DNA from: Candidatus Obscuribacterales bacterium
GTDB taxonomy: Bacteria > Cyanobacteriota > Vampirovibrionia > Obscuribacterales > Obscuribacteraceae
Assembly (NCBI GenBank): GCA_041675385.1
Contig: JBAYTY010000009.1
Coordinates: 14,237 to 78,236 of the forward strand
Direction of reading: 5' to 3'
Length of the DNA: 64,000 nt
The translations under genes and the position numbers were made by a program. Positions 1 to 64,000 of this stretch are shown piece by piece. How positions within the stretch are numbered: position 1 is the stretch's first letter; the number at the start of each line of letters is the position of its first letter. Under the pieces are notes generated by a model. It saw nothing but the letters and a program-made list of their open reading frames with translations, was not told the DNA's origin and made no database searches.

Positions 1-1
1 T

Positions 2-952
2 TTGCTGGTGCGTATCCTCGGCGACTGGTGGACGACACGCTTCAAGGGCTGCAACTTTCGCACGGATATGGATCTCGGCATATCGGTTTGTAGTGTCCAA
101 GCTAACGTGACCAAGCCAAGCTCTAATCACGTTCATCTCAACGCCAGATTCGAGCAAATGAACGGCAGTGCTGTGCCTGAACACGTGTGGAGAGACCGAC
201 TTAGGCGATCCATCCGAACGTGTTTTTTGAACGGCAAGCGTGTGTCTTCGGACAATTTTGTAAATACCGAATCGAGTGAGCGGCTGCCCTTTACACGACT
301 GAAACACGGACATTTCACCTTGCTGCTCCCGTCCATGGATCAGCTGTTTAAGCAGTAACAATGTGTCTTGCCACAACGGGCAGAAGCGCCACTTATCTCC
401 CTTGCCATGTAAATTGACCCGCGAAGCTTGAACATCAAGGAATTTGATTTTCAGATTTGAAATTTCTTGAACTCGCGCTCCAGTATTGTACAAAAACAAA
501 ATCAGCGCTCGATCTCGCAACGCCAATTTACCCTGCATCGAGATGCCAGAGATTACACCCGCGATCTCATCTTGCTCCAGAAAGAATGTTTCCGATGGTT
601 GGCACCGCTTACTTGGAATCGCTGCCACGCGCTGAGCTTCTATCAGCGATTCTGGTATCTGTGTGGCCATGTATTCATGGAATGAGTGAAGCACGGCTAG
701 ACGATGATTGCGTGTTCTCACGGAGTTGTGACGATCTTCTTCTAGCCATTTGAGAAATTTGACTGAACGCTCCATTGTGAAATAACTTGGCTCTAACTTC
801 GTCAGTCTGCATTTTGATTCCTGCGAAACGTAACCAAGAAATAGCCGCAGCACATCTCGGTAACTCTTAATAGTTGCTGGCCGCAAACCCTTTTGAACAG
901 GAAGGTAATCCAAAAGAAAACTCTGCAATACATCTCCAAGTAGTCTTGTCAT
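2..952 (-). CDS. Tyrosine recombinase, RitC-like; C-terminus runs off the window edge (absent from the supplied ORF track)
   Basis: Own minus-strand translation from the ATG at 952 gives MTRLLGDVLQSFLLDYLPVQKGLRPATIKSYRDVLRLF... It is open for 317 codons to the window edge. Integrase motifs are NTGARVQEI, HVFRHSTAVHLL (H-x-x-R) and LGHVSLDTTNRYAEI (His/Tyr nucleophile). Plus-strand ORFs 2..358 and 457..753 are shadow ORFs of this gene. Confidence 0.85.
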   Translation of the reverse strand, partial: MTRLLGDVLQSFLLDYLPVQKGLRPATIKSYRDVLRLFLGYVSQESKCRLTKLEPSYFTMERSVKFLKWLEEDRHNSVRTRNHRLAVLHSFHEYMATQIPESLIEAQRVAAIPSKRCQPSETFFLEQDEIAGVISGISMQGKLALRDRALILFLYNTGARVQEISNLKIKFLDVQASRVNLHGKGDKWRFCPLWQDTLLLLKQLIHGREQQGEMSVFQSCKGQPLTRFGIYKIVRRHTLAVQKTRSDGSPKSVSPHVFRHSTAVHLLESGVEMNVIRAWLGHVSLDTTNRYAEIHIRAKVAALEACRPPVAEDTHQQ

Positions 953-1932
953 AGTGTCACATCCTTGATCACCGGTGCCGCAAAGCTCTCGAATCTCTTG
1001 CCTGCTTCAGTGAGTAAATCTCCGGTAATCGTCAGATAAACCGCCGTAGACGCCAGCTGTGAGTGTCCTAAAAAAGTCGACAGTTGAAACATGCATAAAG
1101 ACGGGTCCTTCCCTTCTCGGTACAAGCGCAGAAGCGTATTGGTGGCAAATGAATGACGAAGGTCGTGGAGTCTCGGTTCTCGCTCGCCAGGCTCTGCCCG
1201 ATGGCCCAACTTTAGACTGAGCTGATGAAAAATCTGGCTGATGGTACAAGTGTTCACGGGGCGCCGATGCAGAATGTCAAATGAAAAGACAAAGGCATCG
1301 TTGCTTAGACCGCTTTGATCTGCAAGATAGGTTCTAAGTTGCTGGGCTAATATAGGGCCCATTGGCACGAAGCGACTCTTCGAAAACTTGGTTTCCTTAA
1401 TCGACAGAATCTCACGAGTTAAGTCCACATCTTGTATGCGCAGGCGGCACACTTCACCGACTCGGAGACCAAGTCCATAAAGTAGAGCGAACATAAGTCG
1501 ATAGCTGACTCCACGTCCAATCGCATTTTGTGCATCGGGCAATTCGGCAGCGAGTGCCAGCAGCTGTTTTACTTGCGCCGCGCGCAAAATATGCGGTTTA
1601 AGTTCGGAACCTGATCTTCTCGTCTTCGCTGTCAGTGGTGATGTTTTCAGAATTTCTTGAACAACAAGCCAATTGAATAATCGACGAATCACACCTACTA
1701 GATGATTGTAACTTCTCGGACGTGCTCGGGGGCGCGAGCAGATAAATGCGTTCAAAACTTCGCTCGTAATCTCGTCTATGCGCGAAATTCCTGCACAGAC
1801 AAGATAGCGATCGAATAACCTTAATGCCTTCTCCTCCGTGAAAAACTTCTTGTGTAAAGCTCTCTTGTGAATCAAGAATTTCTGAATTGCGTCAGCTAGC
1901 GGGCTTTCAAAGGCTTTTGATGCGCTCTTCAT
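949..1932 (-). CDS. Tyrosine recombinase, RitB-like
   Basis: 327-aa ORF with motifs LGLRVGEVCRL (Arg I), HDLRHSFATNTLL (H-x-x-R) and LGHSQLASTAVYL (His..Tyr). It is ATGA-coupled to both neighbouring recombinase genes. Confidence 0.88.
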   Translation of the reverse strand: MKSASKAFESPLADAIQKFLIHKRALHKKFFTEEKALRLFDRYLVCAGISRIDEITSEVLNAFICSRPRARPRSYNHLVGVIRRLFNWLVVQEILKTSPLTAKTRRSGSELKPHILRAAQVKQLLALAAELPDAQNAIGRGVSYRLMFALLYGLGLRVGEVCRLRIQDVDLTREILSIKETKFSKSRFVPMGPILAQQLRTYLADQSGLSNDAFVFSFDILHRRPVNTCTISQIFHQLSLKLGHRAEPGEREPRLHDLRHSFATNTLLRLYREGKDPSLCMFQLSTFLGHSQLASTAVYLTITGDLLTEAGKRFESFAAPVIKDVTL

Positions 1933-3197
1933 GTCAATTCCTCCTCGACACCTAAGGACAGCTCACGAAGCGAACTGATGTCCATCTTTGAATACGTCTT
2001 TGTGGAATCAGTTGACCTGTGCCCGACATAATCTCCGATTAACTTGAACGAAAAATGTGCATCGACTAGCCGCTGAACGCACGTATGGCGCAAAGTGTGA
2101 GAACCCGGCCGGGCTACTTTGATTCCTGCCTTGTGTATATAAGACGATGCTCGAGTCGAGACCGCGTTCCAGGTCAAAGGCACTACAGGCGATATCACGC
2201 GGAAAAACAATGCCCGTTCCGCTGTTTCCGGTCTGTCCTTTCGCAAGTATTCGAGTATCGCTTCGCCCACGATCTTTGAAAGTGGGTATGCGGTCGTGTG
2301 GCCAGCTTTGCGTCCGGAAATTGTTAGCTGCTCCCTCTTCCAATCAATGTCTTCTAATTTGATGGAAGCTACTTCCCGAGCGCGCAGTCCATATGTAACT
2401 AAAAGGAGCAAAATAGCATAGTCCCTCCGTCCAACAGCTGTCCGTCGATCGACCGACTCAAGCATTAGACGTACATCGTGCCAACTAATAGAGCGAGGCA
2501 GATCCGCCAATTGATACTTCTGGGGCGATTCGATCGTAAGACCCAAATCGCGGTCAATAAGCCGTTCTCTATACAGAAATTTGAGGTAAATTCTAATTGA
2601 GCTACAAACACCGGTCATGGCTGATTTACCAAGCCTTTCCTTGTTATTAGCGACAAAGCCGCTCAAGATGGCCGGGGACAATTCTTTTACGCTCTGCAAA
2701 CCGATTCTGCGAGTATATTTTTGAAATAATCGAAGCGCGTAATCATAAACTCTCAAAGTGCATTTTGTCAGGCCCCGCTCTTCTCGCAGGTATACAAAGA
2801 ATTTTTCCGCGTGCTCCAGACTTGGTGAGTCAGTATATCGGCCCAAGACTCGACCGCCGTTGAAGTCTGCGAATACAAGCCCCAGCATTTGTCTGACCGG
2901 GGTGCTCAGCTCCTTAATGCACTGCTTCCTGCGAACTTCTGTTCTGACCCGATTGGTCCGTGCCTCTTGAGCTATCGCAAATTCTTGTACATAGTTTGGC
3001 AAGTCTTCAATTTTTTTCGCGCCATGATGTTGCGCAAAATCACCGAACGCAACAATTATCGGCACGCGTCTTACAATCGTTGTTCTTGGATATCCCTGTT
3101 TTTCAAGCCAGTCCACATACTGCTCGATATTGTTTGCGATCCAAGAGCATCTGATTCGATCGACTGTTTGTGGCTTTGAGAAATATTTTTCCAACAT
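1929..3197 (-). CDS. Tyrosine recombinase, RitA-like
   Basis: The track ORF reaches 3326, but an AAGGAG Shine-Dalgarno sits 6 nt upstream of the internal ATG at 3197 (MLEKYFSKPQT...). Motifs are YGLRAREVASI, HTLRHTCVQRLV and VGHRSTDSTKTYSKM. Confidence 0.82.
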   Translation of the reverse strand: MLEKYFSKPQTVDRIRCSWIANNIEQYVDWLEKQGYPRTTIVRRVPIIVAFGDFAQHHGAKKIEDLPNYVQEFAIAQEARTNRVRTEVRRKQCIKELSTPVRQMLGLVFADFNGGRVLGRYTDSPSLEHAEKFFVYLREERGLTKCTLRVYDYALRLFQKYTRRIGLQSVKELSPAILSGFVANNKERLGKSAMTGVCSSIRIYLKFLYRERLIDRDLGLTIESPQKYQLADLPRSISWHDVRLMLESVDRRTAVGRRDYAILLLLVTYGLRAREVASIKLEDIDWKREQLTISGRKAGHTTAYPLSKIVGEAILEYLRKDRPETAERALFFRVISPVVPLTWNAVSTRASSYIHKAGIKVARPGSHTLRHTCVQRLVDAHFSFKLIGDYVGHRSTDSTKTYSKMDISSLRELSLGVEEELT

Positions 3198-3318
3198 GGC
3201 AATCTCCTTTCTTAACTTCGTGAAAGAAGATTTGCCCCAATGTGAGGTACTGGTTATGTGCCCGCGGTAGCACGCCACTGCGGCGGCTGCCGATGGTCTT
3301 CTGCTTAATGCCACATAA

Positions 3319-4035
3319 TCAAACACGGCACATTATCCAGACAACCCAAAAGCCACAATCACTCAGCCTTGCAGGTATGAGCCGATAATAAATGCGACGT
3401 TCCTGGAAATGGCTTCACACTACTCTTGTGCCGTAATTCCAGCGAGAGTGCGTAAGCCGAAAGATAAGGCGAAAGCGGAGCTGGCCGTGGGGCTCGCAAC
3501 TCGTTGGATTTTGGCTAGGCTGCGCAATCGCACTTTCTTCTCACTGCACGAGATAAGAGTCGCAATCAAGGAACTTCTTGAAGATGCAAATAATCGGCCA
3601 TTCAAGAAAATTCAAGGCTCTCGCAAAACCATGTTCGTTGAACTCGATAAGCCAGCACTAAGTCCGTTGCCAGAAAGACCTTTTGAATTCGCTGAGTTTC
3701 GAAAAGCTAGAGTCGGCGTTGACTACCACGTGGAATTTGAAGGGCATTGGTACAGCTGCCCATATCAACTTGCGAAACAAGAAGTGGAGCTTCGAGTAAC
3801 CGCTAGCACTGTCGAGATAATTCACAAGCATCGCCGCATAGCAAGCCATTCAAGAGACTTCCACAAAGCTAAACATTCTACGCTTCCAGAACACATGCCG
3901 AAATCGCACAGGGAGTACCAAACCGCCAATCCACCTCGACTAATCGGCTGGGCTGAGATGTACGGGCAAGGCGCGAAGCAATTGATTGAAGCTATTCTGG
4001 AATCGAAGCCGCATCCGGAGCAAGGCTACAGAGTG
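3319..4035 (+). pseudogene. istA: IS21-family IstA transposase, internal fragment (both ends missing)
   Basis: The frame is open from 3319. It reads ..[49 protein letters not shown]...HPEQGYRV*, which is the typical IstA core segment. There is no N-terminal HTH or first catalytic region. The conserved tail is cut at 4034, where an IS21-type terminal repeat begins. Confidence 0.85.
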
Positions 4036-4370
4036 TAAATTGCGGAATTATTTGGCAGGTTTTTTGTGGAATTAATTGGCAGACTCTTTGTGTAATTATT
4101 TGTCAGTATGCGAGTTGATTTCGTTGCTGAAATTGGGGGGGGGGCCGCTACACATAAAAAGGATTGTTCGGTTTTGGATTTTCCAGAAGTGTCAAATATC
4201 TAGGTTTTCAGGTTCTGGTTGTGAAGCCGAGTGTATAATATAAGGGGTTTCAAAATAGAAAAGCAGTGCGAGTGATTCCAGATTGTGGGGTAGTGTTAAG
4301 TGCCCTAATGGGTTTGTCATGCTGACAAATAGCGCCACACTTTTCCTGCCATTTAATTCCATAATCTACA
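4034..4370 (+). mobile_element. IS21-type miniature element or end-pair (multi-repeat terminal inverted repeats, no transposase)
   Basis: The left end is TGTAAATTGCGGAATTATTTGGCAG followed by GGAATTAATTGGCAG and GTAATTATTTGTCAG. The reverse complement of the right end is TGTAGATTATGGAATTAAATGGCAG followed by GTGTGGCGCTATTTGTCAG. Twenty of the first 25 nt are identical between the ends, and TGT..CAG repeat boxes occur at both ends. The interior is non-coding and contains a G10 tract (4135-4144). Confidence 0.6.
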
Positions 4371-4408
4371 ACTGCCCTAATAATCAATGAAGTAGAAAGG
4401 AGAACTAT

Positions 4409-4804
4409 ATGTTCAACCTTTTTAAGTTTGCTGCTCAGGAGCCGCCTCCTGACAGTAAGACCACCGACTCGTATTTCGAGAAGCTGGTCAAATACATCCC
4501 AGCGGACATCCTGGCTGCGTATGTGGCGATTACTGGCATCACTGCGAGTAATGACCCGCCGCTGTGGTTGACCTGGGGCGTCTTCGGAGTGCTTCTGGCG
4601 CTGACTCCTTTGTATGTCTGCTACGTCAAAACGGTCCCCAAGGGATTTCTAACCTCAAAGACCTTCCACTGGGTCACTGCTTGCCTGGCATTCGCTGCGT
4701 GGGTATTCGCTCTGGGTGGGCCTTTTGCCACGTTTGTTTGGTACAAACCATATCTTGGATCGGTGGTATTGATTCTGACAACGCTGATCATTCCAGTGTG
4801 CCGA
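4409..4804 (+). CDS. Small multi-pass membrane protein, 3' end displaced by an antisense group II intron
   Basis: An AAGGAG SD precedes the ATG at 4409, and 132 native codons carry several hydrophobic helices. From 4805 the reading frame runs into intron sequence (the tail of track ORF 4409..4897 is intron-derived). Confidence 0.6.
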
Positions 4805-4841
4805 GTAGACGGGGCGTGTCACCACGCCCGCGCCCCTCTAA

Positions 4842-4875
4842 GAACTGTGCGTGATAGTTTCCCATCACACAGCTC
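4842..4875 (-). ncRNA. Group II intron domain V
   Basis: The minus strand reads GAGCTGTGTGATGGGAAACTATCACGCACAGTTC. This is a 34-nt hairpin with the AGC-type catalytic triad position, a 2-nt bulge context and a GAAA tetraloop, as in the domain V consensus. Confidence 0.8.
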
Positions 4876-6355
4876 GCGCATCCAACCCAGTCAGTGACCG
4901 GGCTTTTGTTACTTTACGTTGTCGTATGCGGGCTTTGCGTCTTTCTTCTCGTGTCTGCCAGTATTCTCGGAGAGTGGGGTCATCTGGGCTGGCGGTGCCT
5001 TTTACCTTAATGTGTCGTTCGATTGGAACCGAGCTAACATCAAATAGGTAAATGGTTTTCTTGCCATCATAGGCTTGAAACACCCAATGAGCGTTTCCAC
5101 GCTGTCCGAAGTATTTCTTTGCTACCCAGCGTTTCCCTTTGTTTTGATGGCGCCGTAGGCACCATTTCCAAAGCATCTTCCAGATTTGTGACGATACGTA
5201 AGAGAGCACTTGCTTGCTAACGACATGTGAGTAGTGGTTCGACCATCCAGGTAGGATTTTATTGAAGTGTCTTATGACATTTTCGGTTGCAGTCTGTTTG
5301 TGGTTGTTCAGCCACAAACGTAGTTTTGCGAGGAAAGCCAACACCTTTTCTTTCTGTGGTTTGATAAGGCATTTGCCTTTGTATTTCCTAACATTGAAAC
5401 TCAAGAAATTGAACCCATCATTGATGTGCACAATTCTTGTTTTCTCCGGGTGCAGAGTCAAACCTCGCGGCTGTAGCCATTCTTCAATGGTCGATTGTGC
5501 GGCTTCAATCTTTTCACGAGTGCTTGCACATACTATTAGGTCGTCTGCATAGACTACGCAGCCATACGCTGGACCTAGTTTCTGTTGCAAACCGTACAGG
5601 GCTACGTTCAACAATAAGGGAGAGATTGTTCCCCCTTGTGGAACGCCGCTTTCTGTTTCGTGGAAGAAATCAGCCTCTACATAACCGGCTTTGAGCCACT
5701 CCTCAATAAGTTTTCGACCGGGCACTTGGCCGAGCATAGTGAGTATATGGGTATGTGAAATTTTATCAAATGCGCTTTTTAAGTCAGTGTCTAATATCCA
5801 TGGACGCCGACTCTTGCCCTTTAAGTAATGCCAGCATTGCACTATTGCATCGTGTATACTTCTTCCGGGTCGGAAGCCGTAGCTGTGTTGCTCGAATTGA
5901 GCTTCCCAACATGGTTCTATTGCATTTTTCACAATTGTCTGGGCGATTCTATTTCGAGTGGTTGGTATGCCCAACGGGCGCTCTTGGCCTGGTTTGCCAG
6001 GCTTTGGAATGTATACTCGTCTGGTTGGTTTGGCCTTCCAGATTGTATACTGCCCCATGCTCTGAACTAGAGCCATTCTCGCTTTAGGAGTTAAAGCCAC
6101 TTCTCCATCAACTCCGGCAGTGTTTTTGCCTTTGTTCTTTTGAGTGACTTGTCGCACAGACACAAGCAGATTAAAGTAACTACGGAGCATTAGCTTCATG
6201 AGGCTTCTAACCACATTCCACTTTTGCTCACGTGTTGCACGAAATATACGCTGTCTCAGTTTCCTGATAGACTTCTCAATCAGTTGCCACGGTAGTAGCC
6301 CCCAATCGAGGGTCTGTCCTTCTGTTCCGATACTATTGCTAGTTCTATCTTTCAC
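4865..6355 (-). CDS. Group II intron-encoded reverse transcriptase/maturase
   Basis: 496-aa ORF with RT blocks (..RPLGIPT.., ..DLKSAFD.., VVYADDLIV) and a C-terminal maturase/thumb-like region (..GWSNHYSHV..). No HNH/CxxC endonuclease motifs are visible in the tail. Confidence 0.95.
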   Translation of the reverse strand: MKDRTSNSIGTEGQTLDWGLLPWQLIEKSIRKLRQRIFRATREQKWNVVRSLMKLMLRSYFNLLVSVRQVTQKNKGKNTAGVDGEVALTPKARMALVQSMGQYTIWKAKPTRRVYIPKPGKPGQERPLGIPTTRNRIAQTIVKNAIEPCWEAQFEQHSYGFRPGRSIHDAIVQCWHYLKGKSRRPWILDTDLKSAFDKISHTHILTMLGQVPGRKLIEEWLKAGYVEADFFHETESGVPQGGTISPLLLNVALYGLQQKLGPAYGCVVYADDLIVCASTREKIEAAQSTIEEWLQPRGLTLHPEKTRIVHINDGFNFLSFNVRKYKGKCLIKPQKEKVLAFLAKLRLWLNNHKQTATENVIRHFNKILPGWSNHYSHVVSKQVLSYVSSQIWKMLWKWCLRRHQNKGKRWVAKKYFGQRGNAHWVFQAYDGKKTIYLFDVSSVPIERHIKVKGTASPDDPTLREYWQTREERRKARIRQRKVTKARSLTGLDARAV

Positions 6356-7093
6356 AGTCGTTAGAATCCTTTACTTTGTTATCTCGCGGGACACTCTCTG
6401 GAAGTCAGCCGCCTTTCAGCGTGGGCATGGTCCCTATCTTCGCCATTACAGCGAGGCATTTGCTTTCTCCAGAATCCGTTACCTCCTGAGCTGTTAGCCT
6501 TTGCTTACGCTCTGATTACTCGCTGGACAAGCGAGAGCCCATGAGGCTTACCACGTTCCGATTGAACGACTAGCGACCAGTTTAGGTCTCATCAATATTC
6601 CGGCAGAATTGAGCCTCCTCACTGCCTGTCTTCCAATCAGACAGCCATTCTGCTTCCCTTTTGGGCATGGTGTATCAGCCACTTTCACCATTCAACTGAT
6701 AACGGAACTTGAAATGATTTGCTTTCGCTGACCTTGCTGGTCCCCCTTTGACCCTTGACCTCGTTTGTGGCTTGAAGTTTTGAGTCTTTCGTGCCCTTCT
6801 ATTAACTGCGGTCATTGCTTACTAGCAGCGTGGGCGGAGTCCGTGAGGACTCTTTTACGTAGGGGCAGAGCGGGGAGGGGCTCTGAGATTAAATCCGATC
6901 ATTCAGTCGGCCTCGTGTCGATGATGGAAGGTCAGTTCTATCCCTGTGGCACTCCGTCGGAGCCTCCAGCTCCACCTGCTGTGCCCCCGGATGCGCCTAG
7001 TCCTGCCCCGCAGCCGATTCCGCCGGCAGCAGATCCTGCGACTCCCTCTGAACCTCCGAGCTCGTAACTCTTATTGAAGAAAGAGACCTGAAA

Positions 7094-7345
7094 ATGGATC
7101 AGCCTGATTTCGCCCCTCTGCATGAGGCGGCCTATCAAGAGCTTATTTTGGACCAGCAAGCCCTTACTTCTGTAGAAGTTGGCTTGGCTGGTGCCTCCAA
7201 ATCTAATTGTGCCGATTGCGACTATTCCAAAATGGAGCAACCGGATTTCTCGCCTTTGTTTGTCCCTGCTTCCAGTGCTCTGGAGCCCCGGGGAAACAAG
7301 GCCCCATTTGCCAGTCTTGTGGAGCGCGCCAAGTTCGTTTGGTAG
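7094..7345 (+). CDS. Hypothetical small protein with internal duplication (MDQPDFAPL / MEQPDFSPL)
   Basis: ORF only, with a weak SD. A roughly 30-nt module including an ATG is repeated at 7091 and 7229. Confidence 0.25.
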   Translation: MDQPDFAPLHEAAYQELILDQQALTSVEVGLAGASKSNCADCDYSKMEQPDFSPLFVPASSALEPRGNKAPFASLVERAKFVW

Positions 7346-7381
7346 CGGTTCTTTCGGCATGGCAGAAGAAAGGAAAAAAGT

Positions 7382-7957
7382 ATGAGAGTATCCTCTCTAA
7401 TTCTCGCGGCAGTTGTCGCGCTCTCGCTTGCTGGGTGTGCTGTGGCACCGTCAGTGCGAGTACATCCACTCACGGCCGCTCAGCCGACTGTCGTTGACCT
7501 GGACGCCTCGGCGAGGGCCATTATCATGGTTCCAAAGCCTGATGGCAAAGGAATGGCTGTGTGCTCCGAGCCGTCGCCTGATGTGGCGATGTCGGCTGTG
7601 GCGAGTATGCTGGCTCAGGTCAAACTCGACAATCCGAATGTCGACGTTCAGACCAAGCTGGATTTCCAGACAGCGGTTATTGACTTGGCTCGTCGCAGTC
7701 AGTTCGTGAACTTTCAAAGGGAGAGTCTGTTTCGCCTTTGCGAACAGGGCATGAATCAGAATTTGAGTTCTGAACAGATCTTCGTGTTGTATCAGCAGGT
7801 GCTGCAGACTTCGCTCAAATTGGCGGAAGCTGAGTTGGCGAAGAACAAGGCAGATTTGGCCAAGGCCCTGAAGGACCCGGCTGTTCGGCAGTTGTTGAAT
7901 CAGCTGGTGGACAAGCCGATTGAGCCCATGCCGCTGGTTGGGCCGAAGAAGAAGTGA
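7382..7957 (+). CDS. Lipoprotein of unknown function
   Basis: The signal peptide has a lipobox: MRVSSLILAAVVALSLAG-C. A purine-rich SD region precedes the ATG. Confidence 0.8.
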   Translation: MRVSSLILAAVVALSLAGCAVAPSVRVHPLTAAQPTVVDLDASARAIIMVPKPDGKGMAVCSEPSPDVAMSAVASMLAQVKLDNPNVDVQTKLDFQTAVIDLARRSQFVNFQRESLFRLCEQGMNQNLSSEQIFVLYQQVLQTSLKLAEAELAKNKADLAKALKDPAVRQLLNQLVDKPIEPMPLVGPKKK

Positions 7958-8326
7958 GAAGCGTGGCGAGTGGCTGATAGGGCGCGGAAATCAAGTATGG
8001 AGATAACGACCGATTATGTTTCATCGATGTCTTATTGACTTCGCGGCTAAGGCTGAAAACTCAAACCAGCCCAGCATCCCTAATTTCTCCGCCCCCATTT
8101 TTCTAACTGTTGCATCTTCTTTTAAGTGCAGTCAGTTAGACCCGACCCCCAGTTAACAGATTCTGCGCTTCTCCTTCTCGTGGCAGGCGCCAGATTCTTG
8201 TTGCAAATAGAAACGTAATCATCTGCATTCGCAGATTCTCGCGACTTACAAGGATTGAACCCTTGTAAGCGCTCAAAGCGGAAAAATCATTTCGATTTCT
8301 CCGAACCAATTTAAAAGGAAAAACAA

Positions 8327-10483
8327 ATGTCTAACAAATTCGTAGACCTCGTAGGCGGCTCAGACGCCAACAACGGCAGTACTTTCGCGCTGCGTAAGAA
8401 GACCCTATCATCGGCTGCAGCAGTTGCAGTAGCAGGTGACGTCATTCGCGTCATGGGCAAACCAAGCACCAGTAGCGGTACCGCGACGTGGACCAAAGGT
8501 TCTCCTCTGGTCACGCTCGCAGCAGCAATGAACCAGCTTGTCTATGGCGACGGCGCCTGGACTCCGTCTGGCGCAACCGTCACGGCTACCGCCAACACCA
8601 CGGCCCCGACTCCCAAGCAGGGCGCCAACAGCTCCAAGCTGGTTTGCGCCGCTGGCTTTACCACCGGCCTGGTTGCCTATTGGCCCACCGGTGCCCTCAA
8701 CTTGAGCGCCTACCAGCAGCTCACCTTCTGGGTGCAGTCGAGCGTTGCTCTGGCCTCTGGTGCACTCAGTCTCAACCTGTGCAGCGACGCGGCTGGCGCA
8801 GTTGTAGTCAACACGCTGACTCTGAACAAGGCCCTGAACGCCGGTCAGTGGACGGCAGTAACCATCGACAATGGTGCGGCACTCGGCGCCTCCATCAATA
8901 GCGTGAGCCTGACGGCCAACTCCACGCTGGCCTCCAAGACCATTTCGCTGGACAACATTTCGGCAGCCAAAGCTCCGTCGGCTGCCGATTGCCTGGCGCT
9001 GAACACGTTGATTTCGCCAGACAACGCAGTTTTCTATTCAGTGCAAAGTATCAATGGCACGACAGTGTATGTCGATGCTCAGGCAACGACTGCTGCCACT
9101 CTGGCCAAGGGCTATCGCGGTGCCACTGGTTCCACTACCTTCTACATGTTGCAGCCGACGGTTGTTTCAATCGGCACCGGCAACACCGTCTACGACCAGG
9201 TCTTCTCTGGCAACGGCTCGGCTGGCAACCCGATCACCATTTCTGGTGGCTGGAACACCACTGACATGTCCACCCAGGACGGTCTGACTCTGATCGACCG
9301 CAGTGACTGGGCCGCTTCTGGTGTCAATCTTTCGGGCACCACCGGCTACATCACTGTCGACAAGATGATGTTCGGCCATGCGGCATTCCCTCTTGGTCTG
9401 GTGTCTACGGCGCGTGGCTACAACGTCAACAACAGTGGCTTTGCTGGCACTGGCTCGTTCTCGACCATGCCGACGCGAGCGGTAAATGTGGCGGGCTCGA
9501 ACTTCATCAACTGCACTGGCACGACGGCTATTCTGAACATCCCGGCCACAGGCAACTACAAGACGGATAACCTGAACTGGAGCATCACCAATACCAAGGT
9601 GTGGGGTGCTGCTGTTGCCGGTGTCAAGGTGCCGCTGTTCGTGGCTGCCGCTCCTGCAACTGTCACTGGCTGCAATTGCTCTGGCAACACCGGTCTGGGC
9701 TTCGACATTCAGTCAATTTGCAACTTCCGCTCCAACACGGCAGAAGGCAACACACTGGGCGGCATCAACTTCCAGGCCATCCAAGGCCAGGTTTCCTACG
9801 GCCTCACGTCGCGCGGCAACACTGTCGGTGAGGTTCTGCTGAACAACGCCGATGTTGAAATCTACGGCCTCGACACGAACACTGTGGGCGGCTCTGCTGT
9901 GCCACAGATCATGATTCCGAACAATGTCAGCGGTCGCGCTGTTGTCTATGACTGGACCCAATACACTGGTGGTGCCCCTGCTGCAGTTTTGACCAAGCTC
10001 GGTAGCCCCGGTACTGGTCGCACGGCAGGCAACTCGGTCAGCTCTCAGAAAGAGGGCGGGAATGCTGCTAACAACACCACCTACACCGACTACGGCACGA
10101 TTACGACGACCGGTGTTGTGGGTCAGCCTGGCTCTGGCATTGCCTGGAAGCTCACTCCTGATACTGACGCCCTGTCTGGTAGCCCGCTCAGCATCAATGT
10201 CGGCAGAGTGGCCTGTCCCGCTAATGTGACAACCACCATCACCTATTACGCCAAATTGAGTGCGGCTGGTCCGACTGCTCGGCTGAAGGTATTTGGCGGT
10301 CGCCATGCCGGTGTCGGCTCTGCCGGGACTGACATCACCGTCTCTATCGCCGGTACCACTTACGCACAGTACGCCATCTCGGTGACCCCGACAGAGGCCT
10401 GTGTAGTCGACATTTGGGCGGAGGTTTTCGGAAGCACAACCCAATCTTTGACTGTCAGCGGTCCCATCGTCGTCAGCCAGTAA
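8327..10483 (+). CDS. Large Thr/Ala/Gly/Asn-rich protein, probable right-handed beta-helix (pectate-lyase/tailspike-like) fold
   Basis: 718-aa ORF. The N-terminus (FVDLVGGSDANNGSTFALRKKTLSSAAAVAVAGDVIRV) matches the GSDxNxG...GDxIxV opening typical of parallel beta-helix proteins. No signal peptide is present. The fold call is an inference. Confidence 0.7.
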   Translation: MSNKFVDLVGGSDANNGSTFALRKKTLSSAAAVAVAGDVIRVMGKPSTSSGTATWTKGSPLVTLAAAMNQLVYGDGAWTPSGATVTATANTTAPTPKQGANSSKLVCAAGFTTGLVAYWPTGALNLSAYQQLTFWVQSSVALASGALSLNLCSDAAGAVVVNTLTLNKALNAGQWTAVTIDNGAALGASINSVSLTANSTLASKTISLDNISAAKAPSAADCLALNTLISPDNAVFYSVQSINGTTVYVDAQATTAATLAKGYRGATGSTTFYMLQPTVVSIGTGNTVYDQVFSGNGSAGNPITISGGWNTTDMSTQDGLTLIDRSDWAASGVNLSGTTGYITVDKMMFGHAAFPLGLVSTARGYNVNNSGFAGTGSFSTMPTRAVNVAGSNFINCTGTTAILNIPATGNYKTDNLNWSITNTKVWGAAVAGVKVPLFVAAAPATVTGCNCSGNTGLGFDIQSICNFRSNTAEGNTLGGINFQAIQGQVSYGLTSRGNTVGEVLLNNADVEIYGLDTNTVGGSAVPQIMIPNNVSGRAVVYDWTQYTGGAPAAVLTKLGSPGTGRTAGNSVSSQKEGGNAANNTTYTDYGTITTTGVVGQPGSGIAWKLTPDTDALSGSPLSINVGRVACPANVTTTITYYAKLSAAGPTARLKVFGGRHAGVGSAGTDITVSIAGTTYAQYAISVTPTEACVVDIWAEVFGSTTQSLTVSGPIVVSQ

Positions 10484-10510
10484 ACCAATCAATCTAAAAG
10501 GAGAAAAGAC

Positions 10511-10780
10511 ATGATCGACGTCGGTCTCAACCTAAATGTCGCCTACAAGGCGGCACCCTTTGTCCTTGGCTCTGGTCAGGACACCACCCCAATGCAGCTC
10601 GTGTATCAGGGGGCGCCTTTTCTGATTGCCAATCAGGAGCGCGGCTTTAGCTATCAGATGGATGTCCTTGGTCGCCTGACCAAGACCACCATCACGCAGG
10701 GTACCAACCAGCAGATAGCCTATGACGCCTCTGGCAATCGGACTTCGGTGGTCACGACTTGCGGCCCGAGCGGCTGTTAA
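10511..10780 (+). CDS. 89-aa protein carrying a single RHS/YD repeat
   Basis: A strong SD (AAAGGAGAAAAGAC) precedes the ATG. The C-terminal LGRLTKTTITQGTNQQIAYDASGNRTSVV is one YD repeat. The N-terminus has a duplicated YKAAPFV / YQGAPFL motif. Confidence 0.7.
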   Translation: MIDVGLNLNVAYKAAPFVLGSGQDTTPMQLVYQGAPFLIANQERGFSYQMDVLGRLTKTTITQGTNQQIAYDASGNRTSVVTTCGPSGC

Positions 10781-10807
10781 GTCACCCAGAAACCCGTCAT
10801 CCGATTG

Positions 10808-10841
10808 GCAACCGCCTATCAGCTTTGCCTCAGGCGGTTGC
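10808..10841 (+). other. Perfect 10-bp stem hairpin between the small YD gene and the RHS gene
   Basis: GCAACCGCCT, a 14-nt loop, then AGGCGGTTGC. No T-run follows, so it may be an RNA processing or attenuation structure rather than a terminator. Confidence 0.5.
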
Positions 10842-10890
10842 TAGTCTCAATTTCGAACCACACAAACCAAAACCAAAGAACGGAAAAATC

Positions 10891-13800
10891 ATGGAAACTC
10901 AAAACAACGTAGGCGTAGTCCCAGAAGACGCGCCAATGCTCTCGTTTGCCAATAGTCCTCAGCCCAAAACCAATCTGCCTATCTCTGTGGCGGAGCTGAA
11001 GAAGCAAGTGGAAAGTCAAGTAATCGATATGTCGACAATCGTCGACGTCAATGCCTTGAACGCGCAGCCATCATTTGCCGCAGCTACTGTCCAGGGCGCG
11101 CCATCAATTACAGAAATGGCACGTGCACTGGCAGGTTCAGCCACCGGTTCCACAGCAGTCGGTCAGATATTCGAGTTTGTCTACAACAACATCGAATGGG
11201 AACCCGGTTGGGGCGTCTACCGTGGCGCTCTTGGCTGCCTAATGGACGGCATGGGTAATGCATTCGACCAAAGCCTGCTCCTGGCCAACCTTTTGAGGTC
11301 AGCGGGCTTCACTGCCAATATTGTCATGGGGGAAATAACCCTATCGACTGCCCAAGTGACAAACTGGTTTGGTACCAACGACATCTTTAGCTCTGCTAAC
11401 TACTGCGGCAACCAAAACATCCCTTTCACTAATCTCGCCGTACCGTTTACGAGCCTGACCTTGGGACACGTATGGTGTCAAGTGGTCATATCTGGCACGA
11501 CTTATGTGTTGGACCCCGCTTTCAAGCAGTACACCCGTACTGCCGGTCTTGGCAGCGCTACGCTGGCAACAGCGCTTGGCTACAATGCCACGACTTTCTT
11601 GACCAACGCACAGTCCGGCGCGACTATCGATGCTGGCGGCGACTTCGTCCAGAACATGAACCGCACGAACGTGCGTAACGACCTCAAGACCATGACGGCA
11701 AATCTGGTCAGCTACATCAACGCAAACACCATCGGTAGCGCCGCTCCTGGCACCGCTACAGTCGAAGATGTGATTGGTGGTCAAACGATCATTCCGGTGA
11801 CCCTGCCGCTCACTCTCGTGACTGTCCTTCCTTACGAAAAAGTAGGCGATGTGCCGACTATTTGGACTGGCGACGTCGACAACGCTTTCAAGACGACTCT
11901 ACAGGTTGAGTACTTTGATCCGGCTGCTGGCAATGCGGTCACCATTAACCAGACCTTCTTTACTGATGCTTTGGCAGCGACTCGCTTGACGCTGTTTTTC
12001 AACGGATCTCTGGTGCCGACCCTGTACCTAAATGGCACGGCGCTGCAATCTGGTAATGCACAGACTGCGGGCACATTTACTTCACTGCGGCTGACAGTCA
12101 ATCACGGCGCTTACCAGGCATTTTGGGGCGGCAAGACTCAGCAGTCTTTCGCATCCGGCATCTATGCCGGTGGCTCTTATCTGATTGCTAATGCTTGGGG
12201 GAACCTTGGCACCGGGCAGCTTGAGTACCACCAGAACCAAGCTGCGGCAAACATTGCGGCAGGCGGCTCTCTTACTTCAGAAGCAGTGCTTGGTGAAAAG
12301 CTTGCCATCGTTTGGTACAGCTGGGCAGCCCAAAATAGCAGAGCTACCGACCTGCTTGGCCGTATCACTGCCTGCCACTTCATGTACAACCACCAGGTGG
12401 GCGTCATTCACTTCAATGATGCCGGAAGCAACGCTGTTGCAACTGACCTGGGTCTTATCTCTGGTGCACCACACAACCTAAACAATGACACCACGCAGAC
12501 TCCCAAGTTCCAGACTATCGTCGCTATGCACGGCGTTGCGCTGGAAGCTATTGTCTGTGCTCAGTCAAACGGCACCCCTCCTGGTGTTTCGGCTACCTCG
12601 ATGCTGGACCTGGCAAACCGGACTGCTGTGGTCACCGTAGGCGGTACCATTACCGCAGGCAATGTGGCAACCATTACAGTCAATGATGCAGCACTTCCTG
12701 GAGGTACGCAGGCTGTTAGCTACACGGTGCTTGTTGGAGATACATTGACGACAATCGCTACTGGACTAGCAGCGGCAGTCAACGGCAACACTAACCTCGC
12801 GGCAATCGGCGTGAAAGGGCTTGGAGTAGGGGCGACAGTTCTTGTTTCCTCGACTTCCGTAAACCAGACCACCTACACTGTTTCGGCAACTGGAACGCTC
12901 ACTTTGTCGGTGGCTTTTGAAAAGCTCTACAAAGGGAGCAGCGCAAACTGGACGGCTGGCACGGCCATCCGAAACAACCTCATAGCAAACGGCTACACAG
13001 CTGGTGACCTCGGTAGGTTGGATACGGACATCCCAAATGGTTATACCTGCGTGCTTGCTGAGCGTAAGAACCAGAAGCTTGGGTCATTCACCGGTTGGGC
13101 ATTCTGGGAGTTCTTCCCCAACGGTTTCAATCCAGCACCCGCTGGTGCATTTGGTATTGTCAACGGTGTCTACAGCTTCGGTGGTGGACAACCTGGCACT
13201 GCAGGCAACGGAACTCAAGGGAGTAACAATAATGGTGAGACCGGTGAAGAACCGATCAGCTATTCCACCGGCGCGTACATTTTGCAGACCAAAGATTTGG
13301 AAATTGGAAGTCAGGAATACCCTTACAAGTTGAGTTTTGGAAGAAACTACGATTCTAAGTCTCAGTATGCTAATGGACCGTTGGGCCGCGGATGGAACCA
13401 CAGCCACAATGTCAACGCCACAGTGGCAAGTAATGGCAGCTTTGCCATGGGGCAGCAGTACGCGGTCCCAGCTTGTGCGACCATTGCCAACATGTTTGTT
13501 AGCGTGGATTTGGCTGCTGATAATGCTCGTCCTGTATCCAAGCTGATGACCATTACCATTGGCGACAACTGGTGGGTGGACCAAATGGTGAATAACGCCG
13601 TGGTGATTTCATACCCGGACGCGACCAATCAAATCTACATCAAGCAGCCAGACGGCTCCTACACTAGGTCAGCCAACAACCTTCCCAGTAAGCTAACCGT
13701 GGTCAGTGGTCTATTTGTTCTGACTACTCCCCAAGGAGTAAAGACAAATTTCAACTCTGCCGGTCAGATTTCTTCGGTTGTATTTCCTACTGGAGTTACT

Positions 13801-16800
13801 GTCTCTTACACTTATACAAGTGGCAAGCTGACCAGCATTTCCAACGGTCTGGGGCGCACACTCACTCTCAACTACACCGGAAATCTGCTCACGAGCGTAA
13901 CCGATGGCACGGGACGCTCAGTTTCCTACACGGTGGATGCAAGTTCAAACTTGACCACATTCCAGGACGCAAACGGGCAAAACACCACTTATGCCTATGG
14001 AACGCCGGGACTGTTAACCCAGTACTTCATGCCAGCCTTTCCAGCCACAGCGATTATCACTAACGTTTACGATTCTCTTAGCCGTGTCAAAACACAGGCG
14101 AACACAAGGAATCAGGTGACTACGCTCTACCTGGCTGGTAGTCGCGCTGAGGTGGTTGATCCTGTTGGAAACAAGACTGTTCGGTACTTTAGTCCGATTG
14201 GTTCGACAGCTCGCCTCATTGATGCTCTTGGCTTCGAAACCAAGACAGTCTATGACGGCTTGAATCGAGTCGTCAAGTTGAATCAGCCTGAGGGAAACTA
14301 CAAGCAAATGACTTTTGATGCCAATGACAATGTCTTGAGCATCACCTCTGTAGCTAAGTCTGGGTCAGGGCTAGCCAATATTGTCGAGAACATGACCTAC
14401 GATACAACTTGGGCGAAACTCAAGACCTATCAGGATGGAAGAGGTAATACCACAACCAATTCTTATGATGCGGCGACTGGAAACCTGCTAACCATCCAAC
14501 GTCCAATGGTTGGAGGGCAAACCCCAACTGTCACAATGACTTATAACGGGCGAGGACAGATGCTGACTCGCACCGATGAGACATCGATTGTGACTCAATT
14601 TAACTACGATGCCACTACCGAAAAGTTGACTTCCATGGTGATAGACTTCGGTGTTTCTCCACATCTCAATTTATCAACTTCCTTCGGCTATGATGCGGTT
14701 GGCAATGTCACCAGCTTGACGGATGCACGCTCAAATCAGACGACCTTTGTATTCAATGGTCTCAGGAAGATGACACAAAAAACTGATCCTGGGCCGTTCA
14801 GTTATGTCACTAACTATGGCTATAACGCCAGCGCTTTCCTTACAAGCACTCAGAGACAAATAGCTGGCTCTCCTGCTTGGCAGTCCGTAAATTGGACTTA
14901 TTCTGCGTCAAATAAGGTTCTTACTGAGACAGATTCATTTGGTCGACAAAAATCTCGTACATATGATGGAAAAGATCGGCTTCAGACCTTAACCGACGGC
15001 CAAAGCCGTGTCTGGCAGCTAGCCTATGATGCAGTCGATCGCTTGAATCAAATCACCGACCCCAATTCGGTTGTGACCGATTTCCGCACCTTTACTGCAA
15101 ACGGAAAATTGGCGTCAATAAAGGATGCACGGAATAATACCACTCAATACTCTTGGGACGGTTTTGACCGCGCGAACAAGACAATCTATGCCGATGCAAC
15201 GTTCGAGCAGAATAGCTCCTACGATGCCAATGGCAACGTGCTTACGTTCTTGACTCGGTCTGGGAATAGCATCGTCAAAACTTTCGACGCCTTGAACCGA
15301 GAGGCAACCAGAGCACCGCAAGGTCAGCCCACGGTAACCTTGACTTATGATTTAGCCAACCGGCTGACTCAAGTCAGCAAGCCAGTTGTTGCAGGAGACC
15401 CATCTTCTGGAGCAACACAATTCTTCTTCGATACCGCTGGTCGTTTCTTCAAGGAGCAATACCCAGATGCAAAAACAGTCACGCATGTGCTTGATGGAAA
15501 TGGCAATTTCACCAAGACGACTTGGCCAGATGCCTATTTTATTGACCGAGTCTTCGATCAGATGAACCGCCTGACAGACATCAAGTTGAATGGCTCTGCA
15601 ATTGTGGCTGCCCATTTTGACTACAATGAGCTGTCCCAGCGTACGCAGTTGACCTATAGCAACGGGGCTACAGTGGTTTACAACCCTCGCCTCAATGGAG
15701 ACCTGACAGGTATCACTCATAATTTTGTTGGAAGCACTATGAGTCTCGCATATGGCTTTAACAATGTACAGGAGCCAATTGTGGCATCTGCAACAGACTC
15801 AAGCTATATCTGGCGCCCTAGCGGAGCAAGCAGCGTCCCGTACGGTGCGACAGACAACGTCAACAAGTATCCTACTGTTGGCGGAGTTGCCCAAACCTAT
15901 GACGGCAACAAGAACCTGATTGGCGATGGCACATGGACCTATACTTTTGATACCGAAAATCATTTGCTAACTGCAAATGCCACCGGTGTCAGTGCAAGCA
16001 TGGTCTACGATCCAATGCACCGACAATCTCAAAAGACTGTTGGTGCCGGAAAAACCCGCTACATCTATTCACGTTGGCAGCGCATAGCTGACTATGATGG
16101 TGTGGCAGGGACCCTGCAAAATCGTTATGTCTACGGCACTGGAATTGATGAGCCACTTATCCAGGTATCTAACGGAGGAGTTTTAAGTTTCCTTCATGCC
16201 GATAAGATGGGATCAATCGTTGGTGTAAGCAACGCCTCTGGTGCTAGTGCAAGCAAAAACTTGTATAGTCCGTTCGGTGAGACGAGCACTCTCTCTGGAA
16301 CGAACTTTGGCTTTACTGGTCAACGGTACGATTTTGAGCTTGGTCTGTACTACTTCAAGATGCGCTATTTCGCTCCCAAGATTGGGCGATTTTTGCAGCC
16401 AGATCCCGCGGGATTCACCACTGAGGACTTCAATCTTTATTCGTACGGGAACAACAGTCCTCACAAGTATTCTGACCCATCAGGTACTTTTGCTGTAGTC
16501 GTAGGAATAGCTCTGGCAGTAGCTGCTGCTTTGGCGTTGAGTGGATGTTCCGACAACGGTAACAATGCTGGTGATAGCAATCAAGGCACCGGTGACAGTA
16601 ACCAAGGCACAGGAGACCAGAATCAAGGTCAGAGTGGAGGTGATCAGAATCAAGGTACCGGAGACCAAACTGGTGGACCGCACTATGGTCACAATGAGAC
16701 TAATCCAATGGATTCGAGTGACCCTGCCTTGCAGGGTACGATTAACGGGATAAATCAGACCCAAAATGGTCCTGTTGGACAAGAGCAGCACACTCCAACA

Positions 16801-16869
16801 CCAGTCATTCCAAACCATGGGCAGCCGCGAGTGCAATTTGATGATCACGGCAACCAAGTGTATAAGTAG
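10891..16869 (+). CDS. RHS/YD-repeat protein with N-terminal transglutaminase-like domain and atypical C-terminal payload
   Basis: The track ORF starts at TTG 10759; the ATG at 10891 (METQNNVG) is more plausible. A transglutaminase-like Cys/His/Asp pattern is present (ALGCLMDGMGNAFDQ.., GHVWCQV, VLDP). A DUF6531-like opening follows (EEPISYSTGAYILQTKDLEIG..GRGWNHSH), then dozens of YD repeats. The RHS core end reads RYFAPKIGRFLQPDPAGF..NLYSYGNNSPHKYSDPSGT. Confidence 0.95.
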   Translation: METQNNVGVVPEDAPMLSFANSPQPKTNLPISVAELKKQVESQVIDMSTIVDVNALNAQPSFAAATVQGAPSITEMARALAGSATGSTAVGQIFEFVYNNIEWEPGWGVYRGALGCLMDGMGNAFDQSLLLANLLRSAGFTANIVMGEITLSTAQVTNWFGTNDIFSSANYCGNQNIPFTNLAVPFTSLTLGHVWCQVVISGTTYVLDPAFKQYTRTAGLGSATLATALGYNATTFLTNAQSGATIDAGGDFVQNMNRTNVRNDLKTMTANLVSYINANTIGSAAPGTATVEDVIGGQTIIPVTLPLTLVTVLPYEKVGDVPTIWTGDVDNAFKTTLQVEYFDPAAGNAVTINQTFFTDALAATRLTLFFNGSLVPTLYLNGTALQSGNAQTAGTFTSLRLTVNHGAYQAFWGGKTQQSFASGIYAGGSYLIANAWGNLGTGQLEYHQNQAAANIAAGGSLTSEAVLGEKLAIVWYSWAAQNSRATDLLGRITACHFMYNHQVGVIHFNDAGSNAVATDLGLISGAPHNLNNDTTQTPKFQTIVAMHGVALEAIVCAQSNGTPPGVSATSMLDLANRTAVVTVGGTITAGNVATITVNDAALPGGTQAVSYTVLVGDTLTTIATGLAAAVNGNTNLAAIGVKGLGVGATVLVSSTSVNQTTYTVSATGTLTLSVAFEKLYKGSSANWTAGTAIRNNLIANGYTAGDLGRLDTDIPNGYTCVLAERKNQKLGSFTGWAFWEFFPNGFNPAPAGAFGIVNGVYSFGGGQPGTAGNGTQGSNNNGETGEEPISYSTGAYILQTKDLEIGSQEYPYKLSFGRNYDSKSQYANGPLGRGWNHSHNVNATVASNGSFAMGQQYAVPACATIANMFVSVDLAADNARPVSKLMTITIGDNWWVDQMVNNAVVISYPDATNQIYIKQPDGSYTRSANNLPSKLTVVSGLFVLTTPQGVKTNFNSAGQISSVVFPTGVTVSYTYTSGKLTSISNGLGRTLTLNYTGNLLTSVTDGTGRSVSYTVDASSNLTTFQDANGQNTTYAYGTPGLLTQYFMPAFPATAIITNVYDSLSRVKTQANTRNQVTTLYLAGSRAEVVDPVGNKTVRYFSPIGSTARLIDALGFETKTVYDGLNRVVKLNQPEGNYKQMTFDANDNVLSITSVAKSGSGLANIVENMTYDTTWAKLKTYQDGRGNTTTNSYDAATGNLLTIQRPMVGGQTPTVTMTYNGRGQMLTRTDETSIVTQFNYDATTEKLTSMVIDFGVSPHLNLSTSFGYDAVGNVTSLTDARSNQTTFVFNGLRKMTQKTDPGPFSYVTNYGYNASAFLTSTQRQIAGSPAWQSVNWTYSASNKVLTETDSFGRQKSRTYDGKDRLQTLTDGQSRVWQLAYDAVDRLNQITDPNSVVTDFRTFTANGKLASIKDARNNTTQYSWDGFDRANKTIYADATFEQNSSYDANGNVLTFLTRSGNSIVKTFDALNREATRAPQGQPTVTLTYDLANRLTQVSKPVVAGDPSSGATQFFFDTAGRFFKEQYPDAKTVTHVLDGNGNFTKTTWPDAYFIDRVFDQMNRLTDIKLNGSAIVAAHFDYNELSQRTQLTYSNGATVVYNPRLNGDLTGITHNFVGSTMSLAYGFNNVQEPIVASATDSSYIWRPSGASSVPYGATDNVNKYPTVGGVAQTYDGNKNLIGDGTWTYTFDTENHLLTANATGVSASMVYDPMHRQSQKTVGAGKTRYIYSRWQRIADYDGVAGTLQNRYVYGTGIDEPLIQVSNGGVLSFLHADKMGSIVGVSNASGASASKNLYSPFGETSTLSGTNFGFTGQRYDFELGLYYFKMRYFAPKIGRFLQPDPAGFTTEDFNLYSYGNNSPHKYSDPSGTFAVVVGIALAVAAALALSGCSDNGNNAGDSNQGTGDSNQGTGDQNQGQSGGDQNQGTGDQTGGPHYGHNETNPMDSSDPALQGTINGINQTQNGPVGQEQHTPTPVIPNHGQPRVQFDDHGNQVYK
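16489..16866 (+). other. RHS C-terminal payload region (126 aa after the DPSGT core end)
   Basis: The region reads FAVVVGIALAVAAALALSGC, a hydrophobic helix ending in a lipobox-like LSGC. It continues with GDSNQGT/GDQNQGT repeats and a Gln/Asn/Pro/His-rich tail. Confidence 0.7.
16570..16677 (+). repeat. Imperfect 21-bp tandem repeats encoding GD(S/Q)NQGT units
   Basis: ggtgatagcaatcaaggcacc / ggtgacagtaaccaaggcaca / ggagaccagaatcaaggt.. / ggtgatcagaatcaaggtacc / ggagaccaaactggtgga. Confidence 0.75.
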
Positions 16870-16909
16870 TGATAGGATCTAGCTTGTCAGCTTAGAGTTC
16901 TAGAGAATT

Positions 16910-16942
16910 GAGAAGGGGAAGAATTCAATTCTTCTCCTTCTC
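16910..16942. terminator. Bidirectional hairpin terminator between the convergent RHS and CPBP genes
   Basis: GAGAAGGGGAAGAATT, C, AATTCTTCTCCTTCTC: 16-nt arms with one G-T wobble. Confidence 0.7.
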
Positions 16943-17007
16943 TACCTATTCTCATTCTCAGCTCTTAGCGCTGGAACCATATTAAGCAATAACCCTCGTA
17001 CTTCATA

Positions 17008-17574
17008 TCAGACGAACCTGCAAAAATTCCACAAGAAGTGAAGAAGGATGCAGATATTTACACTTGAGAACCTGCGATAAGAAATGGCTAGCAAAATACC
17101 CAGCAGCAATACAGCATAGTAATTTGTGAATCGAAGATTATGAAAACTGACAAAGATAGCAACATTCAAGAGGAACGGCTTGAATGAATTTTCTCCGTAC
17201 GTGTTCTTGAGTGCTCGCATGAGAACTCCACGAAATAGCAATTCTTCACTAAAGGAAGCCATAAGAACATCCCTGAAAAATTCGTACGAAAATAGCTCTG
17301 GTGCTCTTATTGCTGGACTTGACAGTTTGAGGGTCATGCGGATCACTAAAGTCGCAACAACTAAAAAAGAAAGATCTTTGACGCATTCCCATTTACCAAT
17401 TTGGAATTGTGATTTCCCTAACAGCTCGTCTAAAGTTGTTTTCAAATCTCTTCTGCGATAGATCAAAAAGCATGAAAGAAGGAATGGAAGTATGTATAAG
17501 TAGACGGACATGAACGTTTGACGCCAAAGACTCAAGCCAATCAAATAACAAATTACTGTAGAACTAGAAGGCAC
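17008..17574 (-). CDS. CPBP (CAAX/Abi) family intramembrane metalloprotease-like protein
   Basis: The three family motifs are present in order, SEELLFRG (EExxxR), VSFHNL (FxxxH) and HFLWN (HxxxN), within a multi-TM protein. The start is uncertain (17574 or ATG 17511). Confidence 0.85.
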   Translation of the reverse strand: MPSSSTVICYLIGLSLWRQTFMSVYLYILPFLLSCFLIYRRRDLKTTLDELLGKSQFQIGKWECVKDLSFLVVATLVIRMTLKLSSPAIRAPELFSYEFFRDVLMASFSEELLFRGVLMRALKNTYGENSFKPFLLNVAIFVSFHNLRFTNYYAVLLLGILLAISYRRFSSVNICILLHFLWNFCRFV

Positions 17575-17735
17575 TCTTTGAAACCAATTTGGGGGTGACT
17601 TGGGAACACTATTTGTAGCTGTCTGGCTTTGCTAGGCGTTAGCTATGTCTATTGTTCCACTTTGAAGAGCAAAACAAATAGTTTTGATTGATGTTATGTA
17701 TTATCAGCGCTTGCTAATGCTGTAAAAGCTTACTT

Positions 17736-17783
17736 GGAGAGGGTTTTCGGGATTGAATTAATCCGCCCTCTCCTCTTTTTTTT
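17736..17783 (+). terminator. Orphan intrinsic terminator on the plus strand
   Basis: GGAGAGGG..CGGGATTGAATTAATCCG..CCCTCTCC followed by TCTTTTTTTTT. No plus-strand gene lies upstream. Confidence 0.55.
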
Positions 17784-17925
17784 ATCTCGAAAATGCTCTA
17801 CTATAGAATGTTTTAGGGTGTGGCCAAGGCTAGCCGAAAATCGACGCAACCATGCGGGTTCCACTGGTCTAGACTCCGGGGGGCCGATAAAAAATTTCGG
17901 CTATCTTGCAAAGGGGCTCTGCTGC

Positions 17926-18570
17926 TTAGCGCTTCTTGAGAAGTTTCTTCCCGTCAGGCCTTAGCGCCCCAGCCGGACTGACATAGCGGTAAAGAGTCTG
18001 GCGGCTTATGCCCAGTTCCTCGCACAGATCATTGACTACTGTACCGGGTCTGCCCATTGCCGCCTTGGCCATGTGCACTTTCGCTGGCGTCATAGTGTGG
18101 CGACGACCACCGACCCGTCCACGGGCTCTAGCGGCTGCTAGCCCGGCCCGTGTTCGCTCAGAGATAAGAGAGTGTTCATAGTCAGCTAGCGCCGCGAAGA
18201 TCCCGAAAATCAGTTTGCCAGAAGACGTGGTGGTATCAATACTGCCACCCTGGCCTGTTAGCACCTTTAGCTTGACTCTGCGTTTTGAGAGGTCTTGAAT
18301 GAGATTGACTAAGTGAGTTAGGTCACGGCCAAGGCGATCGAGCTTCCAAACAATTAGGGTGTCGCCTTCACGCAGCGCTTTTAGGCAGGCGTCTAGACCA
18401 GGGCGGTCATCTTTCTTGCCTGAGGCGTGGTCCTCATACATTCGCTTCTTCGTGACGCCAGCGGCCACGAGAGCGTCCTTTTGTAAATCGACAGTTTGGG
18501 AGCCGTCGGCTTTGGATACTCGCATATAGCCTATTAGCAATTTTTTTTGCCCCTCTGTTGGTGCAGTCAC
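17926..18570 (-). CDS. Serine recombinase (resolvase/invertase family, Tn3 TnpR-like)
   Basis: LLIGYMRVSKADGSQTVDLQ carries the catalytic Ser. Also present are ..GDTLIVWKLDRLGRD.., ..FAALADYEHSLISERT.. and a C-terminal HTH (ISRQTLYRYV). Confidence 0.95.
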   Translation of the reverse strand: MTAPTEGQKKLLIGYMRVSKADGSQTVDLQKDALVAAGVTKKRMYEDHASGKKDDRPGLDACLKALREGDTLIVWKLDRLGRDLTHLVNLIQDLSKRRVKLKVLTGQGGSIDTTTSSGKLIFGIFAALADYEHSLISERTRAGLAAARARGRVGGRRHTMTPAKVHMAKAAMGRPGTVVNDLCEELGISRQTLYRYVSPAGALRPDGKKLLKKR

Positions 18571-18619
18571 TTATACGGCCGTTTGCAGAACAAATTATTT
18601 TCAAGCAAAAACAGTCGAT

Positions 18620-18705
18620 TTTGTGTCACTTATCCAGTCACTTTATCAATGCTCTATAAACTTGGGAAATTTAGTTAAGTGACAAACTTAAACAGTCGTG
18701 ACTCT
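18620..18705. promoter_or_regulatory. Putative res / recombinase-binding repeats upstream of the resolvase gene
   Basis: TGTCACTTA (18624-18632) is inverted as TAAGTGACA (18676-18684). Additional AGTCACTT (18637) and AGTCGTGACT (18694) half-sites are present. Confidence 0.35.
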
Positions 18706-18784
18706 TGAGGTGGAACACTTTGCGGGAAGCCGGTCACAGGGCCAACCTTCTCATTAAGTCAAATGGCGGGTATAAGTTATTACG

Positions 18785-19906
18785 TCATTTTGCAACGCGG
18801 AAAGCCTTTCCATCGTCACCTCCAATAACTTGAGTTTCGACCACTTTGTCGTTTCGAAGAGTTACGTACAGGATTCGGCCGCTCAAATCGCCGAGCCCGG
18901 CTACATCCCAGCTCAATATTTTGTCTCCGTTTCCATTTACAACAGCGTCATCAAATCGATTACCCTTGGGCAATAGTTCTCTCACTTCTCTTTCATTTTT
19001 CGAATAGAGCCAGTGCGAGTCTTCAAGCGCATCGGCTACAAGTGAACGAACACCGATGGGAAAATCGTGATTCCAAAAGAAATAGTAAAAGGGGCGTGGA
19101 TACTCAAGCACCACAGTCATTAACGTAAATGCAAGGAATGAGCCTGAAAGCCATTTCAGTTGCTTGCTTAATCGGTTTCTTCTTCGTTCGGTAATCTCAT
19201 CAAATGAAAGCGGCTCTGCTGCTTGCGCCTCAAGCGCGGCAACACTGCTAGAAAGCCAGTGCATATACCATTTAGAAAAGGTAACAGTGTGACCATCATC
19301 ATCCAGTAGTGGAGCTAAGCCGTTTCTATCTGCCCTTCTATCAAACCAGAGCGACCCGGCTTGATCACCTTTAACTACCAGCCATATTCTCAAACCGCAA
19401 CCTTGATGGCAGATTGGAATAGCACCATTCAAGTTTTCAGCGGCAAAATAAACGCTTTCAAATTGGTCAAGCTCTGCTCCGTTTCCGCTGATTTTATCAG
19501 GATAAGAAATGTTCCAGGCCGTTCGATGTGGAAAGGGTTCGCTTATTGCACCAATCAATTTATCCCAGTTTTCCAATCCTGTTGGGCTTGAATCGCTCTT
19601 CCCTAGAGGAAATACACCATAGTATGGCCCGGCACCGCCATTGCCGACTTCAGTTAGAAAGTAGCGATAATCATCTGGAAGATACAGTTCGTGCTCAGCT
19701 TCGAATGCCGTTACCAGGCTCTCATCTAACGGTGCATTGAGAGAGTAGTGATGGTCTTTTGCACCAAATAATTGAGAGCCCCTGTCCAGGTCTATCAGAC
19801 GCGGCAGGAGTGATTTTATATTGGCAGCATTAAATTCAGAACTACTGGTCATCATCCTTTTTTTTTGTAACTGCCCAGGCCGCATTAAGCAATTTAGTCT
19901 ACCCAT
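18785..19906 (-). CDS. SMI1/KNR4 (SUKH-1) family protein with a central TM segment and extra C-terminal domain
   Basis: LPDDYRYFLTEVGNGGAGPYYGVFPL and ..IPICHQGCGLRIWLVVKGDQAGSLWFD are typical SMI1/KNR4 signatures. A hydrophobic segment, LSGSFLAFTLMTVVL, follows. The start is uncertain (19906, 19885 or 19855/19852). Confidence 0.8.
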   Translation of the reverse strand: MGRLNCLMRPGQLQKKRMMTSSSEFNAANIKSLLPRLIDLDRGSQLFGAKDHHYSLNAPLDESLVTAFEAEHELYLPDDYRYFLTEVGNGGAGPYYGVFPLGKSDSSPTGLENWDKLIGAISEPFPHRTAWNISYPDKISGNGAELDQFESVYFAAENLNGAIPICHQGCGLRIWLVVKGDQAGSLWFDRRADRNGLAPLLDDDGHTVTFSKWYMHWLSSSVAALEAQAAEPLSFDEITERRRNRLSKQLKWLSGSFLAFTLMTVVLEYPRPFYYFFWNHDFPIGVRSLVADALEDSHWLYSKNEREVRELLPKGNRFDDAVVNGNGDKILSWDVAGLGDLSGRILYVTLRNDKVVETQVIGGDDGKAFRVAK

Positions 19907-20054
19907 CGATTTTAATCAATTCATACGGCTCATATCTTGTCAAATCCACTATTTCATCAGCCAGTTGCTGCGAGTGGTTGGTTAACCACGCGTGAGTATC
20001 TCTTGATGCCCTTGCAATTGGCTTTGGAAGCAAGTCTTACAAACCTGATTGCAT

Positions 20055-20381
20055 TTATGCCGCATCAATTTCTAGAATAAATTTGACTCTGTGCCCTAGT
20101 TTGGTCAAGTATTCTAACAGTCTATCCACACTGAAATGTTTTGTGTTTAAGGCCATAATGTCGGCAATGCGCGGCTGTGTTGTACCAAGCAGTTGAGCCG
20201 CTTCACGCTGAGAGCAGTGTTTCTCTTGCAAAATCCTGCGGACTTGAACCATCAGCTCAGTGCGAGCAAACAAGCTAGCAGCTGCGGCATCGCTGAATCC
20301 AATATCCTCGAAAACATTGCCGCAGCTTTCCTCAATTTGCGGAATTTTATTATTTCCTTCTTTCTTGCTGCATTTGGGCAT
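20055..20381 (-). CDS. XRE-family HTH antitoxin-like protein (HigA/Gp49-partner type)
   Basis: NVFEDIGFSD...QREAAQLLGTTQPRIADIMALNTKHFSVDRLLEYL is the usual antitoxin layout found downstream of RelE/ParE (Gp49-like) toxins. Confidence 0.8.
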   Translation of the reverse strand: MPKCSKKEGNNKIPQIEESCGNVFEDIGFSDAAAASLFARTELMVQVRRILQEKHCSQREAAQLLGTTQPRIADIMALNTKHFSVDRLLEYLTKLGHRVKFILEIDAA

Positions 20382-20523
20382 ATGCTTCCCTCGCTTGTTT
20401 TAAGTCGATTGCGGATTTTGCTCTGGTCTTTTTCTCAAAGCAATGAAGCACGTATTTGAAAAGCCAGGCGGCTATTAAGAACCCAGGAAAGCTTTTTGAG
20501 TGGCAGCCTATCCATAGAATCCA
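20350..20523 (-). pseudogene. Remnant of a RelE/ParE (Gp49-like) toxin gene
   Basis: Own translation gives ..KSFPGFLIAAWLFKYVLHCFEKKTRAKSAIDLKQAREAYAQMQQERRK*. The conserved YVLHxFxKKT..I..A...Y C-terminus is present. There is an in-frame stop at 20524-20526, no start codon, and the central part of the family is missing. It overlaps the antitoxin start. Confidence 0.6.
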
Positions 20524-20707
20524 TTATGCCAAATTTTGCATAATGGCCAATCAACAGTTCAAAGATGTTTTTGCCCCACTAAGAGCATTCTAACTTTTCT
20601 TGATATAAGCTGACAGACTTAATTTTCTGGAGTATTTTTGACTCTCTAGACTTGTCTGACCGGCTAGCCGTTGTCGTAGACGCAGCATTTGAATTTGGAG
20701 AAAAATA

Positions 20708-23700
20708 TTGCGAATTTCTGAGAAAGAAGTCTATGACTATTTCGGCTACACCTACGCCACGCGCGGAGACTCTTATCAGCGCGGTCGAAGGGTTTTGGAG
20801 TTTTTGTTCGATGAGAAAAATCTAGCATTATCAGGAAGGGTTCGTGGCGGTGATTCGCAGCCGTACAATGTTTCAGTCAAGCTCAAGCCTGACGGTTTAA
20901 AGATTGCCAACGCTAGATGCAGCTGCCCTATGGGTGGTTTCTGCAAGCACTCTGCTGCACTTTTGCTTCACGCTATTAGGGCTGGTTTGTTCGGTGTATC
21001 TGAGCGCTATTCTTCAACTCAGGTTGTTCTAGACGAGTTTGACCAGGTTGTAAATCCTGTTTCTCGGTTTGGTCAAAGCCGGGCTACTTCTGCTCAGTCA
21101 ACAGCGCCCCTGTTGACCGTTGCTAAGCCCGTGAAGCTATCTTGGCATTTTACCAATTGGGTTGAAGGTCTTAGCGCCGCACTAACAGAAGCGCCACAAG
21201 ATCCAGATTCAACTTCAAATACAAATTCTAACGCTGGTGCAAAAGCGCGGCAGCTCGATTCTGTCCTCTATCATCTAAGCATATTTTCAAATGGAAGATT
21301 TCGACTTGCCGCTTCACACGCCCGTAAGCTCAAGACCGGCGGCTGGGGCCGTGCCCAGAAAGCTGAATTCGAGCGTCTTGCAGCTAAGTCTGCCGCTTAT
21401 GTCACTGAAGACGACTGCGAAATTGCCAAGCTATTCTTATCTGGGAGGGATAGCTCTAGTTGGTACGATCGCGATAATTTTCCTGACATTGCTAGTCTTT
21501 GTGAAATTCTAGTTGATAAACTTTTGAAGACTGGTCGCTGTTATTGGAAAGAAGATGATGTGCCCCTCTCAGCGGGACCGCCGAAGCAGGGTAAGCTGAG
21601 ATGGGAGGCTGTTGCCCAAGGTAAGCAAGTTCTTCGTTGCAACACCGAGCAGGCCGGCGATATTACTGCCATTGCCGGTGTCGCTTGGTATATTGATCCC
21701 TTCGCTAAGCAGATGGGCCTTTTAGAGTTGCCACTACCCTTGGCGGCAGTTAAAACTATCTTTGCTGCTCCTTCGGTAGATCCTGAAGAGGTTGAAGCCG
21801 CATCGCTTGCCTTGGCAAAATTCGGCGCTGTTATTCCGATGCTGAAAAGCAAGTACAAAACCGAGACGATTGTGGTCAAGCCTACGCCATGCTTGAGGCT
21901 AGAAACTTACCAACCATCTGCTTCGTATCTTGGATACAATCGTAAAAGTAATCCTCAGGCAGTTCTGCACTTCGACTATGGTGATAGCTTTGTTGATTCT
22001 AAGGCTACTGAGAGTCGCTGCATTGAAGGCGATAAGCTCATTATTCGACAGAAAGACAATAGTGATGAAGGCAAATATTCATTGCAGCTTCTAGAGTTCG
22101 GTCTTAGGCGCTATCACGACAATCCTCATCCACTGAATACTATGTTATTCACCTTTCCGGCCAGTGCAGAAGATAAGTGGTTTAGCTTTGCTTCTGATGC
22201 TCTGCCCGCGTTGAAAGAGCAAGGCTGGCAGATTGAGATTGATAAGTCGTTCAGCTATGAGGCCGTAATTCCAGAAGAAGAGTGGACAGCTGATGCCGCA
22301 GAGGGCTCTGACTTCTGGTTCTCCCTTGATTTGGGCATCACTATTGAAGGTAGGCGTGTGCCCCTTCTTCCCATTGTTCATGAGGCTTTGAGACGAGTCG
22401 TTGGTGACAATCCGCTGGTTGAGATTGAGCAGCTAAATCGCAACGGAATTTTCTATGCACCACTTAAAGATGGTCGGCAGGTGGCTTTGCCATTTGAACG
22501 TGTAAGAGACATTGTTGGTGTGCTCTTAGAGTTGTTTGATAAAGACCCTAACTCCTTTGTCAAAGGTGCTGAAGTATCTCTGCCGCAAATTTTAGATTTG
22601 TCCAAGTTCGTTTCTGATCAGTCTGATAGCGCGTTTGCTTGGAAGATTGGCAAGAAACTCAAAGCATTGATGGATAAAGTTAGAGCCTTTGACGGTCTCA
22701 AGGCTGTTGTGCCACCTAAAGGCTTCAAAGCCGAACTGCGGCCTTATCAGTTAGAGGGCCTCAGTTGGTTGAACTTTTTGAGAGAGTTCGAACTTGGTGG
22801 CATACTTGCTGACGATATGGGTTTGGGTAAAACTGTGCAAACCCTCGCGCATGTTGCCCTAGAAAAACACGAGAAGCGCCTTGATAAGCCATTCCTTGTA
22901 ATTTGTCCGACGTCTGTTCTGCCTAACTGGATTAGCGAAATTGAAAAGTTTGCGCCTAAATTAAAAGTGACAGCTCTGTCTGGGCCTGAGCGTTCTCTCA
23001 ATTTTTCTAAGATCGCTGGAAGCGATATCGTTGTTACGACCTACCCACTGGTGGCACGTGATGAGAAAACGCTTGCCAAACAAAAGTGGAAGGCTGTTAT
23101 TCTCGATGAGGCGCAGTCGATCAAGAATCCGGGCACCCTTGCCGCTCAAGCTGTGTGTCGGTTGCGCAGTGACTATAGAATCTGTCTGACCGGTACACCA
23201 ATTGAAAATCACCTTGGTGAACTTTGGTCGCAGTTCAATTTTCTTATGCCTGGCTTTTTGAAAGACTTGCCGACATTTACGCGAAAGTTTCGCACCCCGA
23301 TAGAAAAACAAAAGAATCAAGTCTTACAGAAAGTACTGGCAGCAAAGGTTCGACCGTTTCTCTTGCGCCGAACCAAAGAGCTTGTTGCTAAAGATTTGCC
23401 AGAGAAAACTATCATGATTAAAAGCGTCGAGCTAGAGGGCGCGCAGCGTGATTTGTATGAGACTGTGCGTGTGGCGATGTATGAGAAAGTCAAAGAGGCT
23501 CTAGCTTCTAAGGGCTTGGCCAAGAGCCAAATAATTATTTTAGATGCCATGCTCAAGCTACGTCAGGTATGCTGTGACCCGCGTTTGGTCTCGCTCACTG
23601 CGGCAAAGAAGGTTCAGTCAACGGCAAAGTTGGAACTTCTTTTAGAAATGATTGAAGAGTTAGTGGCTGAAGGCAAGAAGATTTTACTGTTTTCGCAGTT

Positions 23701-24205
23701 TACCAGTATGCTCGATTTGATTATTCCTGAGTTGAATAAGCGTAAAATCGATTTCGTGCAGATTCGCGGTGACACTAGGGACCGGGCCATTCCGGTTAAA
23801 CTGTTTCAGAATGGTGATGTGCCACTCTTTCTGCTTAGTCTGAAGGCTGGTGGCACAGGGCTCAACCTTACTGCTGCTGACACTGTCATACACTATGATC
23901 CTTGGTGGAATCCGGCTGTCGAAAATCAGGCCACAGACAGAGCGCATAGAATCGGTCAGATGAAGGCCGTGTTTGTCTTTAAGTTGATTGCTACAGGCAC
24001 CATTGAAGAGCGTATGCTTGAGCTGCAAGATAGAAAGAAAGCCATTGCCGAGGGCATGTATGGCGATGAGAATGCTGTTCTTACGGCGCTTACTGCTGCT
24101 GACCTTGAGGTGTTCTTCAAGCCATTGTCCGATTCTGCGGGTCTTGCTCCCCAAATTGGTCAACTCCCGGCAAGCAGAAAGAAACTGAGCCTTGTCGAGT
24201 TCTAG
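20708..24205 (+). CDS. SNF2-family helicase with N-terminal SWIM zinc finger
   Basis: SWIM motif: CSCPMGGFCKHSAALLLH. SNF2 motifs: LRPYQLEGLSWL, ADDMGLGKT, DEAQSIKN, LTGTPIEN, and a helicase-C region ..YDPWWNPAVENQATDRAHRIGQ. A TTG start has a GGAG 9 nt upstream. Confidence 0.95.
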   Translation: MRISEKEVYDYFGYTYATRGDSYQRGRRVLEFLFDEKNLALSGRVRGGDSQPYNVSVKLKPDGLKIANARCSCPMGGFCKHSAALLLHAIRAGLFGVSERYSSTQVVLDEFDQVVNPVSRFGQSRATSAQSTAPLLTVAKPVKLSWHFTNWVEGLSAALTEAPQDPDSTSNTNSNAGAKARQLDSVLYHLSIFSNGRFRLAASHARKLKTGGWGRAQKAEFERLAAKSAAYVTEDDCEIAKLFLSGRDSSSWYDRDNFPDIASLCEILVDKLLKTGRCYWKEDDVPLSAGPPKQGKLRWEAVAQGKQVLRCNTEQAGDITAIAGVAWYIDPFAKQMGLLELPLPLAAVKTIFAAPSVDPEEVEAASLALAKFGAVIPMLKSKYKTETIVVKPTPCLRLETYQPSASYLGYNRKSNPQAVLHFDYGDSFVDSKATESRCIEGDKLIIRQKDNSDEGKYSLQLLEFGLRRYHDNPHPLNTMLFTFPASAEDKWFSFASDALPALKEQGWQIEIDKSFSYEAVIPEEEWTADAAEGSDFWFSLDLGITIEGRRVPLLPIVHEALRRVVGDNPLVEIEQLNRNGIFYAPLKDGRQVALPFERVRDIVGVLLELFDKDPNSFVKGAEVSLPQILDLSKFVSDQSDSAFAWKIGKKLKALMDKVRAFDGLKAVVPPKGFKAELRPYQLEGLSWLNFLREFELGGILADDMGLGKTVQTLAHVALEKHEKRLDKPFLVICPTSVLPNWISEIEKFAPKLKVTALSGPERSLNFSKIAGSDIVVTTYPLVARDEKTLAKQKWKAVILDEAQSIKNPGTLAAQAVCRLRSDYRICLTGTPIENHLGELWSQFNFLMPGFLKDLPTFTRKFRTPIEKQKNQVLQKVLAAKVRPFLLRRTKELVAKDLPEKTIMIKSVELEGAQRDLYETVRVAMYEKVKEALASKGLAKSQIIILDAMLKLRQVCCDPRLVSLTAAKKVQSTAKLELLLEMIEELVAEGKKILLFSQFTSMLDLIIPELNKRKIDFVQIRGDTRDRAIPVKLFQNGDVPLFLLSLKAGGTGLNLTAADTVIHYDPWWNPAVENQATDRAHRIGQMKAVFVFKLIATGTIEERMLELQDRKKAIAEGMYGDENAVLTALTAADLEVFFKPLSDSAGLAPQIGQLPASRKKLSLVEF

Positions 24206-24251
24206 TTTGGCTTAAGACCAAATGCCTGGGTTTTCCTTGCTCATTTATACA

Positions 24252-24923
24252 TTACTTTGCTTTTGCAGTGCGCTTCAACAGCGATCGCATGGTTGCCATA
24301 TCGGCGTCGCCTAGCGCTTTCTCTCCGCGTAAATAATATGCTTTCGCTCGGTTTTCGTAACTGCCAGCATATTCGGGGCGCAATTTAATTGATGCCGTAA
24401 GATCGTCAATTGCCAGCTTGCTGTGGCCGGTTTTGAGGTAGCAGAATGAGCGGGCCTGGTAGGCAAAGAATTTGAAGGCGTTTTTGTCGACAACCGATGG
24501 GCCAACGTGCCAGGTGGTCTTCTTGAGAGGGGCCGTAGGAAGCAAGGTCAGTGCTGTGGTCAAATCTGACTCGGCCTGATCGTATTGTTTGTCTTCCATG
24601 GCCCTGAAACCCTTGCTTAAAGCCAGCTCGGCCCCTTCGAGTTTGATAACTGGCGCCAGAATGGCATCTGATGGATCCATCTTGTCAGTTAAAATTCGTT
24701 TGTCTAAATTCTCTTTTGCCAGATCATACTTTTGGGAATCAATTTTGGTATTGTCAGCGGTGCTATGATAGCGGCTGAGCTTGCTGGCATTCTTCTGTAC
24801 TGAGTCAACGCAATACCAAGTTACTGAGCCAATTGCGCAGGCAACTACGGCTATTGCTATGGCGAACAGCCAATTTAGCACGGTGGTGCTTGTTTGTGGA
24901 TGTTGGGGACCGTTCATCTTCAC
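24252..24923 (-). CDS. Membrane-anchored TPR-repeat protein
   Basis: An N-terminal TM helix (LNWLFAIAIAVVACAIGSVTWYCV) is followed by TPR-like repeats (..AIDDLTASIKLRPEYAGSYENRAKAYYLRGE..). Confidence 0.7.
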   Translation of the reverse strand: MKMNGPQHPQTSTTVLNWLFAIAIAVVACAIGSVTWYCVDSVQKNASKLSRYHSTADNTKIDSQKYDLAKENLDKRILTDKMDPSDAILAPVIKLEGAELALSKGFRAMEDKQYDQAESDLTTALTLLPTAPLKKTTWHVGPSVVDKNAFKFFAYQARSFCYLKTGHSKLAIDDLTASIKLRPEYAGSYENRAKAYYLRGEKALGDADMATMRSLLKRTAKAK

Positions 24924-24993
24924 GTGATTATTATCCCACGCGCCTTTCTATTTTTGAGCTTCTGAGATCAATTTATCCTAGGAGAGTGGATGA

Positions 24994-25884
24994 TCACTTG
25001 TCATAAATTATCCCACGAGCGGCTTGTAGTCTAGTATGCAACTGTTCCTGGATTTTCGGGTTGCTGAGATCGCTTTTGTGCAAACCAGCTAGTTCGGTAG
25101 AAATTCTATTCAGCCTTAGTGCCGACGAATTACCGTGTAGCAGCACATTCATTGCGGCCCTCTCGTCGAGATGTTGTTGGCCTTTGTAGTTGCCAAATTC
25201 GTTGTTCCAGTATTGGCGATACGAGACTAAGCTTTGCAAGGCGCCTGGGAGTTCTTGATGAGATTTCGCCACTTTTTCGGGTGCAAACTTGCCTTCCGTA
25301 TTGCGGATAACATTTGTGTGACGATCGACCATAAAGAGCTTATTGTAATAGTCTTGGCTGATTCCGCGCCCGTTCATTTGCGGCACTAATTCTGGGGGAA
25401 GGTTCTTCAGTTGTACTTTGAACAGGTTGTGGCCGATAGCGCTTCCTCCTACCCCAGCGGCTGACATTAGGGCCGTGTCGAAGGCAAACTTGCCCATGCA
25501 TTTGCGCATTATCTGAGCGTTGCGATCGAAATTGGCATCTGTGCGGGCTGTGTCAACAATTGCTGTGGCAATCTGCGCACCGTTTGCCCCTATGTCTGCG
25601 GCGAAGGCGAGGGTCGAAGCGGCTCCAACTGCTCTGGCCGCAATTGGCCCCAGATTGCGACCGCTTGAAAGGTAAGCGAGCCCTAAGCCGATTCCGCCAG
25701 ATAGGGCGACTTTTGCGGTGGTAGCTGCCTTGTGCTGCGAGAAAGCGTCTTGGGCGGCCGCAGAGAAGCCTGACAGGCCTTCTTTGACCAGGCAAGCTTC
25801 ACGACGAGCTTTTACCAGCCAAGACTCGTTTGTGACCTGAGTTGATTGTTTGTCGAGCGATTGAATACGGTCAATCATTTCCAC
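24994..25884 (-). CDS. Hypothetical protein with Gly/Ala-rich hydrophobic segments
   Basis: 296-aa ORF with no recognisable family. It has glycine-zipper-like stretches (GGIGLGLAYL, AAGVGGSAIG). Confidence 0.55.
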   Translation of the reverse strand: MEMIDRIQSLDKQSTQVTNESWLVKARREACLVKEGLSGFSAAAQDAFSQHKAATTAKVALSGGIGLGLAYLSSGRNLGPIAARAVGAASTLAFAADIGANGAQIATAIVDTARTDANFDRNAQIMRKCMGKFAFDTALMSAAGVGGSAIGHNLFKVQLKNLPPELVPQMNGRGISQDYYNKLFMVDRHTNVIRNTEGKFAPEKVAKSHQELPGALQSLVSYRQYWNNEFGNYKGQQHLDERAAMNVLLHGNSSALRLNRISTELAGLHKSDLSNPKIQEQLHTRLQAARGIIYDK

Positions 25885-25892
25885 TCCAAATC

Positions 25893-25962
25893 TCTTTGCT
25901 CTGAACTTTTGTGCTCAGAATCTATTCGTTCCGAACCCTTGTGCTCTGAACCCTTGTGCTCT
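25893..25962. repeat. Degenerate tandem repeats (about 15 bp, GAACCCTTGTGCTCT) upstream of gene 24994..25884
   Basis: Two perfect units lie at 25933-25947 and 25948-25962, with two degenerate units upstream. Confidence 0.7.
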
Positions 25963-26185
25963 AAGCATGGCCACCGCACTTCTTAATTGGAGCAGAGATA
26001 GGTGCTTTTGTCACTGGGGTAAGCGCGAAATTGGCTCTGGTTCTTGCTATTGTTGCAATCTGTGCCAGCTCTGCCTGTTGGGTTAGCGTAGTTCGCGTCA
26101 TCGGTTAAGTGATAGCGAATTGTTAGCACCCAAGAACCATTAGGGGGCAAGCGAGCTGTAATTTGGTTGGTTAGCTGTAAGTGGG

Positions 26186-27358
26186 TTACTTTGCCTGTCG
26201 CTTGCAGGCAATTGCCAGCAGTATTGTTGCCAGTGTCATTAGAACGGCCACTACTGCAAATGCCTTCTCGATGCCACAGCTATCCCCAATTGCTCCTAGC
26301 AAAAGTGGTGTAGTTAGTACAGCTGTGCCTGTGCTGAGCGACACTCTTGCCGCTGCTAGACCTGCTTTTTCGCCCGCTGCGCCTAAGGCTTGCGAAAAAC
26401 TGAGAGGATAAATATTGGCAGTGCCGAGACCAGTGATGGCCAGTCCAACCAATGAAACTACGTGAGTGGGCGCCAGCCAATATATGAGAAATCCAGCAAG
26501 AGCCACTATCGAAACTGTGAGAAGCAGTGGGCCCACACTGAAAGTGCGGGCGAGTTTTAAGCCGATAATTCGACCCAAAAGCATTGTCACTAGAAAGATG
26601 CTAATTGCTTGAATGGCATCTTCTCTAGCCAGTCCTTTTGCTTTTTCAAGAAACTCTGATGTCCAGTAAATAATTGACCACTCGCTGGCGACGCTAAACC
26701 AGATGACGAACCAGAAAAACCAATATCTCACTGGCAGTGTGCCGGTGGCGAAGCCCTTTGTCGCTGCGTTGAAATTGTTAAAGACTTTGCCTGACGATAA
26801 AAATAGAATGAGGAAGAATAGTAGTGGTACCAGTAGGGCTGCCCGCCAGGATAAGCCCATGCGAACGCATTGCCCAACCAACAGCGGAGCGCAGAGTGCG
26901 AAAAGGCTTCCGCCTATGTTGGCTTCGGTGATGCCAATTGTGCGTTTGAGACCGAAACGCTTAGACATGATACTGGTGAGAGAATGGCCCATCATACTGC
27001 CGCAGGTGCCACCAATGTAACCAGAGAGAATGGTGAAGAAGGGCAGCTTTGCCGAGATCAGCATGACTGTAGCCAGAGCTAGGCCTGTGGCGCATGTCCA
27101 GATTGCTTTGGAGCAGCCAAGTTTGCTAATCACAAGGTTTCCAAACGTACCTGCCGTGATACCACCTAGTGCCCAGGCGCTGAAATGGAAAGAGCTGATT
27201 GTGTAGTTGAGGCCTTGTTCATCCCGTAGGTAGGGAACGACCGGTCCCATTGAGGCCAGAATCAAACAATACGTACCAATTAACAGATAACCAACCCATG
27301 TTGCTTTATCGCGAGTGAAAACGTGTTCTTCGTTCGATGGTGTCAAGAGGGCTGCCAA
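26186..27358 (-). CDS. MFS transporter
   Basis: 390 aa with about 12 predicted hydrophobic helices and an MFS-like loop (GNLVISKLGCSK). Confidence 0.8.
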   Translation of the reverse strand: MAALLTPSNEEHVFTRDKATWVGYLLIGTYCLILASMGPVVPYLRDEQGLNYTISSFHFSAWALGGITAGTFGNLVISKLGCSKAIWTCATGLALATVMLISAKLPFFTILSGYIGGTCGSMMGHSLTSIMSKRFGLKRTIGITEANIGGSLFALCAPLLVGQCVRMGLSWRAALLVPLLFFLILFLSSGKVFNNFNAATKGFATGTLPVRYWFFWFVIWFSVASEWSIIYWTSEFLEKAKGLAREDAIQAISIFLVTMLLGRIIGLKLARTFSVGPLLLTVSIVALAGFLIYWLAPTHVVSLVGLAITGLGTANIYPLSFSQALGAAGEKAGLAAARVSLSTGTAVLTTPLLLGAIGDSCGIEKAFAVVAVLMTLATILLAIACKRQAK

Positions 27359-27753
27359 CTATTTACTTATAGGTTTGCCGATTATATTCGATGTATTTTG
27401 CAAGCAGTCAGTCACTTTTCAATTCGCGTGAACTGCATGCGGCCTTCTCGACTGATTCGCGGCAGGCTGGTTGCCATTAAATAGCGCGCTGGCGCCTCGT
27501 TTAGCATTGAGCTGCATCTTTTGTGTTGTTACTGTTCTCGTATATAGGCCTTAAATACAAATCAGTGAGTACTCGCTTGGATTCCACTACTAAAGACATC
27601 AGCTACCACAATTCTTTGCTTAAGCAATGAGCATTTGTTGCCGGGCAAAGTTCGTCAAATAGTGCTGGCGCAGTCTATTTAAGGCCCCAAACTTTAAACC
27701 TACCCAGGCAGCTCTCACTTGAGAGTGCTGTCTGCCGTATTGAGGAGGTTACT

Positions 27754-28725
27754 ATGAACAGCAAAAGGAAAGTTGTAATTTTAGGCTCTGGACCTGCCGG
27801 CTACACTGCCGCGATTTATGCAGCCAGAGCTGGACTTGAGCCCCTTTTAATCGATGGAATACAGACAGGCGGGCAGTTGACTACAACAACTCTTGTGGAG
27901 AATTATCCCGGCTTTGCCAATGGCGTTCTCGGTACAACATTAATGGACGAGATGCGTGACCAGGCAGTGCGATTCGGCACAGAGTTTCTGGCCGACTATG
28001 CCCAGTCTGTAGACCTATCCAAGCGACCGTTTGCTATCAAAGTGGGCGAAAGCGAGGTTTTGGCCGAGACTCTAATCATCTGTACGGGGGCGAAGGCCAA
28101 GCTCTTGGGGCTTGCCTCTGAAAGCAAGCTGATCGGCCGTGGCGTTTCAACCTGTGCAACATGTGACGGCTTTTTCTTCAGAAATAAAGTTGTTTTCGTA
28201 ATCGGCGGAGGTGACACTGCACTTGAAGAAGCAATTGAGCTTTCTCGGCTGGCTAGCTCAGTTACTGTTGTTCACAGGCGTGGTGCCTTTGATAAGGCCT
28301 CGAAGATCATGGTTGATCGTGCTAAGGGGGAGACCAAGATAAGCTACCTGATGAATTCAGAGGTAGAGGACATTTTGGACACTGCTAAGGGTGAAGTGAC
28401 GGCCATTAAGGTCAAGAATCTGCAAAGCGGTAAAGTGACCGAAATGCCTGCTGATGGGATTTTCATTGCTATCGGGCACACGCCCAATGTTGATTTTCTC
28501 AGTGGCCAGATTGAACTCACCGCCGGCGGTTATATCAAGACGACTGGTGTTAAAACCAGCGTGGCAGGTGTCTTTGCTGCCGGTGATGTTCAAGATGAGT
28601 TATACAAGCAGGCAATTGTAGCAGCCGGTTCCGGCTGTGCAGCTGCCCTCGAAGCGCAGCGCTATCGCGAAGACAATCCCATTGAAGTGATTGTCGCAAC
28701 AGCTGAGTGCGCAATAACAAAGTGA
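27754..28725 (+). CDS. trxB: Thioredoxin-disulfide reductase
   Basis: GSGPAGYTAAIYAAR (FAD), the redox-active CATCDG motif, GGGDTALEEA (NADPH) and GVFAAGDV. The ATG is preceded by GAGGAGG. Confidence 0.95.
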   Translation: MNSKRKVVILGSGPAGYTAAIYAARAGLEPLLIDGIQTGGQLTTTTLVENYPGFANGVLGTTLMDEMRDQAVRFGTEFLADYAQSVDLSKRPFAIKVGESEVLAETLIICTGAKAKLLGLASESKLIGRGVSTCATCDGFFFRNKVVFVIGGGDTALEEAIELSRLASSVTVVHRRGAFDKASKIMVDRAKGETKISYLMNSEVEDILDTAKGEVTAIKVKNLQSGKVTEMPADGIFIAIGHTPNVDFLSGQIELTAGGYIKTTGVKTSVAGVFAAGDVQDELYKQAIVAAGSGCAAALEAQRYREDNPIEVIVATAECAITK

Positions 28726-28766
28726 GCGAAGCGTTGACCCACAGCGCGCTCTGAAAAGGAGAAGTT

Positions 28767-29216
28767 ATGAACAATTCAAAACGATTCAAAGAATTCTTTG
28801 TCGTAGGGGAGGGTGATGTTTTTACTGCGCTGTCTGTAGGCACAAGAGTAACTTCAGAAGGCGCTCGCGGACTAGCGTTGGATGGTGTCTTCGTACAGGC
28901 GGGAGACAAGTCTGAAACTGTGGCTCTAGATGGTTCCAATGTTATAGGCGGGGCTGGCTCGACAACCTTCGTCTATCAGGGGGCATGTGGACGGTTTCAG
29001 CGCAACGCATCGGTGCACCTTTATGAGGGCGTTAAAGGATACGCTCGCAACGGCTGTACTGTTGTCTCTTTAGGTGGTCATATCTGGAACACTGGCGATG
29101 ACTCTGTCTTGCCTGGCAATGAACCGGCAGGCGTCGTCGGTGAAGCTGGTGCAATTCTCTATGTGCACGTCGGTGCTAGGGTGATTACCGAGCCGAATGT
29201 TATCGGTGGCAACTAA
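28767..29216 (+). CDS. Hypothetical Gly/Val-rich protein
   Basis: 149-aa ORF with AAAGGAGAAG upstream. No family was recognised. Confidence 0.55.
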   Translation: MNNSKRFKEFFVVGEGDVFTALSVGTRVTSEGARGLALDGVFVQAGDKSETVALDGSNVIGGAGSTTFVYQGACGRFQRNASVHLYEGVKGYARNGCTVVSLGGHIWNTGDDSVLPGNEPAGVVGEAGAILYVHVGARVITEPNVIGGN

Positions 29217-29371
29217 GAATCACGCGAGCCAGTCGACAGAGGCTTGTTCAGCTAGCGCAAGTCGTTCCAATTTTCGCTTCTGAGCATTTCTCCACTTGTG
29301 TAATTCTGAGATTGTGGTCCAATGAAATTCAGGCCTAGTTCGTGTCTGTTACTCCAGAAGAGGGCGAGAGA

Positions 29372-30040
29372 ATGCAGAAGCTCATACATGGCTTGCACCA
29401 CTTCAAGAATGAACTTTTTGCTTCAAAAAAGGAACTCTTTGAGCATCTTGCTAAAGGGCAAGAGCCTGAGGCTCTCTTCATTACTTGCTCCGATTCCCGC
29501 ATCCTGCCTCATTTGATTACCCAGGCAGATCCCGGCGATTTATTTCTTTTGCGAAATGTGGGAAATATTGTCCCCGCCTATGGTGCCGACGTGGAAGGAG
29601 CGGCAGCAGCTGCAATCGAATTTGCGGTTTCTGCTCTTGGCGTTAAGGACATTATCGTTTGCGGCCATTCGCACTGCGGAGCAATGACAGCCATGCTGCA
29701 GCCAGAAAGCCTGTCGAAGTTGCCGCTCGTAGAGAAATGGCTTTATCATACTGATTCCACTAGAAAAATCATACGAGAAAATTATGCCAATCTGGCAGAT
29801 GAACAACTTTTGAGTGTGGCCATACAAGAAAATGTGCTCTCGCAGCTCGAGAATCTTAAAACCCATCCTTCAGTGTCGGCCGCCATCTCTAGAGGCGAAC
29901 TCGGCTTACAGGGCTGGGTCTACAAAATTGAGAGCGGTGAAGTGTTTGCCTATCATGGTGAAAAAGGGCAGTTTCTGCCGTTCACTGAGATTCATACATT
30001 GTCCAATTTGCCACTGCTGTCTGTTACGCCAGCGGCATAG
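29372..30040 (+). CDS. Beta-class carbonic anhydrase
   Basis: The zinc ligand motifs CSDSR and HSHCGA are present. The track start is GTG 29342; the ATG at 29372 (MQKLIHGLHHF) fits the family N-terminus better. Confidence 0.9.
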   Translation: MQKLIHGLHHFKNELFASKKELFEHLAKGQEPEALFITCSDSRILPHLITQADPGDLFLLRNVGNIVPAYGADVEGAAAAAIEFAVSALGVKDIIVCGHSHCGAMTAMLQPESLSKLPLVEKWLYHTDSTRKIIRENYANLADEQLLSVAIQENVLSQLENLKTHPSVSAAISRGELGLQGWVYKIESGEVFAYHGEKGQFLPFTEIHTLSNLPLLSVTPAA

Positions 30041-30389
30041 TAGCATCGTTTCTAAGGGGCAAAACTAGGGCAGAATTTTTTGATCTAGTACGCGACGCTA
30101 AAGTATTAGGAAAGTCTTGTGCGTTGCGACGAGTAATAGTTATATTTCCGTCCAATCGAATGATGCCAGGAGCATAGCAGCAGATATAGTACGAAGTGGA
30201 AACTCTGTTACCAGCTTAGATCTACTACCAAGGAGCCGTTCTGGAGCCAGTTTCACGTTGTGGACGATTGCCACGCAGGCGTGCTCCCTCTATTGAGGGA
30301 TGGTGTTCCCATCGCTGATATGCGACTGTAGATTCAGGGTCAATCAGATTTTATCGGAGTAGTAGCTGTTCATTGCTCTGTGGCAAATT

Positions 30390-30433
30390 GTCAACACTTA
30401 GTCAACTCCTAGTCAACACTTAGTCAGCACCAG
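30390..30433 (+). repeat. Four tandem 11-bp repeats (GTCAACACTTA) ending 16 nt before the caspase-fusion start codon
   Basis: gtcaacactta gtcaactccta gtcaacactta gtcagcaccag. Confidence 0.85.
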
Positions 30434-30449
30434 TGGGGGGAAGAGCTGC

Positions 30450-32600
30450 ATGCTGCGTATCCTACTGGCCACCTCATTGTCCATTTTATGCTTAGGGCAG
30501 GCTTGGGCTTTCGAGCCAAGTCGAGCCCCATTGATGGCGCCCAACAAAGCCGTGGCAACCAACAAAGCAGTGACAATCAACAAAGTAGCGGTAATTCACA
30601 AAGCACCCGTAGCAAGGCCAATCAACGACAAATGGGCTCTACTAATCGGCGTGAGCAAGTTTGATGATCCCAAGATTCCTAAGCTGACTTATTCGGCCAA
30701 AGACGCTGGGGACTTCTATAACTATTTGACCACTGAGGCCAACTTCGCTAAAGATCATGTGCTGCTTCTACAAGACGACAAGGCCAGCAAAGAAAACATC
30801 CTTGATGCCGTTGGCGACGGTTGGCTACCGCGGCGCGTCCGGGCTGACGATCTTGTGGTTATTTATATTTCCACACACGGAAGCACAGCCGACGAAAAGG
30901 GAGAAAACTTCATCGTCGCCTCCGATACAAAATTGGCGAAGCTATACTCTACCGGCATCAGGCTACAGGACCTTCCCCGCGAAATAACAAAACGTACCGG
31001 ATGCGACAGACTGGTTTTGCTACTGGATGCCTGTCACAGTGGTGCGGTGGAGGTGGGCGGGAAAGGCCTGGTGAGAAGGAACACGAACTTTGATGTCAAT
31101 TCGCTGGTTGGTAACGGCGAAATAGTTATGAGTTCCAGTCAAAAAAATGAAGTGTCATGGGAGTCTAAACGCAAAGAAAACAGTGTATTTACTGCCTGCC
31201 TTATTGATGCTCTTCGCTCTAAAGGAGTCAATACCAGACTTTCAGAGGCATTTGATCAGTTAAAAGAGCATGTGGAACAGGAGGTCCAGTTTGATCGCAG
31301 AGCCTCGCAAACTCCAGAAATGAGGAGTCTGTGGCAGGGTGAACCTCTGGCGCTGGGCCTTAAACCGGCTCATCCGCGTTCGGTGCTACCTGAGCTACCA
31401 GCACAGGCGGAGACGGCGCCGAAGAGCGAGACCAGCACTGTGTCTAACCGCGCTGCAACTGACCGCAGTAAGGCTAGCTTGCTTGAAACCGCCTTGACAT
31501 TAAATAACAGCGGTGTTTCCCTGCTCCATGCCAATGATTACAAAGGAGCAATAACCTGTTTCCGCCAGGCCTTGAAAGTAGATCCCGGCTATAAGTATGC
31601 CAGCGACAATCTAGCAATTGCATACAATAACCAGGCCCTGAAACTTGCCTCTAGCGATCCACAGGCAGCTAAGCAACTCTTTGAGCAAGCTCTAGTTTGT
31701 GATCCCAATAATCAAACCACCAAGCAAAATCTGCAAACGGTGATGGCAAAACTGCAGCTAGCCCTGGCCGCATCGAACCAGACTGCACCACTGACACCAG
31801 GCCCCATCGTTCCAACCGTTCCAACCGTTCCTGCTTCACAATCAGTTCAAAATAGCCGCTTCAAAAACAGCCGTCTAAGCCCAGCCAAATCAATTGAACA
31901 AGGTCGTTTACTCTACCGCAAGGGTGACTTCGACGATGCTCTGGCATATTTTGACAATGCCATTGCCAAAGACCCATCTAGTGCAGAAGCCTATCTTCGG
32001 CGAGCCAACACGTATATCCATCTGGAGCGTGCGGACAGTGCAATTACTGACTCGACTAAAGCAATCCAGCTCAAGCCTGACTATGCCGAGGCCTACTGCA
32101 CCCGAGCATCTGCTTCGAACGATCTTAACCGTTATCAAAATGCTATAGCCGATTGCTCAAGCGCCCTCGGCCTTAAGCCAAATCTAAAAACAGCCTACGT
32201 CCTGCGCAGCACTGCCTATCGCGCGCAAAAACAGTCTAGCCTTGCCGATCTGGACGAGGCGAAAGCTAAGACCCTGACTTTCGATGAAGTGGAGGATGAC
32301 GAATGGAAGGGTGACGTGGACTTTGGCCCATTTATGGCCAGTCTGCAAAGACGGATCAAATCCAATTGGTATCCACCAAAGGAGAATTTGTCTAGACGAG
32401 TTATGGTCGTATTCAAAATCCACCACGATGGTGCCCTGTCGGATTGGTCTATATCCCGCTCATCCGGCGATCGAATAGTAGACCAGGCCGGTCTAGACGC
32501 TGTTAAACGAACAGGCAATGTCGGTCCGCTTCCGCTGGGAGCACCACCAAACGTTGATCTGCAATTCACCTTTGATTACAACGTTAAAAAGGCTGGCTAG
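30450..32600 (+). CDS. Secreted caspase-like (peptidase C14) / TPR / TonB C-terminal domain fusion protein
   Basis: A signal peptide is present. The caspase His/Cys dyad context is VIYISTHGS and LLLDACHSG. TPR repeats occupy the middle. The C-terminal TonB_C-like region reads FGPFMASLQRRIKSNWYPP...LQFTFDYNV. Confidence 0.85.
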   Translation: MLRILLATSLSILCLGQAWAFEPSRAPLMAPNKAVATNKAVTINKVAVIHKAPVARPINDKWALLIGVSKFDDPKIPKLTYSAKDAGDFYNYLTTEANFAKDHVLLLQDDKASKENILDAVGDGWLPRRVRADDLVVIYISTHGSTADEKGENFIVASDTKLAKLYSTGIRLQDLPREITKRTGCDRLVLLLDACHSGAVEVGGKGLVRRNTNFDVNSLVGNGEIVMSSSQKNEVSWESKRKENSVFTACLIDALRSKGVNTRLSEAFDQLKEHVEQEVQFDRRASQTPEMRSLWQGEPLALGLKPAHPRSVLPELPAQAETAPKSETSTVSNRAATDRSKASLLETALTLNNSGVSLLHANDYKGAITCFRQALKVDPGYKYASDNLAIAYNNQALKLASSDPQAAKQLFEQALVCDPNNQTTKQNLQTVMAKLQLALAASNQTAPLTPGPIVPTVPTVPASQSVQNSRFKNSRLSPAKSIEQGRLLYRKGDFDDALAYFDNAIAKDPSSAEAYLRRANTYIHLERADSAITDSTKAIQLKPDYAEAYCTRASASNDLNRYQNAIADCSSALGLKPNLKTAYVLRSTAYRAQKQSSLADLDEAKAKTLTFDEVEDDEWKGDVDFGPFMASLQRRIKSNWYPPKENLSRRVMVVFKIHHDGALSDWSISRSSGDRIVDQAGLDAVKRTGNVGPLPLGAPPNVDLQFTFDYNVKKAG

Positions 32601-32640
32601 GTGAGTTGAGGAAATACAAGAAGGGAAGAGGCACCCCATG

Positions 32641-32667
32641 AGCCCGGAACAATCAGTGTTCCGGGCT
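32641..32667 (+). terminator. Hairpin terminator after the caspase-fusion gene
   Basis: AGCCCGGAACA, ATCAG, TGTTCCGGGCT followed by TTC. Confidence 0.65.
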
Positions 32668-33022
32668 TTCACTAGAGACCTTGCTTGGCTACCAGGTTAC
32701 TGCTGGAGTTGGGCTCACAATCAAGAATGGGAAGAGGGATAATTGACCGTAACCGCGCACCTTGTCTGTCAGGAAGGGGCGCAAGGGCTTGAAAGTGTGA
32801 GGCTAGTCTTACCTTTGCGGTAGCTTAAAGCCAGATAGAGACCTGCGTATCGAGGAAAGCAGTCAATCTGTAGACCCTTATCTGGCCGATGATATAGAGC
32901 AATCCAGTGTTCGCGCCGGCCCAGAGATTGATGCGTTTAATCCTTGCACGACCTTACGCTAACCTTATATCGACGTTGGCGTATTGGCAGCGTTTAGCAA
33001 TCTTGCTAGGTTGTCGTTAATA

Positions 33023-33056
33023 ACTCATTCATTTACAACTCGTTCATTTACAACTC
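33023..33056 (+). repeat. Tandem 15-bp repeat ACTC(A/G)TTCATTTACA x2 plus a partial third unit
   Basis: Seen directly in the long non-coding region upstream of 33227. Confidence 0.8.
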
Positions 33057-33226
33057 GGCGAATACAACAAAGACCCAGTACCTACCCCTTAGCTAAGCTG
33101 ATTTCTCATCACAACTGGTGGTGGCATACTAGCAGCCCCCAGCAACTAGATAAATCTCATTCAGGCGCGAAAGACGCCGTAGGTATAGCTCGGCTCGCCG
33201 AGCTATTGCCTAAGGAGATGTAAACC

Positions 33227-34198
33227 ATGTTGATACTTGACCATAACCAAGAGTTAGAGCTTGAGCCGGATGAATATTACGGCAAGGAAGCTATCGACTT
33301 AGAATCCCTTCCAATTTTTCCAGATTCCCGTCCACTGTATCTGGATGATAAACCAATGTTTGACCGGATGTTGCACTCCTTTCGGCCTGAAACGTCTGAA
33401 CTCACTTTTACCAACCTCTTCGCCTGGCGCAATGTATATCATTTTTCAATTTCGAGTCTTTTCGGGTACCTAATCGTACTGAGAGAAAAGGACGGCGCTC
33501 TTGAACTGTTAGATCCCATTGGCCCAATCTGGGGCAAGAGGGCGGTGATTGAAGCCTGTTTCCAAAAGACTTCTCCTGCAACCACTGTCAGTTTCGTCAA
33601 ACTACCGCAGATAACTACATCGATGTTTGCTGACGATAGTCAGTACCTTCTTTCTCAAGACCGGGATAACTCTGATTATGTCTACCGTAACGCCGACCTT
33701 ACCTTCCTCAAGGGTAACAACTACGACGGTAAGCGGAACCTGATCAAACGATTCAATAAATCAACCACATCTCAGTACTTGCCTCTGACTGAGGCGGACA
33801 TAGCCGATGCCCTTGCTTTTTCAAGGCAGTGGTATCAGGGCAGGGATTGTGCTGGCGATGACAGCCTTCTGCATGAGCGCCAAGCACTTGAGGAGATGCT
33901 TCTCAATTTCAAGGCCCTGGGCATTGCTGGCGGTATCATCAAGGTGGGCGGTAAAATCGTGGCTTTGAGCCTTGGAGAATGTTTGAATTCAGATACGATG
34001 GTGGTGCACATTGAGAAGGCTGATGCTGCATTACCCGGCGTCTACCAGACAATCAACATGCTTTTTGCCCAGTCTGAAGGCGAAGGATTTGCTTTTGTAA
34101 ACCGTGAACAAGACCTGGGAATCCCCGGTCTCCGTCAGGCTAAAGAGTCGTATCATCCCCATCACATAGCGGTAAAATACACACTGGAAAGACTATGA
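33227..34198 (+). CDS. DUF2156 (phosphatidylglycerol lysyltransferase C-terminal domain-like) protein
   Basis: The motifs FTNLFAWR and SDYVYRNADLTFLKGNNYDGKRNLIKRFNK are characteristic of this family. Confidence 0.72.
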   Translation: MLILDHNQELELEPDEYYGKEAIDLESLPIFPDSRPLYLDDKPMFDRMLHSFRPETSELTFTNLFAWRNVYHFSISSLFGYLIVLREKDGALELLDPIGPIWGKRAVIEACFQKTSPATTVSFVKLPQITTSMFADDSQYLLSQDRDNSDYVYRNADLTFLKGNNYDGKRNLIKRFNKSTTSQYLPLTEADIADALAFSRQWYQGRDCAGDDSLLHERQALEEMLLNFKALGIAGGIIKVGGKIVALSLGECLNSDTMVVHIEKADAALPGVYQTINMLFAQSEGEGFAFVNREQDLGIPGLRQAKESYHPHHIAVKYTLERL

Positions 34199-34506
34199 TG
34201 CTCCCTGCATCAGTCGATACAGTGAAGAGATATGACAATGAATGGTGTTTGTGCCCAGATGAGCATAGGCTCCATTCGTTGTCGTATCGCGCTCTGTGAG
34301 TTTGTTGAATGAGCTAATTTTTTTGCTTCAGGCTTACTATATATAACAGTGACCTCACCCAAAAATAATAGCTGACTACCGCCTTACGTGATGCTAGTAG
34401 TGAGATTTTCGGTTTTGGTGGCAGTGAGATGATCTGGCAGAAACAAAGCAGCACATCAAAAAAGCGCTGCTTTGTTTCTGGGTTAAGGGTTAGTGGATAA
34501 ACAAAG

Positions 34507-34899
34507 TTACTTTCTTTCCAATCCGCAGGCGAGCAGTATTCCGCCAAGCCCAGCCAAAGCCGCAGCTAGTGCAATTTTCCCGGCCACATACCCAGTCATA
34601 GCGAACATGATTAATTCGCCCACGCCGCCATGCCAAATGATAACAAGACCAGCAAGCTCAGCAAAAACTAGCACTACAACCCAGTGTTCACGATGAGCAA
34701 TTCCCGAGATAAAAGCGGCTACTAAAACAGTTGAAACTATTGCGCCGATAGCTATACCAGCAGCCCAAGCGTTGTTTCCGCACATATTCGCCAGAACAAT
34801 TCCAGCCATAAGCAGAAGTAATCCTACGACAACGAGCATTGATTTTGCGTTCATAACAGTTTCCAATCTAAATTTTGAGCTTATTTTTGACCGTAACAT
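34507..34899 (-). CDS. Small multi-pass membrane protein
   Basis: Three to four hydrophobic helices. The likely start is the internal ATG at 34854 (MNAKSMLVVVG). Confidence 0.6.
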   Translation of the reverse strand: MLRSKISSKFRLETVMNAKSMLVVVGLLLLMAGIVLANMCGNNAWAAGIAIGAIVSTVLVAAFISGIAHREHWVVVLVFAELAGLVIIWHGGVGELIMFAMTGYVAGKIALAAALAGLGGILLACGLERK

Positions 34900-35146
34900 A
34901 GTGGCTATAGTGCCCTCTGTTTATGCGCGCCGAGAGCACAGTCCAACCTCTGGATTTTAATTCATGGACCATAAGTTCTACTGCCTCAAAGGGCATCGAA
35001 TGATATTCGATTTCAATCGGGCTATTTGAGTCGCCATATTTTTGTTCCAGCACGCTCTCGGTATGGGTACGGGCGATTTCGATGTTGTTCTTGAGTGATG
35101 CGGCGGCCTTGTAGTGCCCCAAGTCGTGCGGTGAGAGCAGTGACAT
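34868..35146 (-). CDS. Hypothetical 92-aa protein
   Basis: An AAGGAG SD lies upstream of the ATG at 35146 (MSLLSPHDLG). The track start at 35170 lacks an SD. Confidence 0.6.
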   Translation of the reverse strand: MSLLSPHDLGHYKAAASLKNNIEIARTHTESVLEQKYGDSNSPIEIEYHSMPFEAVELMVHELKSRGWTVLSARINRGHYSHYVTVKNKLKI

Positions 35147-35251
35147 ATCAATCTCCTTAAAGTATTGCATTGCAAATTTGTTGTTTAACTAGGTTCAGAG
35201 CTGCCGAATATTGTCATTCGACAGCTCCACACGAGCGTAGAATCAAGACGC

Positions 35252-35548
35252 TCAGTTTTCGCTTGGTGCGACTGAATAACCATCGATGCAGACTTCCTCG
35301 ATGGGTACAGCCATTTCTTTTGCTAGGCGCTCCCGTAGGATTGCTTTTGCTTGCTCGATTGCTTGGTCGATCAGCTCTTCTTCTTCGGTTTTGCTGCTCA
35401 TCAAGTCTAGATCGGTTGTAACATTCATGGTGGCACGACCTTGGCTCTCACCAATGTGGTAGACGATTGTGATTCTAAATTTGAAAGTAGATACTGCGGT
35501 GTTGATTGCAGGTTGAAAAACTGGTGAAATCTGTGTTGCTTCTTGCAT
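35252..35548 (-). CDS. Hypothetical 98-aa protein
   Basis: ORF within the co-directional cluster. It has an acidic helical C-terminal half. Confidence 0.5.
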   Translation of the reverse strand: MQEATQISPVFQPAINTAVSTFKFRITIVYHIGESQGRATMNVTTDLDLMSSKTEEEELIDQAIEQAKAILRERLAKEMAVPIEEVCIDGYSVAPSEN

Positions 35549-35590
35549 GATGTCTCCTCCAACAAGAAAGGTTTTAGTTGTGTCCGATCA

Positions 35591-36088
35591 TTAGTCGATT
35601 AGAGTCAAGCGCGGATCGATCGGGAACCGCTCCCAGACCGTAACGTTGTCGATTTCGCTGCTGTTGGTATTGCAGGCGCCTTTCACCACTTCGATTGCTT
35701 CTAGTGCCGGGTCGTTGGCCTTAAGCAGTCCTTTGACTGTATCCAGTACGCACAGATCTGTATTCACACCGCAGACGCGAAAGCGGTTGATCGGAAAGTG
35801 CTTCCAGTCGCAGGTATTAAACACAATGCGTGAGCCATCCTGGAAGAGCTTTTCAGCCTCTTGCCAATGATCGCGCGGGTAATCTTTCACTTCCTCAAGA
35901 ATCTCGGGGTAAGTTGGTTTGAAAGGCGATTCCTGCAATGGGCTGAGATACGGGACCGTAAGAAAAATAATGTGATTGTTCTGCTCACGGGCGCGGCTGA
36001 CTTCACGCGCGACATTGCTTATAGTGGCTGCATCCGTCGTATAGAACGGCTGCATGTCCACTACGACTAGGGTATATTGATCAAACAT
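35591..36088 (-). CDS. Isochorismatase-family cysteine hydrolase
   Basis: LVVVDMQ carries the catalytic Asp and VCGVNTDLCVLDTV carries the nucleophile Cys. A GGAGG SD lies 6 nt before the ATG at 36088. Confidence 0.8.
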   Translation of the reverse strand: MFDQYTLVVVDMQPFYTTDAATISNVAREVSRAREQNNHIIFLTVPYLSPLQESPFKPTYPEILEEVKDYPRDHWQEAEKLFQDGSRIVFNTCDWKHFPINRFRVCGVNTDLCVLDTVKGLLKANDPALEAIEVVKGACNTNSSEIDNVTVWERFPIDPRLTLID

Positions 36089-36225
36089 GACAGCCTCCAT
36101 TCCGGGGGCGCTGTGAGCGTCCCCGAAGTTGTTTGTTTGCTTGCTTAAGTAATAGAAAGACGGCAGCTACGGTAACCAGAGTGGCTACTTGCTATTGAGC
36201 CTGGCGCAAAGCCTGAGGAAGGCGT

Positions 36226-37257
36226 TTATTGGTCGTAAAAGAACAAGTCGGATATTGTTCGTCTTTGATACTCATAAGGACGATTTAAAAACGATGCTGG
36301 GGGCTTGATGCCCAACTCATATAGGACGCCGACTAGGTCATTCTCCAGCACTATTAGTTTGTCGCCGCGAAAGCCGAGGGCTTGTGCACAGGCGCGCAGA
36401 TACATGTTTCCTTCAGCCAGTTCTCGAGCGAGTGCGTCGCCTGTGACTGTTAGTGGGCCTTCATTGAGAAACTGAAAGAGATGCGCTACTTCTTCAAAGT
36501 AGATTAGTGTCCTTGCTCTGCCTGAAAGCAAAACTGTGTCTGCTGGCAAAAATAGTCTCAACTGAACGGGTACTGTTACCGACTGGCCTTGATATAGGCT
36601 GGCAATTATTTGCTGGTCACAAATGTACTGAAGATTCTGCACCAATGCCGCAGAGATAAACACCATGCAACGTTGCTCGATGGTCAGCTGCTGGGTTGGC
36701 GGTGCCGTAAGAAGTGATGCCATCTGTGGCAGTGCAAGCATACTTTGGGCGAAGGAAGTTATAAGAGCTTCCATTCTGTTGCTGCCCTCTGTGTTTGTGA
36801 TAGAAGAAGCGTTGCTACCTGAAAGCGAGCGTAATCCAGCAGCTGTGTTCAAGTCGACTGTAGCGCCCATCCACTCGAAATTTGAATTGAGTGGGAGATC
36901 CTGCAAGTGATAGAAGGCAGACGTTGTCTTGATTGGGCTGCGATCAACAAGGATGCCAGCTTCTTGCAGTTCTGGCACAAGTACATCGTCAAATACTTGG
37001 TTGGCTCGGGCAAAGGCCGCACGCCGCTCGGGCTTTGCCGCCAGGTTAGCTTGTTTGAAGAGTGTCAAAAAGCGGCAATAGCTACTGTGCAGTTTTTGGA
37101 ATGTCTGTTTCGATACCTGCAGTTCGCTGACAATGTGACCGGCAAAAGGCAGATTTTCAGTGGTAAGCACCACGCGTTCTTCAGCCAACAGTCTTTTGAA
37201 GCTGCCGAAGGAGAGTGCTGTTAGAGTTAAATCACCACCCGTTTTGTTCGATCTCAT
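36226..37257 (-). CDS. Hypothetical 343-aa protein
   Basis: An AAGGAG SD is present, and the gene is tightly coupled (14-nt gap) to the upstream 67-aa gene. No family was recognised. Confidence 0.7.
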   Translation of the reverse strand: MRSNKTGGDLTLTALSFGSFKRLLAEERVVLTTENLPFAGHIVSELQVSKQTFQKLHSSYCRFLTLFKQANLAAKPERRAAFARANQVFDDVLVPELQEAGILVDRSPIKTTSAFYHLQDLPLNSNFEWMGATVDLNTAAGLRSLSGSNASSITNTEGSNRMEALITSFAQSMLALPQMASLLTAPPTQQLTIEQRCMVFISAALVQNLQYICDQQIIASLYQGQSVTVPVQLRLFLPADTVLLSGRARTLIYFEEVAHLFQFLNEGPLTVTGDALARELAEGNMYLRACAQALGFRGDKLIVLENDLVGVLYELGIKPPASFLNRPYEYQRRTISDLFFYDQ

Positions 37258-37271
37258 GGTGTGTCTCCTTT

Positions 37272-37475
37272 TTACTTAACGCCAATGCGCATGATGCAGC
37301 TACCAGACGAAGAGCGGATTGAGTACATCCCATCCTTACTCTCTGGTACGATCTCAGCTTTGATGCCGTTGTCTGAGCAGCAGGCTAGCACCAGCTTTTC
37401 GGGCACTTTTTGTTCTGCTGCTATTGTTTCGGCCAACTCTTCGCGCAGTGTTGTGTGAGCATCATTAGTTTTCAT
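37272..37475 (-). CDS. Hypothetical 67-aa protein
   Basis: AAAGGAGAAG precedes the ATG at 37475 (MKTNDAHTTL..). The longer track ORF would overlap cdd. Confidence 0.6.
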   Translation of the reverse strand: MKTNDAHTTLREELAETIAAEQKVPEKLVLACCSDNGIKAEIVPESKDGMYSIRSSSGSCIMRIGVK

Positions 37476-37491
37476 AACTTCTCCTTTCGCT

Positions 37492-38376
37492 CTACAGACC
37501 TTCCGGTCCAAATGAGTCAGGCAGTAGCTCATCGAGAGTGCTTGCTACTACCGATTTGTCTGGTCGTACCAGAAAGATTGCAACGTCCGCACCAAACTCG
37601 CGTAGCACCTGCAGGCATTCGCCTTCGATGGGGTTGATGGCTGGTGTGAGGGGAGCATCAACGGTGGTCCAGAGCGTGACGTTGTGACTGTAGCCCGCAG
37701 TACGAGCGCTGCGCATGGCCACACATTCGGCCAGGGCTGATCCGCCGTATGAAGCGTTGTCATCTGAGACACCGCCGAATATGCGCTCTTTGCCCTTGTC
37801 GTTAGAAGCGATGAACAACGCTGCTCGTGGACTTTTTGAGTAGGGTACGTGCGACCGGCCCTTGAGCGATAACAGCCGTTTAACGAGTTTTTGCTCGAAT
37901 GGAGCCAGGTTATTGTAGTTAATGGCAGTTGCTTTAGGGGACGGCAAAAGATCGCCAACAAGAGCCTTGCGGACGCTGCTGTTAAGGTTCACGATGTTGA
38001 GTAGCTTAGCGTCACGACCAAACTGCACCATCACCTGGCGGCACAGACCGCAGGGAGATCCGCCCGGGTGTTTACGGCACAGCACTGAGACGATTTCAAA
38101 GTGCGTGTATCCCTGCAGGGCAGCCGTGGTGGCAGCATTGCGTTCGGCGCAAATGGTTGCGGGATAGAAATTGTTCTCGACGTTGCAGCCGGTGAACAGT
38201 TTGCGCTCGCCTTGGTCGTTGCTAGCGTAGATGCCGGCACCGACGGGAAAGTCGGAGTTAAAGCAGAGGTGATACTTATCGGAGTTGTGGGCTCCGGACC
38301 AGGCGGCTGTTACAACCATCTTTTCGTCCATTGTCAGGTCCATGAAGTTGGTAAAAGCACCTAATGGTTTGCTCAT
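37492..38376 (-). CDS. cdd: Cytidine deaminase, two-domain (E. coli Cdd-like) type
   Basis: 294 aa. The zinc motifs CAERNA and PCGLCRQV are in the first domain, and the second domain is degenerate. An AGGAGA SD is present. Confidence 0.85.
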   Translation of the reverse strand: MSKPLGAFTNFMDLTMDEKMVVTAAWSGAHNSDKYHLCFNSDFPVGAGIYASNDQGERKLFTGCNVENNFYPATICAERNAATTAALQGYTHFEIVSVLCRKHPGGSPCGLCRQVMVQFGRDAKLLNIVNLNSSVRKALVGDLLPSPKATAINYNNLAPFEQKLVKRLLSLKGRSHVPYSKSPRAALFIASNDKGKERIFGGVSDDNASYGGSALAECVAMRSARTAGYSHNVTLWTTVDAPLTPAINPIEGECLQVLREFGADVAIFLVRPDKSVVASTLDELLPDSFGPEGL

Positions 38377-38460
38377 TTTTTAGTCTCCTATTCTAGGTGT
38401 GTCAGTACTGCCGATTTTTTACGTCGGCAGTGCTGACCATGTGCCTTTCGGCACAGAACC

Positions 38461-38688
38461 TTAGCAGCCGCAGGACCCACCGCAGGCGCAACCGCCCTTA
38501 GCTTCGCTGGCTTTCTCATCTTTGTCGGTACCGCAGGAGCCACCACAGCTACCGCCGCAGCCACCTTCCTTGCTCTCTTTGCCTTTCACCTCTTTGCCTG
38601 TGCCGCAGGAACCGCCGCATTTGCAGCCGCTGTTGCTGTCTTTTTTGTTGTCGTTGCTGTTGATGCTGCTGGTGTTTGATTTACACAT
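38461..38688 (-). CDS. Cys/Gly-rich 75-aa peptide (metallothionein-like composition)
   Basis: 11 Cys in 75 aa, arranged in three GGSCG-containing clusters (CKCGGSCG, GGCGGSCGGSCG, GGCACGGSCGC). The clusters are separated by Lys/Glu linkers. A GGAGAA SD is present. Confidence 0.65.
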   Translation of the reverse strand: MCKSNTSSINSNDNKKDSNSGCKCGGSCGTGKEVKGKESKEGGCGGSCGGSCGTDKDEKASEAKGGCACGGSCGC

Positions 38689-38769
38689 GGTGTTTATTCT
38701 CCATTTTTTTTGTAGCTTTTACAGAGCGCTAGATTTAGCCGATATGCTCTAGTTGATTGTCTGTAGTGC

Positions 38770-39084
38770 TCATGCTCTGCAAAAGCTGATTGGTTTCGGG
38801 TGTCGGCTGCGACGGCTTTTCATCGCTTCTTCTACGGCATCAGGCCAGGACCAACCGGTCTCCTTGAGGAAGGCGGCCATGAAGTCAGCGGAGCGAGTCA
38901 TAGAAGATTGGCGCGACATAGACACTGGATGCCTATGCTTTGGAAACAGCCGCGCTTCTCGGTTGTACTCATTGGTAACGGCAGCGGCATCGAAGTAACT
39001 CCAGGTGGTGCCCGGAATTAGGTCTAAGCCAGTGCTGCCTACTGCTAACGTTGAATTTATACTGTTGTTAGTTGTCGTTTTCAT
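38770..39084 (-). CDS. Hypothetical 104-aa protein
   Basis: ORF with an AAAGGA SD region. No family was recognised. Confidence 0.55.
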   Translation of the reverse strand: MKTTTNNSINSTLAVGSTGLDLIPGTTWSYFDAAAVTNEYNREARLFPKHRHPVSMSRQSSMTRSADFMAAFLKETGWSWPDAVEEAMKSRRSRHPKPISFCRA

Positions 39085-39124
39085 CTTGTTGGTATCCTTT
39101 CTTTGGTTTGATTTCGTTTCAGTT

Positions 39125-39203
39125 AGGCAAGGAATTTGCCCTTCTCTTTGAGTCTCGAAAAGTCATTTTCGGGGCTCAAAGAGCTGGGCCACCACTCGTG
39201 GTG
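39125..39203 (-). other. Structured 5' leader (nested hairpins) upstream of gene 38770..39084
   Basis: The minus strand shows a CACCAC-GA-GTGGTG hairpin. It is followed by CTCTTTGAG-CCCC-GAAAA-TGAC-TTTTC-GAGA-CTCAAAGAG (9-bp outer and 5-bp inner stems), then GGCAA-ATTCC-TTGCC. Confidence 0.45.
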
Positions 39204-39220
39204 ACATCGCTTTTAGTCCA

Positions 39221-39258
39221 ATAAAAACGTGGGACGGAGGTTGATTCCTCTCCGCCCC
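39221..39258 (-). terminator. Intrinsic terminator after folA
   Basis: The minus strand reads GGGGCGGAGAGGAATCAACCTCCGTCCC followed by ACGTTTTTATT. Confidence 0.6.
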
Positions 39259-39330
39259 AGGGGTCTTGTTTTTTACAGCCAAGCATGACGAAATCGGCTG
39301 GGCGACTTTTGTGCCGAGATACAGCCTTCA

Positions 39331-39963
39331 TTAGTTCGTTTCTTGTTTTGGCACGTAGACTTTATAGTAATAGTCGACGCTACCTTCGCTTTGCTTCTCT
39401 GAGCATTCCTGCAGAGTAAAGGCCTCACTAAAGTCAGGTAAGAACGTGTCACAGTCGAAATTTTGCAGGATCTCTGTTAAATAGAGCATGCCGCAGTTTT
39501 TATGGCCCATGGCCTGCGCAAAGACATCTGCTCCGCCAATCACAAAAACTCTTTCGACTGCTGCTGTGGCTAGATACGCGAGGGCGTGATCCAGATTGGA
39601 GAAGCGAGAAACTGTCGCTGGTAGCTGGTAGTTTGGGTTGCGCGTCAATACGATATTGTGCCGGTTCGGCAAGGGGCGGTACTTTTCAGGCAACGATTCC
39701 CATGTGCGCCTTCCCATGATCACAGCGTTTTGCAAAGCAGATTCTGATGTACAGCTGGTCAGTTCCCTAAAATGACTGATCTCGGCCTTCAGGTGCCAGG
39801 GAATACTGTTGGTTTTACCGATACCGCGCTGTTGATCGCAGGCGAATACGAGATCGAATCTGCACTGAAAGAGGTCTATTTTGATTTGATTGAACATTTC
39901 ACACCTCCAATCAAGAATGATTATGTGGGTTGGTTTCTGATCGGCCTGGACGTTCTCTGTCAT
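39331..39963 (-). CDS. folA: Dihydrofolate reductase
   Basis: GIGKTNSIPWHLKAEISHFRELT and VIMGRRTWESLPEKYRPLPNRHNIVLTR are DHFR signatures. The ATG at 39963 overlaps the S41 stop (ATGA). The alternative ATG at 39897 would give a family-typical N-terminus. Confidence 0.85.
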   Translation of the reverse strand: MTENVQADQKPTHIIILDWRCEMFNQIKIDLFQCRFDLVFACDQQRGIGKTNSIPWHLKAEISHFRELTSCTSESALQNAVIMGRRTWESLPEKYRPLPNRHNIVLTRNPNYQLPATVSRFSNLDHALAYLATAAVERVFVIGGADVFAQAMGHKNCGMLYLTEILQNFDCDTFLPDFSEAFTLQECSEKQSEGSVDYYYKVYVPKQETN

Positions 39964-41108
39964 TTGCCCCTGAGGGTTCTGCTCAGAGATGCTACTGCGG
40001 CGTCGATATAGCGATCGCTGCTGCGGTTTAGCCGGTCAATTGCTGCTTGAAGCTGTTTGTCATTACTGTCTCCCTTGTCTAAGGTGGACTCCACAGTGAT
40101 ATCAGGGATGATGCCTTGATTGGCTGCACCGCTGCCATCTCCCGGGCACAACCCTGCAGGTGTGAAAAATTGAAAGGTCGACAGACGTAGCTGTGCGTCG
40201 TTCCAGAGCGTGAGCAAATCTTGGCCTATTCCCTTGCCGTAGCTGCGGGTGCCAAGAATTGTCGCCGCACCATTGTCTTTGAGAGCACCAATCAAAAGTT
40301 CGGCGGACGACGCCGAGTCATGGTCTGCCAGTACGACAACGGGGCGATTGTTCGCCATGTAGCGCTTACGATTGGTAAGGCTAGTTCTTTGAGCGGATGG
40401 CTGACAGTTACAGGTTGTCTCCATGCTCAGATGAGTTGGGGTAAGCGAGTAGGAACAGTTGATGTAGTGCGGCGATGGCGTGCTGCCGCCGGAGCGCACG
40501 TTCATGCTGACGATTTTGCCCTCTCGCAAAAACACAGAAGCCACTTCCACGGCTTCCATCAAACTGCCACCCGGATTCTGTCGCAGATCAAGAATCAGAG
40601 CTTTGGCCTGCCAGAGCTTGGTCAGATGTTGAGTGACTTGGTCTGCTATACCTGTTGTTGTTGTTGTTGTTGTCTGGAAGTGCTTGAGTTGTAGGTAACC
40701 AATACCACTCTCTAAGAGCCGAGATTGCACTGCTGGTAGGAAGTGTCTAGCTTTTCTGAGCTTGACCTCTTCGCGTCCGTGCAGCCTCGAGTATGGGTCA
40801 TTTAATGAGGCAAGCATCTCGCCGATACGGTCATTGAGATCCTTTTCGTTTGAGATTTGGCCGCGAAACTTGTGTTGCCATTGCTCCCAATTGGTCTGTC
40901 GCGTGGCATCAAAGAATTGCTCCGAGGCAAATTCCCAGGCCTGTCTGTATAGAATCTGGTACAAGCTCCTGCGCAGCAGAAGGGGTAAAAGTAGAGCGCC
41001 TTTGAACAGTAAGTTCCAAAGGCGAGGGAATGAAAAGGGACTGTAGTTTCTCCTGAGACTATCCTGGAATAGGCAGCTCGGAGCATCAGTTTGATCTTGC
41101 TCGATCAT
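39960..41108 (-). CDS. S41-family (C-terminal processing / tail-specific) peptidase-like protein
   Basis: Family motifs are LILDLRQNPGGSL, DSASSAELLIGAL (Ser) and RSYGKGIGQ (Lys). A GGGAGG SD lies 7 nt before the ATG at 41108. Confidence 0.82.
   Translation of the reverse strand: MIEQDQTDAPSCLFQDSLRRNYSPFSFPRLWNLLFKGALLLPLLLRRSLYQILYRQAWEFASEQFFDATRQTNWEQWQHKFRGQISNEKDLNDRIGEMLASLNDPYSRLHGREEVKLRKARHFLPAVQSRLLESGIGYLQLKHFQTTTTTTTGIADQVTQHLTKLWQAKALILDLRQNPGGSLMEAVEVASVFLREGKIVSMNVRSGGSTPSPHYINCSYSLTPTHLSMETTCNCQPSAQRTSLTNRKRYMANNRPVVVLADHDSASSAELLIGALKDNGAATILGTRSYGKGIGQDLLTLWNDAQLRLSTFQFFTPAGLCPGDGSGAANQGIIPDITVESTLDKGDSNDKQLQAAIDRLNRSSDRYIDAAVASLSRTLRGK
40653..40673 (-). repeat. (TGT)7 trinucleotide repeat encoding a poly-Thr run in the S41 peptidase
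   Basis: tgttgttgttgttgttgttgt on the plus strand encodes the Thr run in FQTTTTTTTGI. Confidence 0.9.
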
Positions 41109-41195
41109 AAAAAACCTCCCCGCTGCAACGTCCAACCCATAGGCAAGGACGGCGCCGCCGAAAATTTCTATGCAAAACGAAATAGGGCAGCTGGA

Positions 41196-41915
41196 TTATG
41201 CTGCTCTGTTCATGTTCATGTTCATGTTCACGTTCAGGTCCATCGCCTCGACCGGTAGCTCTTGCCGATTCTCAACGGAGGCGAGGAAGGCCTCTATCCT
41301 CTGGATTAAGGAACGTACTTCCCCAAGTTTCTTTTCTGTTAGTTTGGGCGAGTACCAGAATTCTTGCGATGTTCCGCTACCCAAAAGCCTTACTATCAAC
41401 TTGATTGGCCGGGAAAGACCCTGGGCCAAACTAAGTACCATGGCAAAGAAATATAGTTGTTGCCGGTGTTTTGCTTTGAGAAATCTGGCGTTCTTGAGTT
41501 CGGTGATCTGCACTGTTGTTCCACCAAATCCGTCATCGACCTCGGCCATTTCGTCTGGCTTAGCCTTGAAGGTCCAACCAGACTCTTGGTCGAAATAGCT
41601 AATCAGCTTTTCTTTCCGTCTGTTTGCCAGTCCTTCAGTGGCCGCGAGAGCTTCGCCGTTGTTCACTCTTTCGCGAACAATTTCTTCCAGCTGTTCGCGA
41701 TCTTCTGCTTGTGCCAATTGCAGTTGCTCGGCGAGAACTGTCTCGCGCTCTTCTGGAGGAGCTGCGGCAACTGCATGCACGGTTTCACCTATGTGGTCAG
41801 AAAGAGTTTCTCCCCGTTGCCAACCACTGGTGATTCGGTCGAGATAGCCTTCCTTACATTCTAGAAAAGCTTGTATATCTGAAAAACTCAATGTCTTCCT
41901 GAAACGTGTTTTCAT
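41196..41915 (-). CDS. PD-(D/E)XK nuclease-like protein (Cas4/RecB-type motifs)
   Basis: An AAGGAGG SD precedes the ATG at 41915 (MKTRFRK..). The motif order is D..(ITELK)..QQLYFFAM, resembling D/ExK plus QxxxY of RecB-family nucleases. This assignment is an inference. Confidence 0.55.
   Translation of the reverse strand: MKTRFRKTLSFSDIQAFLECKEGYLDRITSGWQRGETLSDHIGETVHAVAAAPPEERETVLAEQLQLAQAEDREQLEEIVRERVNNGEALAATEGLANRRKEKLISYFDQESGWTFKAKPDEMAEVDDGFGGTTVQITELKNARFLKAKHRQQLYFFAMVLSLAQGLSRPIKLIVRLLGSGTSQEFWYSPKLTEKKLGEVRSLIQRIEAFLASVENRQELPVEAMDLNVNMNMNMNRAA
41208..41237 (-). repeat. Hexanucleotide (GTTCAT)n repeat at the 3' end of the nuclease-like gene
   Basis: Five units (the last two degenerate) encode the ..NVNMNMNMN tail. 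Confidence 0.85.
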
Positions 41916-42404
41916 GACCGGCCTCCTTGAATTTGTTAAAAACCAGAAAAGCGTCAAACAGAGGTTTGGCGTTTTTCTGGTTTTTTCAAGACTTCGATGT
42001 CTGGGTAGTTGCCGTGGCCGACCTTCATAAAAGGCAGGATTGTGGCGATAACGGTACTAAGAGGGCTAGTGAAGTTAGCGTCAATGGTAAAAGAGACCGC
42101 TAATTTTTGAGATTGTTCGGCACCTTGTCTGAGCAAGTTGGCAGTTGCAGCTAGTGAGTATCTGTAGGGTGTTCTTTGGGCTTTTCTTGAATTGAGGTGT
42201 AATGTGCATTTCTTTGAACCGTATCACTGCAAAGGGTTCTGCTCAAGGCTAAAAGGGTCACTGGCGCGGCATTTAATGACAACTAGCCTGGCGAGAGTGG
42301 TTGTACCGGGCTGTGCACGGGTGGCGTGAATTGCAAAACATAGGGGTGGTGCGACCCCTTTAACAACTATATGAATGAATAGATGCGGCGACTAAAAATT
42401 TAGC

Positions 42405-42448
42405 GGAGGAATTGATTTTTCCGGATTTTAACCGCAATCAATTCCTCC
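42405..42448 (-). terminator. Intrinsic terminator after gene 42476..43270
   Basis: A perfect 13-bp stem (GGAGGAATTGATT / AATCAATTCCTCC) with an 18-nt loop. On the minus strand it is followed by GCTAAATTTTT. Confidence 0.7.
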
Positions 42449-42475
42449 TACTACATTTCTGGGTCAGACTAGTAG

Positions 42476-43270
42476 CTAGTTCAGGCTGAATGCAAGCCAG
42501 GGCTCGTTTTTCCGCACAAGCTCGGCAATCAAACCACCGATGATTCCTGCGGCTGTTGTCTGAGCTGTGCGCCATTGTTCCTTGATTTCGTCTTTGACAA
42601 CTACGTTGCTGGAGAGAATTTCAGTGGCCAAGTTGCCTAAGGCTACGAGCAATGAAGAAGTGGCGAGGTCGCAGGAGTTTGAGCTAATCGAGGCAATGGT
42701 AAGAGGTTGCGAGTTTTCATGTTCTTGGGCATCTTTGGCAAATGCCTGGGCCATTGTTAGGCCAAGGCGGCAAATTTCTTTTAATCGCTTGTTTTGCCTG
42801 GTATTAGCCTCTTCTTCTATGGCGTGCAGATTGTCTGACTGGCCAGGCTGGTGAGCAGGGAGAGCTGATTTGCCGTCGGCTGTTAAAGCCAGCATTGAGG
42901 CCTTATACAGAGCCGATTGCGTGTGCTCGCGCATTTGATTCAATAGCGAGCCAATCTTGTTCAGGCCTTCGGTCATACCAAGGGTATGGGCAATGCGATA
43001 TTCCCATTGTTCAGCATCTGGCAGCTCTTGCATCTTTTGCATGTTGCTCTTGGCCCGGTCGATTTCGCGAACAATCAGATCTTCTAGCCGGTGCGCCGTC
43101 TGTATTAGCAACATGGCAATGTTGCTAAATGTGATTGCCCTTTTGACCGGTTCCTGCTGACTAGAGCTATAGGCTAATAGGGCTACTCCGAGTGCCGTAA
43201 ATTGTTCGCGGCGTAGGCGGCTTGCAGCCTCGCTCAGCTTAAGCTGGTTGAGGGCGTTATTTTCGTTCAT
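42476..43270 (-). CDS. Hypothetical alpha-helical protein (264 aa)
   Basis: The track ORF extends to 43414 and would overlap the upstream gene by 91 nt. The ATG at 43270 (MNENNALNQL) avoids the overlap. No family was recognised. Confidence 0.55.
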   Translation of the reverse strand: MNENNALNQLKLSEAASRLRREQFTALGVALLAYSSSQQEPVKRAITFSNIAMLLIQTAHRLEDLIVREIDRAKSNMQKMQELPDAEQWEYRIAHTLGMTEGLNKIGSLLNQMREHTQSALYKASMLALTADGKSALPAHQPGQSDNLHAIEEEANTRQNKRLKEICRLGLTMAQAFAKDAQEHENSQPLTIASISSNSCDLATSSLLVALGNLATEILSSNVVVKDEIKEQWRTAQTTAAGIIGGLIAELVRKNEPWLAFSLN

Positions 43271-43323
43271 GACTAGAAATTTGTGACGCTGGAAGCATGT
43301 GCCTCCAGCATCTGGTGATTGAA

Positions 43324-44190
43324 TTAAGGTTGAAAGGCTAAAAAGGCGTCGGTTACCATGGCTTTGCAAGCACCGATGATGGTGGCGGCAGTGAGTGAGT
43401 ATGCAATCAGCCATTGCTTGCTGATGAGCGTATCTGCGGGCTGTCGGTTGCCGAAGTGATAGAAGCTATTGCTGGCAACTTCGCACAGGTTTGTGGCGCG
43501 CTCCGATACTTTTTTGCTGAGGGCCACTATTCCGGTTAGGGCTTTGCTGTGCACTTGTGCTTCGAAGCTCTGGTCTGATTGGCTTATGTATCGAGCGATA
43601 CCAGTAGCGCTATCGTGAATGGCAGAAAGGTCCTTGCCGAGTTTTGCAACGATGTTGCTCAATGCCTTTAGCTGCTCGGCCATCGCTTCATCTAGCATAA
43701 CATTGCTGCTTGCATCTGCTGGATCTTCTTTGCCCGTGATGGTGTCTGCGGTGGGCACAGTTATCGACGCTGACCGTAACTTGGTAAAATTCGACAGAAT
43801 ATGCGTATCTGCTTGCAAGAGGTATTCGCTGGCCCGTTGGTGCAGTTCAGTGCTGAGAAGCTGAGAATGCCCAAGTACTTTGACTTTGACCAGGGCCTCG
43901 ATCAGCAGTTCTTGTTGCCGCTGCTCATCCTTTTCGTTCTCGCCGTCGTGCAGTAAGTGAAATATTTCACTCTTCAGTTCGCCTCTTTTGATTTGCAGCC
44001 AGTCGCGCTGGTCAAGGCATTTTAAGCCGGCATTGATGACAACAACTGTGCGCTGTTCATAGCGCTCTGTTGGCTGAAGCTTTTTGAAGAGCGTTTGCAA
44101 CTCTGCGCTGGATGCATCGAGGCCGTCTTGGGCCATCGAGAAGCGCATCAAGACATTGAGTATCTGCGAAATTTCAATGTTGCTTTTCAT
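43324..44190 (-). CDS. Hypothetical alpha-helical protein (288 aa)
   Basis: ORF coupled by an ATGA overlap to the upstream 144-aa gene. Confidence 0.62.
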   Translation of the reverse strand: MKSNIEISQILNVLMRFSMAQDGLDASSAELQTLFKKLQPTERYEQRTVVVINAGLKCLDQRDWLQIKRGELKSEIFHLLHDGENEKDEQRQQELLIEALVKVKVLGHSQLLSTELHQRASEYLLQADTHILSNFTKLRSASITVPTADTITGKEDPADASSNVMLDEAMAEQLKALSNIVAKLGKDLSAIHDSATGIARYISQSDQSFEAQVHSKALTGIVALSKKVSERATNLCEVASNSFYHFGNRQPADTLISKQWLIAYSLTAATIIGACKAMVTDAFLAFQP

Positions 44191-44621
44191 TGTTTGTGAA
44201 TTTGGTTTGGTGTTCTAGGTATACCGTAGAGCAACTGCAATTGGCTCAGAAGCGCAGATTCGCGGATTGCCGATTCTTGGCAAAAAGCCAGGTTCGGGTG
44301 ACCGTAAGTTCCCTCATAAGCGAATGGTGCGGTCAATTGAATTGGGAAGAGGCGACCGAATTGCTGCTCTTCTGCCGATTGGAACTGGGCTGCTGTAGCC
44401 AGTGCTCGTTCTATTGCAGTTTCTTTCAGGTTGTTCTGTGACACTTCTGCTGCTAGCTTGTCGTAGTCGCTTTCTGCTAACACTGTTAGTGTAAGCACGG
44501 CTGAGAGCACGAGCATTTGCTTGGCTGCTTCTGCCAGACGATTAGCCTGGTGAGCGGTAATGAGGCAGTTGGCTGCGGCCAAAATTTGCTCATCGCTGTA
44601 CTTTGAAATTTGCGCAATCAT
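44187..44621 (-). CDS. Hypothetical alpha-helical protein (144 aa)
   Basis: ORF, first gene of a three-gene unit. Confidence 0.6.
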   Translation of the reverse strand: MIAQISKYSDEQILAAANCLITAHQANRLAEAAKQMLVLSAVLTLTVLAESDYDKLAAEVSQNNLKETAIERALATAAQFQSAEEQQFGRLFPIQLTAPFAYEGTYGHPNLAFCQESAIRESALLSQLQLLYGIPRTPNQIHKQ

Positions 44622-44636
44622 GGTGAAAAAGTTTGT

Positions 44637-44661
44637 GCGCCATCAGAAAAACTGATGGCGC
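44637..44661 (-). terminator. Hairpin (10-bp perfect stem) between the S1 gene and the helical-protein genes
   Basis: GCGCCATCAG, 5-nt loop, CTGATGGCGC. It lies only 15 nt upstream of the ATG at 44621. Confidence 0.6.
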
Positions 44662-44740
44662 TAGTGAAAAAATAGATTAAAACAATAGATTAAAACAAAC
44701 GACAACTGGTGATAGGCAATCAATGCCATTGAGATGCCCG

Positions 44741-45949
44741 TTATTTACCACCGGCTGCCACAACTTGTCTGCGGCCAAGAGCGATGCGAGAACCATTCTC
44801 GCCTATGCTCAAGACTACAACCTGAGTGCGGTCGCCAATTTTAAATGACTCTTTCTTACCGCTGGCGTTATTGGCCAAGTCGCTCACGTGCAGCAGGCCT
44901 TCAACGCCGCCACCGATGTGGACGAAGAATCCGTAACTGGCAGTGTTAACGATGTCACCTTCTACAACCAATCCTGGTTCCAAAGCACTGAGTGTACGTT
45001 TTTTGCCCAAGGCTTTCATTGACAAAGAGATGCGCTGTAACTCAGGTTGAACCCTGGTTACTTCCACTTCAATTTCGTCGCCAACTTTCAATACGTCATT
45101 GGCTTTGCTGCGAGGGTAGCCAGTCACTTCAGTGCGATAAATAAGACCGGTAACGCCGTTGCCGATGTTAACCAATACGCTCATGTCTTTGTCGTTTGCA
45201 GAAGCTTTGATGAACTTCAACACCGTGGCGGAGACGATGTCGCCAGGAGCAAAAGTAGCAATGTGTTTGCTGGCCATGTCTTTGGCTGCATCTCTTTGGC
45301 TCAATACGACATAGCCGAATTCTCCTCCTTTATGAGGATCTGCGCCCTGCACTTTGGCAGTGATCACAGTGTCGACCATGGTGCGTGGGTCGCTGCCGAT
45401 GGCCAGTTCGGTGTTCGGGATGAATCCGCGAATACCTTTTAAGCCACCGTCTTCAAAGACGATACGCACACCTGATACTCTCTGGCTGCGACGGTCCATG
45501 GCCAAGGCAAATACGCGGGCTTCAACGTGCTCGCCATTTTCGCTGATTTCTTTCAGCTTTTCCCAGGCTTGTGCTTGCACGTGCGAAAGCGTAACCATGC
45601 CTTCTTTGGTTTGATTTGACATCACCCAGAAGTTGCCACGTTCGCCGAGTGTTAGGTCACCTACTTCGCTGGTTGGAACGAAGGCGTCGTATTTTTGACC
45701 AATGGCCACATAGCAGCCTTTCTTGGTCTGGATGGTGACTTCACCTTCAATAAAATCTTTGCGGCTCGGAGTGGCAAGCACATTGCTGCCGTTCAGCAAC
45801 GCTGTCATTTGTTCGTGCTCGATGCGAGCAGTTTCTAATTCGTTTTCTTCAAGGAAGAAAGGGTCGATAGTTAGCAGGCGATCATAACCGAACAATTTTT
45901 TGTTAGCGTTTTTGATTTTCTTTGCTGTTTTTGATTTTGCGTTTGACAT
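44741..45949 (-). CDS. rpsA: 30S ribosomal protein S1-like protein (four S1 domains)
   Basis: Repeated S1 OB-fold signatures are present, for example GDIVNTASYGFFVHIGGGVEGLLHVSDL. Confidence 0.82.
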   Translation of the reverse strand: MSNAKSKTAKKIKNANKKLFGYDRLLTIDPFFLEENELETARIEHEQMTALLNGSNVLATPSRKDFIEGEVTIQTKKGCYVAIGQKYDAFVPTSEVGDLTLGERGNFWVMSNQTKEGMVTLSHVQAQAWEKLKEISENGEHVEARVFALAMDRRSQRVSGVRIVFEDGGLKGIRGFIPNTELAIGSDPRTMVDTVITAKVQGADPHKGGEFGYVVLSQRDAAKDMASKHIATFAPGDIVSATVLKFIKASANDKDMSVLVNIGNGVTGLIYRTEVTGYPRSKANDVLKVGDEIEVEVTRVQPELQRISLSMKALGKKRTLSALEPGLVVEGDIVNTASYGFFVHIGGGVEGLLHVSDLANNASGKKESFKIGDRTQVVVLSIGENGSRIALGRRQVVAAGGK

Positions 45950-46072
45950 TGTTTTGAGATTTGTGCCCGTTGCCGAGCGATTAAAAATGAAAGAAAGACC
46001 GCACTCAAACTTGAGCGCCGGTGTTGCTAATAGTTTTGGTAGAGCTGTTGATGAAAGTCTTTGTAAAGTAAC

Positions 46073-46354
46073 TTAGTTGCTGTGAAAGTTAGCGATGTGT
46101 TTTTGAAACTTGCGCTTTGCCCAGGCAGGAAGGCGGCGGCCATTGTTATGAGCGGCGTGCATAACTGTAGAGAGAACTTCGTTGTCTACTGTTGCCGGAG
46201 CCGAGAGGATATCAATAGCGCGCAGCGGATGCTTGATGGCATAGCGCAAGTTTTCTTTTTCTTGGTGGCGTTTGCGGCTTGTGTAGACGCTGTTGGCAAC
46301 AAAAATTGCTGCACCGAAGAAGGCGATAGCTGAGATGACATTACTGAGTTTCAT
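46073..46354 (-). CDS. Small protein with N-terminal TM helix
   Basis: ORF with the helix VISAIAFFGAAIFVANSVY. No clear SD. Confidence 0.45.
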   Translation of the reverse strand: MKLSNVISAIAFFGAAIFVANSVYTSRKRHQEKENLRYAIKHPLRAIDILSAPATVDNEVLSTVMHAAHNNGRRLPAWAKRKFQKHIANFHSN

Positions 46355-46843
46355 GATCTTGAAATTTTGAGGTGAAAAGAACTGATTTTAAAAACTGATT
46401 CAAATGCTATTTGAAAATCTTTGCTCCATCTGCCCTTCACTGCTGGAAGGTTGAATAGCTTGAGATTAGGCTTGTTGGGCTTTTGGGGAGGTTAGACAGT
46501 GGCCTCAGAAATTGAATTGCAAATGGAGATATGCCACCAATTTAGACGTCGGCAGAGTCCGTACCAAGTTTATTTGGGAGAACCACCATGGATTTGCCGG
46601 GAAATTTTGGCCCCAAGCGCTTTGTAAACTAACTGAGGTAACAGGGTCCTATTGTTAAGTAACTCAGTTGGCCGAAGGGTTGAGTCACTAAATGCAGCTC
46701 GTGATGATCTGGCTCAGCTCGGGCGAGGGAACGCTCTAGCCGAGGGGACGGTTCTTTGGTCAAGCGGTTATAATTGGTCTACGCTTTGCGTTAGCAGCAT
46801 TTGCAGTAGCAGCATTAGCATTAGTAGTAACAGTAATACCTAC

Positions 46844-48688
46844 ATGCCATTCCCCCAACTCAAGCTCGTACATAAAGGCATATTGATGGTTGCGCTTCCT
46901 CTGGCAATTCAGGGTGGCGTTTACCTCAAACTCAAGAGCGATTTGGCCGAGTTGCAGCGGCAGACACAAGAACTTGATGTCCGTCGAGAAGTCGTCAATC
47001 GCGTCAATCAGACCCTGCTCTACAGCTTTTATGGCTTTCAGTCGCTAATGCAATTTAAGCTCTATGGGCAGTCGGCCAATCGTCATTATTTTGAAAAATA
47101 CGAAGAGAACCTGATCAAAGGAAACGATGAACTGGCTGACATCATTGAAAAGAAAGAGCACGACAGAGAGAAAGCCGATCGCCTGCGCTTTCTTTCACGC
47201 GATTATATCGCTGCTCTGAAAGAGTCGCAGTTCAATCCTGATGAACACAATCAAGTCGCCACGATTTCTGATGATTTACTGCGCAATATTCACTTCCGCG
47301 ATGTCGCTAAAGAGCTATTTACTGCCCTTAAAGACCTCGGCCTTTCTGAACAAGCGAAAGTGACCGATGCCAGTGGGCGCGAAGAGTCTTATCGCCAGAA
47401 GGTGCAGCAGGCGACTGATTTTACGGTTTTGGTCAATGCCATTGTGGCATTGCTATTGGCTATTGTCTTTGTGCGTGGCACTGTTGCTAAGCTCAATTTG
47501 GTGAAAGAAAACACCAGACGTTTTGCTGCAGACAAGTCTCTTTTAGAGCCTTTGGGTAGCCGCGATGAAATAGGTGAGCTTGATGCTTTCTTTCACACCA
47601 TGGCCGAGGCGCTTACCGATGCTCGCACCAAAGAGAAATATATGAATGCTTTGCTAAAAGATAGCAAAGAACGGCTTGAGGGCTTGATTAACAACATACC
47701 GGCGGCTTTGGTTGTCACCGATGAGCAGGGGCGAATCCAGTCACTGAACCCAGCAGCCGAGAAGCTGTTTGGTTACCAGGGCGATGCCTTGAGCGAGAAG
47801 TCAATTGAAAAGCTCTTTGCCAAGCTGGCCAATGGTGACTCGTTGCTAGAAAAACTTAGAACCGGTACTGGTAGCCATCCGCTGGCAATGGAGGCCCTCT
47901 CAGCAGAGCAAGAAATTATTGCTGTTGAAGTGGCCACAACTGACTTCGATAGTCCAGACGGCAAGAGCATTCTCTCCACAATAATTGACGTCACTGAACG
48001 CTATAAGCTCGAGAAATTAAAGCGTGATTTTTACGCCATGGTCAGCCATGATATACGCACGCCCCTTACCACCATTAGTGGTGTCTTGCAGCTTTCGCGA
48101 TTGGGACGTTATGGCCCGGTAAGTAATGAGCTAGCTAGTCGTTTGAAAATGGCTGAGGACAACACTCAGCGCCTGCTGGAAATGGTCGGTAAACTACTTG
48201 ACCTCGATAAACTTGAAGCCGGTACAATTGAGTTGAAATTGGAAGCGGTACCATTGCAAGTGATTGTCAGTGGAGCAATAAGTTCTACTTTGGCTCAGCG
48301 CGAAGAAAAAGGCATTACAATTTCTGGACGTGATCACGGTCTTGTAGTTACCGGTGATGCTCATTACCTGACGCAAGTGCTGACTAATTTAGTCGCCAAT
48401 GCCATTCGCTATTCGCCTGCTGGTGGTGCTATTGCTATCGCGGCTGAAGAGCTTGAGCACTATGTTTTAGTCAGTGTTAGTGACCAAGGCCCCGGTGTGC
48501 CTGAGGCTGCACGTGCTGAAATCTTTGAACGCTTCAAGCAGACTGACGCTGGACGCGATCAAAAGTCAGGGTTTGGCCTAGGCCTTTCGATATGCCAGTC
48601 AATTATCACTATGCATGGTGGGCTAATTGGTGTGGATGCGGCTCCTGGTGGCGGCGCACGTTTCTGGTTTAAAGTAGCAAAAGGCTAG
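46844..48688 (+). CDS. Sensor histidine kinase (TM, helical sensor, HAMP, PAS, HisKA, HATPase)
   Basis: H-box FYAMVSHDIRTPLT, N-box NLVANAIRYSP, DQGPGVP and GFGLGLSICQ. The start was chosen at ATG 46844 (MPFPQLKL) by alignment to the N-terminus of paralog 51177. Confidence 0.9.
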   Translation: MPFPQLKLVHKGILMVALPLAIQGGVYLKLKSDLAELQRQTQELDVRREVVNRVNQTLLYSFYGFQSLMQFKLYGQSANRHYFEKYEENLIKGNDELADIIEKKEHDREKADRLRFLSRDYIAALKESQFNPDEHNQVATISDDLLRNIHFRDVAKELFTALKDLGLSEQAKVTDASGREESYRQKVQQATDFTVLVNAIVALLLAIVFVRGTVAKLNLVKENTRRFAADKSLLEPLGSRDEIGELDAFFHTMAEALTDARTKEKYMNALLKDSKERLEGLINNIPAALVVTDEQGRIQSLNPAAEKLFGYQGDALSEKSIEKLFAKLANGDSLLEKLRTGTGSHPLAMEALSAEQEIIAVEVATTDFDSPDGKSILSTIIDVTERYKLEKLKRDFYAMVSHDIRTPLTTISGVLQLSRLGRYGPVSNELASRLKMAEDNTQRLLEMVGKLLDLDKLEAGTIELKLEAVPLQVIVSGAISSTLAQREEKGITISGRDHGLVVTGDAHYLTQVLTNLVANAIRYSPAGGAIAIAAEELEHYVLVSVSDQGPGVPEAARAEIFERFKQTDAGRDQKSGFGLGLSICQSIITMHGGLIGVDAAPGGGARFWFKVAKG

Positions 48689-48766
48689 GGCCCTAGAAAA
48701 CCCATAAAGAATGTTGCTTGAATATTGACTGAATGTTGATTGATCAAGCTGCTGTTCCTTTATGCC

Positions 48767-48817
48767 TTTGCAAGAATAGATAGATTTTTTCCGAAAAAAT
48801 CTATCTATTTTTGCAAG
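48767..48817. terminator. Long bidirectional hairpin between convergent genes
   Basis: TTTGCAAGAATAGATAGATTTTTT, CCG, AAAAAATCTATCTATTTTTGCAAG. The arms are about 23 nt with one mismatch. Confidence 0.75.
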
Positions 48818-48906
48818 CGGCAGAGGCAATTACTTAGATCGTATAGAATACTCTGCTCTTTTGGGGTTATTCTGATTATTTTGATTACTGCAAAGCTCAT
48901 CAGAGC

Positions 48907-49266
48907 TTACCGCCTCGGAAAGTAGAAACCCTCCTGTTCGCTTTGGCCGTTGCGGATTTTGCCTACCAATTCGGCTTGGCCGCGCTCGTCGTGCTTAAAT
49001 TTCTCCACAACCGCCTTTGTCTGCCTGATGCCAGTAAAGAAAGAACTTTCAATCTTGTTCAGCTTGGCTAATTGGCTGCGTATTTCGCTAATTTCAGGCG
49101 TGTCTGCCAGATCACTGTGCTCTTCTAATAGCTCTTGCAAGCTAAGTTCTAATTGTTGCCGGCGCTCTGGCAGTGCCAGTGCTTGGTTGATTAGCTCTTG
49201 AAACGAGGTTACTGCACCGTTTGCTGAATCGAGCAAAAGGTTTACTTGGTTGGTTTTGTTTCGCAT
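48907..49266 (-). CDS. Hypothetical coiled-coil-like protein
   Basis: ORF only. Confidence 0.45.
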   Translation of the reverse strand: MRNKTNQVNLLLDSANGAVTSFQELINQALALPERRQQLELSLQELLEEHSDLADTPEISEIRSQLAKLNKIESSFFTGIRQTKAVVEKFKHDERGQAELVGKIRNGQSEQEGFYFPRR

Positions 49267-49345
49267 AGTTTTGATTTGAGAATTTGATTGGAGTGATTGA
49301 TTTTGTGAATTTGATTACTGAACTAATTTGGTGAGATCTTTTGAT

Positions 49346-49789
49346 CTAGAAAACGAGGCGACCGAGCCTCTTTAGTTTGATTAGCCGCTTAATCCAACGC
49401 TGCTCTTGCTGATCTAGCCCTGTGAAGTTGTAATTGGCTTCGTAAGCTGCAATTTCGAGTTTGCGTTGGCGAGCATGCAAAGCGGCCGAATAGCGCCTCT
49501 TATACTCAGGTTCTAGGGCGGCAAGCCAAGTGCGAAAGCCGTTTAGCTTGAATGTGGCGGCTGTTTTTCTCGTGATCGCTTGATTGGTGAATTGGCAGGC
49601 GCTTTCCCAGCAGTCAAGGGCGTTTTTGATTTCTGTGTTGAGCTGGGCTAGTGTCCAAATACCAAGTGAGGCTTTTAGTGAGACTTTGCGGAAAAATCTC
49701 AGTATGCGTGTCAAGACCCTGGTCTTGCTCGCGGGTCTGGTGGCCAACTCGGTCGAGTCGCCAGTCGAACGATGTTTGTTTTGTGCCAT
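49346..49789 (-). CDS. Hypothetical basic protein
   Basis: ORF only. Confidence 0.45.
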   Translation of the reverse strand: MAQNKHRSTGDSTELATRPASKTRVLTRILRFFRKVSLKASLGIWTLAQLNTEIKNALDCWESACQFTNQAITRKTAATFKLNGFRTWLAALEPEYKRRYSAALHARQRKLEIAAYEANYNFTGLDQQEQRWIKRLIKLKRLGRLVF

Positions 49790-50029
49790 AGGCTGGTTTT
49801 CTTCGATTGTCTGTAAGAGATTTAGCTACCCATTTGGCAGATAAAAATTATTAGATTGAGGATTGCATAGCTTTCTTCGAGTTTCCGGCTAATTAAATAA
49901 GGGTTTTGGTTATGATATGTACGCTTCAAGGCTAACAATAAGTTTCGCTAGTAAGGAAGCAACTAAGCCCTAATTTTTCTACTTTCACGTTCATGATCTT
50001 ACTTAGCTCACGCCATGTTCTCGTTTAAC

Positions 50030-50101
50030 TTGCACTTAGCACTCGGTTTGTACTTAGCACTCGGTTTGTACTTAGAACTCAGTTTGTACTTAGAACTCTC
50101 T
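50030..50101 (+). repeat. Four tandem 18-bp repeats (TTGYACTTAGMACTCNGT) upstream of gene 50143
   Basis: ttgcacttagcactcggt ttgtacttagcactcggt ttgtacttagaactcagt ttgtacttagaactctct. Confidence 0.9.
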
Positions 50102-50142
50102 TAGCGCTGTCTTTGCACTACTTAGCTCGAAAGGAGCAAATA

Positions 50143-51159
50143 ATGAAACTCTCAGTCGGAAACTCTAAGAAGATAGTCAGTTTGGCTCTATCTCTTTCAG
50201 CTTCGCTAGCTCTTAGTCTGCCCGTTATCGCTGCTACGGTGAGTGATCCGGCGCAATTCATCTTGCAATACTATGCTGCTAAGGCGAAGACCAAGTTTCC
50301 TCTAGAGGTCCATGGATTTTTCTCCAAGCGTATTGTGGCCAAGCAGCTTGAGTTTGAAAAAGATCGCAAAGAAAAGCCAGAAGAGTTCGCCATGATGATG
50401 AAAATGGCAGAGGCCTTTGGTGGTCAGGAGCCGAGCAAGATTAAAGTGGTTGGAAAAGATGCTGCCTTAAGCACAGCGGCTAGACAAATTTTTGATATTG
50501 AGGCGGTGGAAATTCCTAAGTCATACAAAGAAATGATGAAGCCCGATGCTAAGTGTTCGCTTAAGGGGCAGGTGGCTTTAGTCAAAGAGAATGGCGAGTG
50601 GAAAATCGACAAGGATTTTTGGAAGTTTGAAAGTGTGGGCAAAGATGGCAAATTTAGTCAATCGTCGGGTTTGAACCCAGATCGCGATGACAAGAAAGAA
50701 AATGAGAAAGCTGGCGAAATTGCTGGCGCTCAAGACGGCGGTGATTCTTCTAGTGGAGGGAACTCTTCTAGTGACGACGACAAGAATTGGTCTCCGAGCG
50801 ATAGCGATGATCTTCTCGATCGCACCATGAAATTGTGGAAGCGCGAGAAGTCTCTCAGCACTGCTGACTCTAAAGGCAAGAGCATTTATGCCGCCATCAA
50901 GATAGATAAAACCGGAGAGATTGTAGACTTGCAGATTGGCGGAGAGAAAGCCCAACCAGAAGCGGAAAGTCAGTTGCGTCAATTCTTCACTAAGGCTCAG
51001 CCATTTAAGCCACTTCCGGCTAGTTATGTCGGCAAGAGCAATTGTTGGATGATGTTTGATTGGTCCAGCGGTGGCGAAGCAATTTCGGGGCCATACTTTA
51101 GCGAAGGGCCTGTTTCAGACTCGATTATAGATAAAATCAATCACAAAATTGATAATTAG
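50143..51159 (+). CDS. Secreted protein of unknown function located between the two kinase paralogs
   Basis: An AAAGGAG SD precedes the ATG at 50143. The signal peptide reads MKLSVGNSKKIVSLALSLSASLALSLPVIAA. The central region is acidic and Ser/Gly-rich. Confidence 0.7.
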   Translation: MKLSVGNSKKIVSLALSLSASLALSLPVIAATVSDPAQFILQYYAAKAKTKFPLEVHGFFSKRIVAKQLEFEKDRKEKPEEFAMMMKMAEAFGGQEPSKIKVVGKDAALSTAARQIFDIEAVEIPKSYKEMMKPDAKCSLKGQVALVKENGEWKIDKDFWKFESVGKDGKFSQSSGLNPDRDDKKENEKAGEIAGAQDGGDSSSGGNSSSDDDKNWSPSDSDDLLDRTMKLWKREKSLSTADSKGKSIYAAIKIDKTGEIVDLQIGGEKAQPEAESQLRQFFTKAQPFKPLPASYVGKSNCWMMFDWSSGGEAISGPYFSEGPVSDSIIDKINHKIDN

Positions 51160-51176
51160 GAAAAGACAAAAATTAG

Positions 51177-53096
51177 ATGCTGTCCTTTCCTAAAACTAGG
51201 CTTGTAGCCAAGATTGGCTTGACCATGGCTATTCCATTGGTCGTCAATCTGCTGCTCTATGGTGAGATGCAGCGACAGCTACTTGCCCTAGAGCGGCTTA
51301 CCGACGAGCTTTCGATTCGTCGCAATATTGCCCAGCACACAAATGATATTGTCATAGCAAACTATTTTGCCATACAGTCTTTGATGCAATTCAAGATGTT
51401 CAATAAGGCCAGCGATAGGCAAAGCTATCAAGACTATGTCGCTAAGTATCGTTCTGAGTTGGAAAAACTGGCAGTCTTACTTAACAGCCGTGCTGCCGAT
51501 AGAGAAGTCGGGAGTCATTTGCAAGCTGTAGGCAAAGAATATTTGCTGGCACTGGACGGATCGCAGTTCAGTCCTGACGAGAACAATCAGGTGGGCTCTT
51601 TCTTCGATAATCTTGAGCGCAACAAAAAACTCAAGGATGCCACGGTGGTATTTCTCACTACCTTAAAAGATGTCGGTCGCAAGGCACAAAAAGACGTAGA
51701 GCAAGCCAGTATTGAGGAGGCCGAATCACGTCTCGGCTTTAGGCAGTTCTGTCAGTTTGTTATTTTTGCCAACAGCTTAGTAGCGTTAGCTATTGCAGTT
51801 TTTGTCAGTGCCATGATAGTGCGTCGCATCAATGTCGTGCGAGTAAATTCAGAAAGATTAGCTCGGGGGCTGCCTTTGCTTTCGCCATTGAATTCATCTG
51901 ATGAGATTGGTGTCCTCGATAAAACATTTAGACAGATGGCAGCTGCTCTCAATTTGGCCCGTGAAAAAGAGAAAGAAATGCTCTCAACCATTGAAGAGTC
52001 GCGTGATGAGTTGGCTCTGGTAATTAACAAAATTCCAGCAGCGCTATTTGTCACTGATCGGCTTGGTAATGTCGAGTCACTGAATACGGTGGCAGAGCAA
52101 CTCTTCGGCATTGACCTCGGCTATTTTGAAAACGCTAGAATTGACAAGATCTTTCGCGTGAAGGCAATCGAGAAAGATGGTTTTTTTCCTCGGCTGGTAG
52201 CAGCTGCGCAAGCCAGCAGAGGCGAGCCTCAGCCCTTGTTTGCGGCCGGTCCTGATGGCGAAGTAGTGCCCGTAAATGTATCGGTGATTGAGTATCACGT
52301 GGCCGGAACTGCTAAGTATCTGACCACACTGGTTGACGAAACTCAGCGCCTTATTTTAGAGCAGGCTAAAGGCGACTTTTTCAATATGGTCAGCCATGAC
52401 ATGCGCACGCCGCTTACTAGTTTAAGTGGCGTTTTGCAGATGACTCTTGCGGGCACATATGGCCCCTTGCCTGAGTTGGCTGTGGCAAAGCTAGAAATTG
52501 CTAGGTCAAGCTCGGCGCTGTTACTCTGCATGATCAATCGCTTGCTCGAAATCGGACGGATTGAGAGTGCTAACCTTGAGTTGAAAATCGAGCCGTTTGA
52601 TTTTGCGGCCTTGGTTAGGCAAGCGGGTGATTTGATTAGTCCGCAGCTAGAGCCTAAATCGTTGCGTCTAGAGTTAACGGCTGAGCCTTGTGTCGTTGCC
52701 GCAGATAGTCACTATATACTAGAAGTGATTCTCAATTTGCTGACAAATGCTATCAAGTTTTCCCCTAAGAGTGGCTTGATATCTATGTCGTGCCGCGTGG
52801 TAAAAGAGGCTGTGCCGATGGTGCTCTTTGAGCTGGTGGATCAAGGACCGGGCGTTCCTGGTGACAAGAAAGAGCAAATTTTTGAGCGTTTCTGGCAAGC
52901 TGATAACAGTCGCGACCGCTCTAGTGGCTTTGGTTTAGGGCTTTCTATTTGTCGGCGTATTATTTTGCAGCATGGTGGCGAAATTGGTGTCAAAGATAGC
53001 GTCAAAGACAGCTTCAAAGACAGCCCAAGAGAGAACGGCAGTGCCTCTGCCGCTGGTGCTACATTCTGGTTCGCCCTCAAGGCTGTGGTCGACTAG
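51177..53096 (+). CDS. Sensor histidine kinase, paralog of 46844..48688
   Basis: Same architecture as the paralog. H-box FFNMVSHDMRTPLT, N-box NLLTNAIKFSP, DQGPGVP and GFGLGLSICRR. Confidence 0.9.
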   Translation: MLSFPKTRLVAKIGLTMAIPLVVNLLLYGEMQRQLLALERLTDELSIRRNIAQHTNDIVIANYFAIQSLMQFKMFNKASDRQSYQDYVAKYRSELEKLAVLLNSRAADREVGSHLQAVGKEYLLALDGSQFSPDENNQVGSFFDNLERNKKLKDATVVFLTTLKDVGRKAQKDVEQASIEEAESRLGFRQFCQFVIFANSLVALAIAVFVSAMIVRRINVVRVNSERLARGLPLLSPLNSSDEIGVLDKTFRQMAAALNLAREKEKEMLSTIEESRDELALVINKIPAALFVTDRLGNVESLNTVAEQLFGIDLGYFENARIDKIFRVKAIEKDGFFPRLVAAAQASRGEPQPLFAAGPDGEVVPVNVSVIEYHVAGTAKYLTTLVDETQRLILEQAKGDFFNMVSHDMRTPLTSLSGVLQMTLAGTYGPLPELAVAKLEIARSSSALLLCMINRLLEIGRIESANLELKIEPFDFAALVRQAGDLISPQLEPKSLRLELTAEPCVVAADSHYILEVILNLLTNAIKFSPKSGLISMSCRVVKEAVPMVLFELVDQGPGVPGDKKEQIFERFWQADNSRDRSSGFGLGLSICRRIILQHGGEIGVKDSVKDSFKDSPRENGSASAAGATFWFALKAVVD

Positions 53097-53103
53097 ATTT
53101 GCC

Positions 53104-53778
53104 TCAGGCTTCTAGCTTGTAACCAAAGCCTTTGATTGTAGTTATTGACGGATTGTCGCTGTCGATATCAACCACTTTTCGAATGCGCAGAATCACCGTG
53201 CGCACGGCTTCATTGGTGGCGTCTGAGTCTGTGGGCCAGACCCTTGAGAGTAATTCTTCGGCAGAAAAGACACGGCCGGGATTGCTCATTAATAGCTCCA
53301 GTACAGCAAATTCTTGGGGATGCAGTTTTACTGCCTCATCCTTGAGTCTGACTGATTTGTTTCTTTGATCGAGCTCTAGATTTCTTACTGTGAGCGGCTT
53401 GTATTGTAGAGTTTGCGGGCGTCGAAGTAATGCTCTAACCCGCGCTAACACTTCTGGTAAGGCAAATGGTTTTGTTAAATAATCATCGGCACCGCTATCA
53501 AGGCCGGCCATTTTATTGCCCACTGAATCCATTGCCGTGAGAAATAAAACTGGTGTGTTGATACCCTTTGCTCGCGCTTCTGTACACAAATCTAAGCCAG
53601 ACGCCTTGGGTAGCTGCCAATCTAGAATCAAAAGATTGTAGCTATTTATAGACAGCAGGGCACTGCCAGCTTCGGCTGAGTGAACAACCTCCACCTCGTA
53701 ATTTGCCGCAGTAAGGCAGTCTTGTAAGATCTCGGCGATTTTTTCATCGTCTTCAACGACCAGAATGTGGGCTGTCAT
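53104..53778 (-). CDS. OmpR/PhoB-family response regulator
   Basis: The receiver has ILVVEDD and LLILDWQLP. A winged-helix output ends ..GFGYKLEA. Confidence 0.95.
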   Translation of the reverse strand: MTAHILVVEDDEKIAEILQDCLTAANYEVEVVHSAEAGSALLSINSYNLLILDWQLPKASGLDLCTEARAKGINTPVLFLTAMDSVGNKMAGLDSGADDYLTKPFALPEVLARVRALLRRPQTLQYKPLTVRNLELDQRNKSVRLKDEAVKLHPQEFAVLELLMSNPGRVFSAEELLSRVWPTDSDATNEAVRTVILRIRKVVDIDSDNPSITTIKGFGYKLEA

Positions 53779-53834
53779 TTGCTATCTGTTTTGCTAATTG
53801 CTGCTTTACTGAGTTAGAGTTTCGTCTAGAAACA

Positions 53835-54539
53835 CTATGCCTCAAATTGGAGCAATTGCATCAGTTTTGTCAGTGCCGGTGTTGGGGATTGCCGATTGAC
53901 GCAGCGCCATTTGAGGTAAAAGGGCAATTTATGGCTGTAGTGCTCTTCGAGCATTTCGAGGATGGCTTTTTGTTGTTTCGCGTTCGTGACCTCAAAAGCT
54001 TCCACTAGCGGCTCTATTGCTTTTTCGTGTTTGAGCCAGCCCAGTAGGTATATTGCTGCCACACGCCTTGGGTGTGATGACAAATTCAATTCGCTCACCA
54101 AGTTGTTGAAGGGGGCGCGCTTGGCTATTTCTTTTAAAACTTGTTTGGCTCGATTAATACTTAAATGTCCGGAGCCGGTGCTGACATTTTCTATCATCAT
54201 TTGCACAACTAGAGCCCGCCATTCAGGGCTTTTTTCGGCAAATTCAAGAACGATATTGAGGATTGGTGTTTCGCATGTCTTGAGCTTAGCGGCTGTAGGC
54301 ATTGTGCTTGAAATGGCGGCGTTCTGAATGGCGCGAATGGTGCGCAGGGCCATTCCTAAGGCAGTTTCCATCACATGTAAATCGCTGGCTCTGGCTGCCA
54401 CCGACAGGTACATATCTAGACGGGCCTGGGGCGAAAGTTCTTGGGGCTCAATTATAAGTGGAGTACTTACTGGAGCGATATAGTTTGCTATGGCCGACAG
54501 CGAGGCTACTGCTCCTTCGGAGTATTCGTTAATTGACAT
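53835..54539 (-). CDS. HEAT-repeat-like protein
   Basis: HEAT/PBS-like repeats are present (..RRVAAIYLLGWLKHEKAIEPLVEAF..). The track ORF start at 54680 would translate a tandem DNA repeat, so the ATG at 54539 (MSINEYSEG) is preferred. Confidence 0.6.
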   Translation of the reverse strand: MSINEYSEGAVASLSAIANYIAPVSTPLIIEPQELSPQARLDMYLSVAARASDLHVMETALGMALRTIRAIQNAAISSTMPTAAKLKTCETPILNIVLEFAEKSPEWRALVVQMMIENVSTGSGHLSINRAKQVLKEIAKRAPFNNLVSELNLSSHPRRVAAIYLLGWLKHEKAIEPLVEAFEVTNAKQQKAILEMLEEHYSHKLPFYLKWRCVNRQSPTPALTKLMQLLQFEA

Positions 54540-54577
54540 TTGCTGTGCTACCCGTTGTCCTTTTTTGTTCTGACTTG

Positions 54578-54645
54578 CTGGATTTTGTCTTTCTAGAATT
54601 TGTCTTGCTAGAACTTGTCTTGCTAGAATTTGGCTTGCTAGGTGC
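54578..54645. repeat. Tandem 15-bp repeats (CTAGAATTTGTCTTG) in the divergent promoter region
   Basis: Three full units lie at 54593-54637, with degenerate flanking units. Confidence 0.85.
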
Positions 54646-54722
54646 TCGCGTATACCGAATGTAGTTTGGCAAAATGACAATTACGTTACAGTGCCTCAAA
54701 TCGCTATAATCACTTTGTTGGC

Positions 54723-55409
54723 TTGGGAGTATCTGGCTTGTCAAAGGTTCTAGTGGTCGAAGACGATCAATCTATCGCTCAAGTAGTCAAAGACGCACTG
54801 ACTGAAGCGAAGTACATGGTCGATATGGTGCACAACGGCGCCGATGCCCGTGCCTACTTGAACTCGGTCAACTACGATTTAATTGTCATGGACTGGCAGT
54901 TGCCTGACACTACCGGCATTGCCCTCACTACTGAGTTCAGAGCCAAAGGTGGAGCCACCCCAGTGTTGTTCTTGACTGGGAGAAATAGTGTGCCTGACCG
55001 TATAACCGGTCTTGACTCTGGTGGTGACGACTATCTGACTAAGCCGTTTGACATCCGCGAATTATTGTCGCGAGTGCGGGCCTTATTGCGCAGACCAACT
55101 CCAGTTACTTACAAAGCTTTGAAAGTGCGCGAGCTAGAACTTGACCCGGTGCAGCACGTGGTCAATCTCAATGGTGCTGAAATAAAGCTCTATCCCAAAG
55201 AATTTTCTCTATTAGAATTGTTCATGCGCCACCCTCAGAGAGTATTTTCGGGAGACGAATTGCTCAATAAGGTGTGGCCGACAGATTCTGATGCTTCTAT
55301 CGAAACGGTGCGCACCACAATTTTGCGCTTGCGCCAAAAGATAGAGACAGACCCGGATAATCCTTTGGTGAGGACCATCCGGGGCGTCGGTTATCGCTTA
55401 GAGCCTTAG
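54723..55409 (+). CDS. OmpR/PhoB-family response regulator, paralog of 53104..53778
   Basis: VLVVEDD, LIVMDWQLP and a winged helix ending ..GVGYRLEP. The exact TTG start is uncertain. Confidence 0.93.
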   Translation: MGVSGLSKVLVVEDDQSIAQVVKDALTEAKYMVDMVHNGADARAYLNSVNYDLIVMDWQLPDTTGIALTTEFRAKGGATPVLFLTGRNSVPDRITGLDSGGDDYLTKPFDIRELLSRVRALLRRPTPVTYKALKVRELELDPVQHVVNLNGAEIKLYPKEFSLLELFMRHPQRVFSGDELLNKVWPTDSDASIETVRTTILRLRQKIETDPDNPLVRTIRGVGYRLEP

Positions 55410-55422
55410 CCTTGGTCTAATC

Positions 55423-56688
55423 TTAGTCTTGCTCTTGGGCGCGTAGCTGATCCATGCGGGCCTTGAATGCTGGATTGATTGCCTCAAGTTTTTCAATGTT
55501 GTTTGAAACAGGCATGATGAAACCTACATAGAGGCGGTGGGTGTCGTGTCCGGTGGTGATGTTCTTTAATTGGTTGGCGAGAAGATTCATTTCGCGTGTC
55601 TCGTCGGCCGAATAGTGATGGTCAATTTTGATACCGAGCAGGCGGCAGGCTACGTGGCTGTAACCCTCATTTGGTCTCAGTGTCGCCATGTCATCAAGGC
55701 GATTTTTGAGATCGTTATCGCAGACGTCTGGTTTCTTGTTCTTCGCATTCTCATTGTCATCCTTGGCGTTTTCAATGCGGTCAATTTCGTCTTGTCTTTG
55801 TTCTGCTTCGAAATTGCTCTGGGTCTCAGATACCTCATCACTGGCTACATCTCTATGGGGGGTGAAATCATCTTGGGGGCTATAGCCAGCTCTGCGATCA
55901 ACTTTATCGATGTTGATGCCTCTGAATGGTCCGTTTTTAATGGTTGGTTCATCGCCTTTCAATAGGCTATGAACAAAGCGGGCGTTGCGCTCGTTGTATA
56001 CCTCGTCTTCTTGGCCGTTGGCCGCACGCTCTTTGTAATCGTGCAAGAAAGCTTTGTAGTCGCTGCGGCTGAGACGTCCGTTTTCTTTGCGTGAAGCATC
56101 AAGGGTGTGCATCAGAGCGCCATTGTTCTCGTATAGAGGTGAAGAGGCATCAGCTGTCATATCGTGTTTTAGTTCACGCTTGCCTTGGCGATTATTTTGT
56201 CTGTCCCATTTGCTTAAGTCAGCATCTTCTATAGCGTCTCGATCGACTTGCCATGCTTTAGCCGTGTGAGCCACTTGATCGTAGAAACTTTGATTACCTT
56301 TTGGTGATGGAATGGTGCTTCTGAGATTGTCAGCAAATAGTGATTCAAAAGTGATGCCTTGGCCACTGGCCTGGCGTTCGCGCGATTGCCGCTGTACATC
56401 TAAAACTTCATTTTTGCTGACGATGCCATTGCCGTCTTGATCGAAGGCACCTTTGTTATCTCTGACAAATGCCACGGTGAGGTTAGGTAGATGACCAGTG
56501 CGCTCCAGCTCTCCGGCAACACTCTTCCAGTAATTATCGTGCTGCTGAATCGATTTGAATGAACCATCATCTTTAGTGGCTTCAAATTCATTGCGCATGT
56601 TCTGCACTGCTGATTCAGGGCCGCCTGCCAGGGCGTGGTGATAAAGTGTTTCAGCGTTCTTTACCGGATCTGGCTGGTCGTATGACAT
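55423..56688 (-). CDS. Hydrophilic 421-aa protein with one EF-hand-like loop
   Basis: DQDGNGIVSKNE matches the 12-residue EF-hand Ca-binding loop pattern. No signal peptide is present and no other family was recognised. Confidence 0.6.
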   Translation of the reverse strand: MSYDQPDPVKNAETLYHHALAGGPESAVQNMRNEFEATKDDGSFKSIQQHDNYWKSVAGELERTGHLPNLTVAFVRDNKGAFDQDGNGIVSKNEVLDVQRQSRERQASGQGITFESLFADNLRSTIPSPKGNQSFYDQVAHTAKAWQVDRDAIEDADLSKWDRQNNRQGKRELKHDMTADASSPLYENNGALMHTLDASRKENGRLSRSDYKAFLHDYKERAANGQEDEVYNERNARFVHSLLKGDEPTIKNGPFRGINIDKVDRRAGYSPQDDFTPHRDVASDEVSETQSNFEAEQRQDEIDRIENAKDDNENAKNKKPDVCDNDLKNRLDDMATLRPNEGYSHVACRLLGIKIDHHYSADETREMNLLANQLKNITTGHDTHRLYVGFIMPVSNNIEKLEAINPAFKARMDQLRAQEQD

Positions 56689-57015
56689 GTGAGATTCCTC
56701 CAGTGGGAAGTGTTCGGGGGGAGATTTGGAGGTTTTCGCCTCTCAGTGATGTCAATATAGGTAGCGAATATAACAACTGCATTGCAGTGTTTGAATTTTT
56801 TTTGGATTTTCGCCTGCGATTTTCCCGGCGGCATTATATAGAAGGGCTGAGTGCTGATTTGACTGTGCAAGTTCAGCTTGATGTCAGATCAATGTCACGT
56901 CATTGTTATTTAGCAGAAGCATTATGACAGTGTGAGGCCGATCAATTAGATGCAGCGCGCTGGGGCAATCGTGATGACGGCCATCGAAAAGTTTCATCGG
57001 GGGATGGAAGTGGGG

Positions 57016-57048
57016 GAGACAGGTAAAACTGTCTCTCTCTCATTTTTT
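57016..57048 (+). terminator. Orphan plus-strand intrinsic terminator
   Basis: GAGACAG, GTAAAA, CTGTCTC, then TCTCTCATTTTTTT. Confidence 0.5.
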
Positions 57049-57118
57049 TGCGCTTGAGCCTGTTTGATTTTGGGTACAATTGCATCGATAGTTTCTTTTC
57101 GCCCCAAGTTCACCTAAC

Positions 57119-57166
57119 CCCAGGTATCACTTAACCCAGGTATCACTTAACCCAGGTATCACTTGC
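57119..57166 (+). repeat. Three tandem 16-bp repeats (CCCAGGTATCACTTAA) abutting the esterase start codon
   Basis: cccaggtatcacttaa x2, then cccaggtatcacttgc, ending 2 nt before the ATG at 57169. Confidence 0.9.
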
Positions 57167-57168
57167 TC

Positions 57169-58188
57169 ATGCCCCGCGATTCAGTTGCCGGTTTACATAA
57201 TCACAAGCAAGACAGCGTGTCCGAGCATGTCAGAGCGGGAGATGCTGAAGGTGGCAGTGCCGCAGATCTCTCTGCTGATACCTGGAATCAAATGCGCGGC
57301 GAAAAGTCTGTAAAAGATAAAGGCGCAAAAGTTGAGTTTCCCGATCCTGCTAAGGTCGAGAAGGGCAGTACTGTGCCGATTTCGGTTTCAGTTGATGGCA
57401 CGCCTCGCAGCGTCTTCATGCATGTTCCCGAAAATTACAACGCGGCAGAACCGGCTTCTGTGCTTGTTGTGTACAACGGTTGGGGCGACAAGCCGGGACC
57501 AGGTGGCACCAAGGCTGGCGCTGCAGGCCTAGAAGAGCTTACAGGTTTGAGTAAAGAAGCTGACAAAAACGGCATGTTTGTGCTTTATATGGGCGGCAAT
57601 CCGAATAAAGATCTCTCGTTCAACAACGGCCAGTACCCGTTTTCGAAGACTGACGATGTCGGCTACACGGCTGCCGTACTCGATCAATTGAACAACAACT
57701 ATAATGTTGATTTGGAGCGCATTACCTTGACTGGCTATTCTCAGGGGGCTAGTTTCGCTCATAGAGCGGCGGCCGAGCTGCCGGAAAAATATCGACCAGC
57801 AAACTTAGTCGATATTAGTGGCTGGACAACTGGTAAAGAAGTAAAAGTACCAGCCGGAATGAATTTCATGTCAATTCAGTCGGAGAAAGATACGGTTGCG
57901 CCAATTGACGGAAGATGGTTTGGATTGCACATGGATTCAGAAGAGAAGACCCTGCAGCGCTATCTCAAAGCAAATGGTATTGATCAGCCCAAGGCCCTTG
58001 CCGTTGACGGATCTGCGGCAGCTGTTCATGAGAAAGAATGGCGTGCCCCATCAGGAGCCGAGATTAAGAGTATTACGCTGCCTGGTTTCAAGGGCCACGA
58101 CTGGCATGGCAGTGTCGGTTCCGAATCCACGCTTAACGCCACTAAAGAACTGATCGAGTTTATTCGAAACAAGAGACGTGAAAATTAA
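57169..58188 (+). CDS. Alpha/beta-hydrolase esterase (PHB depolymerase/LpqC-like family)
   Basis: GYSQGASFAHR is a GxSxG nucleophile elbow. It is a paralog of 59473..60456. The N-terminus is uncertain, with no signal peptide and no clear SD. Confidence 0.75.
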   Translation: MPRDSVAGLHNHKQDSVSEHVRAGDAEGGSAADLSADTWNQMRGEKSVKDKGAKVEFPDPAKVEKGSTVPISVSVDGTPRSVFMHVPENYNAAEPASVLVVYNGWGDKPGPGGTKAGAAGLEELTGLSKEADKNGMFVLYMGGNPNKDLSFNNGQYPFSKTDDVGYTAAVLDQLNNNYNVDLERITLTGYSQGASFAHRAAAELPEKYRPANLVDISGWTTGKEVKVPAGMNFMSIQSEKDTVAPIDGRWFGLHMDSEEKTLQRYLKANGIDQPKALAVDGSAAAVHEKEWRAPSGAEIKSITLPGFKGHDWHGSVGSESTLNATKELIEFIRNKRREN

Positions 58189-59467
58189 AGGCTTGTCTGT
58201 GGCGATTATTGGTGGCGGTCCAGCTGGCCTTATGGCAGCAGAAGTGCTCATCAATGCCGGCAGCAGTGTTGATGTCTATGAGGCAATGCCAACACTTGGT
58301 CGTAAGTTTTTGCGGGCTGGCTTGGGTGGTCTCAACATTACCCACAGCGAAACATTTACTGACTTTTGCTCGCGTTACGGCGATAGACAGAGTCATATGC
58401 AGCCGTATTTAGATGCCTTCCCGCCTGACCGCCTGCGCCACTGGGTACATGGGCTTGGTATTGAGACTTTTGTCGGCAGCTCCGGCCGCGTATTTCCTAC
58501 AGAAATGAAGGCTGCACCACTTTTGCGAGCTTGGGTTCATCGACTGCGCAGCGCCGGTGTGCAATTTCATTTGAATCACCGCTGGCTTGGTTTTGACGGT
58601 GATGGAGGCAGCGCCTGTGACAAAGGCAGAGGCCAAGGCAGCGCCAAAGACAGCGCTTATTCATTGCGCATAGCCGGTCCAACAGAAGAGTTTTTCATAC
58701 GGCCTAAGGCGGTCATTCTCGCCCTTGGCGGCGCCAGTTGGCCACAACTAGGTTCCACAGGCACTTGGGCACCCTGGCTGCAAGAGCGCGGCGTTGAAAT
58801 GGCACCCTGGCTTAGTGCCAATTGTGGTTTTGATGTAGGCTGGAGTGCTCATTTGCGTGAGAAGTTTCCCCACTATCCGCTTAAGTCTGTGGCGCTTACT
58901 TTTACTGATTTGCATGGCATTACTGAAAGTCGCCAGGGCGAGATACTGATTAGCGAATACGGCGTAGAAGGCAGTCTAATTTATGCCTTTTCGCGGCGGC
59001 TGCGCGATTATCTCAACGAGCACGGGGAAGCTACTTTTACTTTAGACCTTCTGCCTGCTCGCAGTGCTGAACGGGTATTGGCAGACCTAGCACGCCCTCG
59101 TGGTTCAAAGTCTATGTCAAAGCATTTGCAGAGCTGCCTCAAGATAGATGGCTTGAAGAGTGCATTGCTGTATGAATTTCTCAGTCGCGAGCAGATTAAC
59201 GATGCATCAGTGTTGGCGAAATACATAAAGGCTTTGCCTATAACTGTGCGCTCTACTCGGCCTATCGCGGAAGCTATCAGTACCGCTGGTGGTGTGTGCT
59301 TTAGCTCGCTTGATCAAAATCTCATGCTCAAAGCGCTGCCAGGTGTTTTTGTCTGCGGTGAAATGATCGATTGGGAAGCTCCAACCGGTGGTTATCTACT
59401 CACTGGCTGCTTCGCTACTGGCCGGAGGGCTGGGCAAGGGGTGCTGAATTGGTTGCAAGCAAATTAA
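58178..59467 (+). CDS. HI0933/BaiN-like FAD-dependent flavoprotein
   Basis: VAIIGGGPAGLMAA is a dinucleotide fold, with GRKFLRAGLGGLNITH and C-terminal GGYLLTGCFATG. It overlaps the esterase gene by 11 nt. Confidence 0.85.
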   Translation: MKIKGLSVAIIGGGPAGLMAAEVLINAGSSVDVYEAMPTLGRKFLRAGLGGLNITHSETFTDFCSRYGDRQSHMQPYLDAFPPDRLRHWVHGLGIETFVGSSGRVFPTEMKAAPLLRAWVHRLRSAGVQFHLNHRWLGFDGDGGSACDKGRGQGSAKDSAYSLRIAGPTEEFFIRPKAVILALGGASWPQLGSTGTWAPWLQERGVEMAPWLSANCGFDVGWSAHLREKFPHYPLKSVALTFTDLHGITESRQGEILISEYGVEGSLIYAFSRRLRDYLNEHGEATFTLDLLPARSAERVLADLARPRGSKSMSKHLQSCLKIDGLKSALLYEFLSREQINDASVLAKYIKALPITVRSTRPIAEAISTAGGVCFSSLDQNLMLKALPGVFVCGEMIDWEAPTGGYLLTGCFATGRRAGQGVLNWLQAN

Positions 59468-59472
59468 CCGTA

Positions 59473-60456
59473 TTAGCTGCTTCTTCCGACTAAAGTATTG
59501 GCTCGTTTGCTCTTACCTTTAAGAAAATCCCAAATTGTGTCAGTGGCGTTTATCGCGGCAGACTCTGCTCCTTTGCCGCCAAACCACTTGTGACCAGAGT
59601 TCTGAATGGTGACATAGCGAAATTCGGTGCCATTTTCATTGCACTTTGATATTTCGGTTTTTATATCGCTTCCATCAACTGCCTTTGTGGTAAATAGCTC
59701 TGGCTCTGTGTCTATGCTGCCGCGGCTGCGATAAAATTTCTTCAATTCTTCTTGCGGTTTCATTTTTAACCACCAAGAGCGGCCATTTAGTGGCACGGTC
59801 GGATCCTTTTCGGAGTGGATCTCGATGCATGAGTATGGGCTGTCAGTGGGCTTTTGCTCTTTGCCGGTTAGCCAACCGCCAACAGAGGCTACGGCCGCTA
59901 TTTTCTCTGGAAAGGTCGTGGCATAGCGATGAGCGAAACTGGCACCCTGTGAATAGCCAACAAGATAAGGCTTTTCGTGATTTATGTGAAGGCTGTGGTT
60001 GAGTACTTCAAGCACTCGATTGGTAAACTCAAGGTCATTCTGCTTGCTGAAGAACCATTGACCGTTGTTCCAAGAGTATTTATTGCTTTGATTACCATCG
60101 AGATAGACAACAATGAAATTTTCTTTGTCGGCTTTTTCGCTCAAACCAGTAAACTGTTCAGTTCCTTCAGCACCAGCCTTGGTATTTCCTTGGCCAGATT
60201 TGGCTCCCCAGCCGTTAAAGACAATCATTACGGCAGTAGGTCTAGTGCTGCTGTACCTAGCTGGCACGTGCTGAAAATATTGTCTCACTTTGCCATCAAT
60301 CGTCACTGTTTCTCTGGTGGTTTTCCCCGGCGCGATCGTGGCCGAATTAATGCGAAATGCCTGACTCGCCATTGCCTTAGATTCGCTATTAAAAAATATG
60401 CCGGCCGCGATCAATGAAGCCATTGGCAATAATTTGTTGAGCATGCTGCCGACCAT
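59473..60456 (-). CDS. Secreted alpha/beta-hydrolase esterase (PHB depolymerase/LpqC-like), paralog of 57169..58188
   Basis: A signal peptide is present, with GYSQGASFAHR and shared blocks FNGWG..G..TKAGA.G. Confidence 0.8.
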   Translation of the reverse strand: MVGSMLNKLLPMASLIAAGIFFNSESKAMASQAFRINSATIAPGKTTRETVTIDGKVRQYFQHVPARYSSTRPTAVMIVFNGWGAKSGQGNTKAGAEGTEQFTGLSEKADKENFIVVYLDGNQSNKYSWNNGQWFFSKQNDLEFTNRVLEVLNHSLHINHEKPYLVGYSQGASFAHRYATTFPEKIAAVASVGGWLTGKEQKPTDSPYSCIEIHSEKDPTVPLNGRSWWLKMKPQEELKKFYRSRGSIDTEPELFTTKAVDGSDIKTEISKCNENGTEFRYVTIQNSGHKWFGGKGAESAAINATDTIWDFLKGKSKRANTLVGRSS

Positions 60457-60562
60457 TTCTATTTGAGCCTTGAGAAGGGCAGAGATATGACTATTGCTGG
60501 TCTTATCGGTTTAACCCGCAAGAAGAGACTGAATAATTGCCTATAGGTTCCCCGCCACGAAA

Positions 60563-60874
60563 ATGTCGGTTCTAAAGAGCTTTGCATGGGTTAAGATCAA
60601 GCAACGTCGGTTAAGGGTGTATCAAGTAGCTATGTCCAATGATAAAAGCACTGCCGGTAGTGACTTTGAATCGCTCAGTAGTATAGGCACCTGTTATATG
60701 GCCGCTGACGGCACGTTGATACTGAAGCTGAGGGCCACTGAAGGTCCGGGTGGGGTTGTTGGTAGTGCCACCATTACCTATGAGTGTGCCCATCCCTCTT
60801 ATTTAGAAATTTTCGAGCATGTCAAACCGATCTGCCCTGGTGAAACCAAGTCAGTGGCGCCTTGGCCAGACTAG
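60563..60874 (+). CDS. Hypothetical small protein
   Basis: ORF only. The likely start is ATG 60632 (MSNDKSTAG). Confidence 0.45.
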   Translation: MSVLKSFAWVKIKQRRLRVYQVAMSNDKSTAGSDFESLSSIGTCYMAADGTLILKLRATEGPGGVVGSATITYECAHPSYLEIFEHVKPICPGETKSVAPWPD

Positions 60875-62005
60875 CTATTGCTTGATAAAGTCGCGAATTA
60901 AATTGTGAAATTGAAAGACGCCAGCTTCCCAGGTTGGTGAATAGCGACCAGTATCGTAAAGCCTTGATCTGATGCCTTTTTGCACAAGTTCTACAACTTC
61001 TTCGTCTTCCATTTCTGTTTGATTAATGTCTTTGGTGGAGTAATTGCCAAAGCGTTCTTCGCGCCAAACATAAGTAAGAAAGCGAATCTTGGTTGTGTTA
61101 TGGCTCTGAGGCATAACGACGTTGACTGACAAGCCCCAAGGATAGAAGTTGAACATCATATTGGGGAAAAGCCAATAGTAGAAAGCAGCGATTAGTTGAC
61201 CGTGATCAGGCGAAGATGGTGGCAGGTCGAAAGCATCTTCTGCTTTTGAAGCTACACCAATTTGCACATTGCAAAATGGATGAAGATCGGTGTGGTAGGC
61301 CTTGGTATCAAGCAAGGTCACTAGTGAGGGATGAATAAAAGGTACGTGCAATCCTTCTAGATAATTTTCAACATACAGCGCCCAGTTGGCGTTGACAAAG
61401 TAATCGCGGGATAGCTCTGGTGCAAATCTGAATTCTTCTAAAGGCAAGAAGGCTAGGCGCTCTTTCATTTCACCAATCAATTGATCGAGTTCAATGGCTG
61501 GTTTGATGCCAGCGAATAATAGATTTTTCCAGGAACCTAGGGCGGCTTGGGGCAAGCTATCTGAGGCTGCGGGGAAGTCTTCTGCCCCTTCAAACCCAGG
61601 TGCTGACTGGTATGCTCCATCTATGGCAAATCTGCGGCCATGATAGCGGCAGCGAATTGAGCTGTGCTGGCAATTCTTCTCAATTAAGATGCTGCCTCTG
61701 TGTGTGCAAACGTTAGAGAGACAGTGCAGCTTTTCGTTGTCTTGGGTGAGCAAGAGTGGCTCATTGAGGCTGCCTTCAAGTAAGGTGATGGGCGCCATTG
61801 AGCCCGAGGGCACGGGGCAGGCGCTGCTTGCGCTGTTTTCGCTGCTGGCGCCAAAAACAGTTTGAGTGGTGCCGATAAACTGCCAGGAGCGGGCGAATAT
61901 TTGCTCTAGGCTAAGGTCGTACTGAGCCGGGTCAAGATAAAAGTTAGAAGCCATGGTTCTGGCTCGCTCAACTGACTCTTGGCGAATTTTCTGGCTAGTC
62001 ATCAA
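60875..62005 (-). CDS. Rieske [2Fe-2S] non-heme iron oxygenase, alpha-subunit-like
   Basis: The Rieske motifs are CTHRG and CRYHGRRF. A mononuclear iron motif (ENYLEGLHVPFIH) is also present. Confidence 0.85.
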   Translation of the reverse strand: MMTSQKIRQESVERARTMASNFYLDPAQYDLSLEQIFARSWQFIGTTQTVFGASSENSASSACPVPSGSMAPITLLEGSLNEPLLLTQDNEKLHCLSNVCTHRGSILIEKNCQHSSIRCRYHGRRFAIDGAYQSAPGFEGAEDFPAASDSLPQAALGSWKNLLFAGIKPAIELDQLIGEMKERLAFLPLEEFRFAPELSRDYFVNANWALYVENYLEGLHVPFIHPSLVTLLDTKAYHTDLHPFCNVQIGVASKAEDAFDLPPSSPDHGQLIAAFYYWLFPNMMFNFYPWGLSVNVVMPQSHNTTKIRFLTYVWREERFGNYSTKDINQTEMEDEEVVELVQKGIRSRLYDTGRYSPTWEAGVFQFHNLIRDFIKQ

Positions 62006-62110
62006 ATTACCTTGAATTTACCTTGTATTTGTCTTGGTGAAGGGCAAGCTATTTTACCCTGATTGACACTAGTATTGGCTAAACGCCAATTTTCTTCAAT
62101 TCTATTTTCT

Positions 62111-62776
62111 TCAAATCTTTTTCCTAAATACCAAGCAATAGCTGTGGTCATAGCCGTAGCCGCAATCGTCATGCCAACACATTACAATTTCACCCTCGAA
62201 GTTAAGCACTTCCGAAACGGCTCTAGCTATGTCCCAGGCTAGTGTGGTGATGCTGCCATCTTCATGCTTTAAATTTGAAACTTCTAGAATAGCGCGGCCA
62301 TTGGGCTTGAGCTTATCGGCAATTTTGCCATAAATTTTAGTCATGTCTTTGAGGTAGTTGTTGTAGCCTCCGCCCGCTGTGTCTAGGAGTGTAGAGTAAG
62401 CGGTGAAAGGGTTTTCAGTGTGATGCTTGCCCATATAGGGCGGTGAAGTGATGGAGAAATCAATCTCCGGAATTGGTAGAGTATCTAGCGCGGTCGAGTC
62501 TCCGTGCAAGGCTAGCTCTGGATGTTGAAGAATCGACTGAACGTAGTGATGGCGCCCTTGGTCAAACTCAACACCAAAGCAAGTGCGCTTGAGCCGCTCG
62601 GCCACTAGCAGTGTCGTACCGAAGCCCATGAAGGGGTCGAGCACCACATCACCTTCTTTGGTGAATTCTTGCAAGAAGTGCTCAACCAAGGCTTCTGAAT
62701 AGCGCACGTCTTGATTGGCAAACTCTGCAGGCAGTTCTTTGCTCTGGCTGTTTTTTAAGGATAGAAAGGTTTTCAA
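62111..62776 (-). CDS. SAM-dependent methyltransferase with SPPY motif (N6/N4-DNA or N2-G RNA MTase type)
   Basis: The SAM motif VLDPFMGFGTT precedes the catalytic ITSPPY. No restriction-endonuclease-like neighbour is present. Confidence 0.7.
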   Translation of the reverse strand: MKTFLSLKNSQSKELPAEFANQDVRYSEALVEHFLQEFTKEGDVVLDPFMGFGTTLLVAERLKRTCFGVEFDQGRHHYVQSILQHPELALHGDSTALDTLPIPEIDFSITSPPYMGKHHTENPFTAYSTLLDTAGGGYNNYLKDMTKIYGKIADKLKPNGRAILEVSNLKHEDGSITTLAWDIARAVSEVLNFEGEIVMCWHDDCGYGYDHSYCLVFRKKI

Positions 62777-62906
62777 ATTTGCTCCGCAATTATAGTGCTC
62801 GCAAAGTCTAGTTTAGTCTAGTCTGTCGTCGCCAGCTTTCTCGTCGCCTGATCACAAAATAGGGAGCTGCCTGTCGACAACTCCCTATTTCTTTACTAGC
62901 TATTTT

Positions 62907-64000
62907 TTAGTGTGACTCACCTGGTGGATTGCCTGGTGGGATTGGCGGTGGTGGGCAGTTTGGCAGTGGTGAGGTGAATTGCCATTGCGATACTTCCGAG
63001 TCACACGCCTTTGCTGAACCATCAGGGTTAGTTTGGCCTTGGGCTCGTGAGCAATCGAGCACATTGCCTTCTGATTCAGGATCCCCTGCTTTTGGCGGTT
63101 TGCGACAGTCAGCTTGAGTAGAGTAGGCATTATTACGTGCCATTACCGACCAGTTGATTGTGCAGGGATTGCTTGAGGTAGGCGGTTCTTGATAGACATT
63201 TAGAGCTTGATAGTTGAGCTGTCCTCTCAAGATTGATTGCGGGTTACTTGTAGCGTTGGGCCCGTTGTTGGCCGTGCTCACTAGAACCATTCCGTCTCCG
63301 GCAGTTGAGTCGCCACGAACGATCAGGCGGAAGTTGCGGGTTAGAGATGACGGCACCACGCTTTGCGCGTAGACCGGCTGGAAAATACCGCTAACATCAG
63401 ACATCGCTATATTTATGTTGGGGGGAACGGTGCCGCCAACAATATACATGCCTGTGTCTACCCAGTTCTTTGAACCGCGAGCATTGCTGACTTGACCGGT
63501 TGGTACAGCAGCTGTACCTTCAATGCCAGCGTCGGTGGCTGCCGTTTTGGGGGTGAAGAAAGGAATGTTGCGGGCGAGCATGAAGTCGCCAGCTTTGTTT
63601 TTCTTTGTACCCATGGCAGTTACAGACAGCAGGTTATTGACGATGGTATCAGTAACCCGTACACCCATCTTGCCGTTGTTCGCCGCAATAGTCGCTCTGT
63701 CGACCACTGCCTGGTATTTGTTTACCTCAGCTTGGGCGGCGTCAACTTCTACTTGTGCAGCTTGCACTTGGGAGTCGCTAGTGTCGTTGTTAGCATTTTG
63801 CATCGCCTGTGTCAGGGCTGCTTGAGCTCTAGTCAGACGTGCCTGTGCTTGAGCCAACAGGGGCCGGTACTTGGTTAGAACTCTTTGAGCAGAAGCATCA
63901 GTATCGTTAGAAATGCGCTTTGTCTCCAGAAGTTCAGTCTCAAGATCGTACAAGTCTTTCACAGGGTTGCCATCAGTAGTGGTGGCGTTGCCTTGCTTGT
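62907..64000 (-). CDS. Large protein, N-terminus off-window; coiled-coil region, then Cys-containing domain and Pro-rich C-terminus
   Basis: The frame stays open to the window end, so the track Met is a GTG inside the frame (..KQGNATTTDGNPVKDLYDL..). The C-terminus reads ..NCPPPPIPPGNPPGESH. Confidence 0.65.
   Translation of the reverse strand, partial: KQGNATTTDGNPVKDLYDLETELLETKRISNDTDASAQRVLTKYRPLLAQAQARLTRAQAALTQAMQNANNDTSDSQVQAAQVEVDAAQAEVNKYQAVVDRATIAANNGKMGVRVTDTIVNNLLSVTAMGTKKNKAGDFMLARNIPFFTPKTAATDAGIEGTAAVPTGQVSNARGSKNWVDTGMYIVGGTVPPNINIAMSDVSGIFQPVYAQSVVPSSLTRNFRLIVRGDSTAGDGMVLVSTANNGPNATSNPQSILRGQLNYQALNVYQEPPTSSNPCTINWSVMARNNAYSTQADCRKPPKAGDPESEGNVLDCSRAQGQTNPDGSAKACDSEVSQWQFTSPLPNCPPPPIPPGNPPGESH

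Follow-up and report, generated by a model that had tools for sequence, protein, structure and literature searches.

Cocoons formed by RHS proteins are known to travel on T6SS spikes, through Tc translocators, or by Sec export followed by wall anchoring. The locus described here raises the question of how an RHS cocoon could be presented when none of these routes can be recognised around its gene. It lies in a genome of Candidatus Obscuribacterales, a non-photosynthetic sister group of the cyanobacteria, and no T6SS is known from these uncultured diderms. The window, the whole stretch of 64,000 nt that was analysed, encodes a 718-aa protein, an 89-aa miniprotein with a single YD repeat and an RHS protein in succession. 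The reading that we favour, which we regard as close to an even call, is that of a cassette for a polymorphic RHS toxin: a core of YD miniprotein and transglutaminase-RHS protein would have been combined with a domesticated tailspike, the miniprotein being a bipartite adaptor.

Gene order and distribution of the cassette

The four plus-strand genes that had been called from the letters alone, encoding a lipoprotein, the 718-aa protein, the 89-aa protein and a 1992-aa RHS protein, proved to be real (Table 1). The short intergenic gaps ascribed to them were borne out for the 27 nt at 10484-10510 and the 110 nt at 10781-10890; however, the gap between the lipoprotein gene and the 718-aa gene is long (369 nt). 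Likewise, the locus is more GC-rich than its surroundings (0.53-0.57 over 7-13 kb versus about 0.48 elsewhere), but the rise stops in the middle of the RHS gene. No T6SS, Tc or TPS gene had been recognised in the window, and none was found when 41 window ORFs were scanned with Pfam, nor was a T2SS gene; 23 of the 41 ORFs were additionally scanned with at least one of NCBIfam, PHROGs and PADLOC.

In the gene neighbourhoods surveyed, the homologues of both the 718-aa and the 89-aa protein show tight linkage to RHS genes. The order 718-aa gene, 89-aa gene, RHS gene is found in every Obscuribacterales locus with downstream DNA (L001-L003, L005-L028 and L031), and about 28 related Candidatus Obscuribacterales loci repeat the cassette order. 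A single genome carries 5-7 mosaic copies of the cassette, with differing toxin tips. Homologues of the small serine recombinase encoded behind the window cassette, with 88-92% identity, are located downstream of the RHS gene in L005, L007, L008, L011 and L012, and this recombinase appears to travel with the cassette; inverted repeats flanking it were looked for and none were found. The surroundings of the locus also contain mobile and defence-type genes, namely integrases, a group II intron, a DpdE/ZorD-like SNF2 helicase and a caspase-TPR protein.

Table 1. Features of the cassette and its flanks, in window coordinates
Feature	Position	Strand	Basis
TM4 (4-TM membrane protein) gene, 5' part, about 130 codons	4409..4799	+	
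Group II intron with RT/maturase (ORF 4865-6355), antisense inside TM4 gene	4800..6921	-	
TM4 gene 3' remnant (Pro-rich tail), severed by intron	6922..7067	+	
Lipoprotein, 191 aa, lipobox LSLAG/C, C-terminal half coiled-coil-like	7382..7957	+	
718-aa tailspike-like protein	8327..10483	+	Structure prediction, Foldseek, profile search, relatives' context
89-aa YD miniprotein	10511..10780	+	Pfam, TIGRFAM, 30-sequence alignment
Stem-loop, miniprotein-RHS spacer	10803..10846	+	Folding energy
RHS N-terminal region, aa 1-786	10891..13248	+	Pfam, hydropathy, alignment
RHS cocoon: DUF6531, YD repeats, Rhs-associated core	13249..16485	+	Pfam, TIGRFAM
RHS variable C-terminal tip, 127 aa, presumed toxin	16486..16869	+	Divergence after DPSG
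CPBP/Rce1-like intramembrane protease family protein	17008..17574	-	Pfam PF02517 E 2.1e-15
Small serine recombinase (resolvase/invertase)	17926..18570	-	Pfam Resolvase E 1.3e-43

The RHS protein and its variable tip

The RHS gene extends from an ATG at 10891 to 16869 on the plus strand. The N-terminal region of its product, for which the AF2 model is poor (pLDDT 48.7), begins with a disordered Pro-rich leader, which is followed by a transglutaminase-like domain (aa about 77-210) and by other domains rich in beta structure. Transglut_core (PF01841) matches aa 77-203 with 22.0 bits, below the cutoff of 23, and PF01841 is carried by the RHS homologues P0129, P0131, P0132, P0134 and P0137. The position of the catalytic Cys is occupied by Ala or is variable, and His193 and Asp208 are invariant; the domain is the inactive transglutaminase known from RHS toxins. 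RHS toxins with such an N-terminal domain were described by Zhang, de Souza, Anantharaman, Iyer and Aravind (2012, Biol Direct 7:18, PMC3482391), and in the part of that paper concerned with them the inactive domain is proposed to anchor the toxin to the cell surface.

The RHS N-terminus had been described as having no PAAR, VgrG-binding, LXG, TcB-like or signal-peptide feature, which holds, and neither a canonical secretion adaptor nor a TPS domain was found with Pfam, NCBIfam or PHROGs; it is not featureless, however, as it contains the transglutaminase-like core and DUF6531. Hydropathy shows no hydrophobic segment, and hence no Sec signal or TM helix, within the N-terminal 160 aa of either the window protein or its 27 paralogues. 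In the sister loci L065-L118, the RHS protein does have such a segment.

The cocoon part begins with DUF6531 (aa 787-848, Pfam E 1.3e-9), continues with an array of YD repeats (Pfam RHS_repeat E 3.6e-39; TIGR01643 E 1.1e-21), and includes the Rhs-associated core TIGR03696 (aa 1792-1865, E 2.3e-21). The end of the core, P-x4-DPAG...DPSG, was located as ...FLQPDPAGF...YSDPSG. Behind DPSG or DPxG, the tips are different in all 28 loci, and the nucleotide homology of the window RHS gene to its paralogues ends at 16478. The window tip is composed of a hydrophobic helix ending in a lipobox-like LSGC and an N/Q/G-rich low-complexity tail; it gave no Pfam match in a scan of the whole RHS protein, and among 10 paralogous tips scanned separately one was matched (DUF6973). 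The variable tip is presumed to be the toxin.

The gene next to the RHS gene in the window encodes a CPBP protein on the opposite strand, and a CPBP homologue is also located downstream of the L001 RHS gene. In about 22 of the 28 paralogous loci, a variable same-strand ORF follows the RHS gene at a distance of 7-570 nt. The CPBP family is known in bacteriocin self-immunity, and it is by analogy with this use that the CPBP protein is a candidate immunity protein.

The 718-aa protein

The 718-aa protein had been called tailspike-like, and structure prediction confirms this description. The AF2 monomer model (pLDDT 94.2, pTM 0.90) has at its N-terminus a cap into which a CBM-like jelly roll is inserted (about aa 45-215); a right-handed beta-helix (about aa 230-560) comes next, and the C-terminal part is a beta-sandwich (about aa 580-718). 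In a Foldseek search against the PDB, it matched phage tailspikes and capsule depolymerases (9qrm, 6tku, 8iqe, 2xc1 and 5w6p; E 1e-7 to 1e-4), and subdomains matched CBM4/16. A full-length viral match was obtained in BFVD (A0A5K7NMS3, TM 0.71, E 9e-49), and the AlgE4/AlgG beta-helix was matched in a profile search. No catalytic residues were identified in the beta-helix.

The ancestry of the family lies in phages. Distant relatives are found in phage genomes (L038, L039, L040 and MetMV), and relatives with 33-45% identity are encoded behind tape-measure and minor-tail genes (L039 and other phage contigs). Because distant relatives occur in phage tail modules, the 718-aa protein is taken to be a domesticated phage receptor-binding protein with the fold of a tailspike or depolymerase. 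The helix bodies (aa 231-560) of the related loci fall into types that are either 35-39% or more than 76% identical to that of the window, and the N- and C-terminal domains show 52-97% identity across loci; in the phage relatives as well, the ends are common and the middle is not. Such exchange of the helix body between kept ends looks like a specificity-swapping pattern. The closely related cassettes L044, L045 and L047 have no tailspike, which is an optional add-on confined to one subclade. On the whole, a role in targeting or adhesion seems to suit the protein better than one in export.

The phage origin of the family, together with the multi-copy and recombinase-flanked nature of the cassette, might also be seen as the mark of a prophage remnant that hitch-hikes beside an ordinary RHS gene on a mobile element and has no functional link to it. 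We consider this extremely unlikely. Phage structural genes were found neither in the window nor in L001-L031, and the 718-aa gene is intact and of full length wherever a contig spans the whole gene. The exact order and a spacing of 12-59 nt to the miniprotein gene are kept at 45-50% identity of the 718-aa protein, despite recombination inside and around the gene, and, as described in the following section, an extension of the miniprotein tracks the presence of the 718-aa protein.

The single-YD miniprotein

The 89-aa protein was said to consist essentially of one YD repeat, and a single unit is indeed recognised in it (Pfam RHS_repeat E 2.5e-4; TIGR01643 E 1e-4). The YD unit occupies aa 46-83; it is preceded by an extension (aa 1-45) with two Y-x-A-A-P-F motifs and followed by a C-terminal CGPSGC. 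The 27-nt gap in front of the gene contains an AGGAG-type ribosome-binding site. In an alignment of 30 sequences, this architecture is kept at 36-99% identity, each miniprotein gene has its own ribosome-binding site, and the stop codons are varied; by these signs the miniprotein gene is real.

Of 110 transglutaminase-RHS loci, 100 encode a YD miniprotein upstream of the RHS gene, and this two-gene module occurs in many bacteria. In most other lineages, both the miniprotein and the RHS protein carry Sec signals, and some of the Sec-type copies of this module adjoin T2SS genes. In Sec-type loci the YD unit is sometimes fused to collagen plus Hint, to three Ig domains or to FN3, and minimal forms of the miniprotein (43-55 aa) consist of the YD unit alone. 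Judged from these arrangements, the YD unit may act as a docking tag. The pairing of YD miniprotein and transglutaminase-RHS protein is apparently wider than this locus and undescribed; no prior description of a single-YD miniprotein as the partner of a transglutaminase-RHS protein was found.

Where the tailspike is encoded, the miniprotein has the 45-residue YxAAPF extension (31 of 31 loci); where it is not, the extension is absent (0 of 40 loci). These counts are not independent, since the co-occurrence may go back to one or a few evolutionary events. L044, L045 and L047 share TM4 and lipoprotein genes at 81-85% identity, yet both tailspike and extension are missing from them. It is because the extension is present only with the tailspike that we read the miniprotein as a putative adaptor that would tether a glycan-recognising spike to the RHS cocoon. 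The identity correlations between cassette modules fall with distance, as plain linkage predicts, and so give no extra support for co-evolution.

Alternatively, the miniprotein could be a folding cap or chaperone that shields the edge strand of the RHS beta-spiral, or a plug, until assembly, with an extension unrelated to the tailspike. Its company with transglutaminase-RHS proteins in nearly all lineages, including the forms that are YD unit only, points to a basic function that concerns the RHS protein itself. However, this explanation, to which we give a small chance, accounts neither for an extension that is found only where a tailspike is present nor for the fusion of YD units to adhesin-type Ig, FN3 and collagen domains. 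An adaptor role and a chaperone role of the miniprotein are not mutually exclusive.

The spacer between the miniprotein and RHS genes contains the hairpin noticed in the sequence-only reading. It has a 15-bp stem (10803-10817/10832-10846) with a core of 9 perfect Watson-Crick pairs plus G-U, and a minimum free energy of -28.6 kcal/mol (z = -4.5); a fold as stable as this was obtained with none of 200 shuffled sequences. There is no U tract, and therefore a canonical terminator was ruled out. Comparable hairpins, unrelated in sequence, follow the stop codon of the miniprotein gene in many loci.

Upstream genes and the route of export

A fifth conserved gene, located upstream and termed TM4, is present in the window in two parts (4409-4799 plus 6922-7067). 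When intact, the gene encodes a protein of about 165-180 aa, or of up to about 240 aa where a longer ORF is called, with a Pro-rich C-terminal tail. A TM4 homologue precedes the cassette in 15 of the 29 loci of the genome scan (28 loci plus the window) and also in several metagenome loci; no Pfam or PHROG match was found for it at E < 0.1. As far as position 4799, window and L010 share 100% identity; L010 has no intron, and there window position 4799 is joined straight to 6922. The intervening element has an intron domain V/VI (Rfam RF00029, 4800-4877, minus strand, 56.7 bits) and an ORF with the Pfam domains RVT_1, RVT_N and GIIM. The translation of the TM4 remnant, '...EGQFYPCGTPSEPPAPP...', corresponds to the C-terminal ends of the uninterrupted TM4 proteins of L010 and L012. 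Since TM4 is truncated by the antisense group II intron, this copy of the cassette may be impaired.

The lipoprotein had been counted as part of the gene set. It is a frequent upstream neighbour, with homologues upstream of the cassette in 10 of the 29 genome-scan loci (28 loci plus the window) and further ones in L041, L044, L045, L047, L049 and L057, but it is not universal; no family match was obtained with Pfam, NCBIfam or PHROGs (E < 0.1 for Pfam and PHROG). TM4 and the lipoprotein, which are missing from about half of the loci with enough upstream DNA, are the only candidates for export.

Given such neighbours, the tailspike might serve the producer, opening its own capsule, exopolysaccharide or cell wall to release the very large RHS complex, which has no signal peptide, with the help of TM4 (holin-like) and the lipoprotein (spanin-like), as in the type 10 lysis release of Tc toxins. 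A lysis cassette is used for Tc toxin release in Yersinia. The missing Sec signals of the cassette proteins, the frequent upstream position of the TM4 and lipoprotein genes and the match of the 718-aa fold to polysaccharide depolymerases would suit this explanation, and topology alone is compatible with it. We nevertheless think it rather unlikely. A check for holins, endolysins and spanins gave no Pfam or PHROG family match for TM4 or the lipoprotein, and no muramidase was seen; the two genes are absent from about half of the loci, as stated above. Moreover, L044, L045 and L047 keep TM4 and lipoprotein, so a tailspike is not needed alongside them, and swaps of the helix body fit variable targets better than the producer's own envelope.

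The absence of export signals from all three core proteins would also agree with a complex that stays intracellular as a conflict system, e.g. abortive infection, where components of an infecting phage would be sensed or trapped by the phage-derived tailspike copy and the RHS toxin would be set off in response; the integrases, intron, SNF2 helicase and caspase-TPR protein nearby would be suitable company. This is in our view very improbable. PADLOC defence models match no cassette protein, and it is interbacterial toxins that are marked by polymorphic tips together with variable downstream ORFs and immunity-type genes (SUKH and CPBP). In addition, other lineages secrete this RHS family via Sec, and the cassette is linked to genes for a lipoprotein and a membrane protein.

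Proposed mechanism and its implications

In the toxin cassette as we picture it, the core would be a two-gene module of many bacteria, a one-YD miniprotein followed by an RHS protein with a dead transglutaminase-like domain. In the Obscuribacterales lineage, both partners would have lost their Sec signal peptides, and in one subclade a domesticated tailspike would have been inserted directly upstream of the miniprotein, which may have gained its extension with the two YxAAPF motifs when the tailspike came in. The miniprotein would then be bipartite, docking on the RHS protein by its YD unit and holding the tailspike by its extension. The tailspike would recognise, and perhaps cut, a surface polysaccharide of the target cell, and its swappable beta-helix body would set the target range. 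Meanwhile, the cocoon would carry the variable C-terminal toxin, to be freed by the usual Rhs autoproteolysis, and self-protection would come from downstream genes, here the CPBP protein. Complex formation, glycan targeting, immunity and export are roles that we infer for the cassette; because no core protein has an export signal, an extracellular role is our assumption. Of the two possibilities raised from the sequence, an undescribed way of presenting an RHS cocoon stands as a supported hypothesis; an undescribed way of exporting it would be conjecture.

A bolder version, which we find doubtful, is an RHS particle independent of secretion systems, either free or displayed on the surface. A tailspike trimer would form its glycan-cutting head, linked through the YD adaptor to the cocoon, and the dead transglutaminase would help attachment; the range would be set by the helix body and the payload by the tip. 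In that version, the single-YD miniprotein would be a universal docking tag by which tailspike, Ig, FN3 and collagen modules are fitted to transglutaminase-RHS toxins across bacteria.

If true, the pairing of a cocoon with a domesticated phage receptor-binding protein would be a new solution to targeting, and another case of bacteria re-using viral host-recognition hardware. Its two exchangeable parts, the helix body and the toxin tip, would then be attractive for the engineering of narrow-spectrum antibacterial proteins. The single-YD miniprotein, as a near-constant partner of transglutaminase-RHS proteins, may matter more broadly than the cassette, and provides a testable handle on the way in which accessory modules are attached to the RHS shell. 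That both partners have lost their signal peptides in Obscuribacterales raises the question of the export route.

Comparison with known systems

The toxin class of PMC3482391 shares with the window a transglutaminase-like domain with a lost catalytic residue, RHS repeats, a variable C-terminal toxin and SUKH-type immunity nearby. As that class is presented in its own section of the paper, however, the domain always comes directly after a signal peptide or TM helix, neither of which is found in the window and about 50 related loci, and that section makes no mention of an upstream YD miniprotein or a tailspike partner.

Tc (ABC) toxins (TcA, TcB-TcC) likewise have an RHS cocoon with an autoproteolytically released toxin, for which only the motif is seen in the window, a separate receptor-binding partner and no classical signal peptide. 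In contrast to them, the window cassette has no TcA and no TcB domain (SpvB, TcdB-mid; Pfam and NCBIfam), and its cocoon is unsplit. It is partnered by a beta-helix tailspike where Tc toxins have a pore-forming pentamer, and it has no evident translocation device. T6SS Rhs effectors resemble the window protein in that the cocoon is a single chain with DUF6531, YD repeats and Rhs core, the tips are polymorphic and a small accessory protein is encoded just upstream. However, this small protein is a YD unit in the window and an Eag chaperone in T6SS Rhs systems, and Pfam and NCBIfam revealed no PAAR, prePAAR, VgrG or DUF1795 (Eag) domain in the RHS protein or its neighbours. The 41 window ORFs scanned included no T6SS gene. 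As regards two-partner (T5b) and LXG/T7 systems, Pfam and NCBIfam gave no TPS, TpsB or LXG/WXG match.

WapA-type Sec-dependent and T2SS-associated RHS proteins are akin to the sister loci L063-L118, in which both partners have Sec signals and some of which adjoin GspF and GspG genes; unlike these, the miniprotein and RHS protein of the window are without signal peptides. Finally, phage tailspikes and depolymerases (P22 gp9, CBA120 TSP1-4 and those of Klebsiella phage) resemble the 718-aa protein in their right-handed parallel beta-helix with carbohydrate-binding modules, and in having conserved ends and an exchangeable central specificity region. In contrast to them, the 718-aa gene belongs to cellular genomes, each of which has 5-7 copies of it, always beside an RHS gene and unaccompanied by further virion genes.

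Gene organization of the RHS cassette

The sequence-only reading had described four same-strand genes with short gaps. All four ORFs are confirmed, each of them on the + strand; the gaps of 27 nt and 110 nt are indeed short, but 369 nt separate the lipoprotein gene from that of the 718-aa protein. The 27-nt gap 5' of the 89-aa gene contains a ribosome-binding site (RBS), and the 110-nt spacer 5' of the RHS gene contains a 15-bp stem-loop (MFE -28.6 kcal/mol, z = -4.5). This is the hairpin previously taken for a perfect 10-bp one; it is present, but its core consists of 9 Watson-Crick pairs inside the longer stem. The stem-loop has no U tract and was not detected as a terminator. The GC content is 0.53-0.57 across 7-13 kb versus ~0.48 elsewhere in the window, so the locus is richer than its surroundings as estimated by eye, except that the rise stops within the RHS gene.

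In Pfam, NCBIfam and PHROGs, one YD repeat was the sole match of the 89-aa protein, in agreement with its description as essentially a single such repeat, and neither the lipoprotein nor the 718-aa protein had a match. The 41 window ORFs scanned with Pfam include recombinases, a group II intron, a defence-type SNF2 helicase and housekeeping genes; none of them matched a component of a T6SS, Tc, TPS or T2SS, as had been noted for the first three.

Features of the window and of related loci (positions refer to the locus named)
Feature	Locus	Position	Strand	Remarks
Tyrosine recombinase	window	949-1932	-	tandem with the next gene
Tyrosine recombinase	window	1929-3326	-	
Transposase fragment	window	3409-4038		Mu-transposase C-terminal domain; after the recombinase genes
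4-TM protein gene, split	window	4409-4799, 6922-7067	+	interrupted in 3' part by antisense group II intron
Group II intron	window	4800-6921	-	complete
Intron domain V/VI	window	4800-4877		Rfam match; minus strand
RT/maturase ORF	window	4865-6355		within intron; minus strand
Lipoprotein	window	7382-7957	+	191 aa; lipobox LSLAG/C
718-aa protein	window	8327-10483	+	ORF
89-aa YD miniprotein	window	10511-10780	+	ORF; one YD repeat
Stem-loop	window	10803-10846		
RHS protein	window	10891-16869	+	1992 aa; starts with ATG
RHS tip	window	16486-16869		127 aa
CPBP/Rce1-like gene	window	17008-17574	-	next after RHS gene; immunity-type family
SUKH (SMI1/KNR4) gene	window	18785-19906	-	farther downstream; immunity-type family
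SNF2 helicase	window	20708-24205	+	1165 aa; just past cassette
716-aa protein	window	30450-32600	+	caspase (Peptidase_C14), TPR repeats, TonB C-terminal domain
LanC-like and lanthipeptide dehydratase genes	L003	16526-20399		directly 3' of RHS gene
Long YD miniprotein	L075	7456-8613		YD unit, collagen repeats, Hint domain
Long YD miniprotein	L108	8239-9723		three N_BRCA1-type Ig domains, YD unit
Long YD miniprotein	L109	670-1587		YD unit, FN3
Long YD miniprotein	L088	406-1272		three YD units, collagen-like linkers between

Conservation of the cassette in Obscuribacterales

Where homologues of the 718-aa protein carry a source name, they derive from MAGs of Candidatus Obscuribacter, Obscuribacterales and Melainabacteria. 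A scan covering one genome per species, together with exact-protein look-ups, yielded 36 loci. In all Obscuribacterales loci having downstream DNA (~28 loci), the order is 718-aa gene, miniprotein gene and RHS gene with the same long N-region, so the linkage to RHS proposed for a neighbourhood survey was found throughout. The 718-aa proteins encoded there share 45-97% identity with that of the window, and 12-59 nt separate their genes from the miniprotein gene. That the 718-aa gene is a mere hitch-hiker appears extremely improbable. One MAG carries five cassette copies (L005, L008, L010, L011, L012) and another at least seven (L006, L009, L013, L014, L022, L023, L032). No plasmid matched the locus by megablast.

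Phage ancestry of the 718-aa protein

The AlphaFold2 model of the 718-aa protein, from a 68-sequence alignment, has a pLDDT of 94.2 and a pTM of 0.90. Foldseek against the PDB matched it to Klebsiella phage capsule depolymerases, the P22 and CBA120 tailspikes and GH87 beta-helices, with CBM4/CBM16 jelly rolls as matches of subdomains; fold and matches together bear out the earlier call of a tailspike-like beta-helix. The sequence profile weakly matched the AlgE4 and AlgG beta-helices. Among predicted viral structures, the best match, A0A5K7NMS3 (783 aa, TM 0.71, E 9e-49), spans the full length and has the same size as the protein of Methanosarcina virus MetMV that tblastn had matched. Phage genomes carry relatives with 33-45% identity, and in locus L039 the relative lies directly 3' of tape-measure, DUF1833 and Gp80 tail genes. 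The 718-aa protein is accordingly a phage tailspike that became domesticated.

Phage and cellular versions have aa 1-400 and aa 567-716 in common and a divergent middle. The Obscuribacterales copies vary in the same way: relative to the window, identity over aa 231-560 is either >76% or no more than 35-39%, with both ends conserved. Recombinational exchange of a receptor-specificity module would be expected to leave this pattern.

A wider module of YD miniprotein and RHS

The metagenome scan with the RHS N-region as query added 80 loci, and a YD miniprotein lies ~0.1-1.8 kb upstream of RHS in 100 of the 110 loci of this RHS type. About half of the loci form a Sec class with classical signal peptides on both the miniprotein (80-100 aa) and RHS; in the signal-less class, to which the window belongs, both proteins lack it. 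A search with the miniprotein profile against 1.84 billion representatives was swamped by multi-repeat RHS proteins with additive YD units, and the one 88-aa match among its best 150 is uninformative on distribution.

T2SS GspF-/GspG-like genes lie beside the Sec-type pair, ~2 kb upstream of RHS, in L074, L105, L108, L114, L117, L118 and L120, which hints at a dedicated T2SS for Sec-type RHS proteins. In addition, proteins of ~280 aa with a signal peptide and Peptidase_S74 (the endosialidase/tail-fibre chaperone) are encoded beside Sec-type pairs in 14 loci, by one or more genes each (L075, L076, L085, L086, L088-L090, L093, L096, L103, L104, L111-L113). Phage fibre-like proteins are here linked to this RHS class a second time, independently. 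In the Sec class, the YD unit is sometimes fused to collagen and Hint (L075), Ig (L108) or FN3 parts (L109) in long YD miniproteins (Table); the unit therefore behaves as a portable tag joined to adhesin-like parts.

Length and layout of the 89-aa type are conserved across loci at 36-99% identity: two YxAAPF motifs precede one YD unit, and the C-terminus is GPxGC or GPHGL. An RBS precedes every copy, and each of the three stop codons occurs. The frame relative to RHS varies between loci, and every RHS gene starts from an RBS and ATG of its own; read-through or frameshifting that would join the miniprotein to RHS is thus excluded. In many loci, a stable hairpin of differing sequence comes after the miniprotein stop codon, and we infer intercistronic elements that could set relative expression. 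A conserved Cys-x4-Cys (CGPSGC or CPSGTC; window 10774-10777) forms the C-terminus of many miniproteins, and GPHGL that of other subtypes. A small disulfide loop at this end, if formed, would suggest an oxidising, extracytoplasmic destination.

The extension and a possible adaptor role

Signal-less loci without the tailspike gene (L043-L058, L060, L064, L081, L119) have a minimal miniprotein of 43-58 aa, the YD unit alone, e.g. MAADTATYTYDNLGRL...CPSGTC. Among loci whose upstream DNA suffices for the count, the N-terminal extension of ~45 residues with its YxAAPF motifs is present in 31/31 loci with a tailspike versus 0/40 without one, a contrast that may rest on few evolutionary events. Two strict motifs occur in 23 of the 31 tailspike loci, and one strict plus one degenerate motif in the other 8. 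In L044, L045 and L047 the 4-TM and lipoprotein genes are 81-85% identical to the window type, and both tailspike and extension are missing; thus gain or loss occurred among close relatives. Beside the phage and non-melainabacterial tailspike relatives (L030 and L033-L040), no YxAAPF-type small protein was found.

We infer that the extension would bind the tailspike and the YD unit RHS, which is the weakest link that matters. On this basis, it seems about an even chance that the cassette encodes a polymorphic RHS toxin that would receive targeting or adhesion in trans from the domesticated tailspike, with the miniprotein as a YD adaptor holding the tailspike on the toxin. Alternatively, the miniprotein could act as a folding cap and not as an adaptor; this is rather unlikely, and the two readings are not mutually exclusive. 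Pairwise identities gave no added evidence of co-evolution, since the correlations simply decay with distance along the cassette and linkage alone explains them.

RHS protein, tips and candidate immunity genes

The earlier statement that the RHS N-terminus lacks a delivery domain holds in that nothing secretion-related was found, but recognisable domains are present: Pfam, NCBIfam and PHROGs gave YD repeats, DUF6531, the Rhs-associated core and a sub-threshold transglutaminase core, and none else. The cocoon is complete in a single chain, with DUF6531, YD repeats and a core whose terminal DPSG lies at aa 1865. In the transglutaminase-like core of the N-region, the catalytic Cys is replaced by Ala or variable, and His193 and Asp208 are invariant. 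Zhang et al. [quoted passage not shown] No hydrophobic segment was found in the first 160 residues of any of 28 RHS paralogues. A word-indexed search gave only 9 matches to the N-region, its model from a 9-sequence alignment (pLDDT 48.7) is too poor for a fold search, and PDB sequences gave no match. In one subtype (L005, L006, L010, L012, L013, L015), the first ~30 RHS codons include a Cys-rich motif, …EDCGCGCGGCADS…, and the DNA coding it forms strong hairpins.

Nucleotide similarity to paralogues ends at 16478, and the tip is different in every paralogous locus; only 1 of 10 tips matched Pfam (DUF6973). The window tip has a hydrophobic helix directly after DPSG, ending in a lipobox-like LALSG/C and followed by GDSNQGTGD-type N/Q/G-rich repeats, and resembles an internal lipoprotein signal more than it does an enzyme. 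The tips of L007 and L022 have long Ala/Gly-rich hydrophobic stretches. In most loci, a variable ORF on the same strand comes shortly after the RHS gene; lanthipeptide-type genes stand there in L003 (Table). In the window, the CPBP and SUKH genes, candidate immunity genes that may be orphan or cognate, flank a resolvase, one on each side. The resolvase recurs downstream of the cassette in five other loci (88-92% identical). A shufflon-like invertible segment driven by it was rejected, with no convincing inverted repeats across 15.5-21 kb.

Upstream genes and mobile surroundings

Clustering of upstream ORFs revealed further cassette members: the 4-TM protein with a Pro-rich tail (15 loci), the lipoprotein (10 loci) and a 260-310-aa protein (10 loci, the window not included). 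The lipoprotein and the window 4-TM protein had no family match in Pfam, PHROGs, NCBIfam or PADLOC, nor had the intact 4-TM version and the 260-310-aa protein of other loci in Pfam and PHROGs. The tailspike might open the producer's own envelope, with the lipoprotein and the 4-TM protein serving alongside it for holin-like release; we consider this improbable. That the cassette acts inside the cell, e.g. in phage defence, is very unlikely, and no PADLOC match supports it. Toxin targeting or adhesion through the tailspike stays our preferred reading.

The antisense intron is unspliceable from the 4-TM mRNA, so the window copy encodes a truncated protein. The insertion is missing from the MAG contig L010 (JAGOSY01), which otherwise matches at 100% identity, over window 3336-4799. 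The start of this identity at 3336 suggests a mobile-element edge or recombination junction. Tandem recombinase genes and a transposase fragment are also found in this part of the window (Table).

The SNF2 helicase matched PADLOC DpdE (1e-214) and ZorD (1e-120), and no partner genes of these defence systems were seen. The 716-aa protein farther downstream has an unusual architecture.

Comparison with known systems

In the literature outside most subscription journals, we found no published description of a tailspike-RHS pairing or a YD miniprotein partner, and none of Rhs in Melainabacteria/Obscuribacter or of transglutaminase plus YD plus T2SS. By its domains, the locus belongs to the Rhs polymorphic toxins. 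By the features tested, it is none of the T6SS, Tc, TPS, LXG and Sec/T2SS types. It is close to the inactive-transglutaminase RHS subclass, as Zhang et al. 2012 delimit it, but differs in lacking the signal-peptide feature of that subclass.

Follow-up and report, generated by a model that had tools for sequence, protein, structure and literature searches.

A polymorphic RHS tail with a putative membrane-inserting helix in Candidatus Obscuribacterales

The RHS protein Tse5 (RhsP1, PA2684) of Pseudomonas aeruginosa ends in a tip, Tse5-CT, that is encapsulated, autocleaved and membrane-inserting; this ~15 kDa fragment is non-enzymatic, hydrophobic and disordered inside the shell, and its immunity protein Tsi5 is embedded in the membrane by two TM segments (PMC9637101, PMC10684867). 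The motif DPXG-X18-20-DPXG is catalytic in Tse5 and Rhs1, and cleavage follows the Leu of DPxGL, between L1168 and I1169 in Tse5 and after DPLGL in Rhs1 (PMC10684867, PMC8636562). Tox-WTIP is a predicted non-catalytic, membrane-spanning, pore-forming toxin domain at the C-terminus of RHS-repeat proteins (Zhang et al. 2012, PMC3482391). Small helical, non-enzymatic, membrane-depolarising C-terminal domains are also described for EsxX and the CdiA-CT ionophores, together with CdiI immunity proteins of two TM helices (PMC12744356, PMC11630599, PMC3482391). Polymorphic toxins can be lipid-anchored, as is SitA of Myxococcus (PMC5562445). CAAX/Abi proteins have been proposed to help bacteriocin producers protect themselves (Kjos et al. 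2010, cited in PMC8692603), and some CPBP members act on Cys-containing sorting signals or in the acylation of lipoproteins (10.1101/2023.06.07.544157; PMC7387801).

Here we describe an RHS locus in a window of 64,000 nucleotides from a MAG of Candidatus Obscuribacterales, uncultured relatives of cyanobacteria, organised as follows.

4409..10483, plus strand: upstream genes common to related loci
4409-4897, plus: small multi-pass membrane protein
about 4800-7000, minus: group II intron, between the preceding gene and the lipoprotein gene
7382-7957, plus: lipoprotein, leader MRVSSLILAAVVALSLAGC
8327-10483, plus: 718-aa protein of no family
10511..10780, plus: small ORF preceding the RHS gene, its last ~40 aa a YD repeat
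10891..16869, plus: RHS/YD-repeat protein gene, 1992 aa, ATG at 10891, stop at 16867-16869
16264..16485, plus: RHS repeat-associated core domain (C-terminal plug/aspartyl autoprotease), aa 1792-1865, TIGR03696
16402-16413, plus: DPAG, aa 1838-1841
16474-16485, plus: DPSG, aa 1862-1865, 20 residues after DPAG
16486..16488, plus: Thr1866, where DPxGL has its conserved Leu, the P1 residue for cleavage of solved Rhs proteins
16909..16943: hairpin where the RHS and CPBP genes converge, its 15-bp stem perfectly paired
17008..17511, minus: CPBP/Rce1-like (Abi) glutamic-type intramembrane protease, 167 aa (PF02517, E=2e-15); the ORF extends to 17574
17926-18570, minus: serine recombinase
18785-19906, minus: SUKH-1/SMI1-KNR4 immunity-type protein
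20055-20381, minus: HTH protein

The RHS protein, 100% identical to P0001 ('RHS repeat-associated core domain-containing protein, Candidatus Obscuribacterales'), consists of a weak N-terminal transglutaminase-like region, DUF6531, the RHS-repeat shell, Rhs_assc_core and a variable tail. It shares with Tse5 the RHS cocoon and the DPXG...DPXG aspartyl autoprotease: in an AlphaFold2 model of aa 800-1992 the shell had a pLDDT of ~90 and matched the solved cocoons 7pq5 (TM 0.63/0.71), 8qja, Tse5 (8cp6) and RhsA (7q97). The 6-kb ORF is intact, and a dN/dS of ~0.05 for the core, relative to the 84%-identical ortholog at locus L004, implies strong purifying selection. TIGR03696 (Rhs_assc_core, NCBIfam) scored 76 bits (cutoff 32.5) and ended one residue before Thr1866; the end of the core had been correctly placed by the initial annotation, but it is not fully canonical, since Thr replaces the Leu after which Tse5 is cut. 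The pair of catalytic Asp residues makes the release of a fragment starting with the helix described below plausible, whereas the loss of the P1 Leu renders it uncertain, and the earlier proposal that this helix becomes the new N-terminus after autoproteolysis is to be qualified accordingly. Tse5 has a PAAR-like N-terminus and is delivered by a T6SS; in contrast, no delivery system was evident for the window protein, as domain and sequence searches detected neither a signal peptide nor a PAAR or LXG domain in it, and no secretion system was found within the window.

The tail itself was divided into the following parts.

16489-16866, plus strand: C-terminal tail, last 126 aa of the RHS protein, with Phe1867 at 16489
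16489..16548, plus: hydrophobic helix FAVVVGIALAVAAALALSG, then Cys1886; L-S-G-C (16537-16548) fits the lipobox pattern
16549..16680, plus: SDNGNNA, then five 7-residue GD(S/Q)NQG(T/Q)-type repeats, each encoded by 21 nt; a Ser-Gly spacer separates units 3 and 4
16570-16590, plus: unit 1, GDSNQGT
16591-16611, plus: unit 2, GDSNQGT
16612-16632, plus: unit 3, GDQNQGQ, followed by the 6-nt spacer
16639-16659, plus: unit 4, GDQNQGT
16660-16680, plus: unit 5, GDQTGGP, degenerate
16681..16866, plus: acidic His/Pro/Gln/Asn-rich segment, 62 aa, predicted disordered

These coordinates and the sequence of the lipobox-like helix and repeats agree with those first reported. The helix comprises 19-20 Ala/Val/Leu residues ending in L-S-G-C, with a Kyte-Doolittle 19-mer maximum of 2.45 and a summed Hessa value of -0.7 kcal/mol, so that on hydropathy it is hydrophobic enough for membrane insertion; AlphaFold2 modelled it as a helix both alone and attached to the shell, each time with low confidence. 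It contains a small-xxx-small ladder (A2-G6-A10-A14-S18), which is weak evidence and statistically unremarkable in so Ala-rich a helix. Five 21-nt units do follow, as had been noted, but only the first four are clean, and Tandem Repeats Finder, at its thresholds, reported a period of 21 with only 2.3-2.4 copies. Among units 1-4, third codon positions hold 24 of the 38 nucleotide differences and 17 of the 24 differing codons are synonymous, which implies that the repeat was constrained as a peptide in its present frame. The 106 residues after the helix (G20 Q16 N14 D10 T9 P8 S6 H5; net charge -10) are rich in Gln, Asn, Pro and His, as described before, although Gly is the most abundant; they end in a short YD-repeat-like hairpin (RVQFDDHGNQVYK), followed by three stop codons.

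No Pfam or NCBIfam family passed for the tail, the PDB gave no sequence match at E<=10, no homolog was present in two databases of ~5.8 billion and 1.84 billion proteins, and the AlphaFold2 model showed no fold; these searches upheld the view that it bears no enzyme-like toxin motif. The tail has no sequence similarity to Tse5-CT; several TM and amphipathic helices are predicted for Tse5-CT, whereas the window tail consists of a single helix followed by 106 residues of disordered acidic sequence. It resembles Tox-WTIP in being a C-terminal domain of an RHS-repeat protein that is predicted to be non-catalytic and to span the membrane, but it lacks the two helices and the RxxR and W-x-[ST]-I-P signatures of that domain. 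EsxX and CdiA-CT likewise differ in having multi-helix bundles or GxxxG zippers and delivery by T7SS or CDI, against one Ala-rich helix here.

Close RHS homologs (75-84% identity) covered only 94% of the protein and had unrelated tails, all different in the four closest, and DNA homology to the L004 ortholog (window 10008-16478) stopped at the DP codons of DPSG. The tail is therefore polymorphic and no part of the structural core. Judged from these alignments, it is a genuine polymorphic tip that replaced another one at the conserved junction encoding DPxG. It is a singleton in a polymorphic RHS toxin family expanded in Obscuribacterales (Melainabacteria), in which 93 of 101 tails lack any Pfam domain; the recognised toxin domains on some of the others (NucA/NucB, DPBB_1) and the SUKH immunity-type gene nearby indicate that this is a real polymorphic toxin family. 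Given Tse5-CT, Tox-WTIP and the many domain-free tails of this family, the suggestion of a novel RHS payload type is not supported.

A hydrophobic helix directly after DPxG was found in nine of ~101 family tails, in eight sequence-unrelated versions, and all nine proteins keep both catalytic Asp residues. The residue after DPxG was T, Q or E in 9/9 of these helix-first tails and Leu in 88/92 others. With ORFs called crudely and TM segments predicted from a hydropathy cutoff, a neighbouring gene with at least two predicted TM segments accompanied 5/8 helix-first tails, 4/18 tails with a later TM segment and 7/70 without one; with the window counted, the proportions were 6/9 helix-first and 11/89 others (Fisher p=7e-4). 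Such enrichment is as expected for membrane-targeted cargo. Together with the missing enzyme fold, it favours the membrane-inserting cargo proposed earlier, while the absence of Leu before the cleavage site weakens that proposal.

The only membrane-protein neighbour of the window tail is the convergent CPBP protease, whose EExxxR, FxxxH and HxxxN motifs are intact and for which a search of the 5.8 billion proteins gave no close homolog. Its position beside a predicted membrane-active peptide recalls the Abi proteins of bacteriocin producers, and we consider it a candidate immunity or processing partner. However, unlike tsi5, the cognate immunity gene of tse5, it is convergent, and its composition differs from that of the tail (39-40% vs ~50% GC); moreover, the only relatives among 166 related loci, two copies downstream of the RHS ortholog in L004, adjoin a different tail. 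The serine recombinase, SUKH and HTH genes are also on the minus strand, and no inverted repeats pointing to an invertible segment were seen. On the other side, a counterpart of the small YD-repeat ORF lies just 5' of the RHS gene at every locus with upstream DNA read.

In all likelihood the tail represents a membrane-seeking version of a known kind of interbacterial toxin tip, with putative toxicity. We tentatively favour, with a probability of about 0.4, a tip that is carried inside the shell, released by autoproteolysis and inserts into membranes without enzymatic activity. By analogy with solved Rhs structures, the helix, starting one residue past the plug domain, would have to begin inside the cocoon, kept from water along with the disordered tail. 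The DPAG-x20-DPSG autoprotease would cut at or beside Thr1866, yielding a ~13 kDa fragment with the Ala/Val/Leu helix as its N-terminus; outside the shell, at the target cell, the helix would partition into the membrane while the acidic tail remained on its side of origin, and helix oligomerisation could cause non-enzymatic damage by depolarisation or leak. More speculatively, the CPBP protease might protect the producer, as proposed for Abi proteins against bacteriocins. The precedents of Tse5-CT and Tox-WTIP and the recurrence of helix-first tips speak for such a tip; against it, a single helix with a disordered acidic extension is unlike the characterised multi-helix pore formers, there is no co-directional immunity gene, and the CPBP gene differs from the tail in composition.

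The main competing explanation, rather unlikely in our view, is that the tip has no toxic function and represents debris of evolution or the captured leader of a lipoprotein, its coding sequence donated by the 5' portion of such a gene (h-region, lipobox and disordered tether), for example that of a periplasmic immunity lipoprotein. The helix and its L-S-G-C resemble leaders of the same lineage (LAVVLSGC in L002, LSLAGC in the window gene at 7382), and its hydrophobicity (-0.7) is like that of a signal peptide, P0012 (-3.4) and P0024 (-7.3) being far more hydrophobic. Lipoproteins typically carry low-complexity linkers after the Cys, as does this tail. Lipoprotein genes occupy the immunity position at some related loci (L070/L073 and L104), and the orphan status of the tail, the want of a co-directional immunity gene, the absence from the window locus of a 258-aa upstream gene of its relatives and the setting in an island with many mobile elements (two integrases, a Mu transposase fragment, a group II intron and a resolvase) fit the same explanation. 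However, the junction coincides precisely with the point of canonical DPxG recombination, where an in-frame random deletion would rarely fall, the RHS ORF is intact under strong purifying selection, and no donor lipoprotein was found in protein databases or related loci. Furthermore, helix-first tips recur independently and never show Leu after DPxG, which suggests a class favoured by selection. The synonymous bias of the repeats would also fit a former lipoprotein gene and does not discriminate.

It is less probable still that Thr, Gln or Glu in place of the P1 Leu blocks autoproteolysis, leaving the tip uncleaved and the helix as a hydrophobic lumen filler or a membrane anchor of the whole protein. 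This would explain why that Leu, after which Tse5 and Rhs1 are cleaved (PMC10684867, PMC8636562), is found in 0/9 helix-first tails, but the catalytic Asp pair is kept in all nine with no sign of relaxed constraint, and Thr, Gln and Glu might simply cap a helix starting at P1'. Moreover, if the plug C-terminus faces the cocoon interior as in 7pq5 and 8cp6, both matched by our model, a gap of one residue would prevent an attached helix from reaching a bilayer.

Finally, the released helix might act as a lipoprotein signal peptide, Lgt acylating Cys1886 and signal peptidase II removing the helix to give a lipid-anchored acidic peptide, with the CPBP neighbour in processing or immunity. The tail does share with type II signal peptides and local leaders an h-region ending in L-S-G-C before a low-complexity polar tether, in another helix-first tail, that of P0038, T-T-G-C stands ahead of a polar linker, and by the positive-inside rule the acidic flank on the C-terminal side would favour N-in/C-out insertion, as for a signal peptide; SitA and the CPBP members named above offer precedents. 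Among 380 internal hydrophobic segments from ORFs of 167 sequences, 2.1% ended in [LVI][ASTVI][GAS]C, so that at least one such motif in nine tails is within chance (P ~0.17), while a looser PROSITE-type pattern gave P ~0.04 for two in nine. With this Cys absent from 7/9 helix-first tails, CPBP relatives beside another tail, and a signal that is internal (aa 1867-1886, the motif lying 1880 residues from the N-terminus), devoid of basic residues and behind a ~200 kDa folded shell, where lipoproteins and SitA have a true N-terminal signal with a basic n-region and Sec export, the lipid-anchored cargo once proposed is very improbable.

Downstream of the tail, the hairpin at 16909..16943 (-27.8 kcal/mol with flanks), not listed by a consensus terminator scan, is probably a bidirectional terminator.

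The tail under study closes a long RHS gene, and the genes that bear on it lie in the window as follows.

10891-16869, plus strand: RHS gene (ATG at 10891, stop codon at 16867-16869) for a protein of 1992 aa, with the tail as its 3' end (16489-16866)
17008-17511, minus strand: gene for a CPBP/Rce1-like intramembrane protease, convergent to the RHS gene and 139 nt from it, with the EExxxR, FxxxH and HxxxN motifs intact
further downstream of the CPBP gene, minus strand: serine recombinase (17926-18570), SUKH-1 immunity-type gene and HTH gene

The N-terminal part of the RHS protein contains a weak transglutaminase-like region, followed by DUF6531 and many RHS/YD repeats (PF05593, E=4e-39; also TIGR01643). 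The RHS repeat-associated core domain TIGR03696 scored 76 bits against a cutoff of 32.5 and ended at DPSG (aa 1862-1865). The aspartyl protease motif DPXG-X(18-20)-DPXG was present, formed by DPAG (aa 1838-1841) and DPSG with 20 residues between them, but the P1 Leu of DPxGL was absent and Thr1866 occupied its place. The core end, called canonical in the initial annotation, is not fully so, as Thr takes the place of this Leu. The window protein belongs to the RHS polymorphic toxin family but lacks one of its defining features, the P1 Leu. In an AlphaFold2 model of aa 800-1992, computed with 45 relatives, the shell was a confident beta-cocoon (pLDDT ~90), which Foldseek matched to Rhs1 (7pq5), RhsA (7q97), Tse5 (8cp6) and Tse15 with E values of 1e-46 to 1e-51; in this shell-plus-tail model the pLDDT was below 50 from D1838 onward. 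An identical protein is annotated from a Candidatus Obscuribacterales MAG, and of 160 related loci almost all come from MAGs of Obscuribacterales/Melainabacteria, whose genomes often carry several paralogs. Judging from a dN of 0.11 and a saturated dS, the RHS core is under strong purifying selection. On its 3' side, the gene is followed by three stop codons and then a hairpin with a 15-bp stem (16909-16943).

The helix, lipobox-like motif, repeats and low-complexity end previously described for the tail were all found where they had been placed. DPSG-Thr is followed by FAVVVGIALAVAAALALSG-C, with a hydropathy maximum of 2.45 and a summed value of -0.7 kcal/mol on the Hessa scale. The L-S-G-C sequence (16537-16548, aa 1883-1886) ends a 16-residue uncharged stretch and fits the lipobox pattern [LVI][ASTVI][GAS]C. 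After the Cys come SDNGNNA and five 21-nt units encoding GDSNQGT, GDSNQGT, GDQNQGQ, GDQNQGT and GDQTGGP, with SG inserted after the third; Tandem Repeats Finder reported only 2.3-2.4 copies in the tail. The units differ mostly at third codon positions and in ways that leave the residue unchanged (17 synonymous vs 7 non-synonymous codon differences), so the repeat was constrained as a peptide in the RHS frame. The protein closes with a 62-aa acidic segment rich in His, Pro, Gln and Asn; beyond the Cys the net charge amounts to -10 and Gly is the most abundant residue, and the tail contains one hydrophobic segment only. When modeled alone with AlphaFold2, the tail gave a single helix and a tiny terminal hairpin like one YD repeat, at a mean pLDDT of 57. 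This hairpin, formed by the extreme C-terminus (QPRVQFDDHGNQVYK, window 16820-16866), was the sole secondary structure predicted after the helix (pLDDT ~80). A small-xxx-small ladder along the helix (A2-G6-A10-A14-S18) was discounted, since it is expected fairly often in a helix of which about half the residues are small (rough estimate 0.15).

The absence of an enzyme motif was borne out, as no Pfam or NCBIfam family passed for the tail and no PDB chain matched at E<=10, although the solved Tse5 entries are in the PDB. Likewise, no homolog of the tail was retrieved in a word-indexed search of 5.8 billion proteins, in an exhaustive phmmer search of 1.84 billion representatives, or by tblastn against 166 related loci, and no NCBIfam sorting-domain model matched. 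The 90%-identity cluster of the RHS protein contained identical tails only. A toxin hidden by a frameshift or in another reading frame was discarded, as six-frame translation combined with a blastx comparison to the tails of 119 relatives yielded no match; an antisense ORF at 16480-16857 was regarded as a by-product of low complexity.

The comparison of C-termini supported the view that the tail is polymorphic and not part of the structural core: the four closest homologs (84, 82, 81 and 75% identical, covering 94% of the query) each have a different tail. In DNA sequence, the window and the orthologous locus L004 are homologous over window 10008-16478, up to the DP codons of DPSG, a break that, from the alignment, is the classic RHS tip-replacement junction. 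The resolvase at 17926-18570 had suggested an invertase-driven shufflon for tip swapping. This was rejected, as the inverted repeats were no better than 17 nt at 82%, none marking an invertible tip cassette, and the window holds no other RHS fragment.

We then compared 101 distinct tails, that of the window (16486-16866) and those of 100 loci. A Pfam domain was found in only 8 of them (NucA/NucB, DPBB_1, DUF4329, Tcp10_C, DUF6973), and the median tail had 178 aa, 50% of which were G, P, Q, N, S, T or D; a low-complexity sequence without an enzyme motif is therefore the norm in this family, the window tail lying near the extreme (5th of 101). Many family tails have a low-complexity sequence rich in Gly or Pro and a length of 37-261 aa. 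With more than 90% of its tips lacking a known domain, the Obscuribacterales RHS family constitutes a large unexplored reservoir of cargo.

Nine of the tails begin with a hydrophobic helix directly after the second DPxG (helix-first tails): those of the window, of the related proteins P0012, P0024 and P0038, and of the related loci L005/L028, L006, L102 and L156. Their sequences are mutually unrelated except for the L005/L028 pair, and in several of them low-complexity polar sequence follows the helix. Leu was never found after the second DPxG in these tails (T, T, T, T, Q, Q, E, E, E), whereas it was present in 88 of the 92 others (Fisher p ~1e-9); both catalytic Asp positions were retained in all nine proteins. 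In the sequences compared, that helix-first tips never carry the P1 Leu is a family-level rule, and we consider it the most interesting and most testable result of this analysis, as it provides a clue to the coupling of cleavage with the packaging of hydrophobic cargo. By crude ORF calls and a hydropathy threshold, a neighbour gene with at least two predicted TM segments was detected at 5/8 helix-first loci, 4/18 loci with a TM segment later in the tail and 7/70 loci with no TM segment in the tail; with the window counted in, the proportions were 6/9 for helix-first vs 11/89 (p=7e-4).

The cargo known from RHS cocoons consists mostly of enzymes, with a small number of multi-helix pore formers. 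Solved Rhs proteins have a C-terminal plug directed into the cocoon; two Asp residues cut the tip after the Leu of DPxGL, and the tip stays encapsulated until delivery (PMC8636562, PMC10684867). Since a single residue lies between plug and helix in the window protein, the helix must have its start within the lumen, which argues against a membrane-anchor role for the intact protein. The most economical model, to which we assign a probability of about 0.4, is drawn by analogy with Tse5, whose tip (Tse5-CT) inserts into membranes: a hydrophobic, non-enzymatic tip would be shielded in the shell, the released tip would insert into the target membrane, and a membrane protein would protect the producer. 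There is precedent for such an arrangement in Tse5-CT and its 2-TM immunity protein Tsi5 (PMC9637101), and an earlier listing by Zhang et al. (2012) already included RHS proteins with a two-helix pore-forming domain (PMC3482391). Given these two cases, the proposal of a novel RHS payload type was overstated, and the initial interpretation is supported only in part. The window tail shows no sequence or profile similarity to Tse5-CT or Tox-WTIP in Pfam, NCBIfam or the PDB, and while these have at least two membrane-spanning or amphipathic helices, hydropathy and AlphaFold2 gave the window tail only one. Hence, by these comparisons it is not a member of either group, although it may work like Tse5-CT. 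If this were true, tips with one membrane helix abutting the autoprotease site would widen the known range of RHS cargo; the window tail itself, a singleton from one MAG, is of modest practical value.

The main competing explanation takes the tip for a lipoprotein leader that was captured along with a tether and has no toxic role. We consider it doubtful, even though the helix with L-S-G-C looks just like the local lipoprotein signal peptides, its hydrophobicity only reaches the level of a signal peptide, some immunity-position genes of the family encode lipoproteins and mobile elements abound in the island; a captured leader does not readily account for a junction located exactly at DPxG or for the recurrence of the helix-first class. 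That the tip stays uncleaved, as the missing P1 Leu might indicate, seems to us unlikely.

Lipidation of the released tip at Cys1886 is very improbable. The L-S-G-C sequence is present, but 2.1% of 380 internal hydrophobic segments, taken from ORFs of the sequences compared, end in the lipobox pattern, so that the motif is within chance, and other features of a lipoprotein signal are missing: the helix starts at residue 1867 of 1992 and not at the protein N-terminus, and no basic n-region exists, since a cleaved fragment would start T/F-A-V-V without Lys or Arg. By position and n-region, the tail is not a lipoprotein signal peptide. Nor can the helix belong to a separate lipoprotein gene inside the RHS 3' end, because no in-frame ATG, GTG or TTG lies in the 40 codons before it. 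A CPBP-processed sorting signal occupies the extreme C-terminus, with a Cys motif, a TM helix and an Arg-rich cluster in that order (10.1101/2023.06.07.544157); this reading was also rejected, as the window tail has its helix before the Cys, runs on for another 106 residues and lacks an Arg cluster. The CPBP protein scored far under the MrtJ and MrtS cutoffs (31 vs 75 bits and 20 vs 130 bits, respectively). We give very little credence to a scheme that joins several of these elements, in which helix-first tips would be a distinct cargo class with P1 tuned to the cargo, and the window helix an outside-delivered signal peptide inserting in the inner membrane of the recipient or the producer; Lgt acylation at Cys1886 and trimming by signal peptidase II would then leave a lipid-anchored acidic repeat peptide, and the CPBP protein would confer immunity by cutting the helix within the membrane.

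With regard to the neighbourhood, no co-directional gene lies immediately downstream of the RHS gene, and by crude ORF calls the first neighbour is a minus-strand ORF in about a third of the related loci too. The GC content is 39-40% in the CPBP gene vs ~50% in the tail. A homolog search with the CPBP protein returned only the protein itself, and among the 166 related loci its relatives were found only in L004, as two plus-strand copies 2.4 kb downstream of the orthologous RHS gene, which has a different tail. The CPBP gene of the window may be linked to the tail, perhaps as an orphan immunity gene. Of the two tandem CPBP-like genes of L004 (16319-16981, 17138-17443, 20292-20660), the first has a degenerate EExxxR (SEDPVFFG), and an IS66 element (17499-20155) interrupts the second. 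Elsewhere in the family, the immunity-position gene is a predicted lipoprotein (..LLLSSC, ..VLTSC) in L070 (6362-7153), L073 (6360-7151) and L104 (6279-6695), which suggests periplasmic action of those tips.

Upstream of the RHS gene we found two integrases, a Mu transposase fragment and a group II intron, together with genes common to the relatives, namely those for a small membrane protein, a lipoprotein and a 718-aa protein without a known family; no secretion system was found within the window. The island that holds the RHS locus spans ~24 kb; it contains two tyrosine recombinases, the C-terminal fragment of the Mu transposase, a serine recombinase and a SWIM/SNF2 helicase (949-3326, minus; 3409-4038, plus; 17926-18570, minus; 20708-24205, plus). 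Beyond it lie housekeeping genes, among them those for an MFS transporter, a thioredoxin-reductase-like protein, a carbonic anhydrase and DHFR. The group II intron (4800-7000, minus; RT/maturase ORF at 4865-6355, Rfam Intron_gpII at 4800-4877) is antisense at the 3' end of the small membrane-protein gene (4409-4897), where it replaces the variable low-complexity C-terminus. This multi-pass membrane protein is likewise found upstream of family RHS genes, as is the conserved lipoprotein (window 7382-7957, plus; L002 4038-4670; L137 4595-5179; leader MRVSSLILAAVVALSLAGC), and both might belong to an export route. In L002-L006 they are joined by a gene of 258-269 aa that the window lacks altogether.

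The 718-aa protein (8327-10483, plus), with no Pfam or NCBIfam match and 50% identical to its L004 counterpart, lies directly upstream of a mini-ORF and the RHS gene. The mini-ORF, which corresponds to about two YD repeats, was present ~100 bp upstream of the RHS gene in every locus whose upstream DNA was read (window 10511-10780; L001 1008-1139 and 8910-9041; L002 5763-5894; L003 5767-5898 and 13061-13393; L005 1983-2114). Its 43-aa product, MAADSFTVTYDSLGRIHIITYLSGKTITYTYDAxGNRTSVVST, is nearly identical across MAGs whose RHS proteins are only 45-58% identical to that of the window. The window version is more divergent and forms the C-terminal 40 aa of an 89-aa ORF. This ORF shares the frame of the 718-aa ORF, from which it is separated by one stop codon plus 27 nt, and has a 22-nt overlap with the extended RHS ORF. 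The mini-ORF could encode a leader peptide or a strand that complements the shell, or it could serve as a recoding site.
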